Assembly (NCBI GenBank): GCA_036785375.1
Contig: JAWMAR010000023.1
Coordinates: forward strand, 12,648,001 to 12,712,000
Length of the DNA: 64,000 bases
Source of the DNA: Leucoraja ocellata
Taxonomy: Eukaryota
Direction of reading: 5' to 3'
Of the stretch, positions 1 to 64,000 are shown piece by piece. Positions within the stretch are counted from its first letter, which is position 1; each line of letters starts with the position of its first letter. Made by a program: the position numbers and the translations under genes. The notes below the pieces were generated by a model, which did not search any database, had not been told where the DNA came from, and was given only the letters and a program-made list of their open reading frames with translations.

Positions 1-245
1 AGTGGTAGAGTTGCTGCCTCACAGCACCAGTGGTTCGATCCTGACTACGGGCGCTGTCTGTACGGAGTCTGTACGTTCTCCCCGTGACCTGCGTGGGTTT
101 TCTCTGAGATCTTTGGTTTCCTCATCAAGATGTGTAGGTTAGTTGGCTTGGCATAAATGTCAATTGTCCCTAGTGTGTGTAGGATAGTATTAATGTGCAG
201 ACTCGGTGGGCAGAAGGGCCTGTTTCTGTGCTGTATCTCTAAAGT
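1..245 (+). mobile_element. HE1-like tRNA-derived V-SINE (5' end cut by window edge)
   Basis: tRNA-like head with B box GGTTCGATCC; V-domain-like 'gttctccccgtgacctgcgtgggttttctc'; CR1-like tail 'gaagggcctgtttctgtgctgtatctctaaa'. Many copies in the window. Confidence 0.85.
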
Positions 246-3200
246 AAGCTACATCCCATCTGGCAGGTTAACAGTTAATCCGACGCTGGAGATCGTCTCG
301 GAGTATATCTCTAACTGAAAGCAAGCATGTCAAGTGGGCAACTCTCTGCTGTGACATTCGCCTAAGGGACAGGTCGACTGAATGGAATTCAAGCCTCATT
401 TTGCTCCCCGTTGAAGTATAGGTAATTTAATCTGTAAAGTAGCAGTATATCCCAGGGGTACGTACGTACGGCTCTGAGTCGAGCTGGGCCCCAGCAAACA
501 GAAGCAGAGAAACACCCTAGTGTTTGGTAACCCGGGCAGGTCCTGGCCTGCAAGGTGTGGTGTACAGTGTCAACTAATTTCATCTGGTGCTGACAGGCTG
601 ATAGGGAGGCCCGTTTGTCCATCAGGTTCCCAAGGATGAAGGCACTGTAATTCCACAGTGAGTATGTCATATCTGATTCACCTGCATTCACCCCAGCCCC
701 TTACAAACACTCTTGTCCCCTGTGTGGTTCAGCAGCCAGGCAGTTTGTGAATTTAACCAGAGTTACAGGTGTGAAGTGTTAGCAGCTCCAGAGAGGGAGA
801 GGGGTTTCCCTCGGTATGTTGTGGTCAGCATGCATCAAGAGCTTTTCACTGGACCTCGGTACACGTGACAATCAACTAAACAGCTTCTGTTGGGAACGGA
901 AGTACTGAGCTTCTCCTGGTCATCAATCATTAGCACATTCCAATTATTTATCATCAAGTTGGATCTTCAAACAAAAATGTCCAATGGATTTGAGATAAAG
1001 CACTGATCTTCCCCACACTGCTTCCCCTGGTACCCCCAAGACCAGCTGCCAAGGACAATGCCTATCACTTCTCAACCACAACCATTTTAATAATTTTTTT
1101 TAATGATGTTGGATTTGGGTTTTCTACTCTTGTTACTCCAGTAGCCTCTGCCGGACACCAGCCGTGACAAAAGGGAGACCCCTGGACAGTTGGCACGTTG
1201 TCCTTTCCTACGTTGAGCATTGAGTAACCATCTACCTTCTTCATGCTCTTGCTGGGCAAGTCTGATCAGCCACTGTTTTATTTATCTTGTCTAGCAGCCA
1301 GAGTGATGTCTGGGTGTTGGCTCTTGCCTACACACTGAAGGCCAACTTGTTCATTTTTGTTTCACAGCTTGCAGTGAAATAGGACATCCCCGTTCCAGCG
1401 AATCAACCTGGCAATCCAGCTCATTCACTTGCACCAAGTTCAAAACCAAATGTTTTAACATATTTGCTTCCATCCACAAGCCAACATGTCCACTGCCTGT
1501 CCATTCCCTCCACAATGCTGCCTGACCTGTTGCTCCAGCACTTTAAAGAGGAAGAAAGTTGGAGGAATGTGGGGAATCTGCTGTGGTGGATGTTTATGTA
1601 AACTTTTATGTAGTTGTGTGTCTTGGTGCGTTTTTTTCTGTAGGGTAATTTGCATATCACTGTACCTTAATTGATATGTGTGATGATAAAAGACCTTTGA
1701 ATTCCAGCATCTGCAGTTCCTGGTGTCTCTAGTTGGAATATCTTATTTAATAATTACAAGAAGGTGATTATTTGTCTCCCATTTCGACTCTCCCATTATC
1801 CCCACTCGCCCTCCCTAATGTTCCTGTGTTTTTACATTGATATCATTCCTTAAGGCACGAAGGAGACCATTTGGCCCATCGAGCCTGTGCCAGCTTTCAG
1901 AATCACGTCGACACCCTATCTATCTCTATCTCTATCTATATCGGGGAGAATACGCAAACTCTGCACAGACAGCGCTTGAGGTCAGGGTTGAACCAAGGTC
2001 GCTGGAGTTCATAAGTTATAGTAGAATTGGGCCATTTGGCCCATCGAGTCTACTCCACCATTCAATGATGTCTCTCCCCCTCCTCTGTGTGAGGTGATAG
2101 TTCACTGTAACTAAACATGCAGGTGAAGCAAGTGATTGGGAAGCAACATGCATGTACAGGCACGGGGTTTGATCAATATGCATATTGCAGGAGCATTTAC
2201 AGCTGCCCAAAACTCTCAAATGTCAAATATCCTGACCCACACATAGCTTGTCCATTCCCTACGGACATATTGCCTGACCCACTGCTTCATTACAGCCAGT
2301 CAACGTGAAGAAAGACCAGTTGCCCCAAGTATCCTCCAATCCACCCACCATTACGTTCAGAATAATAATCCCTTGGCATCCCAGAGGTGGCCAGTCCATG
2401 GGAGATCCCTCAAAGTTGCTGGGACCCTCACCATTCATCTACTTGATAAGACCATGGAGATTCAGGCAGGCAGATCATACATTCCAGGACGGGCATTTCA
2501 AGGGTCTATACCCAATGGGTTATTTAGTCTTCAGAATGCATGAGAATAACATCTGTGTTCACCATTGCCTCCTCTATGGTGGATGGCTGTTAATTCCCTC
2601 TCCCCAAATGCTGCCATTGGGATGGATTTGAACGTTCCTGATTGTACCATGATGTAACAATATTTGCTTTCCCTGGCCATTTGAGAGCCTCCTGATTTAA
2701 GCATCAAATGCATTAGTGAGGACAAGGTATGTATAAACTGGTCAGAAGGAGCAAGACTTGTATACTTGGCTAGTTGTTCCTCTAAACCCAACATAGCCTT
2801 GCTAACCAATATAATAAACATCTCTGGACCATTTGTAATCAGATATCACAACCCTGACGTGAGCTCTAACGTCACTACATGCATTAGCCCAGTGGAGGAT
2901 GGATGCTGGATGCTGGCAGTGACATGCCAAGCACTAACTCATTCCAACACATTTGGTGGTGCCATAGACCACAAGAGAAAAGGCCTGAGTGATGTATGAT
3001 CATCACAAGCTTGGGTCTGAATTACTGCCATAAATTCACTCCCCGATCTGCAGGATGGGATGGACAAAACGTTACAATGGCTGCCCGCCTCACACTTTGC
3101 ATCTGACAACAGTGTCATTAAATATGAGCTTTCATGAAGAAATGGTTTTAATGCCAACAATTTACATTCAGAATACACCATAAAGTGTTTTCCGTATTGC

Positions 3201-3554
3201 TAAAGTGGTCAAACTGTCTCAGTAAATGTAATTTAGAATTCACGAAAGCCATGAATCTGTAGAGTGCCAGCAACTAAGCTGACTAATTATAGTTAGCAAG
3301 GAAGTAACAGTAGATCTTAATGGATTCTGCCTTATGTCAATGGAATGTGAAATGATTAGGCCGTAAGCAGGTCTGATCCACTCCTGCTGCTTTCCCACTG
3401 TATACATTGCTAGAATGAATTTTAAAAAGGGATGTATAAACCATGATTGGGTGGGAATTAAAGGGGAATTAAACGGTAGATGTCCAGTCCAAGAGTGGAC
3501 GCTTGGCAGGATCACAGTTTTAATCTTCATAGCATCACCACCACTAGATATTTC

Positions 3555-3740
3555 ACTAATCATGTATTGTCTTTCTGCTGACGGATTAGCACGCAACAAA
3601 AGCTTTTCACTGTACCTCGGTACACGTGACAATAAACTAAACTGAATTAGGTACAGAAGTGTGAAAACGCACACCTCCAGATTCAGGGACAGTTTCTTCC
3701 CAGCTGTTATCAGGCAACTGAATCATCCTACCACGACCAG
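3555..3740 (+). mobile_element. Rex1/Babar-like LINE 3' fragments (rearranged: tail followed by ORF end)
   Basis: Tail 'aaaagcttttcactgtacctcggtacacgtgacaataaactaaact' followed by 'cacacctccagattcagggacagtttcttcccagctgttatcaggcaactgaa' (HTSRFRDSFFPAVIRQLN). Confidence 0.75.
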
Positions 3741-3825
3741 CAAATGTCCCATAACAGCTTAGTTACTCCAGCGCTTTGTCTATCTTCAATATAAAACAGC
3801 ATCTGCAGTTCCTTTGTACACGCAT

Positions 3826-4170
3826 GTCACCTATCCACGTTCTCCACAGATGCTGCCTGACCCACTCAGTTATGGTGCAGCAGCATCTATGGAGCTAAGG
3901 AAATAGGTAATGTTTCGGGCCGAAATCCTTCTGGAAATAGGCAATGTTTTGGGCCGAAACCCTTATGGGTTTCGGCCCGAAACGTTGCCTATTTCCTTAG
4001 CTCCATAGATGCTGCCTGACCCGCTGAGTTACTCCAGCACTCTGTGAAACGTCACCTATCCATGTTCTCCACAGATGCTGCCTGACCCGCTGAGTTACTC
4101 CAGCACTCTGTGAAACGTCACCTATCCATGTTCTCCACAGATGCTGCCTGACCCGCTGAGTTACTCCAGC
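3826..4170 (+). repeat. 66-bp Penelope-derived tandem array with embedded fold-back cassette (~3880-4014)
   Basis: Unit gaaacgtcacctatccatgttctccacagatgctgcctgacccgctgagttactccagcactctgt; inverted arms around 'ccc-ttat-ggg'. Confidence 0.9.
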
Positions 4171-4814
4171 TTTTAGAGTCTGTCCCAGATCTGATCGCTG
4201 CGACACCATCAGTCATAGACTTCCAATCAGAACAGCATCTTTCCACCGATACCCTGCCTTCCATTGCAAAGCCCATGTCAGACGCAGTTCACCCTTGGAC
4301 CTCTAACTCCTTCACCTTCTTGGCCAGCCCTTCCACTAGCTCTGTGGATGACACAAGTTGGTGCTGCTATGGCTGGCTGACTGTGGGGACTTGAGTTACA
4401 TTGACTGACCATGACGGACTGCCAGGCATAAATATATTCCAGCTTCAGGCAGCAGATTGGGAGAGGCACGGAATTTGCGTTTGCACACGCGAGGAATTGC
4501 AACATGAGAATTGAAGTGAGATCAAGTTTCAGGCAACAAACCGGGTGTTAAGAATAACAGATGATTTAACGGCACCATTCACTGTTCTCCAGGGCAGCTA
4601 TTTATACCATCATGAAATAAAAGTTGCGTCACCCTTCTGAAACGTTGCCTTTCCTCGATTACACGGCATCTAAACTGAGCTGGGCTTCATCAAGTGGCTC
4701 CAGACATCTCAGTCATCGACCACAAGCGAGAGATGGCCAATCATGACAAGGCTGTCACCTGGAGCAGGGCCCGCTGAGGTGACCCGCTACATGGGATGTG
4801 AGGAAAATGGTAGC

Positions 4815-5085
4815 CCCGAGGCACAGCAGTAGACCAGCCTCGCTCCACCTTGGTCCTGTCTGTGTGGAGTTTGCATGTTCTCCCTGTGTCTGCGTGGGTT
4901 TTCTCCAGGCACTCCGGTTTCCTCCCGCATCCCAAAGACGTGCAGGTTTGTAGGTTAATCGGTCTCTGTCCATTGCCCCTAGTGTGTAGGGAGTGGGATA
5001 ACGTCGAACTAGTGTGAACGTGTGATCACTGGTCGGCGCGGACTCGATGGGCCGAAGGGCCTGTTTCTGTGCTGCATCTTTTGAT
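4815..5085 (+). mobile_element. HE1-like V-SINE
   Basis: V-domain 'ggagtttgcatgttctccctgtgtctgcgtgggttttctcc...cccaaagacgtgcagg' and tail 'gggccgaagggcctgtttc'. Confidence 0.85.
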
Positions 5086-5227
5086 CATTAATCAATGCAG
5101 ACGGGATCCACAACGAGAGGGTCAGATGCTGATGGAATAAAGGCTGTGGGTGAGGGGTCAAAGTGGAGAGGTGACCTGACCAGCAATGCTGAGCCCTGGG
5201 TGGACGACTGAGACCTATGTCCAGTAC

Positions 5228-5410
5228 CAGAGGTTTAAGGTGAGTGGGGGGGGGGGGGGTTAATGGGAACCTGAGGTGTAAAGAATGGTGGGTGTATGGA
5301 ACGAGCTGCTAGAGGAGGTGACAGGTACGTGGATAGAACAGGATATGGGCCAAACTCAGGCAGGTGGGACTAATGTAGATGGGGCATGTTGGTTGGTTGG
5401 TGTGAGCAGG
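5228..5410 (+). mobile_element. CR1-like LINE 3' fragment, degraded
   Basis: 'ggtgggtgtatggaacgagctgctagaggaggt...ggatatgggccaaac' matches the copies at 30.0 kb and 46.7 kb. Confidence 0.7.
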
Positions 5411-5639
5411 TTCCCCTGTAGAGAGCAGTGGGAAGGCCCTGCCTCTGGAACAAGTGAATGTACACTGCCTGAACACAGCTGGCTCAATATAGATCGTGAG
5501 GTGAAGAGGATTGTCAGACACGGAGTAGTCGAGATAATGGAGCTTCACGAGTCAAGTCACAGACAAACTGAGTTGAGAGTATTAGGCAGTGAGAGAGATA
5601 GAGATGATGGGAGAATGAGAGAGGAGGGATGGAGGCCGG

Positions 5640-5925
5640 CCAGCTGGCACAGTGGAGTTGCTGCCTCACAGCGCCAGACACTACAGGCGCTGCCCGTACA
5701 GAGTTCGTACCCTCTCTCCGTGACGGCGTGGGTTTTCCCCGGGTGCTCCGGTTTCCTCCCACACTCCAAATACGTACAAGTTTGTAGGTTAATTTAGCTT
5801 CGGTAGAAATGGTAAATTGTCCCTAGTGTGTGGAGGATGTGTTAGTGTTAGTATACGGGTGATCGCTGGTCGGCACGGACTCGATGGGCCGAAGGGCCTG
5901 TTTTCCTGCTGTATCTCAAATCTAA
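5640..5925 (+). mobile_element. HE1-like V-SINE
   Basis: Same head, V-domain and tail as the other copies. Confidence 0.85.
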
Positions 5926-6027
5926 ACTCCCATTTAAACCTTGATATTGCCGTTAGCCATTGAACAGAATGATTTTAGGATTTAATTCTCTGGTCTTCAG
6001 TTTTAGCTGCGATGCTAATTCACTTAC

Positions 6028-6171
6028 AATGAAAAGATTACACTTGCATTAAAAATAGCCAAGGGATGCCATTCCAAGCCGTGAGACCCACTAACATAGT
6101 CCATTGTCATTCCAGGATCAAAAGCAATATCTAATTCGATCCAATCGGACTGAAATATCTTCAGCTTCAGT
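6028..6171 (-). CDS. Candidate orphan internal exon (LKLKIFQSDWIELDIAFDPGMTMDYVSGSHGLEWHPLAIFNASVIFS), unknown product
   Basis: Minus strand: acceptor 'cacattttgtag', donor 'gtaagt', 144 nt (multiple of 3), one open frame, unique sequence. No homology recognised. Confidence 0.3.
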
Positions 6172-6925
6172 CTACAAAATGTGATGTGAGGATCAGACAC
6201 GCATCTATTCACCAAGTTAACTAATGGGATGGAAATAGGGATTTGTTCAGAAGCATTAAGATCTGAATTAAAATAGCAGAAAAAATAACAGATTCCAAGG
6301 TCTTGTCCATGTCTGAGCCTGAATTATATCACAATTTTCCACTCATCAAAGGCGGCTCCAAAATATAATGCCGGGATAGTCCTTCATTAGGCAGAACTAT
6401 TGAAAGGCAGCTCACCATTGCCCTTTCAAAGGTAATTGGGATTGTTTCTAATTAGGATGAGGAAATATATTCACTTTGAAAGCATAGTCCACATCCCACA
6501 TGTGAATGACAAAAATGGGAAAACATTCCAAGCATCTCAATTTCATTCCAATGTCCTTCCATCAACATGTCATTTCCTTTGATGACGTTCATGTCTTACA
6601 GCTAAGGCCATTCGGCCCATTGAGTCCATGCTGTTTCACGAAACATTCCCCTCGGTCTCAGCCCCGCACATATTTCTATGCAACAGATTCTTTCTCAGAA
6701 TAGTCACAAAATAGAATGGTTCATTGTTAGCGGAGGGGAATGTGACAACGAGGCTACAAGCACTCAAATTAATCAGGAAGACAGTGAAAGTAGTCGCAGA
6801 ACTTGTGGGGGGACAGAGAGAGAGGGAGAGAGAGGGAGCAAGGGTTACTTGAATTTAGAGAAGTCAATGTTCTGCAACATCGCCTTGTGTGACCAATCAG
6901 CAGAGCAACCAATAGACAACAGGTG

Positions 6926-7343
6926 CATGAGTAGAGGCCATTCGGCCCTTCGAGCCAGCACCGCCATTCAATGTGATCATGGCTGATCATCCCCAATCAG
7001 TACCCCGTTCCTGCCTTCTCCCCATATCCCCTGACTCCGCTATTTTTAAGAGCCCTATCTAGCTCTCTTGAAAGCATCCAGAGAACCGGCCTCCACCGCC
7101 CTCTGAGGCAGAGAATTCCACACTCACCACTCTCCGTGAGAAAAAGTGTTTCCTCGTCTCCATTCTAAATGGCTTACTCCTTATTCTTAAACTGTGGCTC
7201 CTGGTTCTGGATTCCTCCAACATCGGGAACATGTTTCCTGCCTCTAGCGTGTCCAAACCCTTAATCTTATATGTTTCAATGAGATCTCCTCTCATCCTTC
7301 TAAACTCCAGAGTGTACAAGCCCAGTTGCTCCATTCTCTCAGC
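6926..7343 (-). mobile_element. CR1/HER1-like LINE 3' end (ORF2 C-terminus + 3' UTR)
   Basis: Translation LGLYTLEFRRMRGDLIETYKI..GLD...MFPMLEESRTRSHSLRI is a typical CR1 ORF2 C-terminus. Confidence 0.9.
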
Positions 7344-7389
7344 TTAAAGCTAATCTTAAAGCTATTAAAAAGGCTGTCCAATCCAATGT

Positions 7390-7543
7390 GCACACATACA
7401 CACCACACACAAGCGCACACACGTACACACGCCACGTACACACCGCACACACGTACACACGCCACGTACACACCACACACAAGCGCACACATTGCACACA
7501 CGTACACACGCCACGTACACACGTACACACGCCACGTACACAC
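7390..7543. repeat. CA-rich compound microsatellite/minisatellite
   Basis: Repeated 'cacacgtacacacgccacgta'. Confidence 0.9.
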
Positions 7544-7621
7544 TCTTCTGATACCAAAGAGTAACAAATTATATGTTATCTCTTTCACAACTGTGACTTC
7601 AACACCCCGTGAAGGACATAC

Positions 7622-7759
7622 ATCTTGAGCAGAGGTAGCTGATAGTCAGAAGCTCTGATGTATTTACAGGAGACGGTGATATGAGACATGTTTCATCGCG
7701 GACATTCCCTCGTTCTGTAAATGTCACCATGCTGCAGGTGAGGCCTGACCTTGTTGTTC
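7622..7759 (-). CDS. Candidate orphan exon (TTRSGLTCSMVTFTERGNVRDETCLISPSPVNTSELLTISYLCSR)
   Basis: Acceptor 'tgttcttacag', donor 'gtatgt', 138 nt, phase 1-1, single open frame. Cys spacing is loosely like a C-type lectin C-terminus (weak). Confidence 0.25.
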
Positions 7760-8214
7760 CTGTAAGAACAGTCACCAACAGCACACCATTCCCTGTATCT
7801 CCCAACTCCTGCTTTAATGATGGTTTAGGAAAGAGATGCTAGTTGACAACGTCCTGAGTTGGGCTGGGGTGGGAGTGCTGTATCCAATGTACTTCTGTCC
7901 AGGTGTTTATCCCAAGTTGCCAGTGGGTAAACCACCCTGTAGATGTGATATATCACAAAGACTACACACGTCGGGGTGAAACAATTCCTACTTCAGGCTG
8001 TACAGATTAGACGTTAACCATTCTCTCAGCTGTGGGGATACACAATAACAATGTGAACAATATTGCTCCTCTGGGAAATATTAGTTCAGACTTGGTTATT
8101 GCAATCTCCCATTGCTCCTGTAAGATTATCCATACGAGTTATTAACAAATAATTATAGTTCGCTTCAAGATGATGAGGGTGCATCATTTTTTTTTTATAA
8201 TCATAAAGACGCAG

Positions 8215-8352
8215 GTACGCACACGCACATAAACACGTGCACACACAGACACAAACTCACACTCACACATACGCACACACATGCGCGCGCGCACACACAG
8301 ACACAAACTCATGCACACACACACACAGGAACACTGCAGACACAAATTCGCA

Positions 8353-8393
<41 letters not shown>

Positions 8394-8460
8394 TGCACAG
8401 ACACAAACACACACGTGTGCACGCACACATGCACGTACACACACACATGGACACAAACTC
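8215..8460. repeat. (CA)n-rich microsatellite
   Basis: Direct inspection. Confidence 0.95.
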
Positions 8461-8570
8461 AGATCTAGAAACTTCCCAGAAAAAATACATGAGGACATCA
8501 CAAAAGCCGGACATCAGTGGAAGGAATGAGCGGGACTGTGAAACGGTCTTTACCAAAATGACACAGTGGT

Positions 8571-8935
8571 AGACACAGAGTGCTGGAGTAACTCAGTGGG
8601 TCAGGCAGCATCTGTGGAGAACATGGATAGGTGACGTTTCACAGAGTGCTGGAGTAACTCAGCGGGTCAGGCAGCATCTGTGGGGAACATGGATAGGTGA
8701 TGTTTCACAGAATGCTGGAGTAACTCAGCGGGTCAGGCAGCATCTGTGGAGAACATGGATAGGTGACGTTTCACAGAGTGCTGGAGTAACTCAGCGGGTC
8801 AGGCAGCATCTGTGGGGAGAAGGAATGGGTGACGTTTCGGGTGGAGACCCTTCTTCAGACTGATGTCGGGGGAGTGGGCGGGACAGATAGAATGTAGTCG
8901 GAGACAGTAAGACCGGTGGGAGAACTGGGTTGGGG
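8571..8935 (-). repeat. Penelope terminal segment with hammerhead motif followed by a 66-bp array (~4 units)
   Basis: Reverse complement of the 66-bp unit repeated; hammerhead core at 8831-8858. Confidence 0.9.
8831..8858 (-). ncRNA. Minimal type I hammerhead ribozyme motif (intact core)
   Basis: Reverse complement reads CTGAAGA A GGGT-CTCC-ACCC GAAACGTC: CUGANGA and GAAA boxes, 4-bp stem II, GUC triplet. Confidence 0.65.
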
Positions 8936-9575
8936 ATGAGATGATATACGGTGGCGTTGAAGGCTCTGCGTGTAAATACGCAGAGACCATTCATCTACAT
9001 TCTCACGCTGTTCACTGTGAGAATCACATCGGGCCTCCCTCTCCTACATTTGCTCGCTGCTATAAACCTTCAGTGTCGGAACAATAGGCGCGAGGAGGTG
9101 GTCTTGAGGCCATGACCTGAGTAACCACAGTAAGGACAAGCTCCTGCTGTAGCTGTGGCCCACACATCCTCCCTCCCCCCAGAGCCTAGCTGCTTCTCAC
9201 ACCCCTCACTGTAGTCACGGCAACAGGGCAGTGTGGCCACAGACACACCAAGTCGTAAACTTCATTTCCTGCTTTCACACCAGACAACCTTTAGTCAAAA
9301 CCCGGCAGCATTTCAAACACACGTCAGATTCTTGTCCGATACTAATGTCACTAAATGCTGCAAACCGTTTATTACAGTCGTTCTCTGTTTAACGAGTGGC
9401 CGATCACACATGTGTGATTTATGACAGGCTGTTATCTTCAGCTAATGTCCTCCTAAACTTGGGAAAGGCCAGTGAATGGACATCTGTTACAATCCCGACT
9501 TTCCCAACCAGCAGTCCATCAATCTCCCTGCCATCTGCATTGTGTCCCATTAAGTGGCAGCTTACGTTTAACGTT

Positions 9576-9940
9576 GGATAGGTGACGTTTCACAGAGTGC
9601 TGGAGTAACTCAGCGGGTCAGGCAGCATCTATGGAGAACATGGATAGGTGACGTTTCACAGAGTGCTGGAGTAACTCAGTGGGTCAGGCAGCATCTGTGG
9701 AGAACATGGATAGGTGATGTTTCACAGAGTGCTGGAGTAACTCAGCGGGTCAGGCAGCATCTATGGAGCTAAGGAAATAGGCAACGTTTCGGGCCGAAAC
9801 CCGTAAGGGTTTCGGCCCGAAACGTTGCCTATTTCCATAAGGATTTCGGCCCCGAAACGTTGCCTATTTCCTTCGCTCCATAGATGCTGCTGCACCATAA
9901 CTCAGCGGGTCAGGCAGCATCTGTGGAGAACATCGATAGG
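9576..9940 (-). repeat. 66-bp array with fold-back cassette (~9754-9893)
   Basis: About 3 units plus inverted arms around 'ccc-gtaa-ggg', with a duplicated ~34-bp arm segment. Confidence 0.9.
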
Positions 9941-10044
9941 TTCCCACGTTATGCCTGGTGCTGCTACTGTTGTCTATCGCCCGCAATGAATGACTCGTGG
10001 CTTTGCCAGAACTCTGCTGAGTTATAATCCAGAATACCAGCGGG

Positions 10045-10138
10045 ATAGACACAAAATACTGGAGTAACTCAGTGGGCCAGGCAGCAGCATCTCTGGAGAG
10101 AAGGAATGGGTGACGTTTCGGGTCGAGACCCTTCTTCA
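10045..10138 (-). mobile_element. Solo Penelope terminal fragment with hammerhead-like motif (C3>U)
   Basis: 'gacgtttcgggtcgagacccttcttcaa'. Confidence 0.75.
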
Positions 10139-10360
10139 AATAGTAAGGATGAGGGAGTGGGGGCCTGGGAAAAGGAAGACATTGAGGATACGAAGGGAGT
10201 GTGAGATGTCTTGGACATAGGTCCCGAGGGATTAGGAAGGCTGCTTCAGCAAGTCCTCTTGGGAAAGACTTGATGGGCTGAATATCCTAATTTGTAATCA
10301 TACTTTATTAGCCAAGGATGTTTTGCAACACATGAGGAATTTGATTTGCCTTAGTCATAC

Positions 10361-10762
10361 ATTTATATACTGCTCAATTGTGGTCTAAGTATAAGAAAAA
10401 GAGTATGCAGAAGCTTAAGGTAGCGTACAATGATGCAATGAGGTTGCTACTTCGTGTCCCTAGGTGGCATAGTGCCAGTCAATTGTTTGTGTCCACTAGA
10501 GTGCCAACCTGTGAGGCACTCTTAAGACAGCTGATGTTTAGTTTTATGTGTCGCCTGGACAAGTCAGAGAACCACATAATTGAAGCCTTAGTCAGCCCTC
10601 TGAAAAGCTGCTATAGATTCACTTCTAGGCTAAGATGGCATTGGTGCAATAGCTTATATATATTTTAGGCTAATATGCAATTTCTTAATGTATCTTTGTA
10701 CTGTTTGATGTGTATATGGACCTGTCTGAAATAAAGCTTTAATAATAATAATAATAATAATA
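10361..10762 (+). mobile_element. RTE-X-like LINE, 5'-truncated 3' end with (AAT)n tail
   Basis: Uninterrupted frame LWSKYKKKSMQKLKVAYNDAMRLLLRVPRWHSASQLFV...LRQLMFSFMCRLDKSEN, then 'tctgaaataaag' and (AAT)7. Clade assignment is from recall of the motif. Confidence 0.7.
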
Positions 10763-11279
10763 CCAATAAAAAGCAACAAAACACACAAAATACATTGTAT
10801 ATAAACATCCACCACAGTGACTCCTCCACATTCCTCACTGTGGTGGAAGGTGAAAACGAAAGTCCAATTTCTTCCCTTCTTTCTGCTCCTATCCCATGAC
10901 CTTGTGACCTGACTGATGTGGAAAGTTTAGCCTCACCCACAGATGGGGCAGGACATGGCTGATGACCAAGTGGGTTGTGAGATAATGTTATTTTTCTGCC
11001 ACTTACAAAGGACTTCTATGTAATGCCGACACATGTGCTCGGGGGTATTTCAGTTATGAGAGATATGAGTCTGAATAGCATCAAGGCAAGCAGAAGAATT
11101 TACATTCAAGTAATTTACTAAATCTGGAACAGTAAACGAGTATCAGTCGGTATGGTAACCAGGAAACAACTGGGTCATCATAAAAATACATCCCCTTGCC
11201 CACATGGTGTATATATATGTGTCAGCCACAAACCATCGCAATGTGGATGACTCTTCACAGTCTGCTGAAATAAAGTTTT

Positions 11280-11500
11280 AGTTTAGAGACACAGCCCACT
11301 GAGTCCGTGCCAATCTGTGACCACCCCGTACACTAGCCCTATCCTACACACAAGGGCAATGTACAGAAGCCAATTAACCTACAGACCTGCACGTTCTTGG
11401 AGTGTGGGAGGAAACCCACATGGTTACAGGGAGAACATGCAAACTCCACACAGACAGCACGCGTAGTCATTGACAAACCCACGTCTCTGGCGCTGAGACA
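11280..11500 (-). mobile_element. HE1-like V-SINE
   Basis: Reverse complement of the V-domain, 'gggagaacatgcaaactccaca'. Confidence 0.8.
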
Positions 11501-11688
11501 AGTTGGGATGGGCACAAATTGCTGGTGTAACTATTATGTTCTTTCCCCATGAACAAATAAACAAGAATCCCTTCACATTGACTGTCGAAAGCCAGAGAAG
11601 TGTTGATTGTGAAATACTTAAATAGCAAGTTTGGCTTTTGCTCCATTCTAAGAAGAGGAAATAAACCACTCGCATTTAAAAGTTTCAC

Positions 11689-11854
11689 CAGATCCTCCCA
11701 AAATGTTCAACAGAACGACAGGCTTTTCAAAGATGGTCTCAGTAATATGAGAGTCACTGAATGGTGGTTCTGAGCCCAGCTCGGACTTGCGTCCATTTCC
11801 GTCCTGCTCAAGTGATTGAGGAAGTTCCGGGATTTTTTCAGAAAGGAACAGCTT
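11689..11854 (-). CDS. Candidate orphan exon (KLFLSEKIPELPQSLEQDGNGRKSELGSEPPFSDSHITETIFEKPVVLLNILGGS)
   Basis: Acceptor 'ttgattcag', weak donor 'gtgaaa'. Its end phase 1 is compatible with the candidate at 7622-7759. Confidence 0.2.
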
Positions 11855-11974
11855 CTGAATCAACGTGAAATATACGGGGGTGAAATTGAGATTCTGAGGG
11901 CCAATCGCTTCGAATCCCAGTAGAACTGGCCTTTTGGTTTCATGCTGCCTCCAATCCAGAGTTAGCCCTTAGCC

Positions 11975-12088
11975 TGTCTGTACACTGTGAATGACTCGAT
12001 TGTAATCATGTATTGTCTCTCTGCAGTCTGGTTAGCACACAACAAAAGCTTTTCACTGTACCTCGGTACACGTGACAATAAACTAAAA
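11975..12088 (+). mobile_element. Rex1/Babar-like LINE 3' tail
   Basis: 'gtaatcatgtattgtc...gtacctcggtacacgtgacaataaacta'. Confidence 0.75.
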
Positions 12089-12829
12089 GTGAAACCAACA
12101 TTACCTGGAAAGATTTTGCAAACAAATAAAATTATAATAAACTCAGAGTTTTTCTTCCCCTGCCCCCGAGAAGATGCGAGCACCGCCTGTAGTTGTTGGG
12201 CGTAGAACATTGGTAATTCACAACTCAGTCTAATTATTGCTGGGCATTTGTACACACAGCTGGAGTGTGAGTGGGTCCAATGTCATTCTACTGTCTGTAA
12301 CCAGGTAACCAACATTGCTGGGGAAACAGGCAGGGACTGGCCCTTTATTCCAGGCAGGTTTATTGGGTTGAATAAGTGCGTGTCTCTCACTGTCCTGCTT
12401 TGACACAGTCAGATCATTCCTTATCGGTTTATCCGCATGTAGTGGTGTCCGCACCAATGCCCAGCTCCCCCCTCTATGTGCAAAGACCCCTCCATTTCCT
12501 TTCCCAAAACAAGCCCTCTTTCAATAAACCTGGCCCTGGTGTTTAAGATGCATAAAGTGTCACATTGGCTTTGCCCTGGTCAACAATAGTACTATTTGTG
12601 GAATGCACCTCGAAATATTTTCAGGACAATAGCTTGTTCATTACTTATGTTTCCTCACAGAAATCTTTCACTTAGAGAAGTCGGCATTCTTTAAAGCAGC
12701 AAGGGTAAGATGGCAAACGCTCGGATGGGACTCCTGCAAACTAGTGAATTAGTTTATCTTCCTGTCCCCTCCCCTAGTGCAGTGATAGAATGGGGAACAC
12801 AAGGAACTGCTGATGCTGGAGCCTTCTGT

Positions 12830-13265
12830 CTGAAGAAGAGTCCCGACCTGAAACGTCACTTGTACCTTCTGTCCACAGATGCTGCCTGACCCGCTGAGTT
12901 ACTCCAGCACTCTGTGAAACGTCACCTATCCATGTTCTCCACAGATGCTGCCTGACCCGCTGAGTTATGGTGCAGCAGCATCTATGGAGCGAAGGAAATA
13001 GGCAACGTTTCAGGCCGAACCTTCTGGAAATAGGCAACGTTTCGGGCCGAAACCCAGAAGGGTTTCGGCCTGAAATGTTGCCTATTTCCTTAGCTCCATA
13101 GATGCTGCTGCACCCGCTGAGTTACTCCAGCACTCTGTGAAACGTCACCTATCCATGTTCTCCACAGATGCTGCCTGTCCCGCTGAGTTACTCCAGCACT
13201 CTGTGAAACGTCACCTATCCATGTTCTCCACAGATGCTGCCTGACCCGCTGAGTTACTCCAGCAC
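12830..13265 (+). repeat. Hammerhead-like motif + 66-bp array + fold-back cassette (~12970-13113)
   Basis: 'ctgaagaagagtcccgacctgaaacgtc', then units and inverted arms around 'ccc-agaa-ggg'. Confidence 0.9.
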
Positions 13266-14159
13266 TTGGTATTTTGCTCTGGGATAGAGTGGGATTAGTG
13301 AATGATACTGACCAGGGATGAACCAGGCCAATCCACAAAGAACCTGAAGAATATCAATAATTATAGGCCCCCCTGTCCCAGAAACAGCAGAGAGAAGAAT
13401 CTAAAGAATCAGGAGGCTTAGAAAATGTGAAAGATAGAGGTGTGGTCTTGGCCTAGAATTACGAGAATACTTTGCCTGGTAGTATTGTGATTCATTTCAC
13501 TCTAACAATATACCCTTCTGTTCCTTTGTCCCTTGAGATCTTATCATGCTTGGTCCAAGGTGCATCGTAAATGCTGCATACGTCAACAATCCCATGTTGT
13601 GATGGGCTCCTTATTCTAACCACTACATTGTTATATATTATTTATATTTTACAAAATGCAACCAAGGTGCAGGTGTGGACCCCAGGTGAGTGGTGTGGCC
13701 TCGGGAGGGCAGTAACCCTCTGCTGCAAGGTTATTATAACCTTCATAATGAGCTTTGTGGAGACCTATTCCTTCACTTTTGTGAAACCACCGTCCTTGTT
13801 GATGAGATCTAATGGGAGAAAGTCCCAGAGCAGGAACGCAGCAGAATCTGGGCCTAGTCTCGCAGGATCACACAACAAAACCCATTCCAATGCCCAACCC
13901 ATTTCCCAGAAGGAAACACAACACTAACAACAGGGGAAAGAAAAGCAATATTGTCGATTCAGCTGGAGTTCTGTGAGCAGGGGATGTATACAGTGGATCT
14001 ACTAGCCAGCGCCCCAATCATTCTCATCCAAGACTCCAGTCGAGGTGAAAGTTCTCCAGCTGTTAAACACATTGTTCTTCAGCTTATGCAGGACTGCACA
14101 TTGTAACCCTCATTGTATTCTGCTCAAGAACATGCAATATAGAGCAGTACTGTTGTCTG

Positions 14160-14375
14160 CATGCTCCTGCCTTCTCCCCATAACCCTTGACACCCGTTCT
14201 AATCAAGAATGTGTCTATCTCTGCCTCAAACTGACTTGGCCTCCACAGCCCTCTGTGGCAATGAGTTCCACAGATTCACCACCCTCTGACTAAAGAAGTT
14301 CCTCCTCACCTCCTTTCTAAAAGAGCGCCCTTTAATTCTTGGGCTGTGACCTCTGGTCCTAGACTGTTCCACCAT
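14160..14375 (-). mobile_element. CR1-like LINE 3' fragment
   Basis: 'ttccacagattcaccaccctctgactaaagaag...tgacctctggtcctagact'. Confidence 0.8.
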
Positions 14376-14864
14376 GCTGTATACACATCACGGTAAGCTG
14401 GGATATCACTGTAACCATTCAGTGCTCATGGTGATCATGAATATATTGGTCTCTCCCCCCATCTTCCTTCTCCCTCACCTTCTCTGATGTAGATGGAAAC
14501 TGCAGCTTGTTCAACATGTAACCTTCGTGTTTGAGTTAGGTGGAGAATATTTGATTGGTGGGTTTTCCATTCTTTATCTGGGTTTGGTGATGGGTTTCTA
14601 CACTATTCACACGCAGAGCTGCCAAACAGAAAATAAAGGAAACTCCGCTCCCAATCATTTCCAATCCTGAACCTGAACAAGAAACAGTTCAGGGGAAAGC
14701 CATAACTTCCATACACTCCATAGATGCTGCCTCACCCGCTGAGTTTCTCCAGCAATGTTGTCTACCTTCCATCACTTGCATCTGTTCATTGATCTACTGC
14801 TTGTTCATATGCAAATTGCTCATCAGATTTGCATGTAGCTAAAGTGGGTCCACCATGAAAACAT

Positions 14865-15150
14865 TCAGAATTAAACAACGTTCTTTTAGGAAGGAGATGA
14901 GGAGACATTTCTTTCGTCAGAGGGTGGTGAATCTGTGGAATTCTCTGCCACAGACGGCTGTGGAGGCCAGGTCAGTGGATATTTTGAATGCAGCGATAGA
15001 TAGATTCTTGATTAGTACGGGTGTCAGGGGTTATGGAGAGAAGGCAGGAGAATGGGGTTAGGAGGGAGAGATGGATCAGCCATGAGTGAATGGTGTAGTG
15101 TAAATGATGGGCTGAATGGCCGAATTCTACTCCTATTCCTTATGACCTTG
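14865..15150 (+). mobile_element. CR1-like LINE 3' end
   Basis: FRKEMRRHFFRQRVVNLWNSLPQTAVEA translation. Confidence 0.85.
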
Positions 15151-15554
15151 TGACGTAATCCATTGGTTGGAAAGTGCTTGAAGACTTTCCCAGAAAGTGA
15201 AATGCTATTTCAATCGCTATCTTTGCCAGCTCTCCCTTGAAATATATACAACAGACACACTACAACATACAGTATGCTGGTGCTACAACCACCCAGCCTA
15301 CTGGCAACATGCAACGGCACTCACCTGAAGTTCAACCCTCTGCATTTATAACATGAACTCCTTCCTTACTTAAACTGCCTTGCAATGGTGTTTGTCTGCA
15401 TTGACAGTGTTTATATAAAAGCTGATAGTTACAGCTTGGCAAAGCTGTGGATATTCCATTAAATATTGTTTTGAGTTCCAATGCAAATAATTGAAATTAT
15501 AACCAATGAGACATGTTTATCACCATCAACCTTTGTTTCAATTTCCATTTGAAT

Positions 15555-15840
15555 GCGGCACGGTGGCGCAGCGTGTAGAGTTGCTGCCTCACTGTGTCAA
15601 AGACCCGGGTTCCATCCTGACTATGGGTGCTGCCTGTATGGTGTTTGCATGTTCTCCCCGTGACCTGCGTGGGTTTTCTCCGAGATCTCCAGTTTCCTCC
15701 CACACTCCAAAGACGTACAGATTTGCAGGTTAATTGGCTTGGTGTAATTGTAAATTGTCCCTAGTGTGTGTAGAATAGTGTTAGTGTGCAGGGATCGCTG
15801 GTCGGCACAGACTCCGTGGGCCGAAGGGCCTGTTTCCGCT
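15555..15840 (+). mobile_element. HE1-like V-SINE, near full length
   Basis: A box TGGCGCAGCG, B box GGTTCCATCC, V-domain, CR1-type tail. Confidence 0.9.
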
Positions 15841-16182
15841 GGCTGTCCTCAATGATGGCAGTTCACAGACTTCACACAACGAGAATCTCTCATTATATCT
15901 TTCCCAGCAAAGCTTGAGAGAGCAGCCTGGCTCCAGTTGGTTGCATTTCCAATTTGAACACTTGCCATCTTTGTGGCCTCTCCACATGCGATTGCCAATG
16001 TGATGTCAATTAATGTTGATTTACGGGCAGTTTCAGCATTGGAGCCACTCCCACCCACCCACCCGAAACGCAGTTCTCTCCAGACCCCCGCAGTCAGTAG
16101 AACGTCAGCTGCAACTAGTCTAGTCTAGCCGGGACTGGGAGCCAAGAGCTGGAGCTGTGAAGCAGTGCTCCAGCCCACCGAC

Positions 16183-16877
16183 TCACACGCGCACACACAC
16201 GGGCACATGGACACACACGCGCACACACGGACACAGGCACACACATACACACGCGCACACACACGGACACACACACGCACACACGGGCACACGCGCACAC
16301 ACGCGCACACACACGGGCACACACGCACACACGCGCACACACGCACACGGGCACACGCGCACACATACACACACGGACACATACACACACGCGCACACAT
16401 ATACACACACACGGACACACACACGCACACGGGCACACGCGCACACACACGAGCACACGCGCACACATACACACACGGGCACACGCGCACACACACGTAC
16501 ACACACACGCACACACATACACACGGACACACANNNNNNNNNNNNNNNNNNNNNNNNNNNNNNNNNNNNNNNNNNNNNNNNNNNNNNNNNNNNNNNNNNN
16601 NNNNNNNNNNNNNNNNNNNNNNNNNNNNNNNNNNNNNNNNNNNNNNNNNNNNNNNNNNNNNNNNNNNNNNNNNNNNNNNTACACACAGACGTACACACGC
16701 GCACACGCACACGCACGCAAGCACACACGCACACACGCGCACACACTCACACAGACACGCACACACGTACACACGCACACACACACGCCCCCCACACACA
16801 CACACGTATACACACACGTACACACGTACGTACACACGTACACAAGCACACACGTACTCACACTCACACTCACACAC
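16183..16877. repeat. CA/CG-rich microsatellite spanning an assembly gap (N 16534-16679)
   Basis: Direct inspection. Confidence 0.95.
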
Positions 16878-17409
16878 CCTCGCCATTCCCCTCTTTGCCT
16901 TTCAACACCAAAGGCCGTCTTTATTTCAGAAACATTTCCAAGCAACATGCACGTCTGATTTTAAAACATTCCCGACCCCTGGAAAATCATTGTAAGCTGC
17001 AGCTTGTTTTGTTCCCAGTCCATCAGGGTCGGGATCTATCCAGTCAGAGGAAATTGGGAAAAGTGTGGAAGGGGGAGGAATGATTGAGGGCGGGGGAGAG
17101 AGAGTGACAGATTCATTCCCTGACCCCCCCCCCCGGCCCGTGCAGCTGCTCTGCACCCCTCTAGTTCACCAGCGCTTCATATGTTTCATGTTGTTTTACT
17201 GCTCTCCTTCATTCCCCTCCGCTCCATTTCCCACTCACCTCCATCTGCTCTGGACCTTGCAATACCCCTGTCGTTCAGCATCATTTCATGTTCTCACTGA
17301 AACAGCTGAGAGAGGAGACTCGGATGAATGCCTTTCGGATAGAATTACATGGAATGTTCCGGCAGAAACAGGCCACTCAGCCCCAATGCTCAATGGTGGT
17401 GTTTCATCT

Positions 17410-17745
17410 GTATAGAGGATGTTTCCACTAGTGGGAGAGTCTAGGACCAGAGGGCACAGCCAAGAATTAAAGGATGTTGCGTTAGGAAGGAGATGTGGAG
17501 GAATTTCTTTAGTCACTGGGTGGTGAATCTGTGGAATTCTTTGCCACTGACGGCTGTGGAGGCCGCAAGTCAATGGATATTTTTAAGGCAGAGATAGATA
17601 GATTTTTGATTAGTACAGGTGTCGGGGGCTATGGGGAGAAGGCAGGAGAATGGGGTTAGGAGGGAGAGATAGATCAGCCATGATTGAATGGAGGAGTAGA
17701 CTTGATGGGCCGAATGGCCTAATTCTTCTCCTATCACTTATGATC
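17410..17745 (+). mobile_element. CR1-like LINE 3' end
   Basis: 'gatgtttccactagtgggagagtctaggaccagagg...gtggtgaatctgtggaattc...gatgggccgaatggcctaattc'. Confidence 0.9.
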
Positions 17746-17761
17746 TTATGCTGGACCCAAT

Positions 17762-17877
17762 CCTCCCACACACCTGGTCCCCCCACACACCTGGTCCTCC
17801 CACACACCTGGTCCTCCCACACACCTGGTCCCCCCACACACCTGGTCCCCCCACACACCTGGTCCCCCCACACACCT
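17762..17877. repeat. ~17-bp minisatellite (cacacacctggtccYcc), about 6-7 units
   Basis: Direct inspection. Confidence 0.9.
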
Positions 17878-18417
17878 CCAGATGATCAGATGACCACTTC
17901 CGCACTAGAATCGTCAGTGGTTTCTGTACGAGACTGCAGTGCCCTTTATACACCGCTCCAACCCAGTAAATCCTGGTTTCATGCTAATCATAAATGATGT
18001 TTAATTCCTCACTGCAGCAAGCTGTGTAACAGTTGGAATGAATGGGCTGCAAACAGCAACATTCCCTTTCTCACTGGGCCCCGCACACAGGCTCCTCAGC
18101 TTCTTCCCGCAGGCCCCTGCCAAAGTATCGCGCACCAACCACCAACCTGGACACACTGCAACAGAGCCACTGTCGTGCCGCTGCCGATCGGAATGCCTGT
18201 TGATGTTTAGTAGAGAGTAGAGTGTTTAATTTGTTCATGATATATGTATTTTTATTTCTATTTATTTTTTACTGCACACTGAATGGACACTGGCTGAGCA
18301 ACGTTTGTTTCCTCTGGGTATGTGAGTACTCAGGAAAATGACAATAAAGATATACTGTACTATACTATACTAAAGCAGTGGCAGGCTTTTCCCCGTTAAC
18401 TAATGACATTGCGGTTG

Positions 18418-18750
18418 TTACCAACTGCTACAGATGTGCCATGGAAAGCATTCTGTCACGATGCATCTCAGCTTGGCCTGGGAACAAACAGCTCCATCCA
18501 GACAGTTGTGGACCATCACACAAACCAACCTCTCTTCCATTGACTCCATCTACACCTCACGCTGCCTCGGCAAGGCCAGCAGCATCATCATCAAGGACCA
18601 GTCTCACCCCCGGTCACTCCCTCTTCTCCCCTCTCCCAACAGGGAAAAGTTACAGAAGTGAAAACTCACATCTCCAAATTCAGGGACAGTTTCTTCCCAG
18701 CTGTTATCAGGCAACTGAACCATCCTACCACAACTAGAGAGCAGTCCTGA
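18418..18750 (+). mobile_element. Rex1/Babar-like LINE ORF C-terminal fragment (frameshifted)
   Basis: TNCYRCAMESILSRCISAW.GN / QTNLSSIDSIYTSRCLGKASSII.KDQSHP / GHSLFSPLP.GK.YRS in alternating frames. Confidence 0.85.
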
Positions 18751-18909
18751 CCTGACCTGGCCTTTCATCATATGTTTACGACCATTCCATGGGGCCTTGG
18801 GGAAGTTTAACTGCTATACATTATTTTGAGGGAAGGTGAAGAGTACGGCTTTCTTATTTTTGCTACTTGGTGGATTGGAAAAGATTTAAAAAAAGATGGA
18901 ACAAGTTAA

Positions 18910-19065
18910 TCAGTTTAGTTTATTGCCACATGTACCGAGGTAAAGTGAAAAGCTTTTGATGCATGCTAACCAGTCAGTGGAAAGACAATACATGATTACA
19001 ATCGATAGAGTATGGATATTTACAGTATACAGATACAAGATAAGGGAATAACGTTTAGTGCAAGG
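18910..19065 (-). mobile_element. Rex1/Babar-like LINE 3' tail
   Basis: Reverse complement of the tail, 'gtttagtttattgccacatgtaccgagg'. Confidence 0.75.
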
Positions 19066-19794
19066 TAAATAGTTTGTCTTTTGCGAGATTTTCAGTGTTG
19101 AACGTTGTGCTTTTAAGTGAAGATGCAATGCTTGTGTTGAGCATGTCTTATCCATTTAACCAGCCTGCTGAGAGCTCCAGGAGTGTCCGTCAATGGCTGG
19201 GCAGCTCTGAAGGGTCTTGAGATACTTAATGTGCAATCGAACCTTTATCCTGCTAATTAGTTATAGCACCGGCAGTAATCGCTGAGGCAAAAGGTCTTTT
19301 AACTGCTGCTGCCTTTGGGGTTATTTTGTTGTAAAGAAATAAAAGAAAGCTTTGCTGCAATTCATCGTACTGCCAGGAATAATTGCATTAGTGGTGAGAG
19401 GCCTTGTGGGAAGAGAAAGGCCGGGGCATTGATTGCCTTTTTGTATTTCCTGTGAAATGGTCTGATCCTAGTCATTAGTGTAACACAACCACTGCCCAGC
19501 TGCTGACAATGAGGAGACGGCCAGGGAACTGGTGCTTCATTTAGTCATTAAGAACATGGGTTGGTTCACAGTGTGAATGAATCCCTCCCCTCCTCCCAAA
19601 AGCAGTCTCTGCTCAGAGAGAGCTGGAATAGGAGGGCTCATTGCCTGCTATATATTCACCACAAGACACAGTAGGAAAGAGACCAGCAGCAAGTCAGATA
19701 CTATGCTCCAACTTGCTACCTTGCCTTAAACCTGTGTAAGGAAGCAACCACTACGTCACACCCTAAAATAAGAGCAAAGTCTAACTTAAGCAAA

Positions 19795-20090
19795 ACCTCA
19801 CAGCACCAGAGACCTGGGTTCAATCCTGAGCTCGGCTACTGCTGTCTATGTGGAGTTTGCATGTTCTCCCTGTGACCGCGTGGATTTTCTCCAGTGTTTG
19901 TTTCCACCGACATCCCAAAGGCGTGCGGGTTTGTAGGTTAATTCCCCCTGGTGTGTAGGGAGCGGATGAGAAATTGGAATAACATAGAATTAGTGTGAAT
20001 GGGTGATCGATGGTTGGCTTGGACTCGATGGGCCGAAGGGCCTGTTTCCTTGATGTATCTCTAAACTTAACTAACTAACTAAGTGGTTAA
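19795..20090 (+). mobile_element. HE1-like V-SINE
   Basis: B box, V-domain and tail with (taac)n. Confidence 0.85.
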
Positions 20091-21074
20091 GAGATGGCAA
20101 GCTTGAGAAGCAACAGTCTGCTGGAGGAGTTGAATGTTAGAAGCATCATTGTAAGGTGATGGAGTAGAATCAGATGATACAGGATTGGGTGACGGGTTTG
20201 GATGGTGGATGCACGGAGTTGATAAGTTTGGTGTTGGCTTATGATTATTATCACATGTGCTGATACAGTGAATAACTTTGTTTTACCCACTGTCTGGCAA
20301 GTCAAGACATTGATCAGGTACACCTTACCTCTGGATGTATAAAATGGATGAATGAATTCTTGGTGAAGATATTGATCTGATCATTGACAACAGATTGATG
20401 AATCAATGTGTGGGGATAGGAAGTGAGAATGGGCATGCTAGTTAGTCAGGAGCAGTGCCAAGGTGCAGTTATGCCCATGTGTACAAACATCCACGTGGCA
20501 GAACAGGCCGGCATGGAGACCACCATGTCAGGCAGCCTCTGTGGGGGGGGATCGGACAAGAGACATCTCAGAACAGGCCCCTTCTTTTGTAGGAGTCAGG
20601 GGGAGAAAACAGGCTGTCATCTTTGCTAGTTCTGGAACTAATGAGAGTATTGTTGTCACCCATGTACCTCAGTAGGGTGAATGTTCAAACCCTACATTGT
20701 TCAGCAAGCTGCTGGATCATGTCATCAGTGATAGGAGCAGAAATAGGCCATTCGGCCCAACAAGTCTACTACGCCATTCAATCATTGCTGATCTATCTCT
20801 CCCTCTCAACCCCATTCTCCTGCCTTCTCCCCTGTAACCTCTGACACCTGCACTATCAGGTTCAAAACCAGCTTGCTCCCCACTGAACTCAGACTGTTAC
20901 ACAGACCTCTCACACACTAGGACACTTTCCCCATCCTCCAATCTACCTTGTTGTGGCCCATGCACTTGTTTTTAAGTCGTCACTTTCCCTTTCATAGAAT
21001 AGATCAATCAAGCAACACAGCAGAGAATAGAGAATAATTAACCGATTGGATATTCATTTCAATTCAATTCAATG

Positions 21075-21250
21075 AATATTTTTAAGGCAGAAATTGATAG
21101 ACTATTGATTAATACGGGTGTTGGGGGTGACGGGGAGTAGGCAGGAGAATGGGGTTAGGTGGGAGAGATAGATCAGTCATGATTGAATGGTGGAGTAGAC
21201 TCGATGGGCCGAATGGCCTAATTCTGCTCCTAGAACTGATGAACTTATAA
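21075..21250 (+). mobile_element. CR1-like LINE 3' end
   Basis: 'ggcaggagaatggggttagg...gatgggccgaatggcctaattctgctcct'. Confidence 0.8.
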
Positions 21251-21764
21251 GATTGGGGAAGTGGTATTTTTAAATGATTGGTGATGAAAATAGAATTACT
21301 TTGATGCTAACATTTATGTAAATAATGTGGACTGGGCTTGGAAGTATAATTTCAAAACGTGAGCCCAGGACTTTACTTTGAATACACATGAAGTACTGTG
21401 AGCGCTGTGGTTTTTGTGTTATAAAGGGGACATTGAGGCACTGCAGAGGTTCTGAAAAGATTTACTGCTTAGATACGAGAGCTATCTGGGAAACTGACTC
21501 TGTTTAGTTTGGAAGCATCAAGACTGAGAGGCACGTGGAGGTTTCATTGCCGTCCAACATGTGTGACCCCAGTCCTTGTTGCAGGTTTTGCTTCCTATAA
21601 TGGAGTAATCAAACCACAGGTTGGAGAACTTGCCCCAACACCATGCTCGCAGGGGGCCTTGCAGTATGGACCATGTACCTTCATTCCATCATGGTCTTCT
21701 TCTGGGAAAGGTTGATGGAGTGGATGCACAGAAACCTTTTCACTTGTTCCAGACTGCCAGAGCA

Positions 21765-21970
21765 ATCTTCCTCATTGGTGACCCTCAGACTATCTTTGAT
21801 CGGACTTTGCTGGCTTTACCTTGCACTAAACGTTATTCCCTTATCATGTATCTATACACTGTCAATGGCTCAATTGTAATCATGTATTGTCTTTCCACTG
21901 ACTGGTTAGCACACAACAGAAGCTTTTCACTGTACCTCAGTACACGTGACAATAAACTAAACTGAACTGA
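21765..21970 (+). mobile_element. Rex1/Babar-like LINE 3' UTR
   Basis: Matches the other tails and ends in (aaact)n. Confidence 0.8.
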
Positions 21971-22308
21971 ACAGATGGCAGAACCAGCAACTAAACATAG
22001 AAGGCTGTCTATTATAAATCGAGCAAGTTAGGATGAGCATTTACAATAATCGACTCACTTCCACCAGGATTAGTAACTAGAAAATGAGAAGTAATTTGTT
22101 TAGCTTAATAGGGTTTAGTAGAGTTCTTCTTATCGAGTCCGCACAAGATTAGAAGTTGTTTGGCCAAAGCTGAACACACTTCTCGACATCCGCACACAAT
22201 GGTGTCTGTCTTGTTGCTTCCTGTGCATCTTGTGCGTGGTGGTGGAACGATTGGTGTAAACGGGGCCGCGATCGAGGTGAACGCTCTTTCCTTGACCCCC
22301 CCTAGTAG

Positions 22309-22603
22309 AGTTTAGTTTAGAGAAACAGCATGGAAACAAGCCCCATGGCCCACTAAACCCATGCCAACTATCGATCACCCATACACTAGTTCTATCTTAC
22401 ACACTAGGGACAAGTTACAGAAACTAATTAACCTACAAACCCGCACGTCTTTGGAATGTACGAGGAAACAAGAGCACCTGAAGAAAACCCACGTGTTCAC
22501 GGAGAGAACGTACAAACTCCGTACAGACTGCACCCGTAGTCGGGATCGAACCTGGGTCTCTGGCGCTGTGAGGCAGCAACTCCAACTCTGCGCCACCGTG
22601 TGG
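22309..22603 (-). mobile_element. HE1-like V-SINE, near full length
   Basis: Reverse-complement head 'ggatcgaacc...cgccaccgtg'. Confidence 0.9.
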
Positions 22604-23354
22604 CCCCTAAGTCAATGAATTCAACTAACTAGGGTGGGAGGAGGTTCCCTGGATTGCCATGAGATTGGTGGGCATGACAGATTGGATCAGTCATGGTAAA
22701 AATTTGCAATTCTCACTAAGACAATGTTTCTGCCACATTACCTTGGGAACAGTTCACACTGAAAGAAGCCTTTCAGTAATATCGGGTTGCTAACTATTCT
22801 GGACGGAGCCCCTGGCTCTCTCCACTAATCCCTGAAACCACAAAATAGGGGAGCAAATATAAACACAGCATTGGAGATGCAAACTTCATCATTTTAACCC
22901 CACAGGTGAAGTGACCAAACTGGGTTTCGTGACTGCACAACTTGGGAGATTTTAGAGCCACGTAACATTTAATCCCTTTCTAATTTGCATTCTCACTTCT
23001 TGTGACTAGTTCAGCATTTATCCACGATTCAGTCTGAGCAATCCTCCTTCTATTCTCCCGCAGCCCATAACATCCAACAAGGCAAGCGAGCAGGTAATTA
23101 ATTGTTGATGCGTGACGTGGTTTCATGGGTGTCAGCTTGTGTTTGAGTACAAGTGCTATGTTTTAGAGACATTCTGACCTCAATAGTTGAATTACAAATG
23201 TGTTTACATGGAGATTTATAATAGGAGGCCATTGGCCAGATGGGACAGACTGTTGTATGTTTGTCCCAGTACCAATACTAGGTTTCAGGAGAGTCTCTCT
23301 AATCACTCGGTCCGTTGTGTTATGTGATGGAGGCCAATGGAACGGTGATGAATG

Positions 23355-23620
23355 GGCAGCATGGTGGAGCAGTGGGTACAGTTTCAGAGACCAGGGTTCA
23401 ACCCTGACTACGGGTGCTGTCTGTACGGAGTCTGTACGGACTTCCTGGGACCGTGTGGGTTTTCTCCGGGTGCTCCGGTTTCCTCCCACACTTCAAAGAC
23501 GTACAGGTTTGTAGGTTAATTGGCTTCAGTAACAATTGTAAATTGTCCCTAGTGTGTGTAGGATAGTGTTTGTGTGTAGGGATTGCTGGTCGGCGCGGAC
23601 TTGTTGGGCGCTGTATCTGC
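23355..23620 (+). mobile_element. HE1-like V-SINE
   Basis: B box, V-domain and tail. Confidence 0.85.
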
Positions 23621-23624
23621 GCTG

Positions 23625-23778
23625 TGACACCTGTATGGTCGTGAGTAGTCGCCCAAAAAGTAGTACCTATTTCTGGTCGCTGCTGGATTTTCAACAAGTT
23701 GAAAATTTTCGGAGACCTGCTGCAACTATGACGGGTGCCGGCAGTCGCCGAAAGAATCGCTAAGTGGGACAGGCCCTT
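23625..23778. mobile_element. Probable end of a non-autonomous DNA transposon (PIF/Harbinger-like TIR)
   Basis: CpG-rich block ending 'taagtgggacaggccctt' (TIR-like GGGCCTGTCCCACT) with an internal palindrome 'ttttcaacaagttgaaaa'. The other end is not seen. Confidence 0.4.
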
Positions 23779-24154
23779 CAGTCTCTCTTGAATACATCTC
23801 ACCTTGACTGCTGGATAATGTGCTGGGTGGGCAGCAAGGATCTAGGGTAGTGGGGAGGTATTTTTGTTGGAACAGCTCTGTGTGCTGAGTCGGAGTCACT
23901 CCGTCAATGTCTTGCTGTTATTTATTTCCGGGGCATCTGAGTGGTTTTTATGGAATAAGACGACTGTATTCGGCACGATGGTGGATGTGATTATAACACT
24001 CTGTGCTTTGTCATTGCCTTCTGTCAGTTTGCAATCGTTACGCTGACAGCTTGCAGACACAAAAACAAATAGCTAAAGACTAAAGAAAATGTTATTGCAA
24101 TTGAGGAACCCCCCAAAAACGTGATGCCTGTTACACATGTTTTAATAAGTAGAG

Positions 24155-24495
24155 TTCATAAGGTCATGTGACAGCAGAATTAGGCCATTCGGCCCATCGA
24201 GCCTACTCCGCCATTCAATCATGGCTGATCTATCTCTCCCTCCTAACCCGATTCTCCTGCCTTCTCCCCATAATCCCTGACACCCATACTGATCAAGAAT
24301 CTATCTATCTCTGCCTTTAAAATATCCACTGACTTGGCCTCTACAACCGTCTGTGGCAAAGAATTCCACAGATTCACCACCCTCTGACTAAAGATATTTC
24401 TCCTCATCTCCTTCCTAAAAGAATGTCCTTTAATTCTGAGGCTGTGACCTCTAATCCTAGACTCTCCCACTAGTGGAAACATCCTCTCCACATCC
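24155..24495 (-). mobile_element. CR1-like LINE 3' end
   Basis: DVERMFPLVGESRIRGHSLRIKGHSFRKEMRRNIFSQRVVNLWNSLPQ. Confidence 0.9.
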
Positions 24496-24604
24496 AAGAC
24501 AAGCACTCATCATACGTTAAGAGAGTTCCTGCCCCTGGCAATTAAAGAATATTACCTCACCTCGTAATTAGCAACTTGTGCTGTAAAATACAATGATTGA
24601 ATGT

Positions 24605-24775
24605 CTTAAGAAAGAACTGCAGATGCTGGAAAAATCGAAGGTAGACAAAAATGCTGGAGAAACTCAGCGGGTGAGGCAGCATCTATGGAGCGAAGGAAAT
24701 AGGTGACGTTTCGGGTCGAGACCCTTTTTCAGACTGAAGGGTCTCGACCCGAAACGTCACCTATTCCTTCCTCCA
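24605..24775. mobile_element. Head-to-head pair of Penelope terminal fragments joined at the hammerhead motif
   Basis: 'aggtgacgtttcgggtcgagaccc...gggtctcgacccgaaacgtcacct' inverted repeat. Confidence 0.85.
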
Positions 24776-24949
24776 TGTCACCTCCTACCATTAGGATTTT
24801 ACAGACAGCAAAGACAACTGAATCAATGCCTGGATAAATATGTCCTATCAGCTCTGGCCCTTTTCTCACCCTCAATGCCAACTTGTCTTGCCTTGGTCAG
24901 AGAACTATGGGGGGGGGGGGGGGGACAGAGAGAGAGGGGTTTACTGCTT

Positions 24950-25175
24950 GTCTTTCTCATTCTCACCTTCCCCTCAGCCATCAATGAACCATTCTACATT
25001 TCCTTGATCACCTTCTGCTTTGATCTGTCCGTTTCACACCTTACATTCTCTTTGTACCCATCCATATCTCGAGTTTCCCTCTCGCCCGACAGTCTGAAGA
25101 AGGGTGTAGACATGAAACGTCACCCATTCCTTCCTTCTCTCCAGAGATGCTGCCTGTCCCGCTGAGTTACTCCAG
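24950..25175 (+). mobile_element. Penelope-like 3' terminal fragment with degenerate hammerhead
   Basis: 'agtctgaagaagggtgtagacatgaaacgtcacc...gctgagttactccag'. Confidence 0.7.
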
Positions 25176-25372
25176 TGTCTAACTTTGGAAGGTTTATCTG
25201 GTCAGTCGGCAGCCAAAGAGGGAGAAATAGAGTGAGGTCAATGGGGTTTTGAAGATATTACGAGCAGCTTTAACTCAGATGCAGTGCTAGGGAAAAGTAA
25301 ACCAAGAGGGAGAGGTGTGTGTCATTAGTGGAAGAGTTTGCAACACTCGACATATCGTTTACCCGAGGACAT

Positions 25373-25387
25373 GGCGCCATCTGTTGA
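25373..25387 (-). promoter_or_regulatory. CTCF-like motif
   Basis: Reverse complement TCAACAGATGGCGCC resembles the CTCF core CCASYAGRKGGCRS. Confidence 0.35.
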
Positions 25388-25544
25388 AGAATTTCAACCA
25401 GTAACCGCTACCTGTTACACATCCAGTGGAAATCCAGTGCTCAATGCCAGCATTTCCCAATGTCTGAGCCGTCTGTGACAACATGAAGCATATTGAGAAT
25501 AGTTTCAATATTTGCTATTGAACTACTCAATCAAACCTAGTGTT

Positions 25545-26040
25545 TAAGAAAGAACTGCAGATGCTGGAAATATTGAAGGTAGACAAAAATGCTGGAGAAA
25601 CTCAGTGGGTGGGGCAGCATCTATGGAGTGAAGGAATAGGTGACGTTTCGGGTCGAGACCCTTCTTCAGACTGATGTGGGGTGGGGGGGACGAGAAGAAG
25701 AAAAGAAGAGGCAGTGGGCTGTGGGAGAGCTGGGGAGGGGAAAGAGGGAGAAAGCAGGGACTACCTGAAATTGGAGAAGTCAATGTTCATACCGCTGGGG
25801 TGTAAACTACCCAAGCGAAATATGAGGTGCTGCTCCTCCAATTTGCTCTGGGACTCACTCTGGCCATGGAGGAGGCCCAGGACAGAATGGTTGGATTTGG
25901 AATGGGAAGGGGAGTTGAAGTGCTGAGCCACCAGGAGATCAGGTTGGTTATTGTGAACCGAGCGGAGGTGTTGGGCGAAGCGATCGCCAAGCCTACGCTT
26001 GGTCTCACCGATGTAGAGCAGCTGACACCTAGAGCAGCGG
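25545..26040 (-). mobile_element. Penelope-like element 3' part: GIY-YIG endonuclease end, purine/pyrimidine tract, hammerhead, tail
   Basis: IRCSRCQLLYIGETKRRLGDRFAQHLRSV...VAQHFNSPSH...EEQHLIFRLGSLHPSGMN is a PLE GIY-YIG domain. Confidence 0.92.
25642..25669 (-). ncRNA. Minimal type I hammerhead ribozyme motif in the Penelope terminal repeat
   Basis: Reverse complement CTGAAGA A GGGT-CTCG-ACCC GAAACGTC, about 90 nt downstream of the GIY-YIG stop. Confidence 0.7.
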
Positions 26041-26744
26041 ATTCCTCGATCACCTTTGATTTTTCCATCTCTCACATTGAGTCCTATTCATCTGTGGTAT
26101 GGGTGCTAATACATGTCTTTTAGGCTATTTGAGATTTTAGAAAATATTCTGATAAACCTAATAACTATTAGATTTGAGATGTGTGAGTCAGGGAGTTGTT
26201 GTCATGAAGCATGGTTTATCTTCAGCTAGTGTTAAAGATGTATTAATGTTATGGCTTTAGTTCACTAACCAGATAGTTGACGTATTTATACATCAGACTG
26301 AAGAGCTGTAACTAACTTTAGAATGTGTTACCTGTATCTGTATATCTCTGATTGAGGACTGATCCCTGGGTGATCTGTTAAACCACTGTCTTCCTCACAG
26401 GAGCTGCTTCTTGGTGCATCATTCCAATCTATCTGGTGTATGCAACTCCCCTGCAATGGACCGCCAATGACCCGCTGCTAAAGCTGCAGTGTGTCAGAAA
26501 GGAAAGGCAACTCTGTGTATGTGTCAATTACCTGAACACATCATTCAGATCAGCAGTTAATCTCAATAGCAATTTAAAAGACCATTAAATGGTCAACCAT
26601 CAGAAACAATTAAATTAAGATTCCAATGTTATTATATATCACAGCAGGTACTGTGGGCAGCTCATAGCAGAGCTGGATAATTCATGTACATCTTTGTACC
26701 TTGCTGTACCTTAGGTAACACACGTACACAAGTACCTTGAGCAA

Positions 26745-27005
26745 AGAGCAGTTTCTTCCCAGCTGTTATCAGGCAACTGAAACATCCTATCCCCAAGTAG
26801 AGGGTGGTCCTGAGCTTCCATTCATCTCATCTCTATCTTTCATCGGACTTTACCTTGCACTAAACGTTATTCCCGTTATCCTGTATCTGTACACTGTGGA
26901 CGGCTCGATTGTAATCATGTATAGTCTTTCCACTGACTGGTTAGCACATAACAAAGGCTTTTCACTGTACCTGAGTGCACGTGACAATAAACTCAACTAA
27001 ACTAG
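26745..27005 (+). mobile_element. Rex1/Babar-like LINE 3' end
   Basis: 'cagtttcttcccagctgttatcaggcaactgaa...cacgtgacaataaact'. Confidence 0.8.
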
Positions 27006-27664
27006 GTAAGCAATGGCTTGGTTGTGTGTGTGTGGGGGAGTGTACTTTGCTGGTCTCAGCAGTGGCTGGGATTGCTGTAGGAAAGGTAGAAATCACTCTT
27101 TCTGAAGAGGTGTTAGTCAAATGAGGTCAAAAATCACACCTCGATAGAAGTAAGACCCAATGGCACATGGTGGAACTCAGTGCGTGTTGTTCCTACTTTC
27201 CTGGCACCCAACATCACAAAGTTAACAATTTAGTTTCCTCTCTGCACAAAGCTGGCCCAACATCCATATTCACGGGGTCTGGTTTTTTTTGACATAGCGA
27301 CAGAGAAGGTTTTAAAGGCGCCTTGGAGGTTGTAAACGTAAGGTACGCATTGATGAAGAGAGTTGAAGAGCTCTGTGATACGGCAAGGCAAGTTGAGGAG
27401 GAACTCAATGGGAGATAGATGGCCGTTGGACACAAGAACGTTGTTATTTAGTGGTCGAACAGCTGGACAAACATCTCGAGACAGGACCATCGATGCTGAG
27501 ACGTGATTTAAAATCCAACCAATGCGGATCATCACAGCTGTTCTGACTGCAGGAAATGGACAAAATCAGAGAAGTTGAAAGTTGATATAACAATGTTGGA
27601 AATTAGTATAATTGATCACTGTAAAATTGTCCAGTAGAGTGGGCGGGGTGAGTGGAGGCTGGGG

Positions 27665-27950
27665 CCTGGATCAGCGGAAACAGGCCCTTCAGCCCACCGA
27701 GTCTGCCCCAACCAGCAATCCCCGCACACTAACACTATCCTACACACACACACACTAGGGACAATTTACACTTATACCAAGAATACAAACCAAAACCAAT
27801 TAGTCTACAAACCTGTACGTCTTTGGAGTGCGGGAGGAAACCGAAGATCCCGGAAAAAACCCACGCAGGTCACGGGGAGAACGTGCAAAGTCCGTACAGA
27901 CAGCGCCCGTAGTCAGGATCGAACCTGGGTCTCTGGCGCTGTGAGGCAGA
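27665..27950 (-). mobile_element. HE1-like V-SINE
   Basis: Reverse-complement V-domain and B box. Confidence 0.88.
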
Positions 27951-27968
27951 GAGCATGATGCCAAACCT

Positions 27969-28226
27969 AAAACGTCACCTATCCATGTTCTCCACAGATG
28001 CTGCCTGACCCGCTGAGTTACTCCAGCACTCTGTGAAACGTCACCTATCCATGTTCTCCACAGATGCTGCCTGACCCACTGAGTTACTCCAGCACTCTGT
28101 GAAACGTCACCTATCCATGTTCTCCACAGATGCTGCCTGACCCGCTGAGTTACTCCAGCACTCTGTGAAACGTCACCTATCCATGTTCTCCACAGATGCT
28201 GCCTGACCCGCTGAGTTACTCCAGCA
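27969..28226 (+). repeat. 66-bp tandem array (~4 units)
   Basis: Near-identical units directly abutting the SINE head. Confidence 0.92.
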
Positions 28227-28702
28227 CTTTTTAAGGAAATTAAAGTCACTCTGTCTTTTACACCATTCAAGAATCTGCTCCAAATCTGTTCATCTCTCTG
28301 TGATATCTGTTCCGTCGATCTCCCACTGCCTTTATCCAAACATAACAGATTTTTCTTTCCATGGATGGCGTCTGTCCGACTGAGCTTCTCCAGCATTTTA
28401 TTTTTGATTTTTCAGATTGCTAGAATCTGTCGTTTTTTTAATATCTTCCACTTGCCTGGACACTTGAGTCGGGCCCCTGATGGGAGCAGCATGGTGCATC
28501 TTTATATGTGTTTGTGGACTATTATTCTTTCATTAAAGCACGTGACTTATGCTAGTGTTATGTTGCAACAAAGAACATTTACAGATTATTATGATTTATG
28601 GACCATTTGCCCACCTTCCTGTCAGGAATATTCTGCAGACAGACACAAAGTGCTGGAGCAACTCAGCGGGTCAGGCAGCATCTCTGGAGAGAAGGAATGG
28701 GT

Positions 28703-28730
28703 GACGTTTCGGGTCGAGACCCTTCTTCAG
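28703..28730 (-). ncRNA. Minimal hammerhead motif (intact core) in a head-to-head Penelope terminal pair (28643-28805)
   Basis: Reverse complement CTGAAGA A GGGT-CTCG-ACCC GAAACGTC. Confidence 0.65.
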
Positions 28731-29565
28731 ACATCTCGACCAGAAAAGGCCACCTATTCCTTCTCTCCAGTTTTTCGGTTTAAACCAGCATCTGCAGTTC
28801 CTTCCTCAACAGGAATATTCCGCAGCTACACATGCAATAGTCGCGACTGTCTGCTCAGCTACTTTCCCGCTGTTTGTCTTTGCAAAGAGGCAGTCACATT
28901 CCTACAAACTTAAACACAGTGAGTTTCTCAGCCCGTGGTCCCAGGCAAAACCGGACAAGGAGTTCCCCAACATCGAGGCACCTGCTGGCAGCACCGGGCA
29001 AGGAGGATATGTGCAGCGCTCCGTATACTGGCATGGTCCATGGTCCATGGCCCTGGGGTTAGTCAGGACTGCTACACACACACCAACATGGCAGTGTCAG
29101 CATGATCAATTACTCTACAATCTGAGCAACAGCTGGAGCCAAGGAATTGGAGGAATCTCTCTCTTATTTTCTAATCAAGGCTTTACTTAATAAAATAAGC
29201 CCAGAACAAGACAGATATCAACATGATTTAATATTTTCTGTTTCCTGTCACTCGTTACAATTGCGTTCAACGTTGCTGAGTTGTAAATGATGTGGGTGAG
29301 GAATCTGAAGTAAATATGCATAGTCATACATGGAGAGTTCTCTGGTTGGACATGTCTCGAATCTTCCAATGATCCATGCAGGTCAGGAAGGAGCTGATTG
29401 ACAGCTACGATTAGCCCTGGTCTTACATCTACCTGTGCTGGGTCTGGAAAGGAGAATGTCCAAATGCTACGGACCATTTGGTGACCATTCGGCTCAAGAG
29501 GTCCAGTGCTCGTACCCCAAATCAACTTACTCTCTTCCAGGACCCAATACATCACCTGTGCATTC

Positions 29566-29671
29566 CCTCCACAGATGCTGCCTGACCCGCTGAGTTACTC
29601 CAGCACTCTGTGAAACGTCACCTATCCATGTTCTCCACAGATGCTGCCTGACCCGCTGAGTTACTCCAGCA
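29566..29671 (+). repeat. 66-bp array (~1.6 units)
   Basis: Same unit and junction 'cactctgtgaaacgtc'. Confidence 0.85.
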
Positions 29672-29736
29672 CTTTACTCCAGCACTCCAGCTGCTGTTCC
29701 GTGTGTCTTCCTTCCTCCAATCTCCAATTGTAACAG

Positions 29737-29985
29737 GCAGCGAGTGGAGCTGCTACCTCACAGCGCCAGAGACCCAGCTTTGACCCTGACTATGGGTGTT
29801 GTCTGTGTGGAGTTTGCAGGTTCTCCCTGCGACCAGGTGGGTTTCCTTCAGGTGCTCCGGTTTCCTTCCACATCCCAGAGACGTGCGGGTTTGTTGGTTA
29901 ATTGGCCTCTGTAAATTGTCTCTAGTGTGTAGTGAGTGGATGAGGAAATGGGATAATGTAGATCTAGTGAACGTGTGATCGATGA
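29737..29985 (+). mobile_element. HE1-like V-SINE
   Basis: V-domain match. Confidence 0.8.
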
Positions 29986-29992
29986 GCAGGAG

Positions 29993-30370
29993 AGGATGAG
30001 ACGTGATCTAAAGGTGTACAGAATCATCAGAGGAATAGATCGGGCAAATGCACCAAGTCTCTTGCCCAGAGCAGGGGAATCGAGAATCAGAAGTCATAGG
30101 TTTAAGGTGAAGGGGTAAAGATTTAATAGGAACCTGAAGGGTAACTTATTTTACACAAAGGGTGGTGGGTGTATGGAACGAGCTGCTGGAGGAGGTAGTT
30201 GAGGCTGGGACTATTGTAACGTTTAAGAGACATTTGGATCGGGTAGGTTTGGAGGGATATGGGCCAAACGCAGGTAGGTGGGACTAGTGTAGCTGGGACA
30301 TGTTGGTTGGTGTGGGCAAGTTGGGCTGAAGGGCCTATTTGGACTCTGTATCACTCTGTGACCATGACTC
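29993..30370 (+). mobile_element. CR1-like LINE 3' end (second subfamily)
   Basis: 'ggtttaaggtgaaggggtaaagatttaataggaacctg...gggtgtatggaacgagctgc...gaagggcctattt'. Confidence 0.85.
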
Positions 30371-31934
30371 TATGGATCATCCCAAAATGTTTTTTCCATT
30401 TGAGGGATTCTAATGGCGATCTTTACTATTGGGCAAATCTGTGACTAATGTGCACACAACTTACGCAGGGTTTTACATTTGACTAATTTTGAAGAATCTA
30501 ATTGCTCCACTTATCTTTAATGCACCTATTTTGGAGAGGATTGTGGCCCTACTTACCCCACCCCACCCACCCTGAGCTCTAATAAATGCTGTGTTATGTG
30601 TGGCTATGTGTCAGAGTTTACACACTGCTGCCTCATGACCCACCTTGAGGTGGGTGTTTGCAGGAGAGGTGGAGTTTATTTCACTTGTGATGAACCAGCT
30701 CCCTCCAGCACATGCTGCCAAATACTGACATCATGCTGACCCAGCCAGACACTTTATTGAAGTGTGAGCAGGTCATTTCCTGCCTGTTTGATGTTCTGCC
30801 GATCTCCAGGGAACCTTTCCTGCTCCGCCTGTTCTCAGGCCCATAACAGACCCTCCCTTGATGCCATTATCCATTCCTCTGTGATTCAGGGGCGAGGTTG
30901 CAGCAGCCTGGGGTGTTGGACACAGATAAAGATTCTTATCAGGAAGTATGGGGTGTGGTGTTCATCTCAGCTGTTCCCTTTTGCACGTTTAGTCCAAAAT
31001 ATATGAATTTGTAGGGTTTTACATAAATTTCTCTTCCTGAACACATTAATATTAAGTCACGTGCAAAGCTATAGAGATTGTAGATTGGCTCAATATCCAT
31101 TGATAGACCTGGAAGTCAACCCTGCTAATCACGACTCATTTTCCCAGCTAGTGACTCCCGTTGGGAACTAAACCTTTTTGACTTTGCCCAACGTCACGTT
31201 GTGTAATGTTGTCGTTTTGGCTCGAGGCTGATAACTTTCATGTCTTCTTGTTATCCTTGTGTTTTATGGGCTGGGAGACGTTGATGCATCTGCTTTGGTT
31301 TTGGATCCAATGTCAAGTTTTCGCTGCCCAGGGCTTTAGGATACAAATGATTTGATGCACACAAGTGGCTTTGGAAAGCAGTTAAATGTCAGCCACATTG
31401 GCTAGCTTTGGAATTACACATCAGCTAGACAGATGTAGGTCAGGAAAATCAAAACATCTACTTAGGCATAAAATCAAACTTCATGCAGTGACCAATCAAG
31501 CCCAGTTTGAGATGAAATCCTTCTGCACCACCCAATCAAACATTCCAAAATCAGGGATTGCTGTGGTTAGTTTACATAATAAGGTGCCTGTACCTGACGG
31601 TACATGAAGAGCAACATTAAACATGATGGACTATGGTGCCATTTTGTACGTGGTTTGTTTGCAATGCCCGGCCCATGTGACATATCCCATCCGTGACCTC
31701 CACCTTACTGCATGACATAGATGGGACTTTGTGTCAGACCATGCAAAGTGTTTCTGACCTGATGAAGAGTCTCAACCATCCTGCCACCCCCTCAGATGTT
31801 GTCCGTCAAGCTGATTCCCTCCAGCTATTTGTTTTTTGCTCCAGATTACAGCATGTGCAGACTCTTGCCATAGAGTCATAGAACAGGCCAAATGGTGGAA
31901 ATGATCAGCTGTTTAGGCAGTATCTGAGATAATA

Positions 31935-32258
31935 AGATCATGTGATAGGAGTAGAATGAGGCCATTCAGCCCATCAAGTCTACTCCGCCACTCAATCATG
32001 GCTGATCTATCTCTTCCTCCTAACCCCATTCCCCTGACATCTGTACTAATCAAGAATCTATCTATCTCTGCCTTAACAATACTCATTGACTTGGCCTCCG
32101 CAGCCTTCTGTGGCAAAGAATTCTGACGAAAGAAATTTCTCTTCATTTCCTTCCTAAAAGAACGTCCTTTTATTCTGAGGCTGTGACCTCTAGTCCTAGA
32201 CTCTCCCACTAGTGGAAACATCCTCTCCACATCCACTCTATCCAAGCCTTTCACTATT
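31935..32258 (-). mobile_element. CR1-like LINE 3' end
   Basis: KGLDRVDVERMFPLVGESRTRGHSLRIKGRSFRKEMKRNFF. Confidence 0.9.
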
Positions 32259-32744
32259 TATGGAGATAGATACAGTTAACACCAAGCCAGTGACATGTCA
32301 TCAGAGCCTTCCATGCATTGTAATGAGAGGTCAGAGCTCAAATGTTAACTCAGTTTCTCTCTCCAAAGGTGCTATCTGACCTGTGTGTATATACACAGCA
32401 TTTTGTGATTTTATTTAAGATTTACAAACCTGCAGCTTTTTTTGTCATTCAGCAAGATTAAAATCAATTTCATCTTCATATTATTTTTACAGAATGACTC
32501 TTTAATTGTCATGACACAGCATGCAAAATGTTTTACAGTGTAGAGTGTCCTATTAAACTTGAAACATGATGATACCTTCACTTGGGTAACACAGAGCACG
32601 TCATGAAGATATATTGTCCATTAGCATTAGTTGCTGCTGGCAGAGCAAGAAGTTGTAGCAGTGATGGAGTTAATGTTACAGTAATAACTGCAATAAAAAG
32701 CATTAGCTTTATTTCTGTGATAGCTCCCTTGACCTACTCAAATA

Positions 32745-32968
32745 CATTTTCACCCAGAGAGTTGTGAATCTGTGGAATTCTCTGCCGCAGAAAGCAGTGG
32801 AGGCCAATTCACTGGATGTTTTCAAGAGAGAGTTAGATTTAGCTCTTAGGGCTAATGGAATCAAGGGATATGGGGGAAAAGCAGGAACGGGGTACTGATT
32901 TTGGATGATCAGCCATGATCATATTGAATGGCCTACTGCACCTATTTTCTATGTTTCTATGTTTCTAA
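32745..32968 (+). mobile_element. CR1/HER1-like LINE 3' end with (tctatgtt)n tail
   Basis: 'gagagttgtgaatctgtggaattctctgcc...ttctatgtttctatgtttcta'. Confidence 0.85.
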
Positions 32969-33399
32969 TCACTTAATTAAAAATATTTAAATCTGGCTGC
33001 TCTTTTGCCATAGTCTTCCATCCATGCTCTATCTTACTTTAAGCTTAATTAGTTATTCTGCCTCGTCTAAAAAATACTGCAGTTTTTATTTATCTTAGCT
33101 CTCCTACTTCCCAATGCAGTCGATCTTGGAAGCGAGACCAAGACATTTTTGTAGATTTCCTTTGGCTGACACTGTGCTTTAAAGGTTGTTTTTGGAGTCA
33201 TCTGAACGGTCTGTTTGGGATTTGACTGCGTTCCATCACAAGTGCATAAAAACATCCATCAATGAATAAATTGGCCAGTGATGCCTGGTGTACAGACCGG
33301 TCACTGACCACTGGTCACTGCTCATGTCCAGAGTGCCCATCTCATTAGAGGTCTCCGCAGTGTGGCTGTAACACAGCACTGCGCCTGTTAAATGTCCCT

Positions 33400-33722
33400 G
33401 CACACATGCACACATGCACACATGCACACTTGCTGCACACATGCACACATGCACACGTGCACACTTGCTGCACACTTGCTGCCCCTCCCTGAACAGTGCC
33501 ACAGGTGACCGCTGCTGACTGCTGCTGACCTCTGCTGACCACTGGTGACCTCTGGTGACCTCTGGTGACCTCTGGTGACCGCAAGTGACCACTGATGACC
33601 ACTGGTGACCTCTGATGACCACTGGTGACCACTGGTGACCGCTGGTGACTGCTGGTGACCACTGGTGACCGCTGGTGACTGCTGGTGACCACTGGTGACC
33701 ACTGGTGACTTCGTTGGTCACC
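33400..33722. repeat. (cacacatg)n followed by a 10-bp minisatellite (ctggtgaccW), about 22 units
   Basis: Direct inspection. Confidence 0.92.
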
Positions 33723-34929
33723 ATCATCTAGATAAATAAACATTGATGATCCACGAGATGTGCGGGTGTTGAGGTAGCTGGGCTCTGAGCTCATGTAACA
33801 CGAGTGACTGCCTTCATTCCGACCTCTGTAATACATTCCACTCTCACTTATGCCACAGGCTCACCTTCCCCTCAATGTGTTGATGTATTATTGCAGATGG
33901 CCTGGCCACAAGGGAGCCTCTGACACAGCTTCCAAAGTTGCCTAATGTAACTGGCTGCTGTGCTGTGCCTGCACACAAACTGTTCACACCACACATCACT
34001 GAGCAAGTATTTCCTCTGATGGGGGAAAATCAAGAACAGAAAGACATTATCTCAAAATGAGAGCCAAACGGTTTGGGATTGAAGTCACTGCAGTAAAATT
34101 CTAAACATGAGAACTACAATGTAAGATTTAAAATCAAATGCAATGTGTTCTCAGTCCAAGAGCTTTCACTGTCGGAATTCCAGACAGTAGCACAGCACAG
34201 TGGGAAGAAATGAATAAAACGCTGGCTTAGACATTGGCTCAGATCAAAACCATTGCTGTCCTTTTACAGGTGAGTGCAACAGGTCCTGACAAACTTTCAC
34301 ATAAGACTGAGGTTATTTTAGTCTCAATGCTCCTCAAAGAGAAAAGACTATCAGATCTTTAATATGGCGCCTAGTTTTGCCTCTTTTACAAACTGTTACA
34401 TGTGGAGTTATAGATTGTAGAACAAATTGTGGGTTGGGTCGAACAGATTCTACTCCGCAGATTGGTCCAAAATCAGAAAACATCAGAAGCAATTTCCACG
34501 CATGATTTTTGGACCCAAAATGGTTTGAGTGAAATAAGTTCCAATCTATCCAGTAGCTTGCAACGGATTCTAAATGTAAATGACCATTGGTGTCTATGAG
34601 TGGTGACGTAGTCATATCCTTGTTCTCACTAGTTAATCTGATTATGCCCCAACAACTGAGGAAGATTCGACCATGGAGCCAAGCTTATCTGTGAAACGTT
34701 TCATCCATTGACAGCCACTACTGCTGTGAAGAGCCGTGACTACTCTGGCTGGTCTCGAGCGGATCGATATCATGGTACTGACTGAGGCTGCCGGCACTAC
34801 AACACAACCAGTAAATCCATCATCTCAGGCTCCTCTAGAAACTAAACCAGCGCTTTGGCAGAGATATGGCCTCCAGTTGCTGCCATGGTAAAGGAGTTGT
34901 ACCTGCAATAGTTGCTGCACTCTACCGCT

Positions 34930-35205
34930 CAGTTTAGTTTAGTTTATTGTCACGTGTGCTGAGACAGTGAAAAGCTGTTGTTGCATGCTGACCAGTCAGT
35001 GGAAAGATAATACATGATTACAATCGAGCCGTTTACAGTGTACAGATACATGATAAAGGGAATAATGTTTAGCGCAAGGTGAAGCCAGTAAGTTCCAATC
35101 AAAGATAGTCCGAGGGTCTCCAATGGGGTAGATAGTAGTTCAGGACTGCTCTCTACTTGGTGAGAGGGCAGCTGAGAAGAAACTGTCCCTGAATCTGGGG
35201 GTGTG
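34930..35205 (-). mobile_element. Rex1/Babar-like LINE 3' end
   Basis: Reverse complement of the tail and 'gaagaaactgtccctgaatctg'. Confidence 0.8.
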
Positions 35206-35367
35206 CAAATTTCTTATCGAGTTTCAGTAACATCGGTTCCTGACAGGACACTCGACAAAGGGACCCGGCCATCTAATTAGATCGGTATTGGACTTCAGAG
35301 AAACTAAACATCACAACAGGTTTATATAGATATAAACGCTCTGTGAGGTACAATGAACTGCGAAAAC

Positions 35368-35775
35368 AGACACAGAGTGCTGGAGTAACTCAGCAGGTCA
35401 GGCAGCATCCGTGGAGAACATGGATAGGTGACGTTTCACAGAGTGCTGGAGTAACTCAGCGGGTGCAGCAGCATCTGTGGAGAACATGGATAGGTGACGT
35501 TTCACAGAGTGCTGGAGTAACTCAGCGGGTGCAGCAGCATCTATGGAGGGAAGGAAATAGGTAACGTTTCGGGCCGAAACCCTTCCGGGTTTCGGCCCGA
35601 AACGTTGCCTATTTCCAGAAGAGTTTCGGCCCGATACGATGCTGGTTCAATATGATGATGGACACAAAGTGCTGGAGTAACTCAGCGGGTCAGGCAGCAT
35701 CTGTGGAGAACATGGATAGGTGACGTTTCACAGAGTGCTGGAGTAACTCAGCAGGTCAGGCAGCATCTGTGGAGG
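35368..35775 (-). repeat. 66-bp array with truncated fold-back cassette (~35530-35635)
   Basis: Units on both sides; inverted arms around 'ccc-ttcc-ggg'. Confidence 0.88.
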
Positions 35776-36084
35776 ATTCTGCATCTAAATCATAAATTGT
35801 GGGGAAGTTGATTATTTTATAAAGGCCTGGATGAAATATTATTGATCATTGCTTCATGCATTTACCATCCACAGCTGGCAGCTGTACTAATGTGAGACCG
35901 AGCCTTTATTATGGTCTGGGAGTTTCCATGGGAATGTTCGATGCCACGGAGACCACGTTCAGTGCGTTCCCATCAAATTCACCGTATCTCAGAAGGATCC
36001 TTCCTTCTGACATTATTATTCCCCGCCCTTCTTTTGATCTGTTTTTGTAACCAGCTCTGGCAACAGTTTGCTATTTGATCGGTG

Positions 36085-36213
36085 TAAGGAGGAACTGCAG
36101 ATGCCGGTTTAAACCGAAGATAGACACAACATGCTGGAGTAACTCAGTGGGACGGGCAGCATCTCTGGAGAGAAGGAACGCGTGTCGTTTTGGGTCAAGA
36201 CCCTTCTTCAGAC
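36085..36213 (-). mobile_element. Solo Penelope terminal fragment, degenerate hammerhead
   Basis: 'aggaactgcagatgc...ggagtaactcag...gacccttcttcagac'. Confidence 0.75.
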
Positions 36214-36351
36214 TCTATACACAGTTCTCCAAATGTGGCCTCACCAATATCAGTTGAACAAGCGTAACATGTATCATCACCGCGAGACACTACTGTTCAG
36301 TGGCTGACGTCACTATAGTCTACATTCGCTCCAATTCATAACTAGTCAGGG

Positions 36352-36716
36352 NNNNNNNNNNNNNNNNNNNNNNNNNNNNNNNNNNNNNNNNNNNNNNNNN
36401 NNNNNNNNNNNNNNNNNNNNNNNNNNNNNNNNNNNNNNNNNNNNNNNNNNNNNNNNNNNNNNNNNNNNNNNNNNNNNNNNNACACANNNNNNNNNNNNNN
36501 NNNNNNNNNNNNNNNNNNNNNNNNNNNNNNNNNNNNNNNNNNNNNNNNNNNNNNNNNNNNNNNNNNNNNNNNNNNNNNNNNNNNNNNNNNNNNNNNNNNN
36601 NNNNNNNNNNNNNNNNNNNNNNNNNNNNNNNNNNNNNNNNNNNNNNNNNNNNNNNNNNNNNNNNNNNNNNNNNNNNNNNNNNNNNNNNNNNNNNNNNNNN
36701 NNNNNNNNNNNNNNNN
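36352..36716. other. Assembly gap
   Basis: Run of N (5 called bases inside). Confidence 1.
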
Positions 36717-37737
36717 CACACCTACATGCACACACTAGCACACATGAAATAGTCTGCATTAAGCATGATATAATTTATGATTTCAGGTTTTGTTTGAGTG
36801 AAGCTGTTAGCTCAATAACATGAATTACTAGAATGAAAATGACTTGATGTAGTTGGATTATCCATTTTAGTTTCAGGAAGCAGGGTGTCAGCAGAATAAA
36901 TGTCCAGGCTGGTTAGCCAGAGATTGGTGCTGGCATTTCTGGCATTTCCCCAGGTCATTTAACCCTGGCATCCAACACACATTTGATCGGGAGAAGGGAA
37001 TATGAGTGGGTTGAGGGGCAGGTGGATGGGCAGAAGGGATTGCTGCCGGGGTGGTGTGGCTTTGATGAGCTGAGCTTGTTTGGAATGATAGAAAGCAAGG
37101 CACTGATTAGCTTTTGCCTTGCCGGTGTGAGCTTGGGAAATGCTGAGCTGGGAACAGGAACTGGCGGCTGGGATGGTTCTCTGGGAACGTTGGTGACTAC
37201 ACGGTTCCAAGCCTCCTCTCTCTCCCCACCTGGCCACAATCCTATTCCCAGGACCTGCAGCTGTGTGGATTAGAGGAGGAGGTGATAGTGTGGCTGTGTT
37301 TATTGTCGAGGTGGGTTATAGAGGCCACTAGATACTCACTCCTCCAACTGCTCTCTGTGCTAGCTGCCACTACAATAATATTTGGAAAGATAATTCTTCT
37401 GCTCATTAACGGGGGAGTCCATGGGGGCAGAACATTATCCAATTAACTATGTTGACAGCATCACTGCTTTCTGTTAGTACTCACACTTCAAGGAATAATT
37501 TAGTTCTGTAAGAGTGGTTGCCAAACTTGACAATGCCAGTTACTGTAAGTTGCATCCTATCAGAATCTGTTTGTAACAAATGACTCAAGCCGAAATGAAT
37601 CATTGTGATCCTAAAGAAGATATCCCCTTCATCGAGCCCGCGGGCACCTCATTCAACATGGAAACGCAGGTACAACAAGGCTCAACCTCACTCCATGACA
37701 AATATAACCCGTCGATCTTTCAGAAGCTGCGGAAGAC

Positions 37738-37905
37738 AAGTCAGTGGATATTTTTAAGCCAAAGATTGATAGTATGGGTGTCAGGGGTTACGGGGAGAAG
37801 GCAGGAGAATGGGGTTAGGAGGGAGAGATAGATCAGCCATGATTGAATGGCGGAGTAGGCTTGATGGGCCGAATGGCCTAATTCGTCTCCAATCACTTAT
37901 GACCT
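37738..37905 (+). mobile_element. CR1-like LINE 3' end
   Basis: Standard 3' UTR. Confidence 0.8.
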
Positions 37906-37988
37906 TACGACCTGTGCACAGACAGATGACAGTGCAACCAATCCAAATTTATTCTCTAAATATTGTCATTACTTTGCCCAGATTCCAT

Positions 37989-38155
37989 CCCTCACCTGTA
38001 CAGGGGCCAATTAACCCCTCACCTGTACAGTGGCCGATTAACCCCTCACCTGTACAGTGGCCAATTAACCCCTCACTTGTACAGGGGCTGATTAACCCCT
38101 CACCTGTACAGGGGCTGATTAACTCCTCACCTGTACACAGGGGCTGTTTAACCCC
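37989..38155. repeat. 27-bp minisatellite (ttaacccctcacctgtacagKggcYRa), about 6 units
   Basis: Direct inspection. Confidence 0.9.
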
Positions 38156-38417
38156 CGGACCCACACGTCTTTGGGTTCCAGCTCATCCCACTTTAGCAAT
38201 GTAGACTTTTGTTCCAGACCCTGTGTCTGCACAACGGCTAAGTAGACAAATCCTGTAAACGAAGGCCCTGCACCTGAACGTTCATGGGACATCTATCCTG
38301 TGACACCGTCCCTCAGGTATTACGTGTTGTTCTAAACCTCCGGCTTGGCTGGCAAGAAATACACTCCCATTCCCAGCCAGGATCACTTCCTCTGTCGTTG
38401 TGGTAAAGGCAGGAGAG

Positions 38418-38625
38418 ACACCTTGGACAGGTGAAGCCATGGTGTGCATCCACCTTGGACAGGTGAGGACACAGTGTCCACCCACATTGGACAGGTGAGC
38501 TGCAACAGCAGTGCCTACGCACCTTGGACAGGTGAAGCCACGTGTGCACCCACCTGGGACAGGTGTAGCTGCAGTGTGCATTCACCTAGGACAGGTGAAG
38601 CCGCAGTGTCAACCCACCTGGGTCA
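38418..38625. repeat. Degenerate ~32-bp minisatellite with palindromic core CACCT-tggac-AGGTG
   Basis: About 6 copies of 'caccttggacaggtg'. Confidence 0.85.
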
Positions 38626-38748
38626 CCACTACATTCCATTGTGAGCAAGGACATCCCACTGAGTGGTGGAGATTTCCGTTTGGGCTGCGTTGTCAGACCA
38701 CCCAGACTGAGATAAGCCCGGTCTCCAGGCGTGGATCCACTTGCTTTC

Positions 38749-38941
38749 NNNNNNNNNNNNNNNNNNNNNNNNNNNNNNNNNNNNNNNNNNNNNNNNNNNN
38801 NNNNNNNNNNNNNNNNNNNNNNNNNNNNNNNNNNNNNNNNNNNNNNNNNNNNNNNNNNNNNNNNNNNNNNNNNNNNNNNNNNNNNNNNNNNNNNNNNNNN
38901 NNNNNNNNNNNNNNNNNNNNNNNNNNNNNNNNNNNNNNNNN
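38749..38941. other. Assembly gap
   Basis: Run of N. Confidence 1.
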
Positions 38942-39099
38942 TACACTGATCCATTGTTTGAAAAGCCTGGCATGGATTCACCGATGTGATTAGTTAGAAG
39001 CATTTTAAAAATACCTTTGAGTCACCATCAAGGTCAAAAAGACAAAAATACAACAATGTCCCTCTCTAACACCACCTGGACGCGGACATAACCCCGAAA

Positions 39100-39270
39100 A
39101 AGGGGCAAGCATCTGGCTCGTTGCCTGGCACCGTGACTCGCGGGTGGCCAGCTTGGCCAGGCCTAGGAGCAACCCAACCAGGATATCTTTGGCCCAAGTT
39201 GTAACCAGCTTGGAGGGCATGATGTGTTGGACAGCAAGATGTAGTCTATGAACAACAGCCTGACGTATGT
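39100..39270 (-). mobile_element. Tx1/L1-clade LINE C-terminal fragment
   Basis: DILVGLLLGLAKLATRESR resembles the Tx1-clade ORF2 C-terminal motif LLLGLAKLAI. Confidence 0.55.
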
Positions 39271-39274
39271 GCAC

Positions 39275-39407
39275 CCTTTATCCTGTATCTGTACACTGTG
39301 GACGGCTCGATTGTAATCATGTATTGCCTTTTCACGGACTGGATAGCAACAAACAAAAGCTTTTCATTGTACCTTGGTACACGTGACAATAAACTAAACT
39401 AAACTAA
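39275..39407 (+). mobile_element. Rex1/Babar-like LINE 3' tail
   Basis: Ends in 'aataaactaaactaaactaa'. Confidence 0.8.
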
Positions 39408-40134
39408 AGTGTTGCTTTTTGTTACTACGTCCATTTCAATCAGATAATTAGCAAGTTAGTGACATAAAGTACTTGCCCGGGCAAGTTGAAATTCTGCACA
39501 GAGATTTTAATTATGTTTTGTGTTCTGAAATAATTTCATGGGTTTTCCCAAAGAAAAACATAACACCCGGACAAATGAGATGGGAACATTTTGTCTTAAA
39601 CTATTTCCCATATCGGAATCTTGTTGAGAATTCTTATTCATAAAGAACTACAGACAAGGCGGGACAAAGTTATTGTAGTGACTGATTGCTCATCTCTCTG
39701 CCCTTTAGAATAACATTTGCAGTGCATTATTGTATTGTTCCAATCAATTAGATAAAAGATATATAAATTCTTATGTTTGAAGAAGTGCTTAAAATAAATA
39801 CCTCTTGTTTCTGTCATGACTCATATAATGTTCTAAAGTGAAGTCCAACTTCAAGTCCATAGTCCCTGAAATGGCGACACGGGTCGGCAGGATGTGAAGG
39901 AGGCCCGACAGGAGCCTGGGGCTCAGTTAGATCGGGCCCCGCTCACAGTGGCTGAGCAGGCGGATTGGACACGGCCTGCAGCGACACAGAGTGAAGGAGG
40001 AAGACACTGACAATATCGCCAGGCCAGGCCGAACCCACCAACTCCTACCTACCCAGTGCCGTCACCACGACAACGGGACTGGGTCTAAACATATTGGTTG
40101 CCAGGAGACTAAGGGGGCCCACCCGCAACTACAA

Positions 40135-40230
40135 TGCTATCATTTATCAGGGGCCCACTTGCCATCCCTTGCTATCACTTCATCAGGGTCCCACTTGCCA
40201 TCCCTTGCTATCACTTTATCAGGGTCCCAC
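40135..40230. repeat. Short tandem duplication, ~36-bp unit x2.5
   Basis: 'atcagggKcccacttgccatcccttgctatcactt' repeated. Confidence 0.8.
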
Positions 40231-40339
40231 GCCATCGGGCAAGCTGACACCCTGACCAGTCCGCCACTGGGTACTAGTTCTAATGTCTCTTGTTCTGCCT
40301 CGGTGTAATCTACTATTCTTGTACCTGTGCCTACGCTGA

Positions 40340-40700
40340 GTCATAGGATCTTAAAGTGTGGAAACAGACTCTTCGGCCCAACTTGTCCATACTGACCAAC
40401 ATGTCCCATCTACACCTGCCTGTGTTTGGCCCATTTCCCTCTAAACCTGTCCTATCCATGTACCTGTCTAAATGTATTTTAAATGTTGTGACAGTCCCTG
40501 TGTCAACTAGGACCTCTGGCAAATTGTTTCATATACAGTACTTACCACCCTTTATGTCAAAACGTTACCCCTCTGGTTCCCATTAAGTCTTTCCCCCCTC
40601 ATCTTAAACCTATCATCTGAATCTTAATTTCTCTTCTCTGGGTAAAATACTCTGTGCATTTGCCCTACCTACGTCGCTCATGATCGTATACATTCTATTT
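40340..40700 (-). mobile_element. CR1-like LINE 3' end (second subfamily)
   Basis: LPEVLVDTGTVTTFKIHLDRYMDRTGLEG. Confidence 0.8.
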
Positions 40701-41364
40701 GGTTCAGCACAAGATGGGAAACAGAACTAATTTGTGAATCCAAAACAGGTTCAAGATAGGAATGTTAATTTTATACATAATACATAATGAATGCACAGCA
40801 AATGACAACATCTTTCTCTACATTCATCAACCCGTCACTTCTACACACTCTCTTACAATTTGTCAACGCCATTCACACTTCAACCTGAAGCAAAGTCTCC
40901 ATACGCTCATGTGATAGGTACACAATTAGGCCATTCAGCCCATCGAGTCTACTCTGCCATTTGACCATCTATGCTTCTTAACCCCATTCTCCGACTTCCT
41001 CCCCATTCATATTGTTGTTTATTTATTATGTGTACGTATGTGTGCGTGTGCGTGTGCATGTGCGCGTGCGTGTGTGTGTGTGGTTGGTAGCAAGTCTGGG
41101 CCTTCCAATTGGAAATAGACACAAAAAGCTGGAGTATCTCAGCTGGACAGGCAACATTTCTGGAGCGAAGGAATGGGTGACATTTTGAGTCGAGATAATA
41201 TGGTTTAAACCAGCATCTGCAGTTCCTTCGTCCACGCTTCCAATTGGAAGCTACATAATTTATATTCATGCTCACCTCCAACACAAAGAATGAAATTTAC
41301 AGGAGATAAGCAGCAAAAACTAACCAGCGTTTGTTCATTGGATTAACAATTATGAAGGAAGGGG

Positions 41365-41602
41365 TAGCACAGCAGTAGAGTCACTGCCTCATAGAACCAC
41401 AGATCTGGGTTCCATCCTGACCACAGGTGCTCTGGCTTCCTCCCACACTCCAAAACCGTGCAGGTTTGTTTGTTAATTGACTTTGATAAGAATTGTAACT
41501 TGTCCCTAGTGTGTGTAGGTTAGTGCTAGTCTTCTGGGCTCGCTGGTCGGCACAGGCTCGGTGGGCCGAAGGGCCTGTTTCCACACTGAATCTCTAAACT
41601 AG
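41365..41602 (+). mobile_element. HE1-like V-SINE with internal deletion
   Basis: Head and tail present, V-domain partly missing. Confidence 0.8.
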
Positions 41603-41611
41603 AAGTGAGAA

Positions 41612-41790
41612 TGATTCAGGGACAGTTTCTTCCCAGCTGTTATCAGACAACTGAACCATCCTACCACAACCAGAGACCAGTCCTGAACTACTATCTACCT
41701 CATTGGTGACCCTTGCACCATCTTTCATCAGACTTTGCTGGCTTTACCTTGCACTAAACGTTATTCCCTTATCATGTATCTATACACTGT
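41612..41790 (+). mobile_element. Rex1/Babar-like LINE 3' fragment
   Basis: 'gattcagggacagtttcttcccagctgttatcag'. Confidence 0.8.
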
Positions 41791-41894
41791 GGACTGAAAA
41801 TTAAAGTGTTTCTTGATATCCGAGGCTGGTGTTTAATAACTAATCGCTGTCTATGAATGGCGACAAGCAGAGCTGGCGAATGGAGGCAAGAGCA

Positions 41895-42127
41895 GTGAGT
41901 CTGTGGAATTCTCTGCCACAGAAGGCAGTGGAGGCTGAACGTTTTCTCAAGAGAGAGTTAGATATAGCTCGGGGCTAAGGGAATCAAGGGATATGGGGAG
42001 AAGGCAAAAATGGGGCTTTGTTTTTGGATGATCAGCCATGATCACATTGAATGGCGGTGCTGGCTCGAAGGGCCGAATGGCCTACTCCTGCACCTGTTTT
42101 CTATGTTTCTATGTCTATGTTTCTATG
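41895..42127 (+). mobile_element. CR1/HER1-like LINE 3' end
   Basis: Ends 'gggccgaatggcctactcctgcacc...tctatgtttctatg'. Confidence 0.85.
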
Positions 42128-44573
42128 CCTCCCCTTGCTGCTGTACCAGCCTCTTGCCCTGTGACCTGCGCGGGGCAGTCCATGTGAGTCTACAAGGCAT
42201 TTGTTGACAGCTTTATGATGGAGGGCCACAAAACTGTAAAGAGACCCACTGTAAACTACCGAATTCAAGAGGGTACAATTAACAGGAGCAAAGTGTGGGA
42301 AAGTGGGCTCGAAATGCACCAAGTGACGCCACGTAGATACTGAAATAGTTTTGACTTTGTACAATTATAAGAAAGCAGTGGCGTTTGTGAATGTGTAGCT
42401 GAGCAAACCAACGTGAATGATGATTCACTACAGTATCCACCTTCTCATGGGAGCTGTCTGATCCAAGGCTGGGTTAACAGCAAGTATATCCACATTAACT
42501 AGATACTATTCCTCTGTCCATCTGAATGAAACATTCAGATTTTTACAGTAGGTTCGATTTAATTATAGCTTTGCTTGCTGTTTATTATTACAGCAAGACC
42601 TTCAGCTTCGAGCTCGATGTTGCCAGGAGTTGGTTGTTGCCGTTTCTGGTGTGCTGGGCATGTGTGCTGTGTTAACACCTCATTGTACGGGCTACAAAAA
42701 AATCACGCAGTCGCTCAAAGAGTGGGAGCCAGATTTGTGTTGGTCTCCACCCAGAGTGGTCCATTGAGGAGCAATGTATGGAGTTGGCCCTCAGTGTGAC
42801 TCTCTACCTTGCTACATTCTGTCTGAAATGGTCCTTAAAGACATATTCCCCACTGCGCTGGGATGCCAGCTGTACCCACCTTGGGTGCCTAGGATAAACG
42901 GCATGCCATTCTCATCTGGGGGTAAATGCTAGTTAACAGCAGGTATCAGCTAGTTAGTTTTGTGAGGTACAGTGAAAAGCTTTTGTTGCATGCTAACCAG
43001 TCAGCGGAAAGGCAATTCATGTCACAATTACAGGGAGAGGTTGGGTTGTTTACTGTGCAACACCAGAGGTTGCAGGGAGACCTCAAGTCAAGTGTGTTTT
43101 ATTGTCATTTGTCCCAGACAGATCATTGAAGCTCTTACTTGTAGAAGCACGACAGTACATGTAAACATACTGTAGTACTCTGTAAATGATAGGGAGACCT
43201 GATGGGCCGAATGGCCTAATTCTACTCCTATCACTCATGTATATAAAATGATGGGATGGCACAAACAGGACATGTTCTCCAAGATCGAGCCCGGCTCTCT
43301 GGCGCTATAAGGCAGAAACATATGGGGATAACTTAGAACTAGTGGACATATATACTGTACACATGAATATAGACACAAAATGCTGGAGTAACTCAGTGGG
43401 ACAGGCGGCATCTCTGGAGACAAGGGTTAGTATTACACATGTCACCCCAGCTGCAGTCTGACCAACATGTTGTGAAGAGTTAACATCTCTTGTGTGGCTC
43501 TAGTCTCTTGGCACATTGGCCGAGTGCAGGGATTAGCTGCTGTGTGCAGATGTTACACATGTATCCCAGGCCCCTGTCACAGTGATGGCTCCCACAGACA
43601 GGTCCTTCATCATCCGTACAAGCTGACACATGTCCACATGTGAAACAAGGCCATGCAGCACAGATACCTGGTGCAGTTGGATGAATGGACCTGCTTAGCT
43701 GCCGGGGAGAAGTGGGAATCGGAGTCTGTATGTGGGGGCCATCTTCTCTGGCTTGGAGTTAAGACCAAACAGAGGAAGCAGCAGAAACAGCGGCTCCTGC
43801 CAAGAAGAAGGCGGTGGATGGTGTTTGATGTGTGTGTGCCTTGGAATGCTGCTTGGGAAATCATGTTATGCTTTCAGTTCTGGTGGCCATGCTATGGACC
43901 ACTCCTGGCACCAGCTCTCCTCTCATGATGGACCAAAACAAACTGGCCTTGGCCCGCACCTATTACCTAAACTAGTGAGCGCTGTCCAAGAACATTACAC
44001 TGAAGGGATGAGTTAAATCTTCAGCACCAATGTTGAACCCATCGTGACCCGGACTTGGTGAGAGATCGGCCCATTCTATATCCCAGCTCTCCCCATGTTT
44101 GTGCCTTTCACAACTTCAAACACTCGCCAAAGATCATTTTTTAAACACAGCCTTTTCAGATGGAGACTTCCAGACTCTTGCATCTTCTGGCTGAAATTAG
44201 TGTCATGTTTATGCAGACTGTTACGTGAAGATGGACAACAGCTCAACATGACCCTAGGTGTGAGTGTGGTTGTATCAGGGAGTGAGTGCCCCACTTACAC
44301 ATGGATAACCAGGGTGAGGGGGTAGGCATTCCCTCTCTCTCTGTCCCTCCCAGGGAAACCAGCGTGGCCAGGTTTAACCAGAGGGTGGTGGGTGCCAGGT
44401 GTGGTGGTGGTGGAGGCAGATATGATAACGGTGTTTAAGAGGCTTTTAGATAGGCAGGTACAGGGAATGGAGGGATATGGATCACGTGCAGGCAGAGATG
44501 AGCTTATCTTGGCATCAGACATTTTAGATAAACATTCACACTGTGTCATTACTAAAGGACCAGACATTGCCGA

Positions 44574-45093
44574 CTGGTTCACCTGTATCTCCTCCAACCT
44601 CATCTACTGCAACCGCTGCTCTAGATGTCAGCTGATTTACATCGGGGAGACTAAGCGGAGGTTGGGCGATCGTTTCGCCAAACACCTCCGCTCAGTCCGC
44701 AATAACCAACCTGACCTCCCGGTGGCTCAGCACTTCAACTCCCCCTCCCATTCCCAATCCGACCTCTGTCCTGGGTCTCCTCCATTGCCAGAGTGAGCAA
44801 CACCGGAAATTGGAGGAACAGCATCTCATATTCCGCCTGGGTTGCTTGCGTCCGGATGGCATGAACGTTGAATTCTCCCAGTTTTGCTAGCCCTTGCTGT
44901 CTCCTCCCTTCCTTAACCCTCGAGCTGTCTCCTCCCATCCCCCCGCCCTCGGGCTCCTCCTCCTCCCTTTTTCCTTCCTCCCCCCCCCCACCCCCCATCA
45001 GTCTGAAGAAGGGTTTCGGCCCTAAACGTTGCCTATTTCCTTCGCTCCATAGATGCTGCTGCACCCGCTGAGTTTCTCCAGCATTTTTGTGTA
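44574..45093 (+). mobile_element. Penelope-like element 3' part (GIY-YIG, C-rich tract, hammerhead variant at 45003-45030, tail)
   Basis: FTCISSNLIYCNRCSRCQLIYIGETKRRLGDRFAKHLRSV...VAQHFNSPSH, then 'ctgaagaagggtttcggccctaaacgttgcc' (G12>U in this copy). Confidence 0.92.
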
Positions 45094-45450
45094 TTGCCGA
45101 CTGAAGGCCTGTTTCTGTGCTGTGTTATAGATTTTGTTTGTTTTTGTTTTACAGATACAGGGCGGAAACTGGCCCTTCGGCCCGCCAAGTGCAGGCTGTA
45201 CCCGTAGTCGGGATCGAACCCGCGTCTCTGGCAGCAACTCTACCACTGCGCCACCATGCCACCCTTCAATAGTCTATGTTCTGGCTGCTTGTATAATCAG
45301 AACCATATTATTATCAATGCCGGTGTGGAGTCCTTCCCCCCCCCCCGGGCAATCGTATGATGGTTTCACAGGCAGCGGTAAATTCCAGATGATCCTGATG
45401 ATAACTCTCAGCTATCTCACGGTTAGTGTGACTGACTTACATTGTTCCAG

Positions 45451-45561
45451 TTACTGCCCAGATCCCACACTGTTTATCACCGTTTAAACTGGGTGGCACC
45501 AAATCATTCAGACACAATGGGGAACCGCGTTGTCAACAGTCTCTATGTAAATATTCTTGAG
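45451..45561 (+). CDS. Candidate orphan exon (LLPRSHTVYHRLNWVAPNHSDTMGNRVVNSLYVNILE)
   Basis: Branch-like 'ctgac', acceptor 'ttgttccag', strong donor 'GAG|gtaagg', 111 nt, phase 0-0. Confidence 0.3.
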
Positions 45562-45634
45562 GTAAGGTCACTGGGAACTTCTCAGATGCGAGAATTCCAG
45601 CTCGAGATCTTTGCTGGCCGTCCCGGTCAGCGGT

Positions 45635-45790
45635 TAGCTGTACTGAGCTGTATCTGTAGTGGTCAGCTGTCCCGGTCAACTGTACTGAGCTGTACCTATA
45701 CTGGTCAGCTGTACCCAGTGTAGTGAGTGTACTGGTCAGCTGTACCCAGTGTAGTGAGTTTTACTGGTCAGCTGTACCCAGTGTCGGTAC
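45635..45790. repeat. Degenerate ~31-bp minisatellite (tactggtcagctgtacccagtgtagtgagt)
   Basis: Direct inspection. Confidence 0.8.
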
Positions 45791-46659
45791 TTGGGCATGG
45801 TCCACTGGTCTGTATGTCTCAATGCTCCACAGGGCACTACCTTCCCCCCATCAGGCAACAGTGCGGAATGCCGCACGTACTTTAGCTGTAAAGAAAGGCA
45901 TCATTTCATTGCAAATAGGGTTAGAGAAAGGAAAATAACCTGGTCCTCACCATGGATGGAGTTTGCCCAGTCCCTTCATAAATTATTTAGCTTCCAGAGT
46001 GAGATTTATTGCCTAGAAAGCTGTAAAACATTTATGAGGAAACCTTAGGTATATGTGGTACAGTCCAGGATACGCTAAAAACCAAAGGAGTATTATGACA
46101 GCTCCAAGTATCTGACAAAGGTCAGCAAAGAACATACTCTGGCGTTGCTGAGAGATGAAAATACCAGCACTTGCTAACAAGCTTCCATCGACTTGTTGCT
46201 TCCCATAAACTATTCCAGGCAGCTATTTTTGCACAGTATACATGCTCAGGTGCTGAAGTGTTTTAAAGCATTCAGTAGAACTGTCAGTCCTGTTATTTTT
46301 CAGATAAAATATGTTTCTCAGAATCGGCTAATACATTCGGTATTGTTACCGAGATGGAATTCTTACCAGTGGTGCAGCCAAACATTAACCCTTTCCCTGC
46401 CTCAAAGTCTTTCATTTTTCAAAGAAATTATACTGAGAATGTTCTTGCTCTTCAGGCTGGAGGTGTTAGTGCTCACAAACTGGGAGATGTTTGGTTTGTT
46501 AGTGCAGCATCGAGTGTAGCCAGGACAATAACAGCACCACAGGCCACGCTGAGAAGCTTCCTCAATACTAGTCCAACAAGGTGGCTTAGGCTGAAACCTC
46601 CTCCTGAATCAGACCACCATTCCTACATCAGTGTCACATTCACAACTGGAGATAACAAA

Positions 46660-47030
46660 GTGGTGATCTTGTAGAGGGGTAAACAATGATGAGAGGAATA
46701 GATCGGGTAGACGCACAGAGTCTCTTGCCCAGAGTGGGGGAATCAAGGACCAGAGGACATGGGTTAAGGTGAGGGGGGAAAGATTTAATAGGAACCTGAG
46801 GGGTAACATTTTCACACAAAGGGTTGTGGGTGTATGGAATGAGCTGCCGGGGGAGGTTGTGGAAGCAGAGACTATCGCAATTAAGAAACATTTAGACAGG
46901 TATATGGATAGGACAGGTTTGGAGGGATATGGGTCAAATGCAGGCAGGTGGGGCTAGTGTAGATGGGGTATGTTGGCCAGTGTGGGCAAGTTGGGCCGGC
47001 CTGTTTCCACACTGTATCACTATGAGTCTA
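46660..47030 (+). mobile_element. CR1-like LINE 3' end (second subfamily)
   Basis: RGERFNRNLRGNIFTQRVVGVWNELPGEVVEA. Confidence 0.9.
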
Positions 47031-47084
47031 ACAGAATGACAATTACTTGGGGAAAGTCTGGGAAATGCAAGTGTATGCATCTAT

Positions 47085-47235
47085 CTAAGGCAGAGATAGA
47101 TAGATTCTTGATTAGTACGGGTGTCAGGAGTTATGGGGAGAAGGCAGGAGAATGGGGTTAGGGAGGAGATATAGATCAGCCATGATTGAATGGCAGAGTA
47201 GACTTGATGGGCCGAATGGACTAATTCTGCTCCAG
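47085..47235 (+). mobile_element. CR1-like LINE 3' end
   Basis: Standard 3' UTR. Confidence 0.8.
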
Positions 47236-47502
47236 TCAATTATGAATTTATGATTCAAACTTGATAATTGTAAAATCTTTAGATCAACAACTAAACCAGA
47301 TTCCCACAAAGTTAATTCAGACAAAATGTTGACTTCTTCCTGGTGATGAAGGCTCATCATGTACTCCATTAGTTAGTCCCAGGTGTGATCTTGAACAGTT
47401 TTTATCACCATCAGTTTACTATACAGAGACAAGTCATTAACAAAAGCTGCTCTGCTGTTTAAAGAATGTGGATTAAAGTGATTTATCATCAATTTAGGTT
47501 CC

Positions 47503-47530
47503 CTGAAGAAGGGTCTCGACCCGAAACGTC
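47503..47530 (+). ncRNA. Minimal hammerhead motif (intact core) at the 5' edge of a solo Penelope terminal fragment (47503-47592)
   Basis: CTGAAGA A GGGT-CTCG-ACCC GAAACGTC. Confidence 0.65.
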
Positions 47531-47859
47531 ACCTATTCTTTCGCTCCATAGATGCTGCCTCACCCGCTGAGTTTCTCCAGCATCTTTGTCCACCATCAAT
47601 GTAGCGAATATATCTTATACTATTTGATGTGAAGGGTATAAATCTAAAGGGTTTTAGCAGCAGAGCATGTCTGAGAAGTTGGAGAGACCAAGAAAGCTAA
47701 ACAAGATCTGGTTTGGTGAGGCAGCAGACATCAGCCCATCCGCACACATCACTACCCTCACCCATAATGGCAAGAAGATGTTTGATTTGAGAGTGCTCAA
47801 ATCCACCAGTTATTTGGAGTGTTTCGTTCACAACAGGGGTGACAATGGCCTCCTCCTGA

Positions 47860-47861
<2 letters not shown>

Positions 47862-47901
<40 letters not shown>
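47862..47901. repeat. (CT)n microsatellite
   Basis: Direct inspection. Confidence 0.95.
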
Positions 47902-47903
<2 letters not shown>

Positions 47904-48004
47904 GTCCAAGGGCTCAAAGATAGTCCTCACTAGATCCCACAAGCCTGCCACGTCACATGAGGTCTTTGATTGTTAACTCGTTCTTCCAAAGAATCAATGA
48001 TTCA

Positions 48005-48222
48005 TGTTCACAAGGTCTTAAGTGATAGGAGAAGAATTAGGCCATTCGGCCCATCAAGTCTACTCTGCCATTCAATCATGGCTGATCTATCTCTCCCTCC
48101 TAACCCCATTCTCCTGCCTTCTCCCCATAACCCCTGACACCCGTACTAATCAAGAATCTATCTATCTCTGCCTTAAAATATCCATTGACTTGGCCTCCAC
48201 AGCCGCCTGTGGCAAAGAATTC
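48005..48222 (-). mobile_element. CR1-like LINE 3' end
   Basis: Reverse complement of the standard 3' UTR. Confidence 0.85.
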
Positions 48223-49416
48223 CATGATTACCATGGCCTTGCAAGCAATATTTCAGTAACAACCTTTGAGTAACAATCTTTGAGTGTAGAACATAAATAA
48301 AACACATAAATGCACAGGGGTTGTTTTTCCATCTTGAAACTGTTGCCCTTTCATCCCACGCTGTGTCTCTAATCTCCTGAACCGTGCCCTTCTGGTTTAC
48401 ACAGCTACAGAAATGGAGACTGGTTTTCAGTGGAAGTGTGTTACCATATTCGCAGTTCCTTCCCTTCAGATGTGGCAAACACTAGGTATCATGTGACTCA
48501 AATCTTTCCATTACTGAATAAATTCTTGTTGTTACAGATTTGGGGAAAATTGTATCTCGTGATCATTCTGATATTTTATTTTCATTTGGTCTGCGGGATC
48601 ATGTGTCTACAGAAATCATTCTATTGGTGTTGAAACTCTCAATCACAGACAAAAGCCTCTTGTTTCTGTCTTCACATAAATAATAGAAGCAAGAGAGACA
48701 TCGTGTGATTTACGTTTCTGGTGATAGTGATCCTCACCTCGACACAACTTACTGCCAAGCCTCAACATCTGCTGTCGAAGAGTCAATAGATCCTGAATGT
48801 TCTCAACGGCCAGGTATGCACAGACTTAGCAGGTGGACAATGCCAAATATTATTATGAATAAAAGAGGTTTTCTTCATGAAGGTCCACTTGTACTGAGAG
48901 ATGCCTCTAGTCCAAGAGGAGACTGACTCCAGCATCTACTCCACCAGTCTCTAGCTGAATCCCAGCTGTCACAGTGAGGTCACCACTCATTCTTTACCAA
49001 CCAGAAGCCAGTATGACTACATCACTCTTCGAATGACAAGCTCAGGAATGAACCATCAACATATCTGCACGTTATTGAGGAAGTTCCTCAATCTTTCCTC
49101 AAGTATCAAGAGCACATTGGTCAGTTTGTTCTTTGTTGCCATTAGAAGAGCACTTGTGGATAACCTGACTGCTGTTGGTCAAAATCAGTAAAAAGCAAGA
49201 ATTTGATCCTTGAGTTTCACAGAAAAGCTTCTCTCCGCGAGGCAGTCTAAGCTTAAACTGACACAGGCAATCCTGTTGATAAAAGTCAAAGTTAACCTGT
49301 AACAGTCACCTCTTAAAGGCACGAAGATGACGTACAGTGCCTTTGTTTGGAAACCAACATCTGCAGTTCCTTGTGTAGGGAACAACTGCAGATGTTGCTT
49401 TAAATAGACAACCAGT

Positions 49417-50060
49417 CTGAAGAAGGGTCTCGACATGAAACGTCACCTATCCATGTTCTCCACAGATGCTGCCTGACCCGCTGAGTTACTCCAGCACTCT
49501 GTGAAACGTCACCTATCCATGTTCTCCACAGATGCTGCCTGACCCGCTGAGTTACTCCAGCACTCTGTGAAACGTTACCTATCCATGTTCTCCACAGATG
49601 CTGCCTGACCCACTCAGTTATGGTGCAGCAGCATCTATGGAGCTAAGGAAATAGGCAACGTTTCGGGCCAAAATCCTTCTGGAAATAGGCAACGTTTTGG
49701 GCCGAAACCCTTAAGGGTTTCGGCCCGAAATGTTGCCTATTTCCTTAGCTCCATAGATGCTGCCTGACCCGCTGAGTTACTCCAGCACTCTGTGAAACGT
49801 CACCTATCCATGTTCTCCACAGATGCTGCCTGACCAGCTGAGTTACTCCAGCACTCTGTGAAACGTCACCTATCCATGTTCTCCACAGATGCTGCCTGAC
49901 CCGCTGAGTTACTCCAGCACTCTGTGAAACGTCACCTATCCATGTTCTCCACAGATGCTGCCTGACCCGCTGAGTTACTCCAGCACTCTGTGAAATGTCA
50001 CCTATCCATGTTCTCCACAGATGCTGCCTGACCCGCTGAGTTACTCCGGCACCCTGTGTC
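49417..50060 (+). repeat. Longest composite: hammerhead motif + ~3 units + fold-back cassette (~49628-49762) + ~4.5 units of the 66-bp repeat
   Basis: Begins 'ctgaagaagggtctcgacatgaaacgtc' and runs directly into the array. Confidence 0.93.
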
Positions 50061-50364
50061 TATCTGCAGTTCCTTGTTCCTACAATGCAAGAGGCACTCC
50101 CAAGTTCCAGGGGAGGCTGGTGAATGGATGGCTGTTGGAGCAGTGGGTGCGGAGAGGTGATGGGGAGACAGTTCACCGCAGTTATGTAATGCTGGGTACA
50201 AACACTTTGGGAGTTTTACCGTCCGACTGACTGCTATCCAATGTCAGATCATTTAGAGTAGTATTTATGTGAACTCGATGACCTTGTTCCAGAATCCTGG
50301 CACAGACACATATTTCAGAAATGCTTTCTACAGAATAAACCCCCTTCGACAACAAGTATATGAC

Positions 50365-50492
50365 GTGTAGGAAGGAACTGTAGATGCTGGTTTACACCGT
50401 AGATAAACACAAAACGCTGGAGTAACTCAGCGGGACAGGCAGCATCTATGGAGCGAAGGAAATAGGCGACGTTTCGGGCCGAAATCCTTCTC
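50365..50492 (-). mobile_element. Solo Penelope terminal fragment
   Basis: 'aggaactgtagatgctgg...gacgtttcgggccgaaatccttc'. Confidence 0.75.
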
Positions 50493-50877
50493 AAACATGT
50501 TGGTCAGCATGTGCAACAGCTACAGATACAGAAGAGATACAGCTCTTCGCCCCACAGAATCCACTCCAACCAGTGATCACCCCAACATTAATACTATCCT
50601 ACACACTAGGACCAATGTACAGAGGCCAATCCACCCACAAACCTGCACGTCTTTGGAGNNNNNNNNNNNNNNNNNNNNNNNNNNNNNNNNNNNNNNNNNN
50701 NNNNNNNNNNNNNNNNNNNNNNNNNNNNNNNNNNNNNNNNNNNNNNNNNNNNNNNNNNNNNNNNNNNNNNNNNNNNNNNNNNNNNNNNNNNNNNNNNNNN
50801 NNNNNNNNNNNNNNNNNNNNNNNNNNNNNNNNNNNNNNNNNNNNNNNNNNNNNNNNNNNNNNNNNNNNNNNNNNNNN

Positions 50878-51992
50878 GTGTCTCTGTGACTGTGTCTCTG
50901 TGTCTCTGTGTCTCTGTGTCTCTGTGACTGTGTATCTGTNNNNNNNNNNNNNNNNNNNNNNNNNNNNNNNNNNNNNNNNNNNNNNNNNNNNNNNNNNNNN
51001 NNNNNNNNNNNNNNNNNNNNNNNNNNNNNNNNNNNNNNNNNNNNNNNNNNNNNNNNNNNNNNNNNNNNNNNNNNNNNNNNNNNNNGTTACTGTGTCTCTG
51101 TGTCTCTGTGTCTCTGTGACTGTGTGTCTCTGTGTCTCTGTGTCTCTGTGTCTCTGTGTCTCTGTGACTGTGTGTCCCTGTGTCTCTGTGTATCTCTGTG
51201 TCTCTGTGTCTCTGTGTCTCTGTGTCTCTGTGTCTCTGTGACTGTGTCTCTGTGTCTCTGTGTCTCTGTGTCTCTGTGTCTCTGTGACTGTGTCTCTGTG
51301 TCTCTGTGACTGTGTCTCTGTGTCTCTGTGTCTCTGTGTCTCTGTGACTGTGTATCTGTNNNNNNNNNNNNNNNNNNNNNNNNNNNNNNNNNNNNNNNNN
51401 NNNNNNNNNNNNNNNNNNNNNNNNNNNNNNNNNNNNNNNNNNNNNNNNNNNNNNNNNNNNNNNNNNNNNNNNNNNNNNNNNNNNNNNNNNNNNNNNNNNN
51501 NNNNNNNNNNNNNNNNNNNNNNNNNNNNNNNNNNNNNNNNNNNNNNNNNNNNNNNNNNNNNNNNNNNNNNNNNNNNNNNNNNNNNNNNNNNNNNNNNNNN
51601 NNNNNNNNNNNNNNNNNNNNNNNNNNNNNNNNNNNNNNNNNNNNNNNNNNNNNNNNNNNNNNNNNNNNNNNNNNNNNNNNNNNNNNNNNNNNNNNNNNNN
51701 NNNNNNNNNNNNNNNNNNNNNNNNNNNNNNNNNNNNNNNNNNNNNNNNNNNNNNNNNNNNNNNNNNNNNGTGACTGTGTCTCTGTGTCTCTGTGTCTCTG
51801 TGTCTCTGTGTCTCTGTGTCTCTGTGACTCTGTGTCTCTGTGTCTCTGTGTCTCTGTGACTGTGTCTCTGTGACTGTGTCTCTGTGTCTCTGTGACTCTG
51901 TGACTGTGTCTCCGTGACTGTGTCTCTGTGACTCTGTGTCTCTGTGACTCTGTGTCTCTGTGTCTCTGTGTCTCTGTGTCTCTGTGTCTCTG
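50878..51992. repeat. (ctctgtgt)n 8-bp satellite interrupted by assembly gaps
   Basis: Direct inspection; N runs at 50659-50877, 50940-51085 and 51360-51769. Confidence 0.95.
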
Positions 51993-52865
51993 TTCTGTGG
52001 TAATAAAGCACTAACAGCAGTCGCTTGCCCTGTCCAATGCCCTGAGTGCAGGGCGAGCTATGCCCTCTCCCTGGTGCCCTCCTCTACACATTGCCCCAGG
52101 AAGTTCCCAGCGCACGTTGTCCATTAGTAGTGAAATGTTTTTTTGAGCAGTGGTCAGGTTGCAGTGTGCAGTAAACTCCCACTCACTGGAATCAAATATC
52201 GGTGGATGAACTGTAGCTGTGTGTTGGCTGTGGGAACTAAAGAGGAGGCTTCCTTTGCTTCAACTGTGGCATCTGTTACCTTCACCCACCCGCCCTGCAC
52301 CAACATTACACGTCAGGTGAGTGATTGCAAGCCATGGCTGGCCTTTCAGAGCGGGGCAGTGGACATGCTTCAGCCCTGAGATGGGGGAAAGGAGGGGGGA
52401 AGGAGGAGAGGAGATGTGAGGCGAGGGTGGGGAGAACTTACCGTGAGTCTTGCTGCAAACTTGGCATTAAATGCAACCTCCACAGGACACATTCCTGGTT
52501 TAATATCGTGTTACCACAAGTGCTTGAGAAGCTGAACCCAATAAAAACATGCATTTTGAAACTGTTGCTAAAAATACCGGGCCCACTTTGAGATGGGGAG
52601 GTGCTGGGTTTGCTCAGGTGAGGAGAGGCAATTGACCTTTTGTTACATATTGAAAATATTGACACTTAACTTTGAAAAATATATACTTTGGCATTGGACA
52701 GTGAAGGAGTTAAGACGTGATTGTATATTTCATCATTGGCCAGTCAGTGTTCTGCTGAGTTATTAACAGAATAATGGCCAAGGGAGTTCTCACACTACCA
52801 CTAATGATTCCATCCGAACATCAGCTAATCACCAAGGAGGAACCAAGGAGAATATTATCAAGGAA

Positions 52866-53158
52866 AGACGCAGAGTGCTGGAGTAACTCAGCGGGTCAGG
52901 CAGCATCTGTGGAGAACATGGATAGGTGACGTTTCACAGAGTGCTGGAGTAACTCAGCGGATCAGGCAGCATCTGTGGAGAACATGGATAGGTGACGTTT
53001 CACAGAGTGCTGGAGTAACTCAGCGGGGTCAGGCAGCATCTGTGGTGAACATGGATAAGGTGACGTTTCACAGAGGTGCTGGAGTAACTCAACGGGTCAG
53101 GCAGCATCTGTGGAGAACATGGATAGGTGACGTTTCAGTTTGGGACGTTGCTTCAGAC
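52866..53158 (-). repeat. 66-bp array (~4 units) with degenerate hammerhead at its start
   Basis: Reverse-complement units; ends 'gacgtttcagtttgggacgttgcttcagac'. Confidence 0.9.
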
Positions 53159-54404
53159 CAATCAGTCGAACACAAGGAGGTAATGTTTTAATGTAACCAT
53201 TAAAGATAGTATTGGAGGACAGAAGTTTTGGACATTACTTGCTGTGCCTCAGGATAATATGTGGTGGAATTTTGAGTGTTACTGCAAGCAGCACAGGAAC
53301 CTCCATGACACCAAGTGGTCAGCCCAGAATTGGGAGACACTGGGCCTCAAGTTGGGGAAAGGATGGAGGCAATGAGTCATTGAAGTTCCTCAACGTAGAC
53401 ACAATCTGTGTGAATATTTCATCAGGAAGAGGAGCTTTAAAATTCGAGCCTGACTTTTAGACATAAAATAACGGGATAGCATTGCGATGGGATTAGCAAC
53501 TAGTGTAGAATTCTGGATTAGTACGGGGGTCAAAGGTCATGGGGAGAAGGCAGGAGAATGGCGGAGTAGACTCGAATGGCCGAATGGACAAATTCTGCTC
53601 CTATCACTTATGAAGGGATTTCCTCCCAACCTGCTGTCAGTTCCACTGCATGCAACAGACTTTATTTCTAGGCAATGTTTTGTGTCGGGAATCTACTTCT
53701 TAATAATGCCCTGAGCCTAAACGTTACCTATCTATTCCCTCCACAGATGCTGCCTGACCCATTGAGTTCTTCCAGCACTCTGTATTGGCTCTAGATTCCT
53801 GCTCTACAGTTCCATGTGTCTCCTTGCTTTGTGAACTACTGCACTTGTTGGCTTGCCTCTCACCAGGAGCACAGTTTGAAAATTCCTCACACAAATTTCT
53901 GACTGTTTAAGACAATGGTTGGAAAATCACGCACAGGAATTTCTGACATCTGGGCTCAGCAGGTGAGATTCCCACTGGGGGTTGGAAGGAATAAATAACC
54001 AATGTGCTGAATGCTACTCGAGAGGAGAGCATGACGTGCCTTCATAAATGAGTTTAGCCGACATGCCATGAACATTGCCGGAGTTAGTAAGTTGGGTGCT
54101 AATTTGAGCAGAACTGGGGAATATTATCAGGCTCCTGCCTTGGGGCAAAGGTTCAGATCCATGCTGGGCCGGGCCGGGCTGGGAGTCTCCTACGAATGAA
54201 CTTTGTAAAGGTGCTACAAGGTCCATGGGATCTTGGCAGCTTCGAGAGCTTGATACAGTTGCCATGGAAGAGGAGAACCATTCACTGGTGCAGAGGGTAC
54301 AAGAGTTATTCAGGCAGTAACTCCGACATCCATACAGCCCTTTGGCCCATCATGTCCATGCCCACCACCGCGCTCATCTGGACAACTCACACGTATCAGA
54401 GACT

Positions 54405-54855
54405 CAGAGTCACAAAGTGATACCGTGTGGAATCAGGCCCTTCGGCCCAACTTGCTCATGCCGGCCCACAAGTCCCAGCTACACTAGTCCCACCTGCCTG
54501 TGTTTGGCCCGCATCCCTCCAAGCCTGTCATATCCATGTATCTATCTAATGTTTCCTAAACATTGGGATAATCACTGCCTCAACGACCTCCTCCGGCAGC
54601 TCCTTCCATACACCCACCACCTTTTATGTAAACAAAATACTCCTCAGGTTCCTAATAAATCTTTCCCCCTCTCCTTAAACCTCTGGTTCTTGATTCTGCT
54701 ATTCTGCGCAAGAGACTGCATTTATCTGATCTATTCCTCTCATGGTTTTGTACACCTCTATAAGATCGCCCCCTCAGACCCAGCCCGCCCCAACCTCACC
54801 CTATAGCTCAGGCCCTCGAGTCCTGGCAACATCCTTGTGGATCTTCCCTGCACCC
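54405..54855 (-). mobile_element. CR1-like LINE 3' end (second subfamily)
   Basis: Reverse complement matches the 30.0 kb and 46.7 kb copies. Confidence 0.85.
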
Positions 54856-54929
54856 TAAAGAGTGAGCATGTGGGAGAGCAATGAGATTATTTACTAGCTG
54901 CTCTGGGCTGCAGACATCTACTCCTCCCT

Positions 54930-55078
54930 CTGAAGAAAGGTCTCGACCCAACACGTCACCTATTCCTTCTCTCCAGAGATGCTGCCTGACCCGCTGAGTT
55001 ACTCCAGCACTCTGTGAAACGTCACCTATCCACGTTCTCCACAGATGCTGCCTGACCCGCTGAGTTACTCCAGCACTC
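54930..55078 (+). repeat. Degenerate hammerhead + 66-bp array (2 units)
   Basis: 'ctgaagaaaggtctcgacccaacacgtc' followed by units. Confidence 0.85.
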
Positions 55079-55247
55079 ACTCTGTGTCACACATCTACTC
55101 CAGTTGCACCTGGGGTTGTGGCACATGTTGCCTGGTTACTGCATGGGAACAGGCTCTTTGGTCCATCAAGTCCACAATGACCATCAGCCACCCATTCCTA
55201 CAATTCTAATACTAATCTAACCCAACTTTATTCTTCCCATGGTGACA

Positions 55248-55750
55248 TAAGGAACTGAAGATGTTGGAATCGAGAGTTAAACATGCAGTGCTGGAGTAAC
55301 TCAGCGAGTCAGACAGCATCAGTGAAGGGAATGGATGGGCGATGTTTTGAATCAAGACCCTTCTTCAGACTGGAGAAGGATCCCGGCCTGAAACGTCACC
55401 TATCCATGTTCTCCACAGATGCTGCCTGACCCGCTGAGTTACTCCAGCACTCTGTGAAACGTCACCTATCCATGTTCTCCACAGATGCTGCCTGACCCAC
55501 TCAGTTTATGGTGCAGCAGCATCTATGGAGCTAAGGAAATAGGCAACGTTCGGGCCAAAATCCTTCTGGAAATAGTCAACGTTTTGGGCCGAAACCCTTA
55601 CGGGTTTCGGCCCGAAACGTTGCCTTATTTCCTTAGCTCCATAGATGCTGCCTGACCCGCTGGGTTACTCCAGCACTCTGTGAAACGTCACCTATCCATG
55701 TTCTCCACAGATACTGCCTGACCCGCTGAGTTACTCCAGCACTCTGTGTC
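55248..55750 (+). repeat. Head-to-head Penelope termini + 66-bp array + fold-back cassette (~55517-55651)
   Basis: Inverted arms around 'ccc-ttac-ggg'; same junctions as the 3.9 kb and 49.6 kb copies. Confidence 0.9.
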
Positions 55751-55898
55751 TTATCCTTTCACAGTTACTATTCCTGATAGAATGATAGAAGTTGTCATTT
55801 TCTCTGCAGTTGCCCAAAGGCCCAGAGATTCAACATTGGGAACTTCTATTTTGCACCTCAACTTCTGCACTGAATTATTCTGCTTTGAAAAGTCTGAG

Positions 55899-55916
55899 GC
55901 TGCCACCTGGTGGCTG
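55899..55916 (-). promoter_or_regulatory. Strong CTCF-like motif
   Basis: Reverse complement CAGCCACCAGGTGGCAGC matches the CTCF core; unique sequence context. Confidence 0.5.
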
Positions 55917-56494
55917 TAAATACAGTGCTGGGCAAAGGGACATCGACAAAATTAAACAGGGATAAACTTTCACAGGAGCTCGATGAAGACCCAGGGGCAC
56001 TGGGATCAGGACCATCACTTGCATTGGATTAAACAGAGGAGAAGGGAGAATGGACCAGGATCAGGAGGCTCAAATTCATCCAGAATTTGGGAGCATACCA
56101 GTCTGAAGAAGTCGCCATGTTTCTGGACCTGACAACGTTTCCAAAATAGTCTTATCTTCTCGCAGCAGTGAACCAGGCCTGCCCCGCACGAGCCCCCCTA
56201 ACCCGGGACCCTCTCAGTCTCAGTTGCCGATTTCCTTCGCTCCATAGATGCTGCTGCACCCGCTGAGTTTCTCCAGCACTTTTGTCTTCCTTCGATTTTC
56301 CAGCATCTGCAGTTCCTTCTTAAACAATAGGTTTACAGCTAAAGAGAACAGGCAGAAATAAAATAAAATTGTGGAAATTACCAGATTTAGATAAATTAAT
56401 CACCCAAAATAGCCAGCGTTTTATTGTCCATTCTTGGTTACGTGTGTGACCAAACGTGAAAAGTTGCAGAATACATCTCTTCTAATTCAGAAAC

Positions 56495-56593
56495 CATTAC
56501 AGGTACATTACAGGTACATTACAGGTACATTACAGGTACATTACAGGTACATTACAGGTACACTACAGGTACATTACAGGTACATTACAGGTA
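56495..56593. repeat. 11-bp minisatellite (cattacaggta), about 9 units
   Basis: Direct inspection. Confidence 0.95.
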
Positions 56594-57096
56594 TATGTTT
56601 CGTGCGGTATATGTGGTTCACCTTTATCAAGTGAAATGTTTCATGTTATGCTGACAATGTTTGTTTAGGGTCAGAGGTTAAATATGACTGGTCACGTGTG
56701 TGACCTCACACGGAAGCATGTTTTTCATAACTAGGTTTAATCGTACAGACTGTGAATTTAAAAAAGCTGCAATGTTCATATATTTAGCAGACGTGCATTA
56801 TAGTTCTGTAGGTAGGAAAATAGCAATGAATAAGATTCATCTCTTACAAGAATTTTTAATGTATTACTTTGTGTGATGCCATCTGGTCACGTGTGTGACA
56901 CTTTGGTTCACTTTCCAAAGAATGGCCGTTATAAATAACTCCCATCATGATATAAAATCCCTGTGTGGGGTCTAGTGGAGCGAGGGGTTAATGGCTCATT
57001 GGAAGCATGGGATTGGCACTGATTGCATTTGTAATATTCAGTCACCTCCAATTCACAAAACCTCAATCCGTCTCTTCTCAGCGTGCAGCATGAAAC

Positions 57097-57795
57097 TGCC
57101 CCTGCCCCCTGCCCTCCCCCTGCCCCTCCTCCTCCCTCCCCCTCCTCCTCCCTGCCCCCTCCCTGCCCCTCCCCCTCCCTGCCCCCCCCCATGCCCCTCC
57201 CCCTCCCTGCCCCCCCCCCCCCCTGCCTCCCCTCCCCCTCTCTCCCCCTCCCTCCCCCCCTGCCCCCCCCCATGCTGTCCTCTGGCCCTTCCTCAGCACA
57301 ACACAACATTAAACACATGAAAGGCCGAGCCGTGCAGTTCCACAGCTGAGTCAATACATCGTTGCACCAACAATCACCTATCCCACCGCAGGCTTTGAAA
57401 GATTTGCATTGGGCCAAGTCAAGCTGTGGTCAACGTCTAGGATTGCATTCAGTTGGTGCGACCATCGTCTGTGGCCAATGCCCGGAGGTGATCTAACAAG
57501 ACCATGGTTTGTGGTTTGTGGCCGGCACTGCTTCTGCTGCCGTGCACCAACCCCCCCCCCCTCCCCCCCCCACCCCCCACTGCCCTGTCCCCCCACCCCT
57601 CCACCCCCCCCCCCCCCCACCCCTCCACCCCCCCCCCCCCACCCCTCCACCCCCCCCTCCCCACTGCCCTCCACCCCCCCCCCCACTGCCCTCCACCCCC
57701 CCCCACCCCTCCACCCCCCCCACCCCACTACCCTGTACCCCCCCCACTGCCCTGTACCCCCCCACCCCACCCCCCCCACTACCCTATAACCCCCC
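57097..57795. repeat. Two C-rich low-complexity tracts (57097-57271, 57550-57795)
   Basis: Poly-C runs; the minus strand is G-quadruplex-capable. Confidence 0.9.
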
Positions 57796-58382
57796 AGCTC
57801 AGCTCTCTCTGATCCAGGGCTGCTGAGGTTGTCAGCTACACCTGATGATAACCTTCTACTGATCAGGTGACCATTGATAAGCAGGGCCGAGATCTGATAA
57901 CAGGAAGGGAATCTTTAGACCAACAGAACTGACTTTCCATTTTAACATTGGCTGGGCTGAAAGCAGAATGGTCCCGATACGAGTGGTGCTGTGATCTGAC
58001 CTCTCCAGCGTTACTGACATTCAGCTTTGACCATTCCTCTCATTTTAAGATATTAGATCTTATTTAAAAATAAACCTTTGTGTTAGCTTTAGGTGGACAA
58101 GTCTGAGATGAAATATTTTAGACTGGATGGAACCAAGGAGAGGATGTGGTTTGAAGGTGATTTTTAATTTAGTAAAGCACTGGCAATGCAGTAATATACT
58201 GATTACTGACAACATTTTACTGAAATAGAAATGTTGGCTTTTGAAGTCCAAAAAAGGAAATGAAAGATTGAAAAAGCGTTGTGGGGGTATTTGTGACTCT
58301 GCACTGTGATGTCAAACCTGTGATAGTGAGTTGCCAGCAATTTAATAACTTGTCTGACTTTGATTTCTATTAAAATCAATAG

Positions 58383-58721
58383 AGGGACGAGGCAAGTTTG
58401 CAAGTTGCTCCCACACTCATCGCCAACCAGTCTACAGAGAGAGATAGAAATGACCCCACAACCAATGGGACTCAAAGAGTTAATCCCCGATGGAAGCTTT
58501 TCAAAGGGTCTCCCTTCAGCGGTCTGGTTTATCTCTCCCCTTCCACATCCGGCACACTCTATAATACAAATTATTCGTTCAACCAAACCAAAACAAAATG
58601 CAAATCACTTATTAATGGTGAAACTCAATGTCCTGGCACTAAGTTATTCACCCCAATGGGACATTCTGGTGGTCAAAGGTTTACTAATGTTGGCAGCACT
58701 TTCCTTGACAATTTGATGTGG
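58383..58721 (+). CDS. Candidate orphan exon, 113 codons (RDEASLQVAPTLIANQST...FLDNLMW); alternatively a non-coding conserved element
   Basis: Donor 'TGG|gtgagt', weak acceptor 'aatcaatag', 339 nt phase 0-0 open frame. No homology recognised. Confidence 0.2.
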
Positions 58722-59299
58722 GTGAGTTATTCTGTAGCGGAGTGTCACATGGAGGAGAGGAGACATTATCTGATGTTGAGCATTGTGTCACTGACAGAGA
58801 GGGACTCAGCGAGTAGATGTGGGGTTTGTGCATGTGTGGAGGTGTCTGCAAACGTGCCGGTGCCCCAGAGAGTAACGCTGCAACACCCAGCAACATCTAA
58901 ATCAATACCTCACTCCCAACCTCATGCTCAGCATTAACACAGAGTGCTGGAGTAACTCAGCGGGTCAGGCAGCATCTCTGGAGAGAAGGACTGGGTGATC
59001 TACTGGCATTTGTTCAAGATGACCGTATCCTGATGGTAAACAAAGAAATTGTGCATTAGGATTCAAAATCAACACTTTGGGTGGAGAACCTCCTTCAGTC
59101 AGGTGGAGGGGAGAAAGGAAGTGTAAGGTGTGAAAATGAGACATCCAATGGGTCTAGAAGGCCGAGATGGCCTGTTTCCGTGCTGTAATTGTTATATGGT
59201 TATATGGAGATCACCCTCTCCATGCTGAGCATGGCTTCATGCCCCAGTCTACCAGCTTGTAAAGCCACCTTAAATAATGTACAAATCAAAATAATGTAC

Positions 59300-59580
59300 C
59301 AGAGGTAGGAAACATGTTCCCCATGTTGGGGGAGTTCAGAACCAGGGGCCACAGTTTAAGAATAAAGGGAAGGCCATCTATAATAGAGATGAGGAAAAAT
59401 GTTTTCACCCAGAGAGTTGTGAATCTGTGGAATTCTCTGCCTCAGAGGGCGGTGGAGGCCGGTTCTCTGGATGCATTCAAGAGAGAGTTAGATAGGGCTC
59501 TTAAAGATAGCGGAGCCAGGGGATATGGGGAGAAGGCAGGAGCGGGGTACTTAATGTGGATGATCAGCCATGATCACAGT
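59300..59580 (+). mobile_element. CR1/HER1-like LINE 3' end
   Basis: MFPMLGEFRTRGHSLRIKGRP...FTQRVVNLWNSLPQRAVEAGSLDAFKRELD. Confidence 0.9.
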
Positions 59581-60565
59581 CAATGGCTATTCTTGAGGAT
59601 ATCCTCTCATCCTTCTAAATTCCAGTGTATACAAGCCCAGTTGTTCCATTCTTTGGGATAAAGCAATGACCCTTAAGGACAAGTTGACCGCACCTGGCCA
59701 TCCTGTGGCCAAAACCCATCTCCTGTCAGGGTCAGTCAATGATCACAATCTCATCCATTTGTTCGACTTGTTGGGACTATTTGCGCAGGGACGGGTGCCA
59801 AGGGATATGAGGAGAAGGCAGGAAAATGGGATTAGGAGGCAGAGATCAGCCGTGAATGAATGGCGGAGTGGACTCGATGGGCTGAATGGCCTAATTCTAC
59901 TCCTATAACTTGTGATACCACAGTGGATATCTGAAGATAAAATGGACATAATGCAGAGCATGTTCAGCCCTTCTTGAAGTGGTGAAGAAGGGGGTCAGTT
60001 ATTTCAGGATAGCTGGTTAGAGTTGAGTAATGAGGGCTGGGGCAGTGAGTGACAAGAGATGTCTGTGGCTTGATGCGATTATTCTGGTTAAAAACCTAAG
60101 ACTCAGAAAGAGAGAAAATCCATGAGCATTAAACCATTCAGCCACATATTGTGCACCATAAAACTCAGGGCCAATAATAAAATATAATGACTTGGAAGAT
60201 ATTTGAAGACATCGTAACCTCTTGCAAACCTTCACGAGGGAAAAACATGCCAAACAATAATGCAACTGACATTTTTTAATAAAGTCGAGATAAAAAGATT
60301 TTCGTTCCTGCTCTGGTAGTCGGGAGTATTTGTGTTTCTTACAGATGAAACAAAACTCCTGAAGTGTCACAGAGAAAACAATTGAACTGTTTGGAGACAA
60401 ACTGCCCAACAGCAACTCTGGGCTTTGGATTACAGTGGACTCTGCAGCTAGTACAGAGGGGATTACAGAGAAAGAATGGCCAGCAGAACTCCTGCTCCCT
60501 GGTACACACACTCACAAGTGGTACACACACCCACAACTGGTGAAGGTTCACCATGGTCCCTACAG

Positions 60566-60975
60566 TGAATGGAGTCGAGGGGGGAGGTAAAGCGACAAGT
60601 GTAGCAACTCTTGTGGTTGCAAGGGAAAGAGATGCAACACTTGTCCCTTCACCTCCCCCCTCGACTCCGTTCAAGGACCCAAGCAGTTGTTCCAGGTGAG
60701 GCAGAGGTTCACCTGCACCTCCTCCAACCTCATCTATTGCATCCGCTGCTCTAGATGTCAGCTGATCTACATCGGTGAGACCAAGCGTAGGCTTGGCGAT
60801 CGTTTCGCCGAACACCTCCGCTCGGTCCGCATTAGCCAACCTGATCTCCCGGTGGCTCAGCACTTCAACTCCCCCTCCCATTCCGTCTCCGACCTCTCTG
60901 TCCTGGGTCTCCTCCATGGCCAGAGTGAGCAGCACCGGAAATTGGAGGAACAGCACCTCATATTCCGTCTGGGCA
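60566..60975 (+). mobile_element. Penelope-like GIY-YIG fragment with a 5' inverted segment (60566-60629)
   Basis: CNTCPFTSPLDSVQGPKQLFQVRQRFTCTSSNLIYCIRCSRCQLIYIGETKRRLGDRFAEHLRSV...EEQHLIFRLG, uninterrupted. Confidence 0.92.
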
Positions 60976-60976
60976 C

Positions 60977-60993
60977 GGCGCCATCTAGTTGGC
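60977..60993 (-). promoter_or_regulatory. CTCF-like motif
   Basis: Reverse complement GCCAACTAGATGGCGCC. Confidence 0.4.
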
Positions 60994-61192
60994 AATCTCC
61001 GCAGTACAAATAGAAATTAAGGAAACGGTCTTTGAAAAGGCACGAAAATCTGCCATTCTCCAATTCACTGTCACTACAAAATCAAGACAGGAACCTTCTG
61101 AAAATAATAGACCAACTATGCACTTAAAACTAGTCTTTAAAATAACCTATCATAATCCTCAATAAATATTAAAGATGCTTTCTTGTTTTAGT

Positions 61193-61679
61193 GTGCTGGA
61201 GTAACTCAGCGGGTGGGTCAGGCAGCATCTGTGGAGAACATGGATAGGTGACGTTTCACATAGTGCTGGAGTAACTCAGCAGGTGCAGCAGCATCTATGG
61301 AGCTAAGGAAATAGGCAACGTTTCGGGCCGAAACCCGGAAGGGTTTCGGCCCGAAACGTTGCCTATTTCCAGAAGGGTTTCGGCCCGAAACGTTGCCTAT
61401 TTCCTTAGCTCCATAGATGCTGCTGCACCATAACTCAGCGGGTGGGTCAGGCAGCATCTGTGGAGAACATGGATAGGTGACGTTTCACAGAGTGCTGGAG
61501 TAACTCAGTGGGTCAGGCAGCATCTGTGGAGAACATGGATAGGTGACGTTTCACAGAGTGCTGGAGTAACTCAGTGGGTCAGGCAGCATCTGTGGAGAAC
61601 ATGGATAGGTGACGTTTCACAGAGTGCTGGAGTAACTCAGTGGGTCAGGCAGCATCTGTGGAGAACATGGATAGGTGAC
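61193..61679 (-). repeat. 66-bp array with near-perfect fold-back cassette (61283-61428)
   Basis: Arms 'gtgcagcagcatctatggagctaaggaaataggcaacgtttcgggccgaaaccc' and its reverse complement; loop 'ggaa'. Confidence 0.93.
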
Positions 61680-61819
61680 CATAGTTCCTTTAGTTCCTTG
61701 TGTTCCCTTTGTAGGTTTCTATGAAATCCCCACTTATTCAGAGCTAGAATGAACCTTACGTCTGGCACGGTGGGCAAGGTGGGTAGAATGGCCTCTTGTT
61801 GCTGTCAGTTTGTCTGGTG

Positions 61820-61992
61820 AGAGGGTAAAGTTTAAAGGAGATGTTAGGGGCAGGATTTTGTTTGCAGTGAAGGTGGAGGTGACGGTAGATATAATTGTGG
61901 AGTTTAAAAGACTTCTGGATAGGCAGCCGGTGATGCAGGGAGTGGAGGGATATGGATCACATACAGGTTGATGCGAGTTGGTCTTGGCATCT
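61820..61992 (+). mobile_element. Old CR1-like LINE 3' fragment
   Basis: 'gtttaaaagacttctggataggca...ggagggatatggatcac', similar to 44380-44515. Confidence 0.6.
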
Positions 61993-62804
61993 TGAGAATA
62001 TAGAAGGCCATGTCTACATTCTATCTGGTGCCAGTGATCACGTGATGTTGAGAGGCAGTGTTGGTGTGGGAATGTGGGAGATTGTGGTTAGACCATGACC
62101 TGCTGTGATTCTACAGCCACAGGTGGTCCAAGGTATGGAGACAGAGGAAACAGGAAGAACAAGGAGCATATCACGCCATTACTTTGCCCCGGTGACTCTT
62201 ATCTCTCCGCGGTGTTGAGGCGAGGATTTTGTCAAACACATGTGAAGATTTTCTGATTCATCGACATGGTGAGTTATACTCACTGGTCTTGTCACAAGGA
62301 GAGGGATGTTTTCTGTTATGTCAGGTGACCCAAGAACAGCGCAAACCCTGTAAATGCAAAGAAAACAATAACACTGCCTGACAACTCTTCATCAGTATTT
62401 TGGAAACTTTTTTTTCTCTTTCACTGACTAAACTGTTTTCAAAGCGATTAAAGTCCACATTAAGCCACGGCTTCCATCCTAGGCCAGTAAAGCTGTGTAA
62501 ACACATGGAAAATGAAGAGGCTTTTGAAAGCAACCATTTGGGATCAATTAGACGTACAGTTTGGTTATTTCACCAAAGTGCTCTGGCATTCTCCGCCTTA
62601 GAGATGCAATACACACTCTGTCTAGGTAACACAAAGGTCACGGATACATGGAAAGTGCAAGAATAGTTTTGAAAGAAAAACAGAGGCCGCTCGCTGTTGA
62701 GTTGACATCAAAATATCACCAATTCCTGATTTTAAACACCTTGGAAGGAAATGCTTTGGTTTAAGTGGTTTAATCTCTTGTCAAATGTGAAAGTTATACA
62801 ATAT

Positions 62805-62930
62805 TTATGTTTAGTTTATTGTCACGTGTGGCGAGGTGCAGTGAAAGGCTTTTGTTGTGTGCTAGCCAGTCAGCGGAAAGACAACACATGATTACAATCG
62901 AGCAGGCCACAGTGTATAGATAAGGGAATT
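62805..62930 (-). mobile_element. Rex1/Babar-like LINE 3' tail
   Basis: 'gtttagtttattgtcacgtgt'. Confidence 0.75.
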
Positions 62931-63257
62931 ATTTTGATTGAGAACACACTACCAAACACAAAACATAATTGAGCCAACGGTACATTGACCTGCTTGTGCC
63001 TATATGTAGATCCAAGGGTTTGCTAAAGGTGATGAAGCTTTGTTCCAGCCTCCAGCACTGCTGCAGATCTCCATCCAAGTCCATGTCAGTTAGTTGGGCA
63101 TCATGTCCTCCCCAATCTTGTTCACTACAGTGCTGGGGAAGTATATCCTTGCTGTTTGCTTTCACTTGTATCCTTGTACACTCGACCCTAGTGCACTGGT
63201 ATTCTAGTACACTCGTACACGCGTACCCTTGCACACTCACACAAGGATCATGACAGA

Positions 63258-63271
63258 CGCCTCCTGGTGGT
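63258..63271 (-). promoter_or_regulatory. CTCF-like motif within a locally CpG-rich patch
   Basis: Reverse complement ACCACCAGGAGGCG. Confidence 0.4.
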
Positions 63272-64000
63272 GATCCCTGGAAGCAACGGCGCGATGCACT
63301 CTGTGACGCATCGGGCGACAATTCACCTGCTTCACCCCACGCCTGGAGATGAGTTACAGACGGCTTGTTGCTGTACGCGGACATGTAATTCAGATTGATA
63401 ATATACTGGCTTGTAGTGGAAGCAAGAATGAAGCCTCTGTTACCTGCAGCAGGTGACTGGATCACGGCACTCTGTCGACACCAGTGTCCACTCCAGCAGC
63501 GATCGCTGACGTTCATACTGGCATGTAACAATGCAACCAACATTGCACCTGTAATTGGCCAGCAAATGTTAACAGATATCTTTAGATTGTAAACTGTTTG
63601 CACAGGTGACCGGCTGATGGCCAGTTTACACGAGGTGTCACTCTGATTAGACAGGGGAGATAATCAGCCATGATCACATTGAATGGCGGTGCTGGCTCGA
63701 AGGGCCGAATGGCCTACTCCTGCACCAACCTTGCTCTTTACAAGCTCACTGGATAAACCCAGAATTCTCCTTTTTACTCAGGATAAAACCATTGTACTTT
63801 CCTAACAGAAAATGCTAGAAATACTCAGCAGGTCGGGCGGCATCAGTGGGGAGAGAAACAGAAAAACCTGTTCCCAGTTCTGCAGAACGGTCTTCCACAG
63901 ATGTTTCTTGGCCTGCTGTGTATTCCCAGTATTTCCCTAATAACGATGTTTCCAGACTGGACCCTCCCTCTGTGTCTGAAACATCATCTCTCCATTCCTT

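Follow-up and report, generated by a model that had tools for sequence, protein, structure and literature searches.

Minimal hammerhead ribozymes with a palindromic stem III are known from the pseudo-LTRs of Penelope-like elements (PLEs), as the earlier note on this DNA had stated. In Cervera & de la Pena 2014 (PMC4209133), an extra nucleotide, a G10.1-C11.1 pair and a palindromic 15.2/16.2 form the consensus of these hammerheads; the monomer was inactive, and dimers cleaved weakly. The RNAmotif descriptor of that study (Fig. S7) requires a stem I of 3–7 bp, and a 2-bp helix I occurs in 6 of its 56 alignment rows as counted by eye. Frangieh et al. 2024 (PMC11167929) report that an anole PLE hammerhead (Poseidon PAc) cleaved only with the PLE protein, and that it was dispensable for insertion in vitro. 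Non-LTR retrozymes, which are non-coding, tandem and derived from PLE pseudo-LTRs, have been reported in one chondrichthyan genome (PMC7229834; Li, Clavereau & Pollet 2026, 10.64898/2026.07.22.740005). Here, we describe a hammerhead-like motif at 25642–25669 of a 64,000-nucleotide stretch of the Leucoraja ocellata genome, referred to as the window.

Anatomy and Detection of the Core Motif

The 28-mer quoted in the earlier note is present at 25642–25669 and reads on the minus strand (25669→25642), which that note had left unstated. It comprises the following parts:

25670..25671, minus strand: 5' strand of stem I (G2.2, U2.1), by descriptor
25663..25669, minus strand: catalytic box 1, CUGAAGA (C3–A9), by sequence and descriptor
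25662, minus strand: extra A between A9 and G10.1, present as A in all 17 window copies
25650..25661, minus strand: stem II, GGGU/ACCC, 4 bp, with a CUCG loop, by descriptor
25646..25649, minus strand: catalytic box 2, GAAA (G12–A15.1), by sequence and descriptor
25643..25646, minus strand: loop-less palindrome ACGU (15.1, 15.2, 16.2, 16.1), giving stem III only with a second ACGU, by descriptor
25641..25642, minus strand: predicted cleavage site after C17 (25642) of the GUC triplet, by hammerhead numbering
25640..25641, minus strand: 3' strand of stem I (A1.1, C1.2), with the adjoining position mismatched, by descriptor

In the descriptor alignment, the extra A, the loop-less ACGU and the weak stem I all proved as proposed; stem I consists of the pairs U2.1-A1.1 and G2.2-C1.2, followed by a mismatch. 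The motif shares with PLE-associated minimal type-I hammerheads the CUGANGA and GAAA boxes, U16.1 and H17. It likewise has the extra nucleotide at 9/10.1 (an A), the G10.1-C11.1 pair, a stem II of at least three pairs (4 bp), a palindromic 15.2/16.2 with absent or tiny helix III (ACGU without a loop) and a helix I of at least 2 bp (2 bp), as in the published alignment rows. It differs from the published minimal hammerheads in that its stem I is shorter than the 3-bp minimum of their descriptor (PMC4209133), which none of the four intact window cores satisfies (2, 2, 2, and 0 bp). The extra A has its claimed precedent in the CChMVd (+) hammerhead (PMC3705267), a viroid ribozyme that resembles the present motif in this one nucleotide and otherwise has complete helices and contacts between its loops; among PLE hammerheads, however, an extra nucleotide belongs to the consensus and is no oddity (PMC4209133).

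Regarding individual published rows, the Culex row likewise combines a helix I of 2 bp with the extra A and a CG lacking a loop, and the Acropora Neptune row has the same 4-bp stem II, 4-nt loop and CGUC. Compared with the latter, the pairs 10.4/11.4 (U-A to C-G) and 2.2/1.2 (G-C to C-G) are both altered two-sidedly, a covariation that rests on one distant lineage. Cartilaginous fish are absent from the 56 rows (PMC4209133).

The motif-descriptor check proposed earlier was run with a strict form of the descriptor, which required the core, a stem II of 4 bp, palindromic 15.2/16.2 and UH. Four matches were obtained in the window, whereas 300 null windows generated by a first-order Markov model each gave none. 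The bare pattern CTGANGA..GAAA was hardly above chance (14 matches vs. 6.6 expected, with 2 of 100 shuffles reaching 14). The Rfam search, also proposed earlier, gave no support: no hammerhead family, canonical type-I models included, was among the 35 matches at E ≤ 5. The miRNA matches with the best E-values were fold-back repeats, and all scored below the gathering score. A sigma-70 promoter scan was empty, and its model is irrelevant to this host. Judged by its sequence, the motif at 25642 is a genuine minimal type-I hammerhead of a PLE pseudo-LTR, an already described kind that will not surprise a specialist.

The Host Element

Remnants of a GIY-YIG endonuclease occur at three places in the window:

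25764..26042, minus strand: 5'-truncated PLE ORF, a C-terminal GIY-YIG remnant starting inside the domain; stop codon at 25763–25761
25670..25760, minus strand: 3' UTR, pyrimidine-rich and subfamily-variable, ending in CATCAGT
25540..25639, minus strand: remainder of the pseudo-LTR
44613..45095, plus strand: second GIY-YIG remnant (44613–44884), 3' UTR and core at 45003
60741..60977, plus strand: third GIY-YIG remnant, with 3' end and hammerhead absent

The hammerhead sits in the pseudo-LTR behind the PLE ORF. As the earlier note had stated, the core lies downstream of a GIY-YIG ORF; the distance from the stop codon is 91 nt, and the ORF retains no more than the final ~93 codons of a gene truncated at its 5' end. 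The insertion spans about 26042 to 25540, and its start inside the GIY-YIG domain identifies it as a dead 5'-truncated copy. The Pfam match of the 25764..26042 remnant fell below the cut-off (E = 0.009), and the CCHH-type motifs of C-terminal GIY-YIG (CSRC, YIGET, HL, HF) are present before the stop. By these motifs, the ORF ends in a GIY-YIG domain as in C-terminal EN+ PLEs. Among the 148 of 185 window frames scanned, GIY-YIG at 60591–61010 was the sole Pfam domain; these frames contained no reverse transcriptase (RT) or linker, and they established neither a host gene nor a direction of transcription.

Since the window lacks RT and linker in the scanned frames, the PLE clade was taken from homologues only. 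We retained 18 homologues among 76 candidates, and the four with species names derive from Leucoraja (two), Mobula, and Rhinoraja (68–78% identical); taken by themselves, these names suggest a skate or ray as host. In several homologues, RT sequence and a Cys linker precede the endonuclease, the linker standing upstream in two of the best (named Leucoraja and Mobula proteins). As CX2-5CxxC, it is found in homologues P0002, P0003, and P0012 and in the metagenomic loci L001 and L002, and is missing from the truncated window copies. Having a Cys linker ahead of the endonuclease is characteristic of the Neptune and Nematis clades (PMC8557442), so the C-terminal GIY-YIG with this linker points to an endonuclease-bearing PLE of Neptune or Nematis type as the parent element.

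Past the cut site, a minus-strand ATG opens a 27-codon frame to the pseudo-LTR end (25540–25620), which by analogy with the anole element may be the ORF start of the next tandem copy. The window also contains seven N runs (1474 bases in total; 16534–16679, 36352–36716, 38749–38941, 50659–51769), mostly in or beside simple repeats.

Relatives were also searched in metagenomes and viral contigs. The metagenome search yielded six loci from 209 candidates, three of them PLE-like (L001, L002, and L003). L001, with an endonuclease 52% identical, has a degenerate Acropora-type core ~85 nt past its stop; its 5' box was misaligned by MAFFT, so no pair counts were taken from that alignment. L002 is without the hammerhead region, and L003 ends too early. 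The scan also drew in a prokaryote-like non-PLE protein with a GIY-YIG-like stretch (L004:1501-1743). In viral contigs, the protein-anchored search found no relative, and one DNA-pattern search gave 0 matches. A second pattern search gave 38 matches, two with a 4-bp stem II and, among those listed, none with a stem I of at least 2 bp; they were taken as chance. The literature searched, which covered few subscription papers, held no description of this PLE family in skates or rays, or of the half-site arrays described below, and Lunse et al. 2017 may include such short variants.

Copies in the Window and Their Decay

The pseudo-LTR family accounts for 5927 bases in 27 blocks, i.e., 9.3% of the window. 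The strict descriptor matched three copies whose stem I has 2 bp (8858-, 25669-, and 28730-) and one with 0 bp (47503+). The cores previously called intact at 8831, 28703, and 47503 are so; the copy at 47503, however, is without stem I, as it begins at C3. Comparing copies across the window, we recovered all nine degenerate copies listed earlier and additional ones at 50495-, 53156-, 55368-, 59098-, and 24731+. The copies are as follows:

28703..28730, minus strand: intact core, 2-bp stem I, solo stub (descriptor)
47503..47530, plus strand: intact core without the stem I 5' strand, solo stub (descriptor, insertion heads)
10139, minus strand: degenerate core, C3U
12830, 25094 and 49417: degenerate cores, stem II with 3 of 4 pairs
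24732, minus strand: degenerate core, G8A
36184–36211 (36211-), minus strand: degenerate core, G12A and U16.1A
45003: degenerate core, G12U, UUCG/GUU subfamily
54930: degenerate core, G12A and A14C
55370: degenerate core, A6G
24606..24776, both strands: head-to-head pair of pseudo-LTR stubs, joined at the TCAG-T-CTGA palindrome (sequence)
55249..55751, both strands: two cores in head-to-head orientation (55368-, 55370+), then a composite element of 66-nt array and fold-back

Most hammerhead copies in the window are decaying relics. Published minimal hammerheads resemble them in being mainly truncated solo copies, some as opposite-strand pairs, and share the type-I arrangement of CUGANGA with an extra nucleotide, GAAA and a loop-less palindrome after a GIY-YIG ORF (PMC4209133). 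Across 17 window copies, non-CpG core cells were off the majority letter in 11 of 170 cases, against 46 of 323 for non-core cells (Fisher p = 0.011), for copies that are not independent, share subfamily changes and were chosen by their likeness to the 28-mer. This lower deviation lends modest support to a hammerhead reading of the sequence. The CpG over C11.1/G12 is altered in 9 of the 17, a loss expected from post-insertion decay, and some of the C11.1U cases may be inherited. In a second subfamily (UUCG loop, GUU triplet; 45003 and 50495), A11.4 and A1.1 are changed to G, and both pairs are kept as U-G wobbles; it is abundant in another organism's RNA (~2400–2600 reads per run). Among the 40 of 232 variant rows listed in the RNA and contig read comparison, none fell within 25639–25676. 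Another repeat family contains CTGACGAAAGAAA, hammerhead-like without stem II (14908–14920 on the minus strand, 32123–32135 on the plus strand, and 24300–24500), and was treated as unrelated.

Half-Site Arrays and Composite Derivatives

In one subfamily, tandem units of 66 nt present GAAACGUC-ACC in cis. All 34 array junctions lie exactly at G12, and GAAACGUH is kept in 31 of the 34 units; the cores heading the arrays are damaged in five of six cases. Two examples illustrate the arrangement:

8568..8936, minus strand: PLE-type 3' UTR; intact core at 8858–8831, its stem I of 2 bp; behind it three 66-nt units whose half-sites lie at 8772, 8640 and, in mutated form, 8706
49413..50058, plus strand: composite non-coding derivative with degenerate core, 66-nt units, inverted pseudo-LTR segment with 34-nt repeat, fold-back centre (49700–49725) and further 66-nt units

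The composite elements are assembled from 66-nt arrays, a segment in inverted orientation that contains a 34-nt repeat, and a fold-back centre at which CUGA is cut off; they are probably a non-autonomous PLE derivative. Seven composite non-coding copies consist wholly of pseudo-LTR pieces (3758–4174, 9575–9941, 12822–13267, 35368–35774, 49413–50058, 55370–55751, and 61190–61679), with fold-back centres at 3952–3977, 9792–9817, 13045–13070, 35572–35597, 49700–49725, 55587–55612, and 61326–61351. On the plus strand, the 4-nt fold-back spacer is different in all seven, the arms being near-identical; this variation hints at flipping or repair of the hairpin loop.

Animal non-LTR retrozymes resemble the 66-nt units in being non-coding, tandem and PLE-pseudo-LTR-derived (PMC7229834; 10.64898/2026.07.22.740005). 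In contrast to retrozymes, where consecutive tandem units each contain a complete hammerhead, the 66-nt units hold only the GAAACGUC half, without CUGANGA or stem II. Neither such half-site arrays nor a boundary hot spot at the 5' edge, as found below, is described in the excerpts of PMC4209133.

Partners for Stem III and Predicted Folds

The loop-less stem III requires a second ACGU, as had been proposed. The further claim that it can form only between two copies does not hold, because a half-site suffices, and the 66-nt tandem units supply 34 of them, some directly behind a full core. Fold energies were predicted with models that ignore tertiary contacts and Mg2+. In the monomer ensemble, the hammerhead is not formed (pair probabilities of 0.02–0.03 for stem II and 0.00 for stem I), and the folding z-score is −0.29; in the predicted ground state (off-fold), 25627–25641 pairs with the core and the 5' strand of stem II. 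The two-strand hammerhead fold reaches −6.1 kcal/mol, compared with −11.2 kcal/mol for two free monomers and −21.5 kcal/mol for a competing dimer via the TCAG-T-CTGA palindrome. The hammerhead would thus be far from the lowest-energy state even as a dimer, and these predictions agree with the published need for help (PMC4209133, PMC11167929). Of the proposal that cleavage needs a dimer or tandem transcript, the necessity probably stands; sufficiency does not, given the dimer energies and the protein needed in the anole. We also considered whether the hairpin of the 66-nt unit pre-organises stem III, and rejected this for lack of energetic gain (+4.7 with or without the hairpin).

Insertion Boundaries, RNA Reads and the 5' Edge

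Insertion starts were compared for 30 hand-picked heads, including two weak matches and two reference copies. None starts at the cut site, 10 start 0–5 nt ahead of C3, two of these belonging to head-to-head pairs, and four (3826+, 56232+, 58998-, and 61679-) start 2–3 nt before the predicted cut site, at the centre of the ACGT palindrome or adjoining it. Three RNA runs of a related organism (37902, 37154, and 52647 reads, drawn from roughly 5%, 5%, and 1% of the respective runs) showed no position within 25540–26050 at which 20% of the depth starts or stops. This test is weak: the RNA comes from another species, the libraries are of fragmented oligo-dT or single-cell type, and passive copies are numerous. 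Cleavage ends at GUC, which the earlier note had suggested mapping, were seen neither in insertion boundaries nor in these reads. Within the same interval, RNA depth is highest across the predicted cut site and collapses over 25684–25737. Contigs of a further organism showed, among the rows listed, heterogeneous loose ends (agreement 0.31–0.32) behind 25671, 25672, and 25673 in 1230, 1262, and 821 contigs, respectively, and a partly conserved loose-end class at 25674. Boundaries, loose ends and RNA reads together lead to the conclusion that new copies are made from uncleaved RNA still holding the whole core.

The 5' edge coincides with one further feature:

25666..25674, minus strand: odd palindrome TCAG-T-CTGA over the 5' strand of stem I and C3–A6; 5' insertion-boundary hot spot

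This palindrome centres both head-to-head pairs (24733 and 55369), and its sequence could prime snap-back synthesis. The site fits an initiator-like TCAGTC and a splice-acceptor-like pyrimidine tract plus CAG, which resembles the end of the D. virilis Penelope intron, as well as the odd palindrome, each noticed after the fact. By the consensus sequences, TCAGTC/TCAKTY is initiator-like, and bases downstream of it are DPE-like. An exact initiator-like TCAKTY stands 4–9 nt before C3 in 9 of the 56 published rows (PMC4209133, Fig. S3), counted by eye and without a control. A possible intron that would begin at the stop codon and end at the CAG preceding the core found no support, no such joint being among the 15 of 448 joints listed.

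Discussion

We consider it likely that the motif is a minimal type-I hammerhead of an EN+ PLE pseudo-LTR, one that in the parent element would be a weak ribozyme requiring both a partner and protein, and that it is a relic at this locus. In the RNA of an active parent, stem II would fold locally, stem III would arise when ACGU pairs with a second ACGU, supplied by a half-site, a separate RNA or the following tandem copy, and stem I with its 2 bp would close across the same partner. The instability of this fold and its competition with the off-fold suggest that the element's protein or another chaperone would be needed, and that cleavage would be weak or late. The RNA reverse-transcribed into new insertions would be the uncleaved form, and the copy at 25642 would be a passenger in a dead 5'-truncated insertion, without a tandem partner of its own. 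The spacing from the GIY-YIG stop to the core counts for this explanation (91 nt here, similar at 45003, and ~85 nt in L001). Counting against it are that no cleavage was seen for this family, the 2-bp stem I, the empty Rfam result, the lack of accumulated read ends in the three RNA runs, the dependence of the two-sided covariation on one distant lineage, and the changed CpG over C11.1/G12 in 9 of 17 copies. The anole PAc offers a parallel, as a vertebrate PLE pseudo-LTR hammerhead with no RNA-seq ends at the cut site and with uncleaved RNA as the insertion template; it differs in its Poseidon clade and in an ORF that starts in stem II, and protein-assisted cleavage is demonstrated there and inferred here (PMC11167929).

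A rather unlikely alternative is that the hammerhead-derived motif no longer cleaves and is retained as the 5' edge of a transcript or of short mobile stubs, serving as an initiator-like site with DPE-like bases, a splice acceptor, or a binding or fold-back site of the element-encoded protein. The 10 of 30 insertions that start 0–5 nt 5' of C3 and the listed loose contig ends behind 25671–25673 would be accounted for, and a transcript with only 3 nt before C3 would explain the 2-bp stem I. With A25672 as +1, G12 falls at +24 and CGTCA at +28 to +32, and the Penelope of D. virilis has an internal Inr/DPE promoter. That match is post hoc, however, with a DPE of 4/5 and out of register with the D. 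virilis RGACGTGY motif, and the D. virilis promoter lies well upstream of its hammerhead. The D. virilis Penelope intron does end at helix I (PMC4209133), but the 15 of 448 joints listed include none spliced at 25670, and UTR differences between subfamilies also break alignments near 25674. The covariation of stem pairs against the Acropora row speaks for an RNA structure instead.

It is clearly less probable that a full core of the array subfamily cleaves in cis via the half-site of the next unit (GAAACGUC-ACC). Such pairing would give a standard type-I topology, with stem III of 4 bp closing a loop of 62 nt, and no second ribozyme would be needed. The junctions at G12, the retention of GAAACGUH in 31 units and the copy at 8858-, which combines PLE 3' UTR, intact core and three units behind it, are as such a ribozyme would have them, and the concentration cost of a two-molecule dimer would be avoided. 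The predicted cis fold, however, lies 9.7–14 kcal/mol above the ensemble and gains nothing from the unit's own hairpin; moreover, five of the six array-heading cores are damaged, and a single duplication in a master copy, with later slippage or template jumping, accounts for the arrays equally well. It is very improbable that this locus houses an efficient monomeric hammerhead for the processing of host transcripts: the core at 25642 is intact, but its stem III cannot close without a loop, the monomer ensemble scarcely contains stems I and II (z-score −0.29), and another organism's RNA reads cross the site at the stretch's highest depth. Least credible of all is a chance resemblance of the repeat to the hammerhead consensus. 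All copies stem from one repeat family and represent one event, and the loose pattern barely exceeds chance; position and architecture nevertheless match published PLE hammerheads and L001, with positional homology to the published Neptune hammerhead and no strict match in 300 null windows.

Returning to the preferred reading of a partner- and protein-dependent PLE hammerhead, the family adds a very dense example of cartilaginous-fish type, with 27 blocks over 9.3% of the window, to a group of ribozymes whose role is still open (PMC8557442). Insertion boundaries at the 5' edge of the hammerhead, away from the cut site, argue against cleavage defining the insertion template. A natural core-plus-half-site RNA (8870–8752, minus strand) provides a handle on the replacement of dimerisation in cis. 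There is also a slim chance that the RNA starts three nt before the core, hence the 2-bp stem I and the stub starts, and that one subfamily duplicated the substrate half only (66-nt units from G12), yielding a cis hammerhead of one core and many half-sites; if true, it could clip a capped leader or release 66-nt RNAs.

Follow-up and report, generated by a model that had tools for sequence, protein, structure and literature searches.

The window analysed here, a stretch of 64,000 nucleotides from the skate Leucoraja ocellata, contains a family of short tandem arrays whose 66-bp unit is the body of a Penelope-like element (PLE) terminal repeat (pLTR). Each unit spans the stretch between GAAAC and the pLTR 3′ end, and units are joined head-to-tail via one common junction. 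One array lineage took in a sister (B-type) pLTR folded back head-to-head, and the array and this cassette were then copied between unlinked sites. The family is best explained as a non-autonomous, ribozyme-less derivative of the terminal repeat of a Neptune/Nematis-type PLE.

Results

Arrays of the 66-bp unit occupy twelve loci

A preliminary description of this DNA reported 66-bp units, an inverted cassette and more units at seven loci. All seven were found in our repeat survey of the window by BLAST and nhmmer (Table 1), with between less than one and four units on either side of the cassette, as were five further 66-bp arrays that lack the cassette and had been missed. The 12 array loci total 4065 bp, or 6.5% of the 62.5 kb of the window outside its N gaps, and stand beside 30 non-array pLTR pieces. 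Since five arrays have no cassette, it is the array that spreads, with the cassette carried as a passenger. At 35.5 kb, a 5′-truncated cassette with its array seems to divide the tail of a second array in two. At the 49.6-kb locus, a 16-nt tail stretch found upstream of the head recurs directly after the array. The head of this copy (49417-49436) has a two-base change in stem II in common with an unrelated solo pLTR (25094-25113), consistent with an older sub-lineage.

Segmental duplication was rejected as the origin of the loci, whose flanks have in common only other dispersed repeats or pLTR pieces. A MITE or foldback DNA transposon was likewise rejected: the inverted repeat is internal, the ends are variable, and there are no terminal inverted repeats with a target-site duplication (TSD).

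The window also carries unrelated single-locus minisatellites with periods of 10-36 (33499-33709, 37989-38155, 38419-38609, 40135-40230 and 56495-56593) and four other dispersed families with 18, 12, 12 and 5 pieces, SINE/LINE-tail-like by eye (24152-24496, 22308-22600, 34929-35206 and 54397-54770). A tRNA scan of the window found none. No host gene was recognized among 270 ORFs compared with Pfam, which returned only GIY-YIG and weak DUF/Mpv17 matches. A candidate short host exon at 48687-48812, ending AG/GTATG, matched neither Pfam nor PDB sequences.

Table 1. Arrays, PLE fragments and parts of the 49.6-kb locus (positions within the window)
Feature	Position	Strand	Remarks
PLE 3′ end	44576-45094	+	frameshifted GIY-YIG, 3′UTR, B-type pLTR (same subfamily as cassette arms)
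PLE endonuclease fragment	60591-61010	+	CX4CxxC linker and CCHH motif
PLE 3′ end	25533-26060	-	intact minimal-hammerhead pLTR and tail
Composite locus	49417-50060	+	2.8 units, inverted cassette, then 4 units
Composite copy	3824-4170	+	no head; 2 bp 3′ of older pLTR with tail (3757-3821)
Composite copy	9575-9941	-	no head; starts at GUC cleavage position, ends mid-unit; no adjoining old pLTR
Composite copy	12830-13266	+	lies in an older pLTR; head old, first unit chimaeric, loop flipped
Composite copy	35369-35774	-	short array with tail, then 5′-truncated cassette and array; loop flipped
Composite copy	55370-55750	+	mutated head; head-to-head with old inverted pLTR (55230-55376)
Composite copy	61190-61679	-	no head; preceded by inverted tail fragment (by eye only)
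Cassette-less array	8572-8858	-	PLE 3′UTR, near-intact head, chimaeric first unit
Cassette-less array	27970-28228	+	no head either
Cassette-less two-unit array in old pLTR	29546-29686 (array 29549-29673)	+	13-bp duplication at 3′ junction
Cassette-less array	52867-53156	-	head strongly diverged
Cassette-less two-unit array in old pLTR	54930-55078	+	11-bp direct repeat around old head, array and old end
Older pLTR tail piece and inverted tail piece (18-nt arms)	49351-49410	.	upstream of head
pLTR head, read as resident	49417-49436	+	CUGAAGA core, stem II mismatched: degraded minimal hammerhead
Left array, 2.8 units of 66-bp pLTR body	49437-49620	+	GAAAC to pLTR 3′ end; no catalytic core
Array/cassette junction common to copies	49616-49643	+	28-nt match
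Inverted B-type pLTR arm, outer copy	49622-49680	-	5′-truncated directly after CTGA
Inner copy of 34-bp duplication, left arm	49681-49710	-	
4-nt hairpin loop TTAA	49711-49714	.	both orientations occur among copies
Right arm: B-type pLTR body merging into array sequence	49715-49793	+	
Right array, 4 units	49794-50060	+	terminates at pLTR 3′ end
pLTR tail remnant	50062-50077	+	

The unit derives from a PLE terminal repeat

The PLE origin proposed in the preliminary description is borne out by pLTRs attached to GIY-YIG 3′ ends within the window, by elasmobranch PLE homologues, and by the linker and CCHH motif. Three PLE ends are present, all of them 5′-truncated (44.6, 60.6 and 25.5 kb). The fragments at 44.6 and 25.5 kb terminate in the repeat, which identifies it as the pLTR. 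Two of the three ends were scanned with Pfam and matched GIY-YIG with E values of 8e-4 and 1.5e-4, both slightly below the curated cut-off. The best homologue of the 60.6-kb fragment was a Leucoraja erinacea protein (73%), followed by proteins of whale shark, Mobula, zebra shark and others (27 matches). Alignment of this fragment with named elasmobranch proteins revealed the CX4CxxC linker upstream of GIY-YIG and the CCHH motif. A CX2-5CxxC linker and CCHH mark Neptune/Nematis PLEs (PMC8557442), and we read the subtype as Neptune/Nematis, the window containing no reverse transcriptase (RT) that would tell Neptune from Nematis. An intact PLE ORF was not found in the window, and the composites have no coding capacity for RT-EN.

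When 35 bodies were placed in a tree, those of the cassette arms grouped with the B-type pLTR of the 44.6-kb element (98/98; bootstrap not fully converged), and the 12 array units formed a group of their own (84/86); these support values are rough. Directly 5′ of the hammerhead core, the PLE-attached pLTRs have a polypyrimidine tract followed by CAG (44960-45003, plus strand; 25670-25720, minus strand). This arrangement resembles a 3′ splice site at helix I, such as has been reported for Penelope of D. virilis (PMC4209133).

The cassette was assembled once and then copied

The junction between array and cassette was said to be kept in six of the seven copies. Indeed, the 28-nt junction gave six matches with up to two mismatches, five of them exact, and none in 100 shuffles. 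The copy at 55.5 kb has an extra T, and the junction is absent at 35.5 kb, as had been stated. The duplication of ~34 bp, previously ascribed to all copies, is complete in six of the seven (32 bp at 13.0 kb), and at 35.5 kb all but the last ~19 nt of the first copy is missing. The three variants described as private to the copies at 3.9, 49.6 and 55.5 kb are all common to these, and one of them (C>T, alignment column 128) also occurs at 9.8 kb.

The cassette arms are 51 nt long and 94% complementary, with the 34-bp duplication in the left arm, and the cassette folds with z = -13 as DNA or RNA, and with -120 kcal/mol as RNA for 201 nt. The hairpin loop reads TTAA at 49.6 kb and TTAT, TTAC, TTAC, TTCC, GGAA and AGAA in the other six copies. 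Loop orientation thus flips between TTCC at 61.3 kb and GGAA at 35.5 kb, and the AGAA loop at 13.0 kb reverse-complements the TTCT that the first 34-bp copy still has. Inversion of a 4-nt loop is a known outcome of template switching (PMC8794818).

Eight variable characters of the cassette yielded 28 pairs, of which 24 were compatible (permutation mean 12, P = 0.0003). The copies group as (((49.6, 55.5), 3.9), 9.8) versus (13.0, 35.5, 61.3), an arrangement that does not track position. The nested variants indicate that the cassette was built once and then copied, which upholds the earlier proposal of a single assembly copied as a block. Two characters conflict: one stems from 4 bp duplicated at 61.3 kb, the second from an arm base that came to pair with the opposite arm. 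PLE insertions typically contain head-to-head pLTR palindromes (PMC3846280), and we infer that an ordinary inverted pLTR pair became embedded in one array.

The 4-bp duplication is found at 61.3 kb (minus strand) both in the unit left of the cassette (61193-61257) and in the last right unit (61431-61486), pointing to local conversion across the palindrome. The window also contains ordinary, older head-to-head pLTR pairs (24594-24775, 28587-28817 and 55230-55390), whose junctions are unlike that of the cassette and represent independent 5′ inversions. A cassette older than the arrays was not supported by the non-CpG differences (11/812 versus 19/~2240, P = 0.22).

Beyond the window, the cassette-spanning reading frame had no protein relative. 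A search of 1.84 billion representatives for the cassette gave 13 weak matches, none better than E 3.7e-10 and none across the cassette, and these were set aside. As expected of shark/ray DNA, neither the cassette in plasmids nor the array junction in GTDB genomes yielded a match.

The copied part contains no ribozyme core

The composite had been termed hammerhead-anchored and retrozyme-like. However, neither the units nor the cassette of any of the seven composites contain a CUGANGA core on either strand. The unit omits CUGANGA and stem II, and the cassette arms begin directly after CTGA. Heads are absent from four of the seven composites; at 13.0 and 49.6 kb stem II is mismatched, and at 55.5 kb the core is broken. 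Minimal type I hammerheads with the features given in PMC4209133 are intact in the solo pLTRs at 25669, 28730 and 47503 and near-intact at 8858. Rfam detected no family at gathering score in the window, missing the intact minimal hammerheads as well, and at E ≤ 10 it returned only sub-threshold generic hairpin matches for 49300-50600. The arrays resemble retrozymes in being tandem, non-coding and pLTR-related. Retrozymes, however defined by complete type I hammerheads in two or more consecutive units, require a core in the repeat, and a window-wide scan found no core in array units. Lacking a ribozyme core, the copied part is neither hammerhead-anchored nor a retrozyme.

A ribozyme borrowed by forming a pseudo-dimer of the head and a downstream unit was not supported, this fold lying 13.5 kcal/mol (8.6 kb) and 25 kcal/mol (49.6 kb) above the minimum fold at the two loci tried, although PLE hammerheads are described as weak and protein-assisted (PMC4209133, PMC11167929). 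The 66-bp unit itself retains the palindromic helix III and the cleavage triplet, and of the five arrays without a head, four begin close to the GUC site, at unit positions 2-9. These two features, together with the common junction and the nested variants, are what one might expect of the discrete, hammerhead-bearing composite envisaged in the preliminary description, moving in retrozyme fashion via self-cleaved or circular RNA. We consider such an entity improbable in view of the seven core-less bodies, the absent or damaged heads, the differences between the heads of sister copies (see below), the unfavourable pseudo-dimer fold, and the five arrays without a cassette.

Young units lie between heads and tails that look older

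The array units differ from one reference unit in 48 of 2384 columns (2.0%). The mean pairwise difference is 16% among solo pLTR bodies (n = 15) and 24% among array heads (n = 6). In the sister copies at 49.6 and 55.5 kb, 5 of 20 head positions differ versus 7 of 213 core columns (P = 0.0015). In neither of the two remaining head pairs did head and core differ significantly (P = 0.17 and 0.24). In four of the seven headed arrays, the first unit has 26 differences in 106 positions at unit positions 1-27, and none in 140 at positions 28-62. At positions 28-62, the solos have 54 differences in 515, versus 0/140 in the four first units (P = 2e-6), and the last units have 1/140. The test is strong, not clean, since the four chimaeric first units were picked after their 5′ differences had been seen and 3 of the 15 solos have at most one difference at positions 28-62. 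With chimaeric first units and young last units, the old body looks replaced rather than split. Older pLTR sequence adjoins 9 of the 12 arrays (10 with one judged by eye) at a background of 7.6% (P = 6e-6 allowing both ends), a count that treats the heads as resident. Taken together, these comparisons suggest that heads and tails are residents of their sites and that young sequence took the place of the old body between them.

The 3′ ends of 11 of the 12 arrays fall at unit positions 59-69, that is, where tail-less solo pLTRs end; with ends set by eye, this was reached in 0 of 200,000 simulations. The 9.8-kb copy ends at unit position 17, and the arrays at 9.8 and 28.0 kb have no adjoining old pLTR. 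No TSD bounds the young sequence at any of the 12 arrays. The longest flanking repeats, 11 bp at 54.9 kb and 16 bp at 49.6 kb, also bracket the old head, and the former encloses old head, array and end (99th percentile of the null about 10). TSDs are optional in PLEs (PMC3846280). Duplications of 13 bp at 29.5 kb and 4 bp at 54.9 kb occur at 3′ junctions. With variable outer ends and unit numbers and no TSD around young sequence, the claim of a discrete unit is not supported.

Possible routes: copying by PLE proteins or conversion at the DNA level

The reading that we prefer, and to which we would give an even chance, is that array RNA serves as a template for the PLE reverse transcriptase/endonuclease, which writes it into resident pLTRs through joins guided by homology. 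The PLE protein would nick at or near resident pLTRs or tails, and reverse transcription would begin inside the array RNA, at any unit end. The cDNA would then be joined to the upstream old body through homology, or be truncated. The cassette would ride along, with loop flips and arm corrections arising from ordinary template switching at the palindrome. An array that offers an RT start site at each unit end predicts a fixed 3′ phase and a variable unit count. In the anole PLE, RT starts internally at sites bounding the tail and does not need hammerhead cleavage, and its own pLTR has been suggested as a nicking site; recognition by the D. virilis PLE endonuclease requires the tail (all PMC11167929). 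The 3′ junction duplications at 29.5 and 54.9 kb and the 5′-truncated copy in a tail at 35.5 kb also count in favour of PLE-driven copying.

Several observations stand against it, namely the young sequence without TSDs, the end of the 9.8-kb copy, and the position of the 9.8- and 28.0-kb arrays away from old pLTRs. Furthermore, the anole RT started in vitro at a site non-homologous to the cut DNA (PMC11167929). Among 16 distinct cassette substitutions, there are no A>G and one T>C changes; the lack of A>G despite a very stable hairpin means that no editing trace of an RNA stage is left.

Non-allelic gene conversion at the DNA level is possible too, if doubtful. Here, an old solo pLTR would break, either spontaneously or through the PLE endonuclease, and be repaired from an array elsewhere without any RNA, and the repair would capture several units plus any cassette lying between. 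Retention of both the old head and the old end around a replaced body fits this explanation, as do the 11-bp repeat around head, array and end at 54.9 kb and the lack of a young TSD. The loop inversion (TTCC versus GGAA), the arm homoplasy (4 of 28 pairs incompatible) and the homopolymer indels at 9.8, 52.9 and 55.5 kb resemble repair-synthesis errors (PMC8794818, 10.1101/2023.08.09.552703). Conversion accounts for the old ends, flipped loops and homopolymer indels no less well than PLE copying does, but poorly for how frequent the arrays are. Old/young hybrids of such kind are known for Alu (PMC8230782), and donors are plentiful with arrays making up 6.5% of the window. However, no more than 66 bp of homology are available, with a divergence of 10-25%, whereas the optimum for conversion lies at 89-100% identity, and the Alu screen reported only 98 cases (both PMC8230782). 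At 35.5, 9.8 and 28.0 kb, moreover, the joins lack homology. Twelve arrays beside 30 other pLTR pieces, with homology so short and diverged, favour a targeted enzyme. The fixed 3′ end does not separate the two explanations, since old 3′ ends kept by DNA conversion would have the same 3′ phase, and the window alone cannot separate PLE copying from DNA conversion.

A tandem junction in Rhinoraja longicauda

In sequences from beyond the window, the array's single open frame found matches in two NCBI gene models, both from the skate Rhinoraja longicauda and located on sequences of 70.7 and 89.2 Mb (2 among 8000 scored candidates). CCSAP isoform X2 ends in two units including the tandem junction, and AMD1 isoform X4 contains part of one unit with no clear junction. 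Both isoforms have antisense array units as coding sequence in predicted exons, reflecting either exonisation or annotation error. Read back from the peptide, the CCSAP units seem to have old-type residues at both outer ends, which suggests the same hybrid pattern. The accessible text of the Rhinoraja longicauda genome paper makes no mention of Penelope.

These matches bear on the question of an assembly artefact, in which gaps at old pLTRs would have been filled from a collapsed repeat graph, pasting in consensus arrays and a fold-back chimaera. The window has seven N gaps of 130-410 nt (16534-16679, 36352-36716, 38749-38941, 50659-51769), several within simple repeats, suggesting a short-read or gap-filled assembly. 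Gap filling can yield old ends with a near-consensus middle, PLE structures trouble short-read assembly (PMC8557442), and the cassette junction was not found beyond the window. Against this stands the pattern of variation: 15 of 35 substitutions in units fall on 4 of 66 sites, a CpG bias (P = 6e-10, recurrent variants not being independent), and the cassette differs at 11/123 CpG versus 11/812 other sites. The nested variants are unordered by position, and at 61.3 kb, variants private to the locus recur to the left and the right of the cassette. The tandem junction in the Rhinoraja longicauda gene model likewise argues for real structures, provided that its assembly is separate from that of the window. 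We therefore regard an artefact as very unlikely, while unit counts could be misassembled.

Discussion

Every part of the composite has its source in EN+ PLEs of the Neptune/Nematis kind. Head-to-head inverted pLTRs, a junction palindrome, 5′ truncation, partial tandems and an optional tail of 30-40 bp are standard traits of these elements (PMC3846280, PMC8557442). The skate composite differs from them in that it has no ORF and that its inversion lies inside the element and is passed on as a block instead of being remade at each insertion. Moreover, its repeat unit is only 66 bp long and has no hammerhead core.

Metazoan non-LTR retrozymes are similar in forming non-coding, dispersed, short tandem arrays derived from pLTRs with few units per locus, but they carry a type I hammerhead in each unit, and their units are mostly 170-400 nt long, with families of 51-972 bp (PMC7229834; bioRxiv 10.64898/2026.07.22.740005). 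The published retrozyme pipeline relies on two consecutive complete hammerheads and would miss the core-less skate units; the families in this 2026 preprint include one chondrichthyan (bioRxiv 10.64898/2026.07.22.740005). MRC1-type elements of Chlamys are also non-autonomous, head-to-tail and multicopy, with a 3′ end similar to that of an autonomous family (PMC8557442). They belong to another clade and host, and neither replacement of older copies nor an internal fold-back is described for them in the available text of PMC8557442. Alu-to-Alu conversion generates comparable hybrids at resident sites, with an old 5′ and a young 3′ part, whereas it is rare and adds no units (PMC8230782). CRM1TR and CRM4TR are likewise tandem repeats born from a terminal repeat, yet they show little or no movement between loci, in contrast to the skate units and cassette, which are common across the 12 array loci (PMC3648361).

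Tandem repeats derived from pLTRs (retrozymes, MRC1) and from LTRs (PMC3648361) are thus already known, and the skate 66-bp repeat may be catalogued already, though without such an analysis. Our literature search covered titles and the beginnings of abstracts, with most subscription papers outside its scope, and found no account of a ribozyme-less pLTR array replacing older copies, nor of the skate family. The accessible part of PMC3681739 adds nothing further on self-targeting.

The arrays can tentatively be viewed as a homing-like parasite of PLEs. The ribozyme-less pLTR multimer would serve as an array of RT loading sites that the PLE RT/GIY-YIG protein writes into existing pLTRs genome-wide, overwriting their bodies and gaining at each site the resident head, along with any upstream promoter. 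If this is true, the arrays would be in vivo evidence that PLE endonucleases target their own repeats. They would also mark a route from one retrotransposon terminus to a dispersed, exonisable minisatellite family with long hairpins. Each cassette is a palindrome of more than 50 bp and, as we infer, could yield dsRNA or fragile sites.

PLE target choice and the origin of tandem and inverted structures have been described as unresolved (PMC8557442), and the array offers a way to test the former. If the density in the window holds even partly elsewhere, there would be thousands of old/young junctions, and genomes alone could then reveal how targets are chosen, where RT initiates internally and how homology guides the joining. 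Hammerhead-based screens would overlook tandem families of this class, which derive from a pLTR and spread with no ribozyme.
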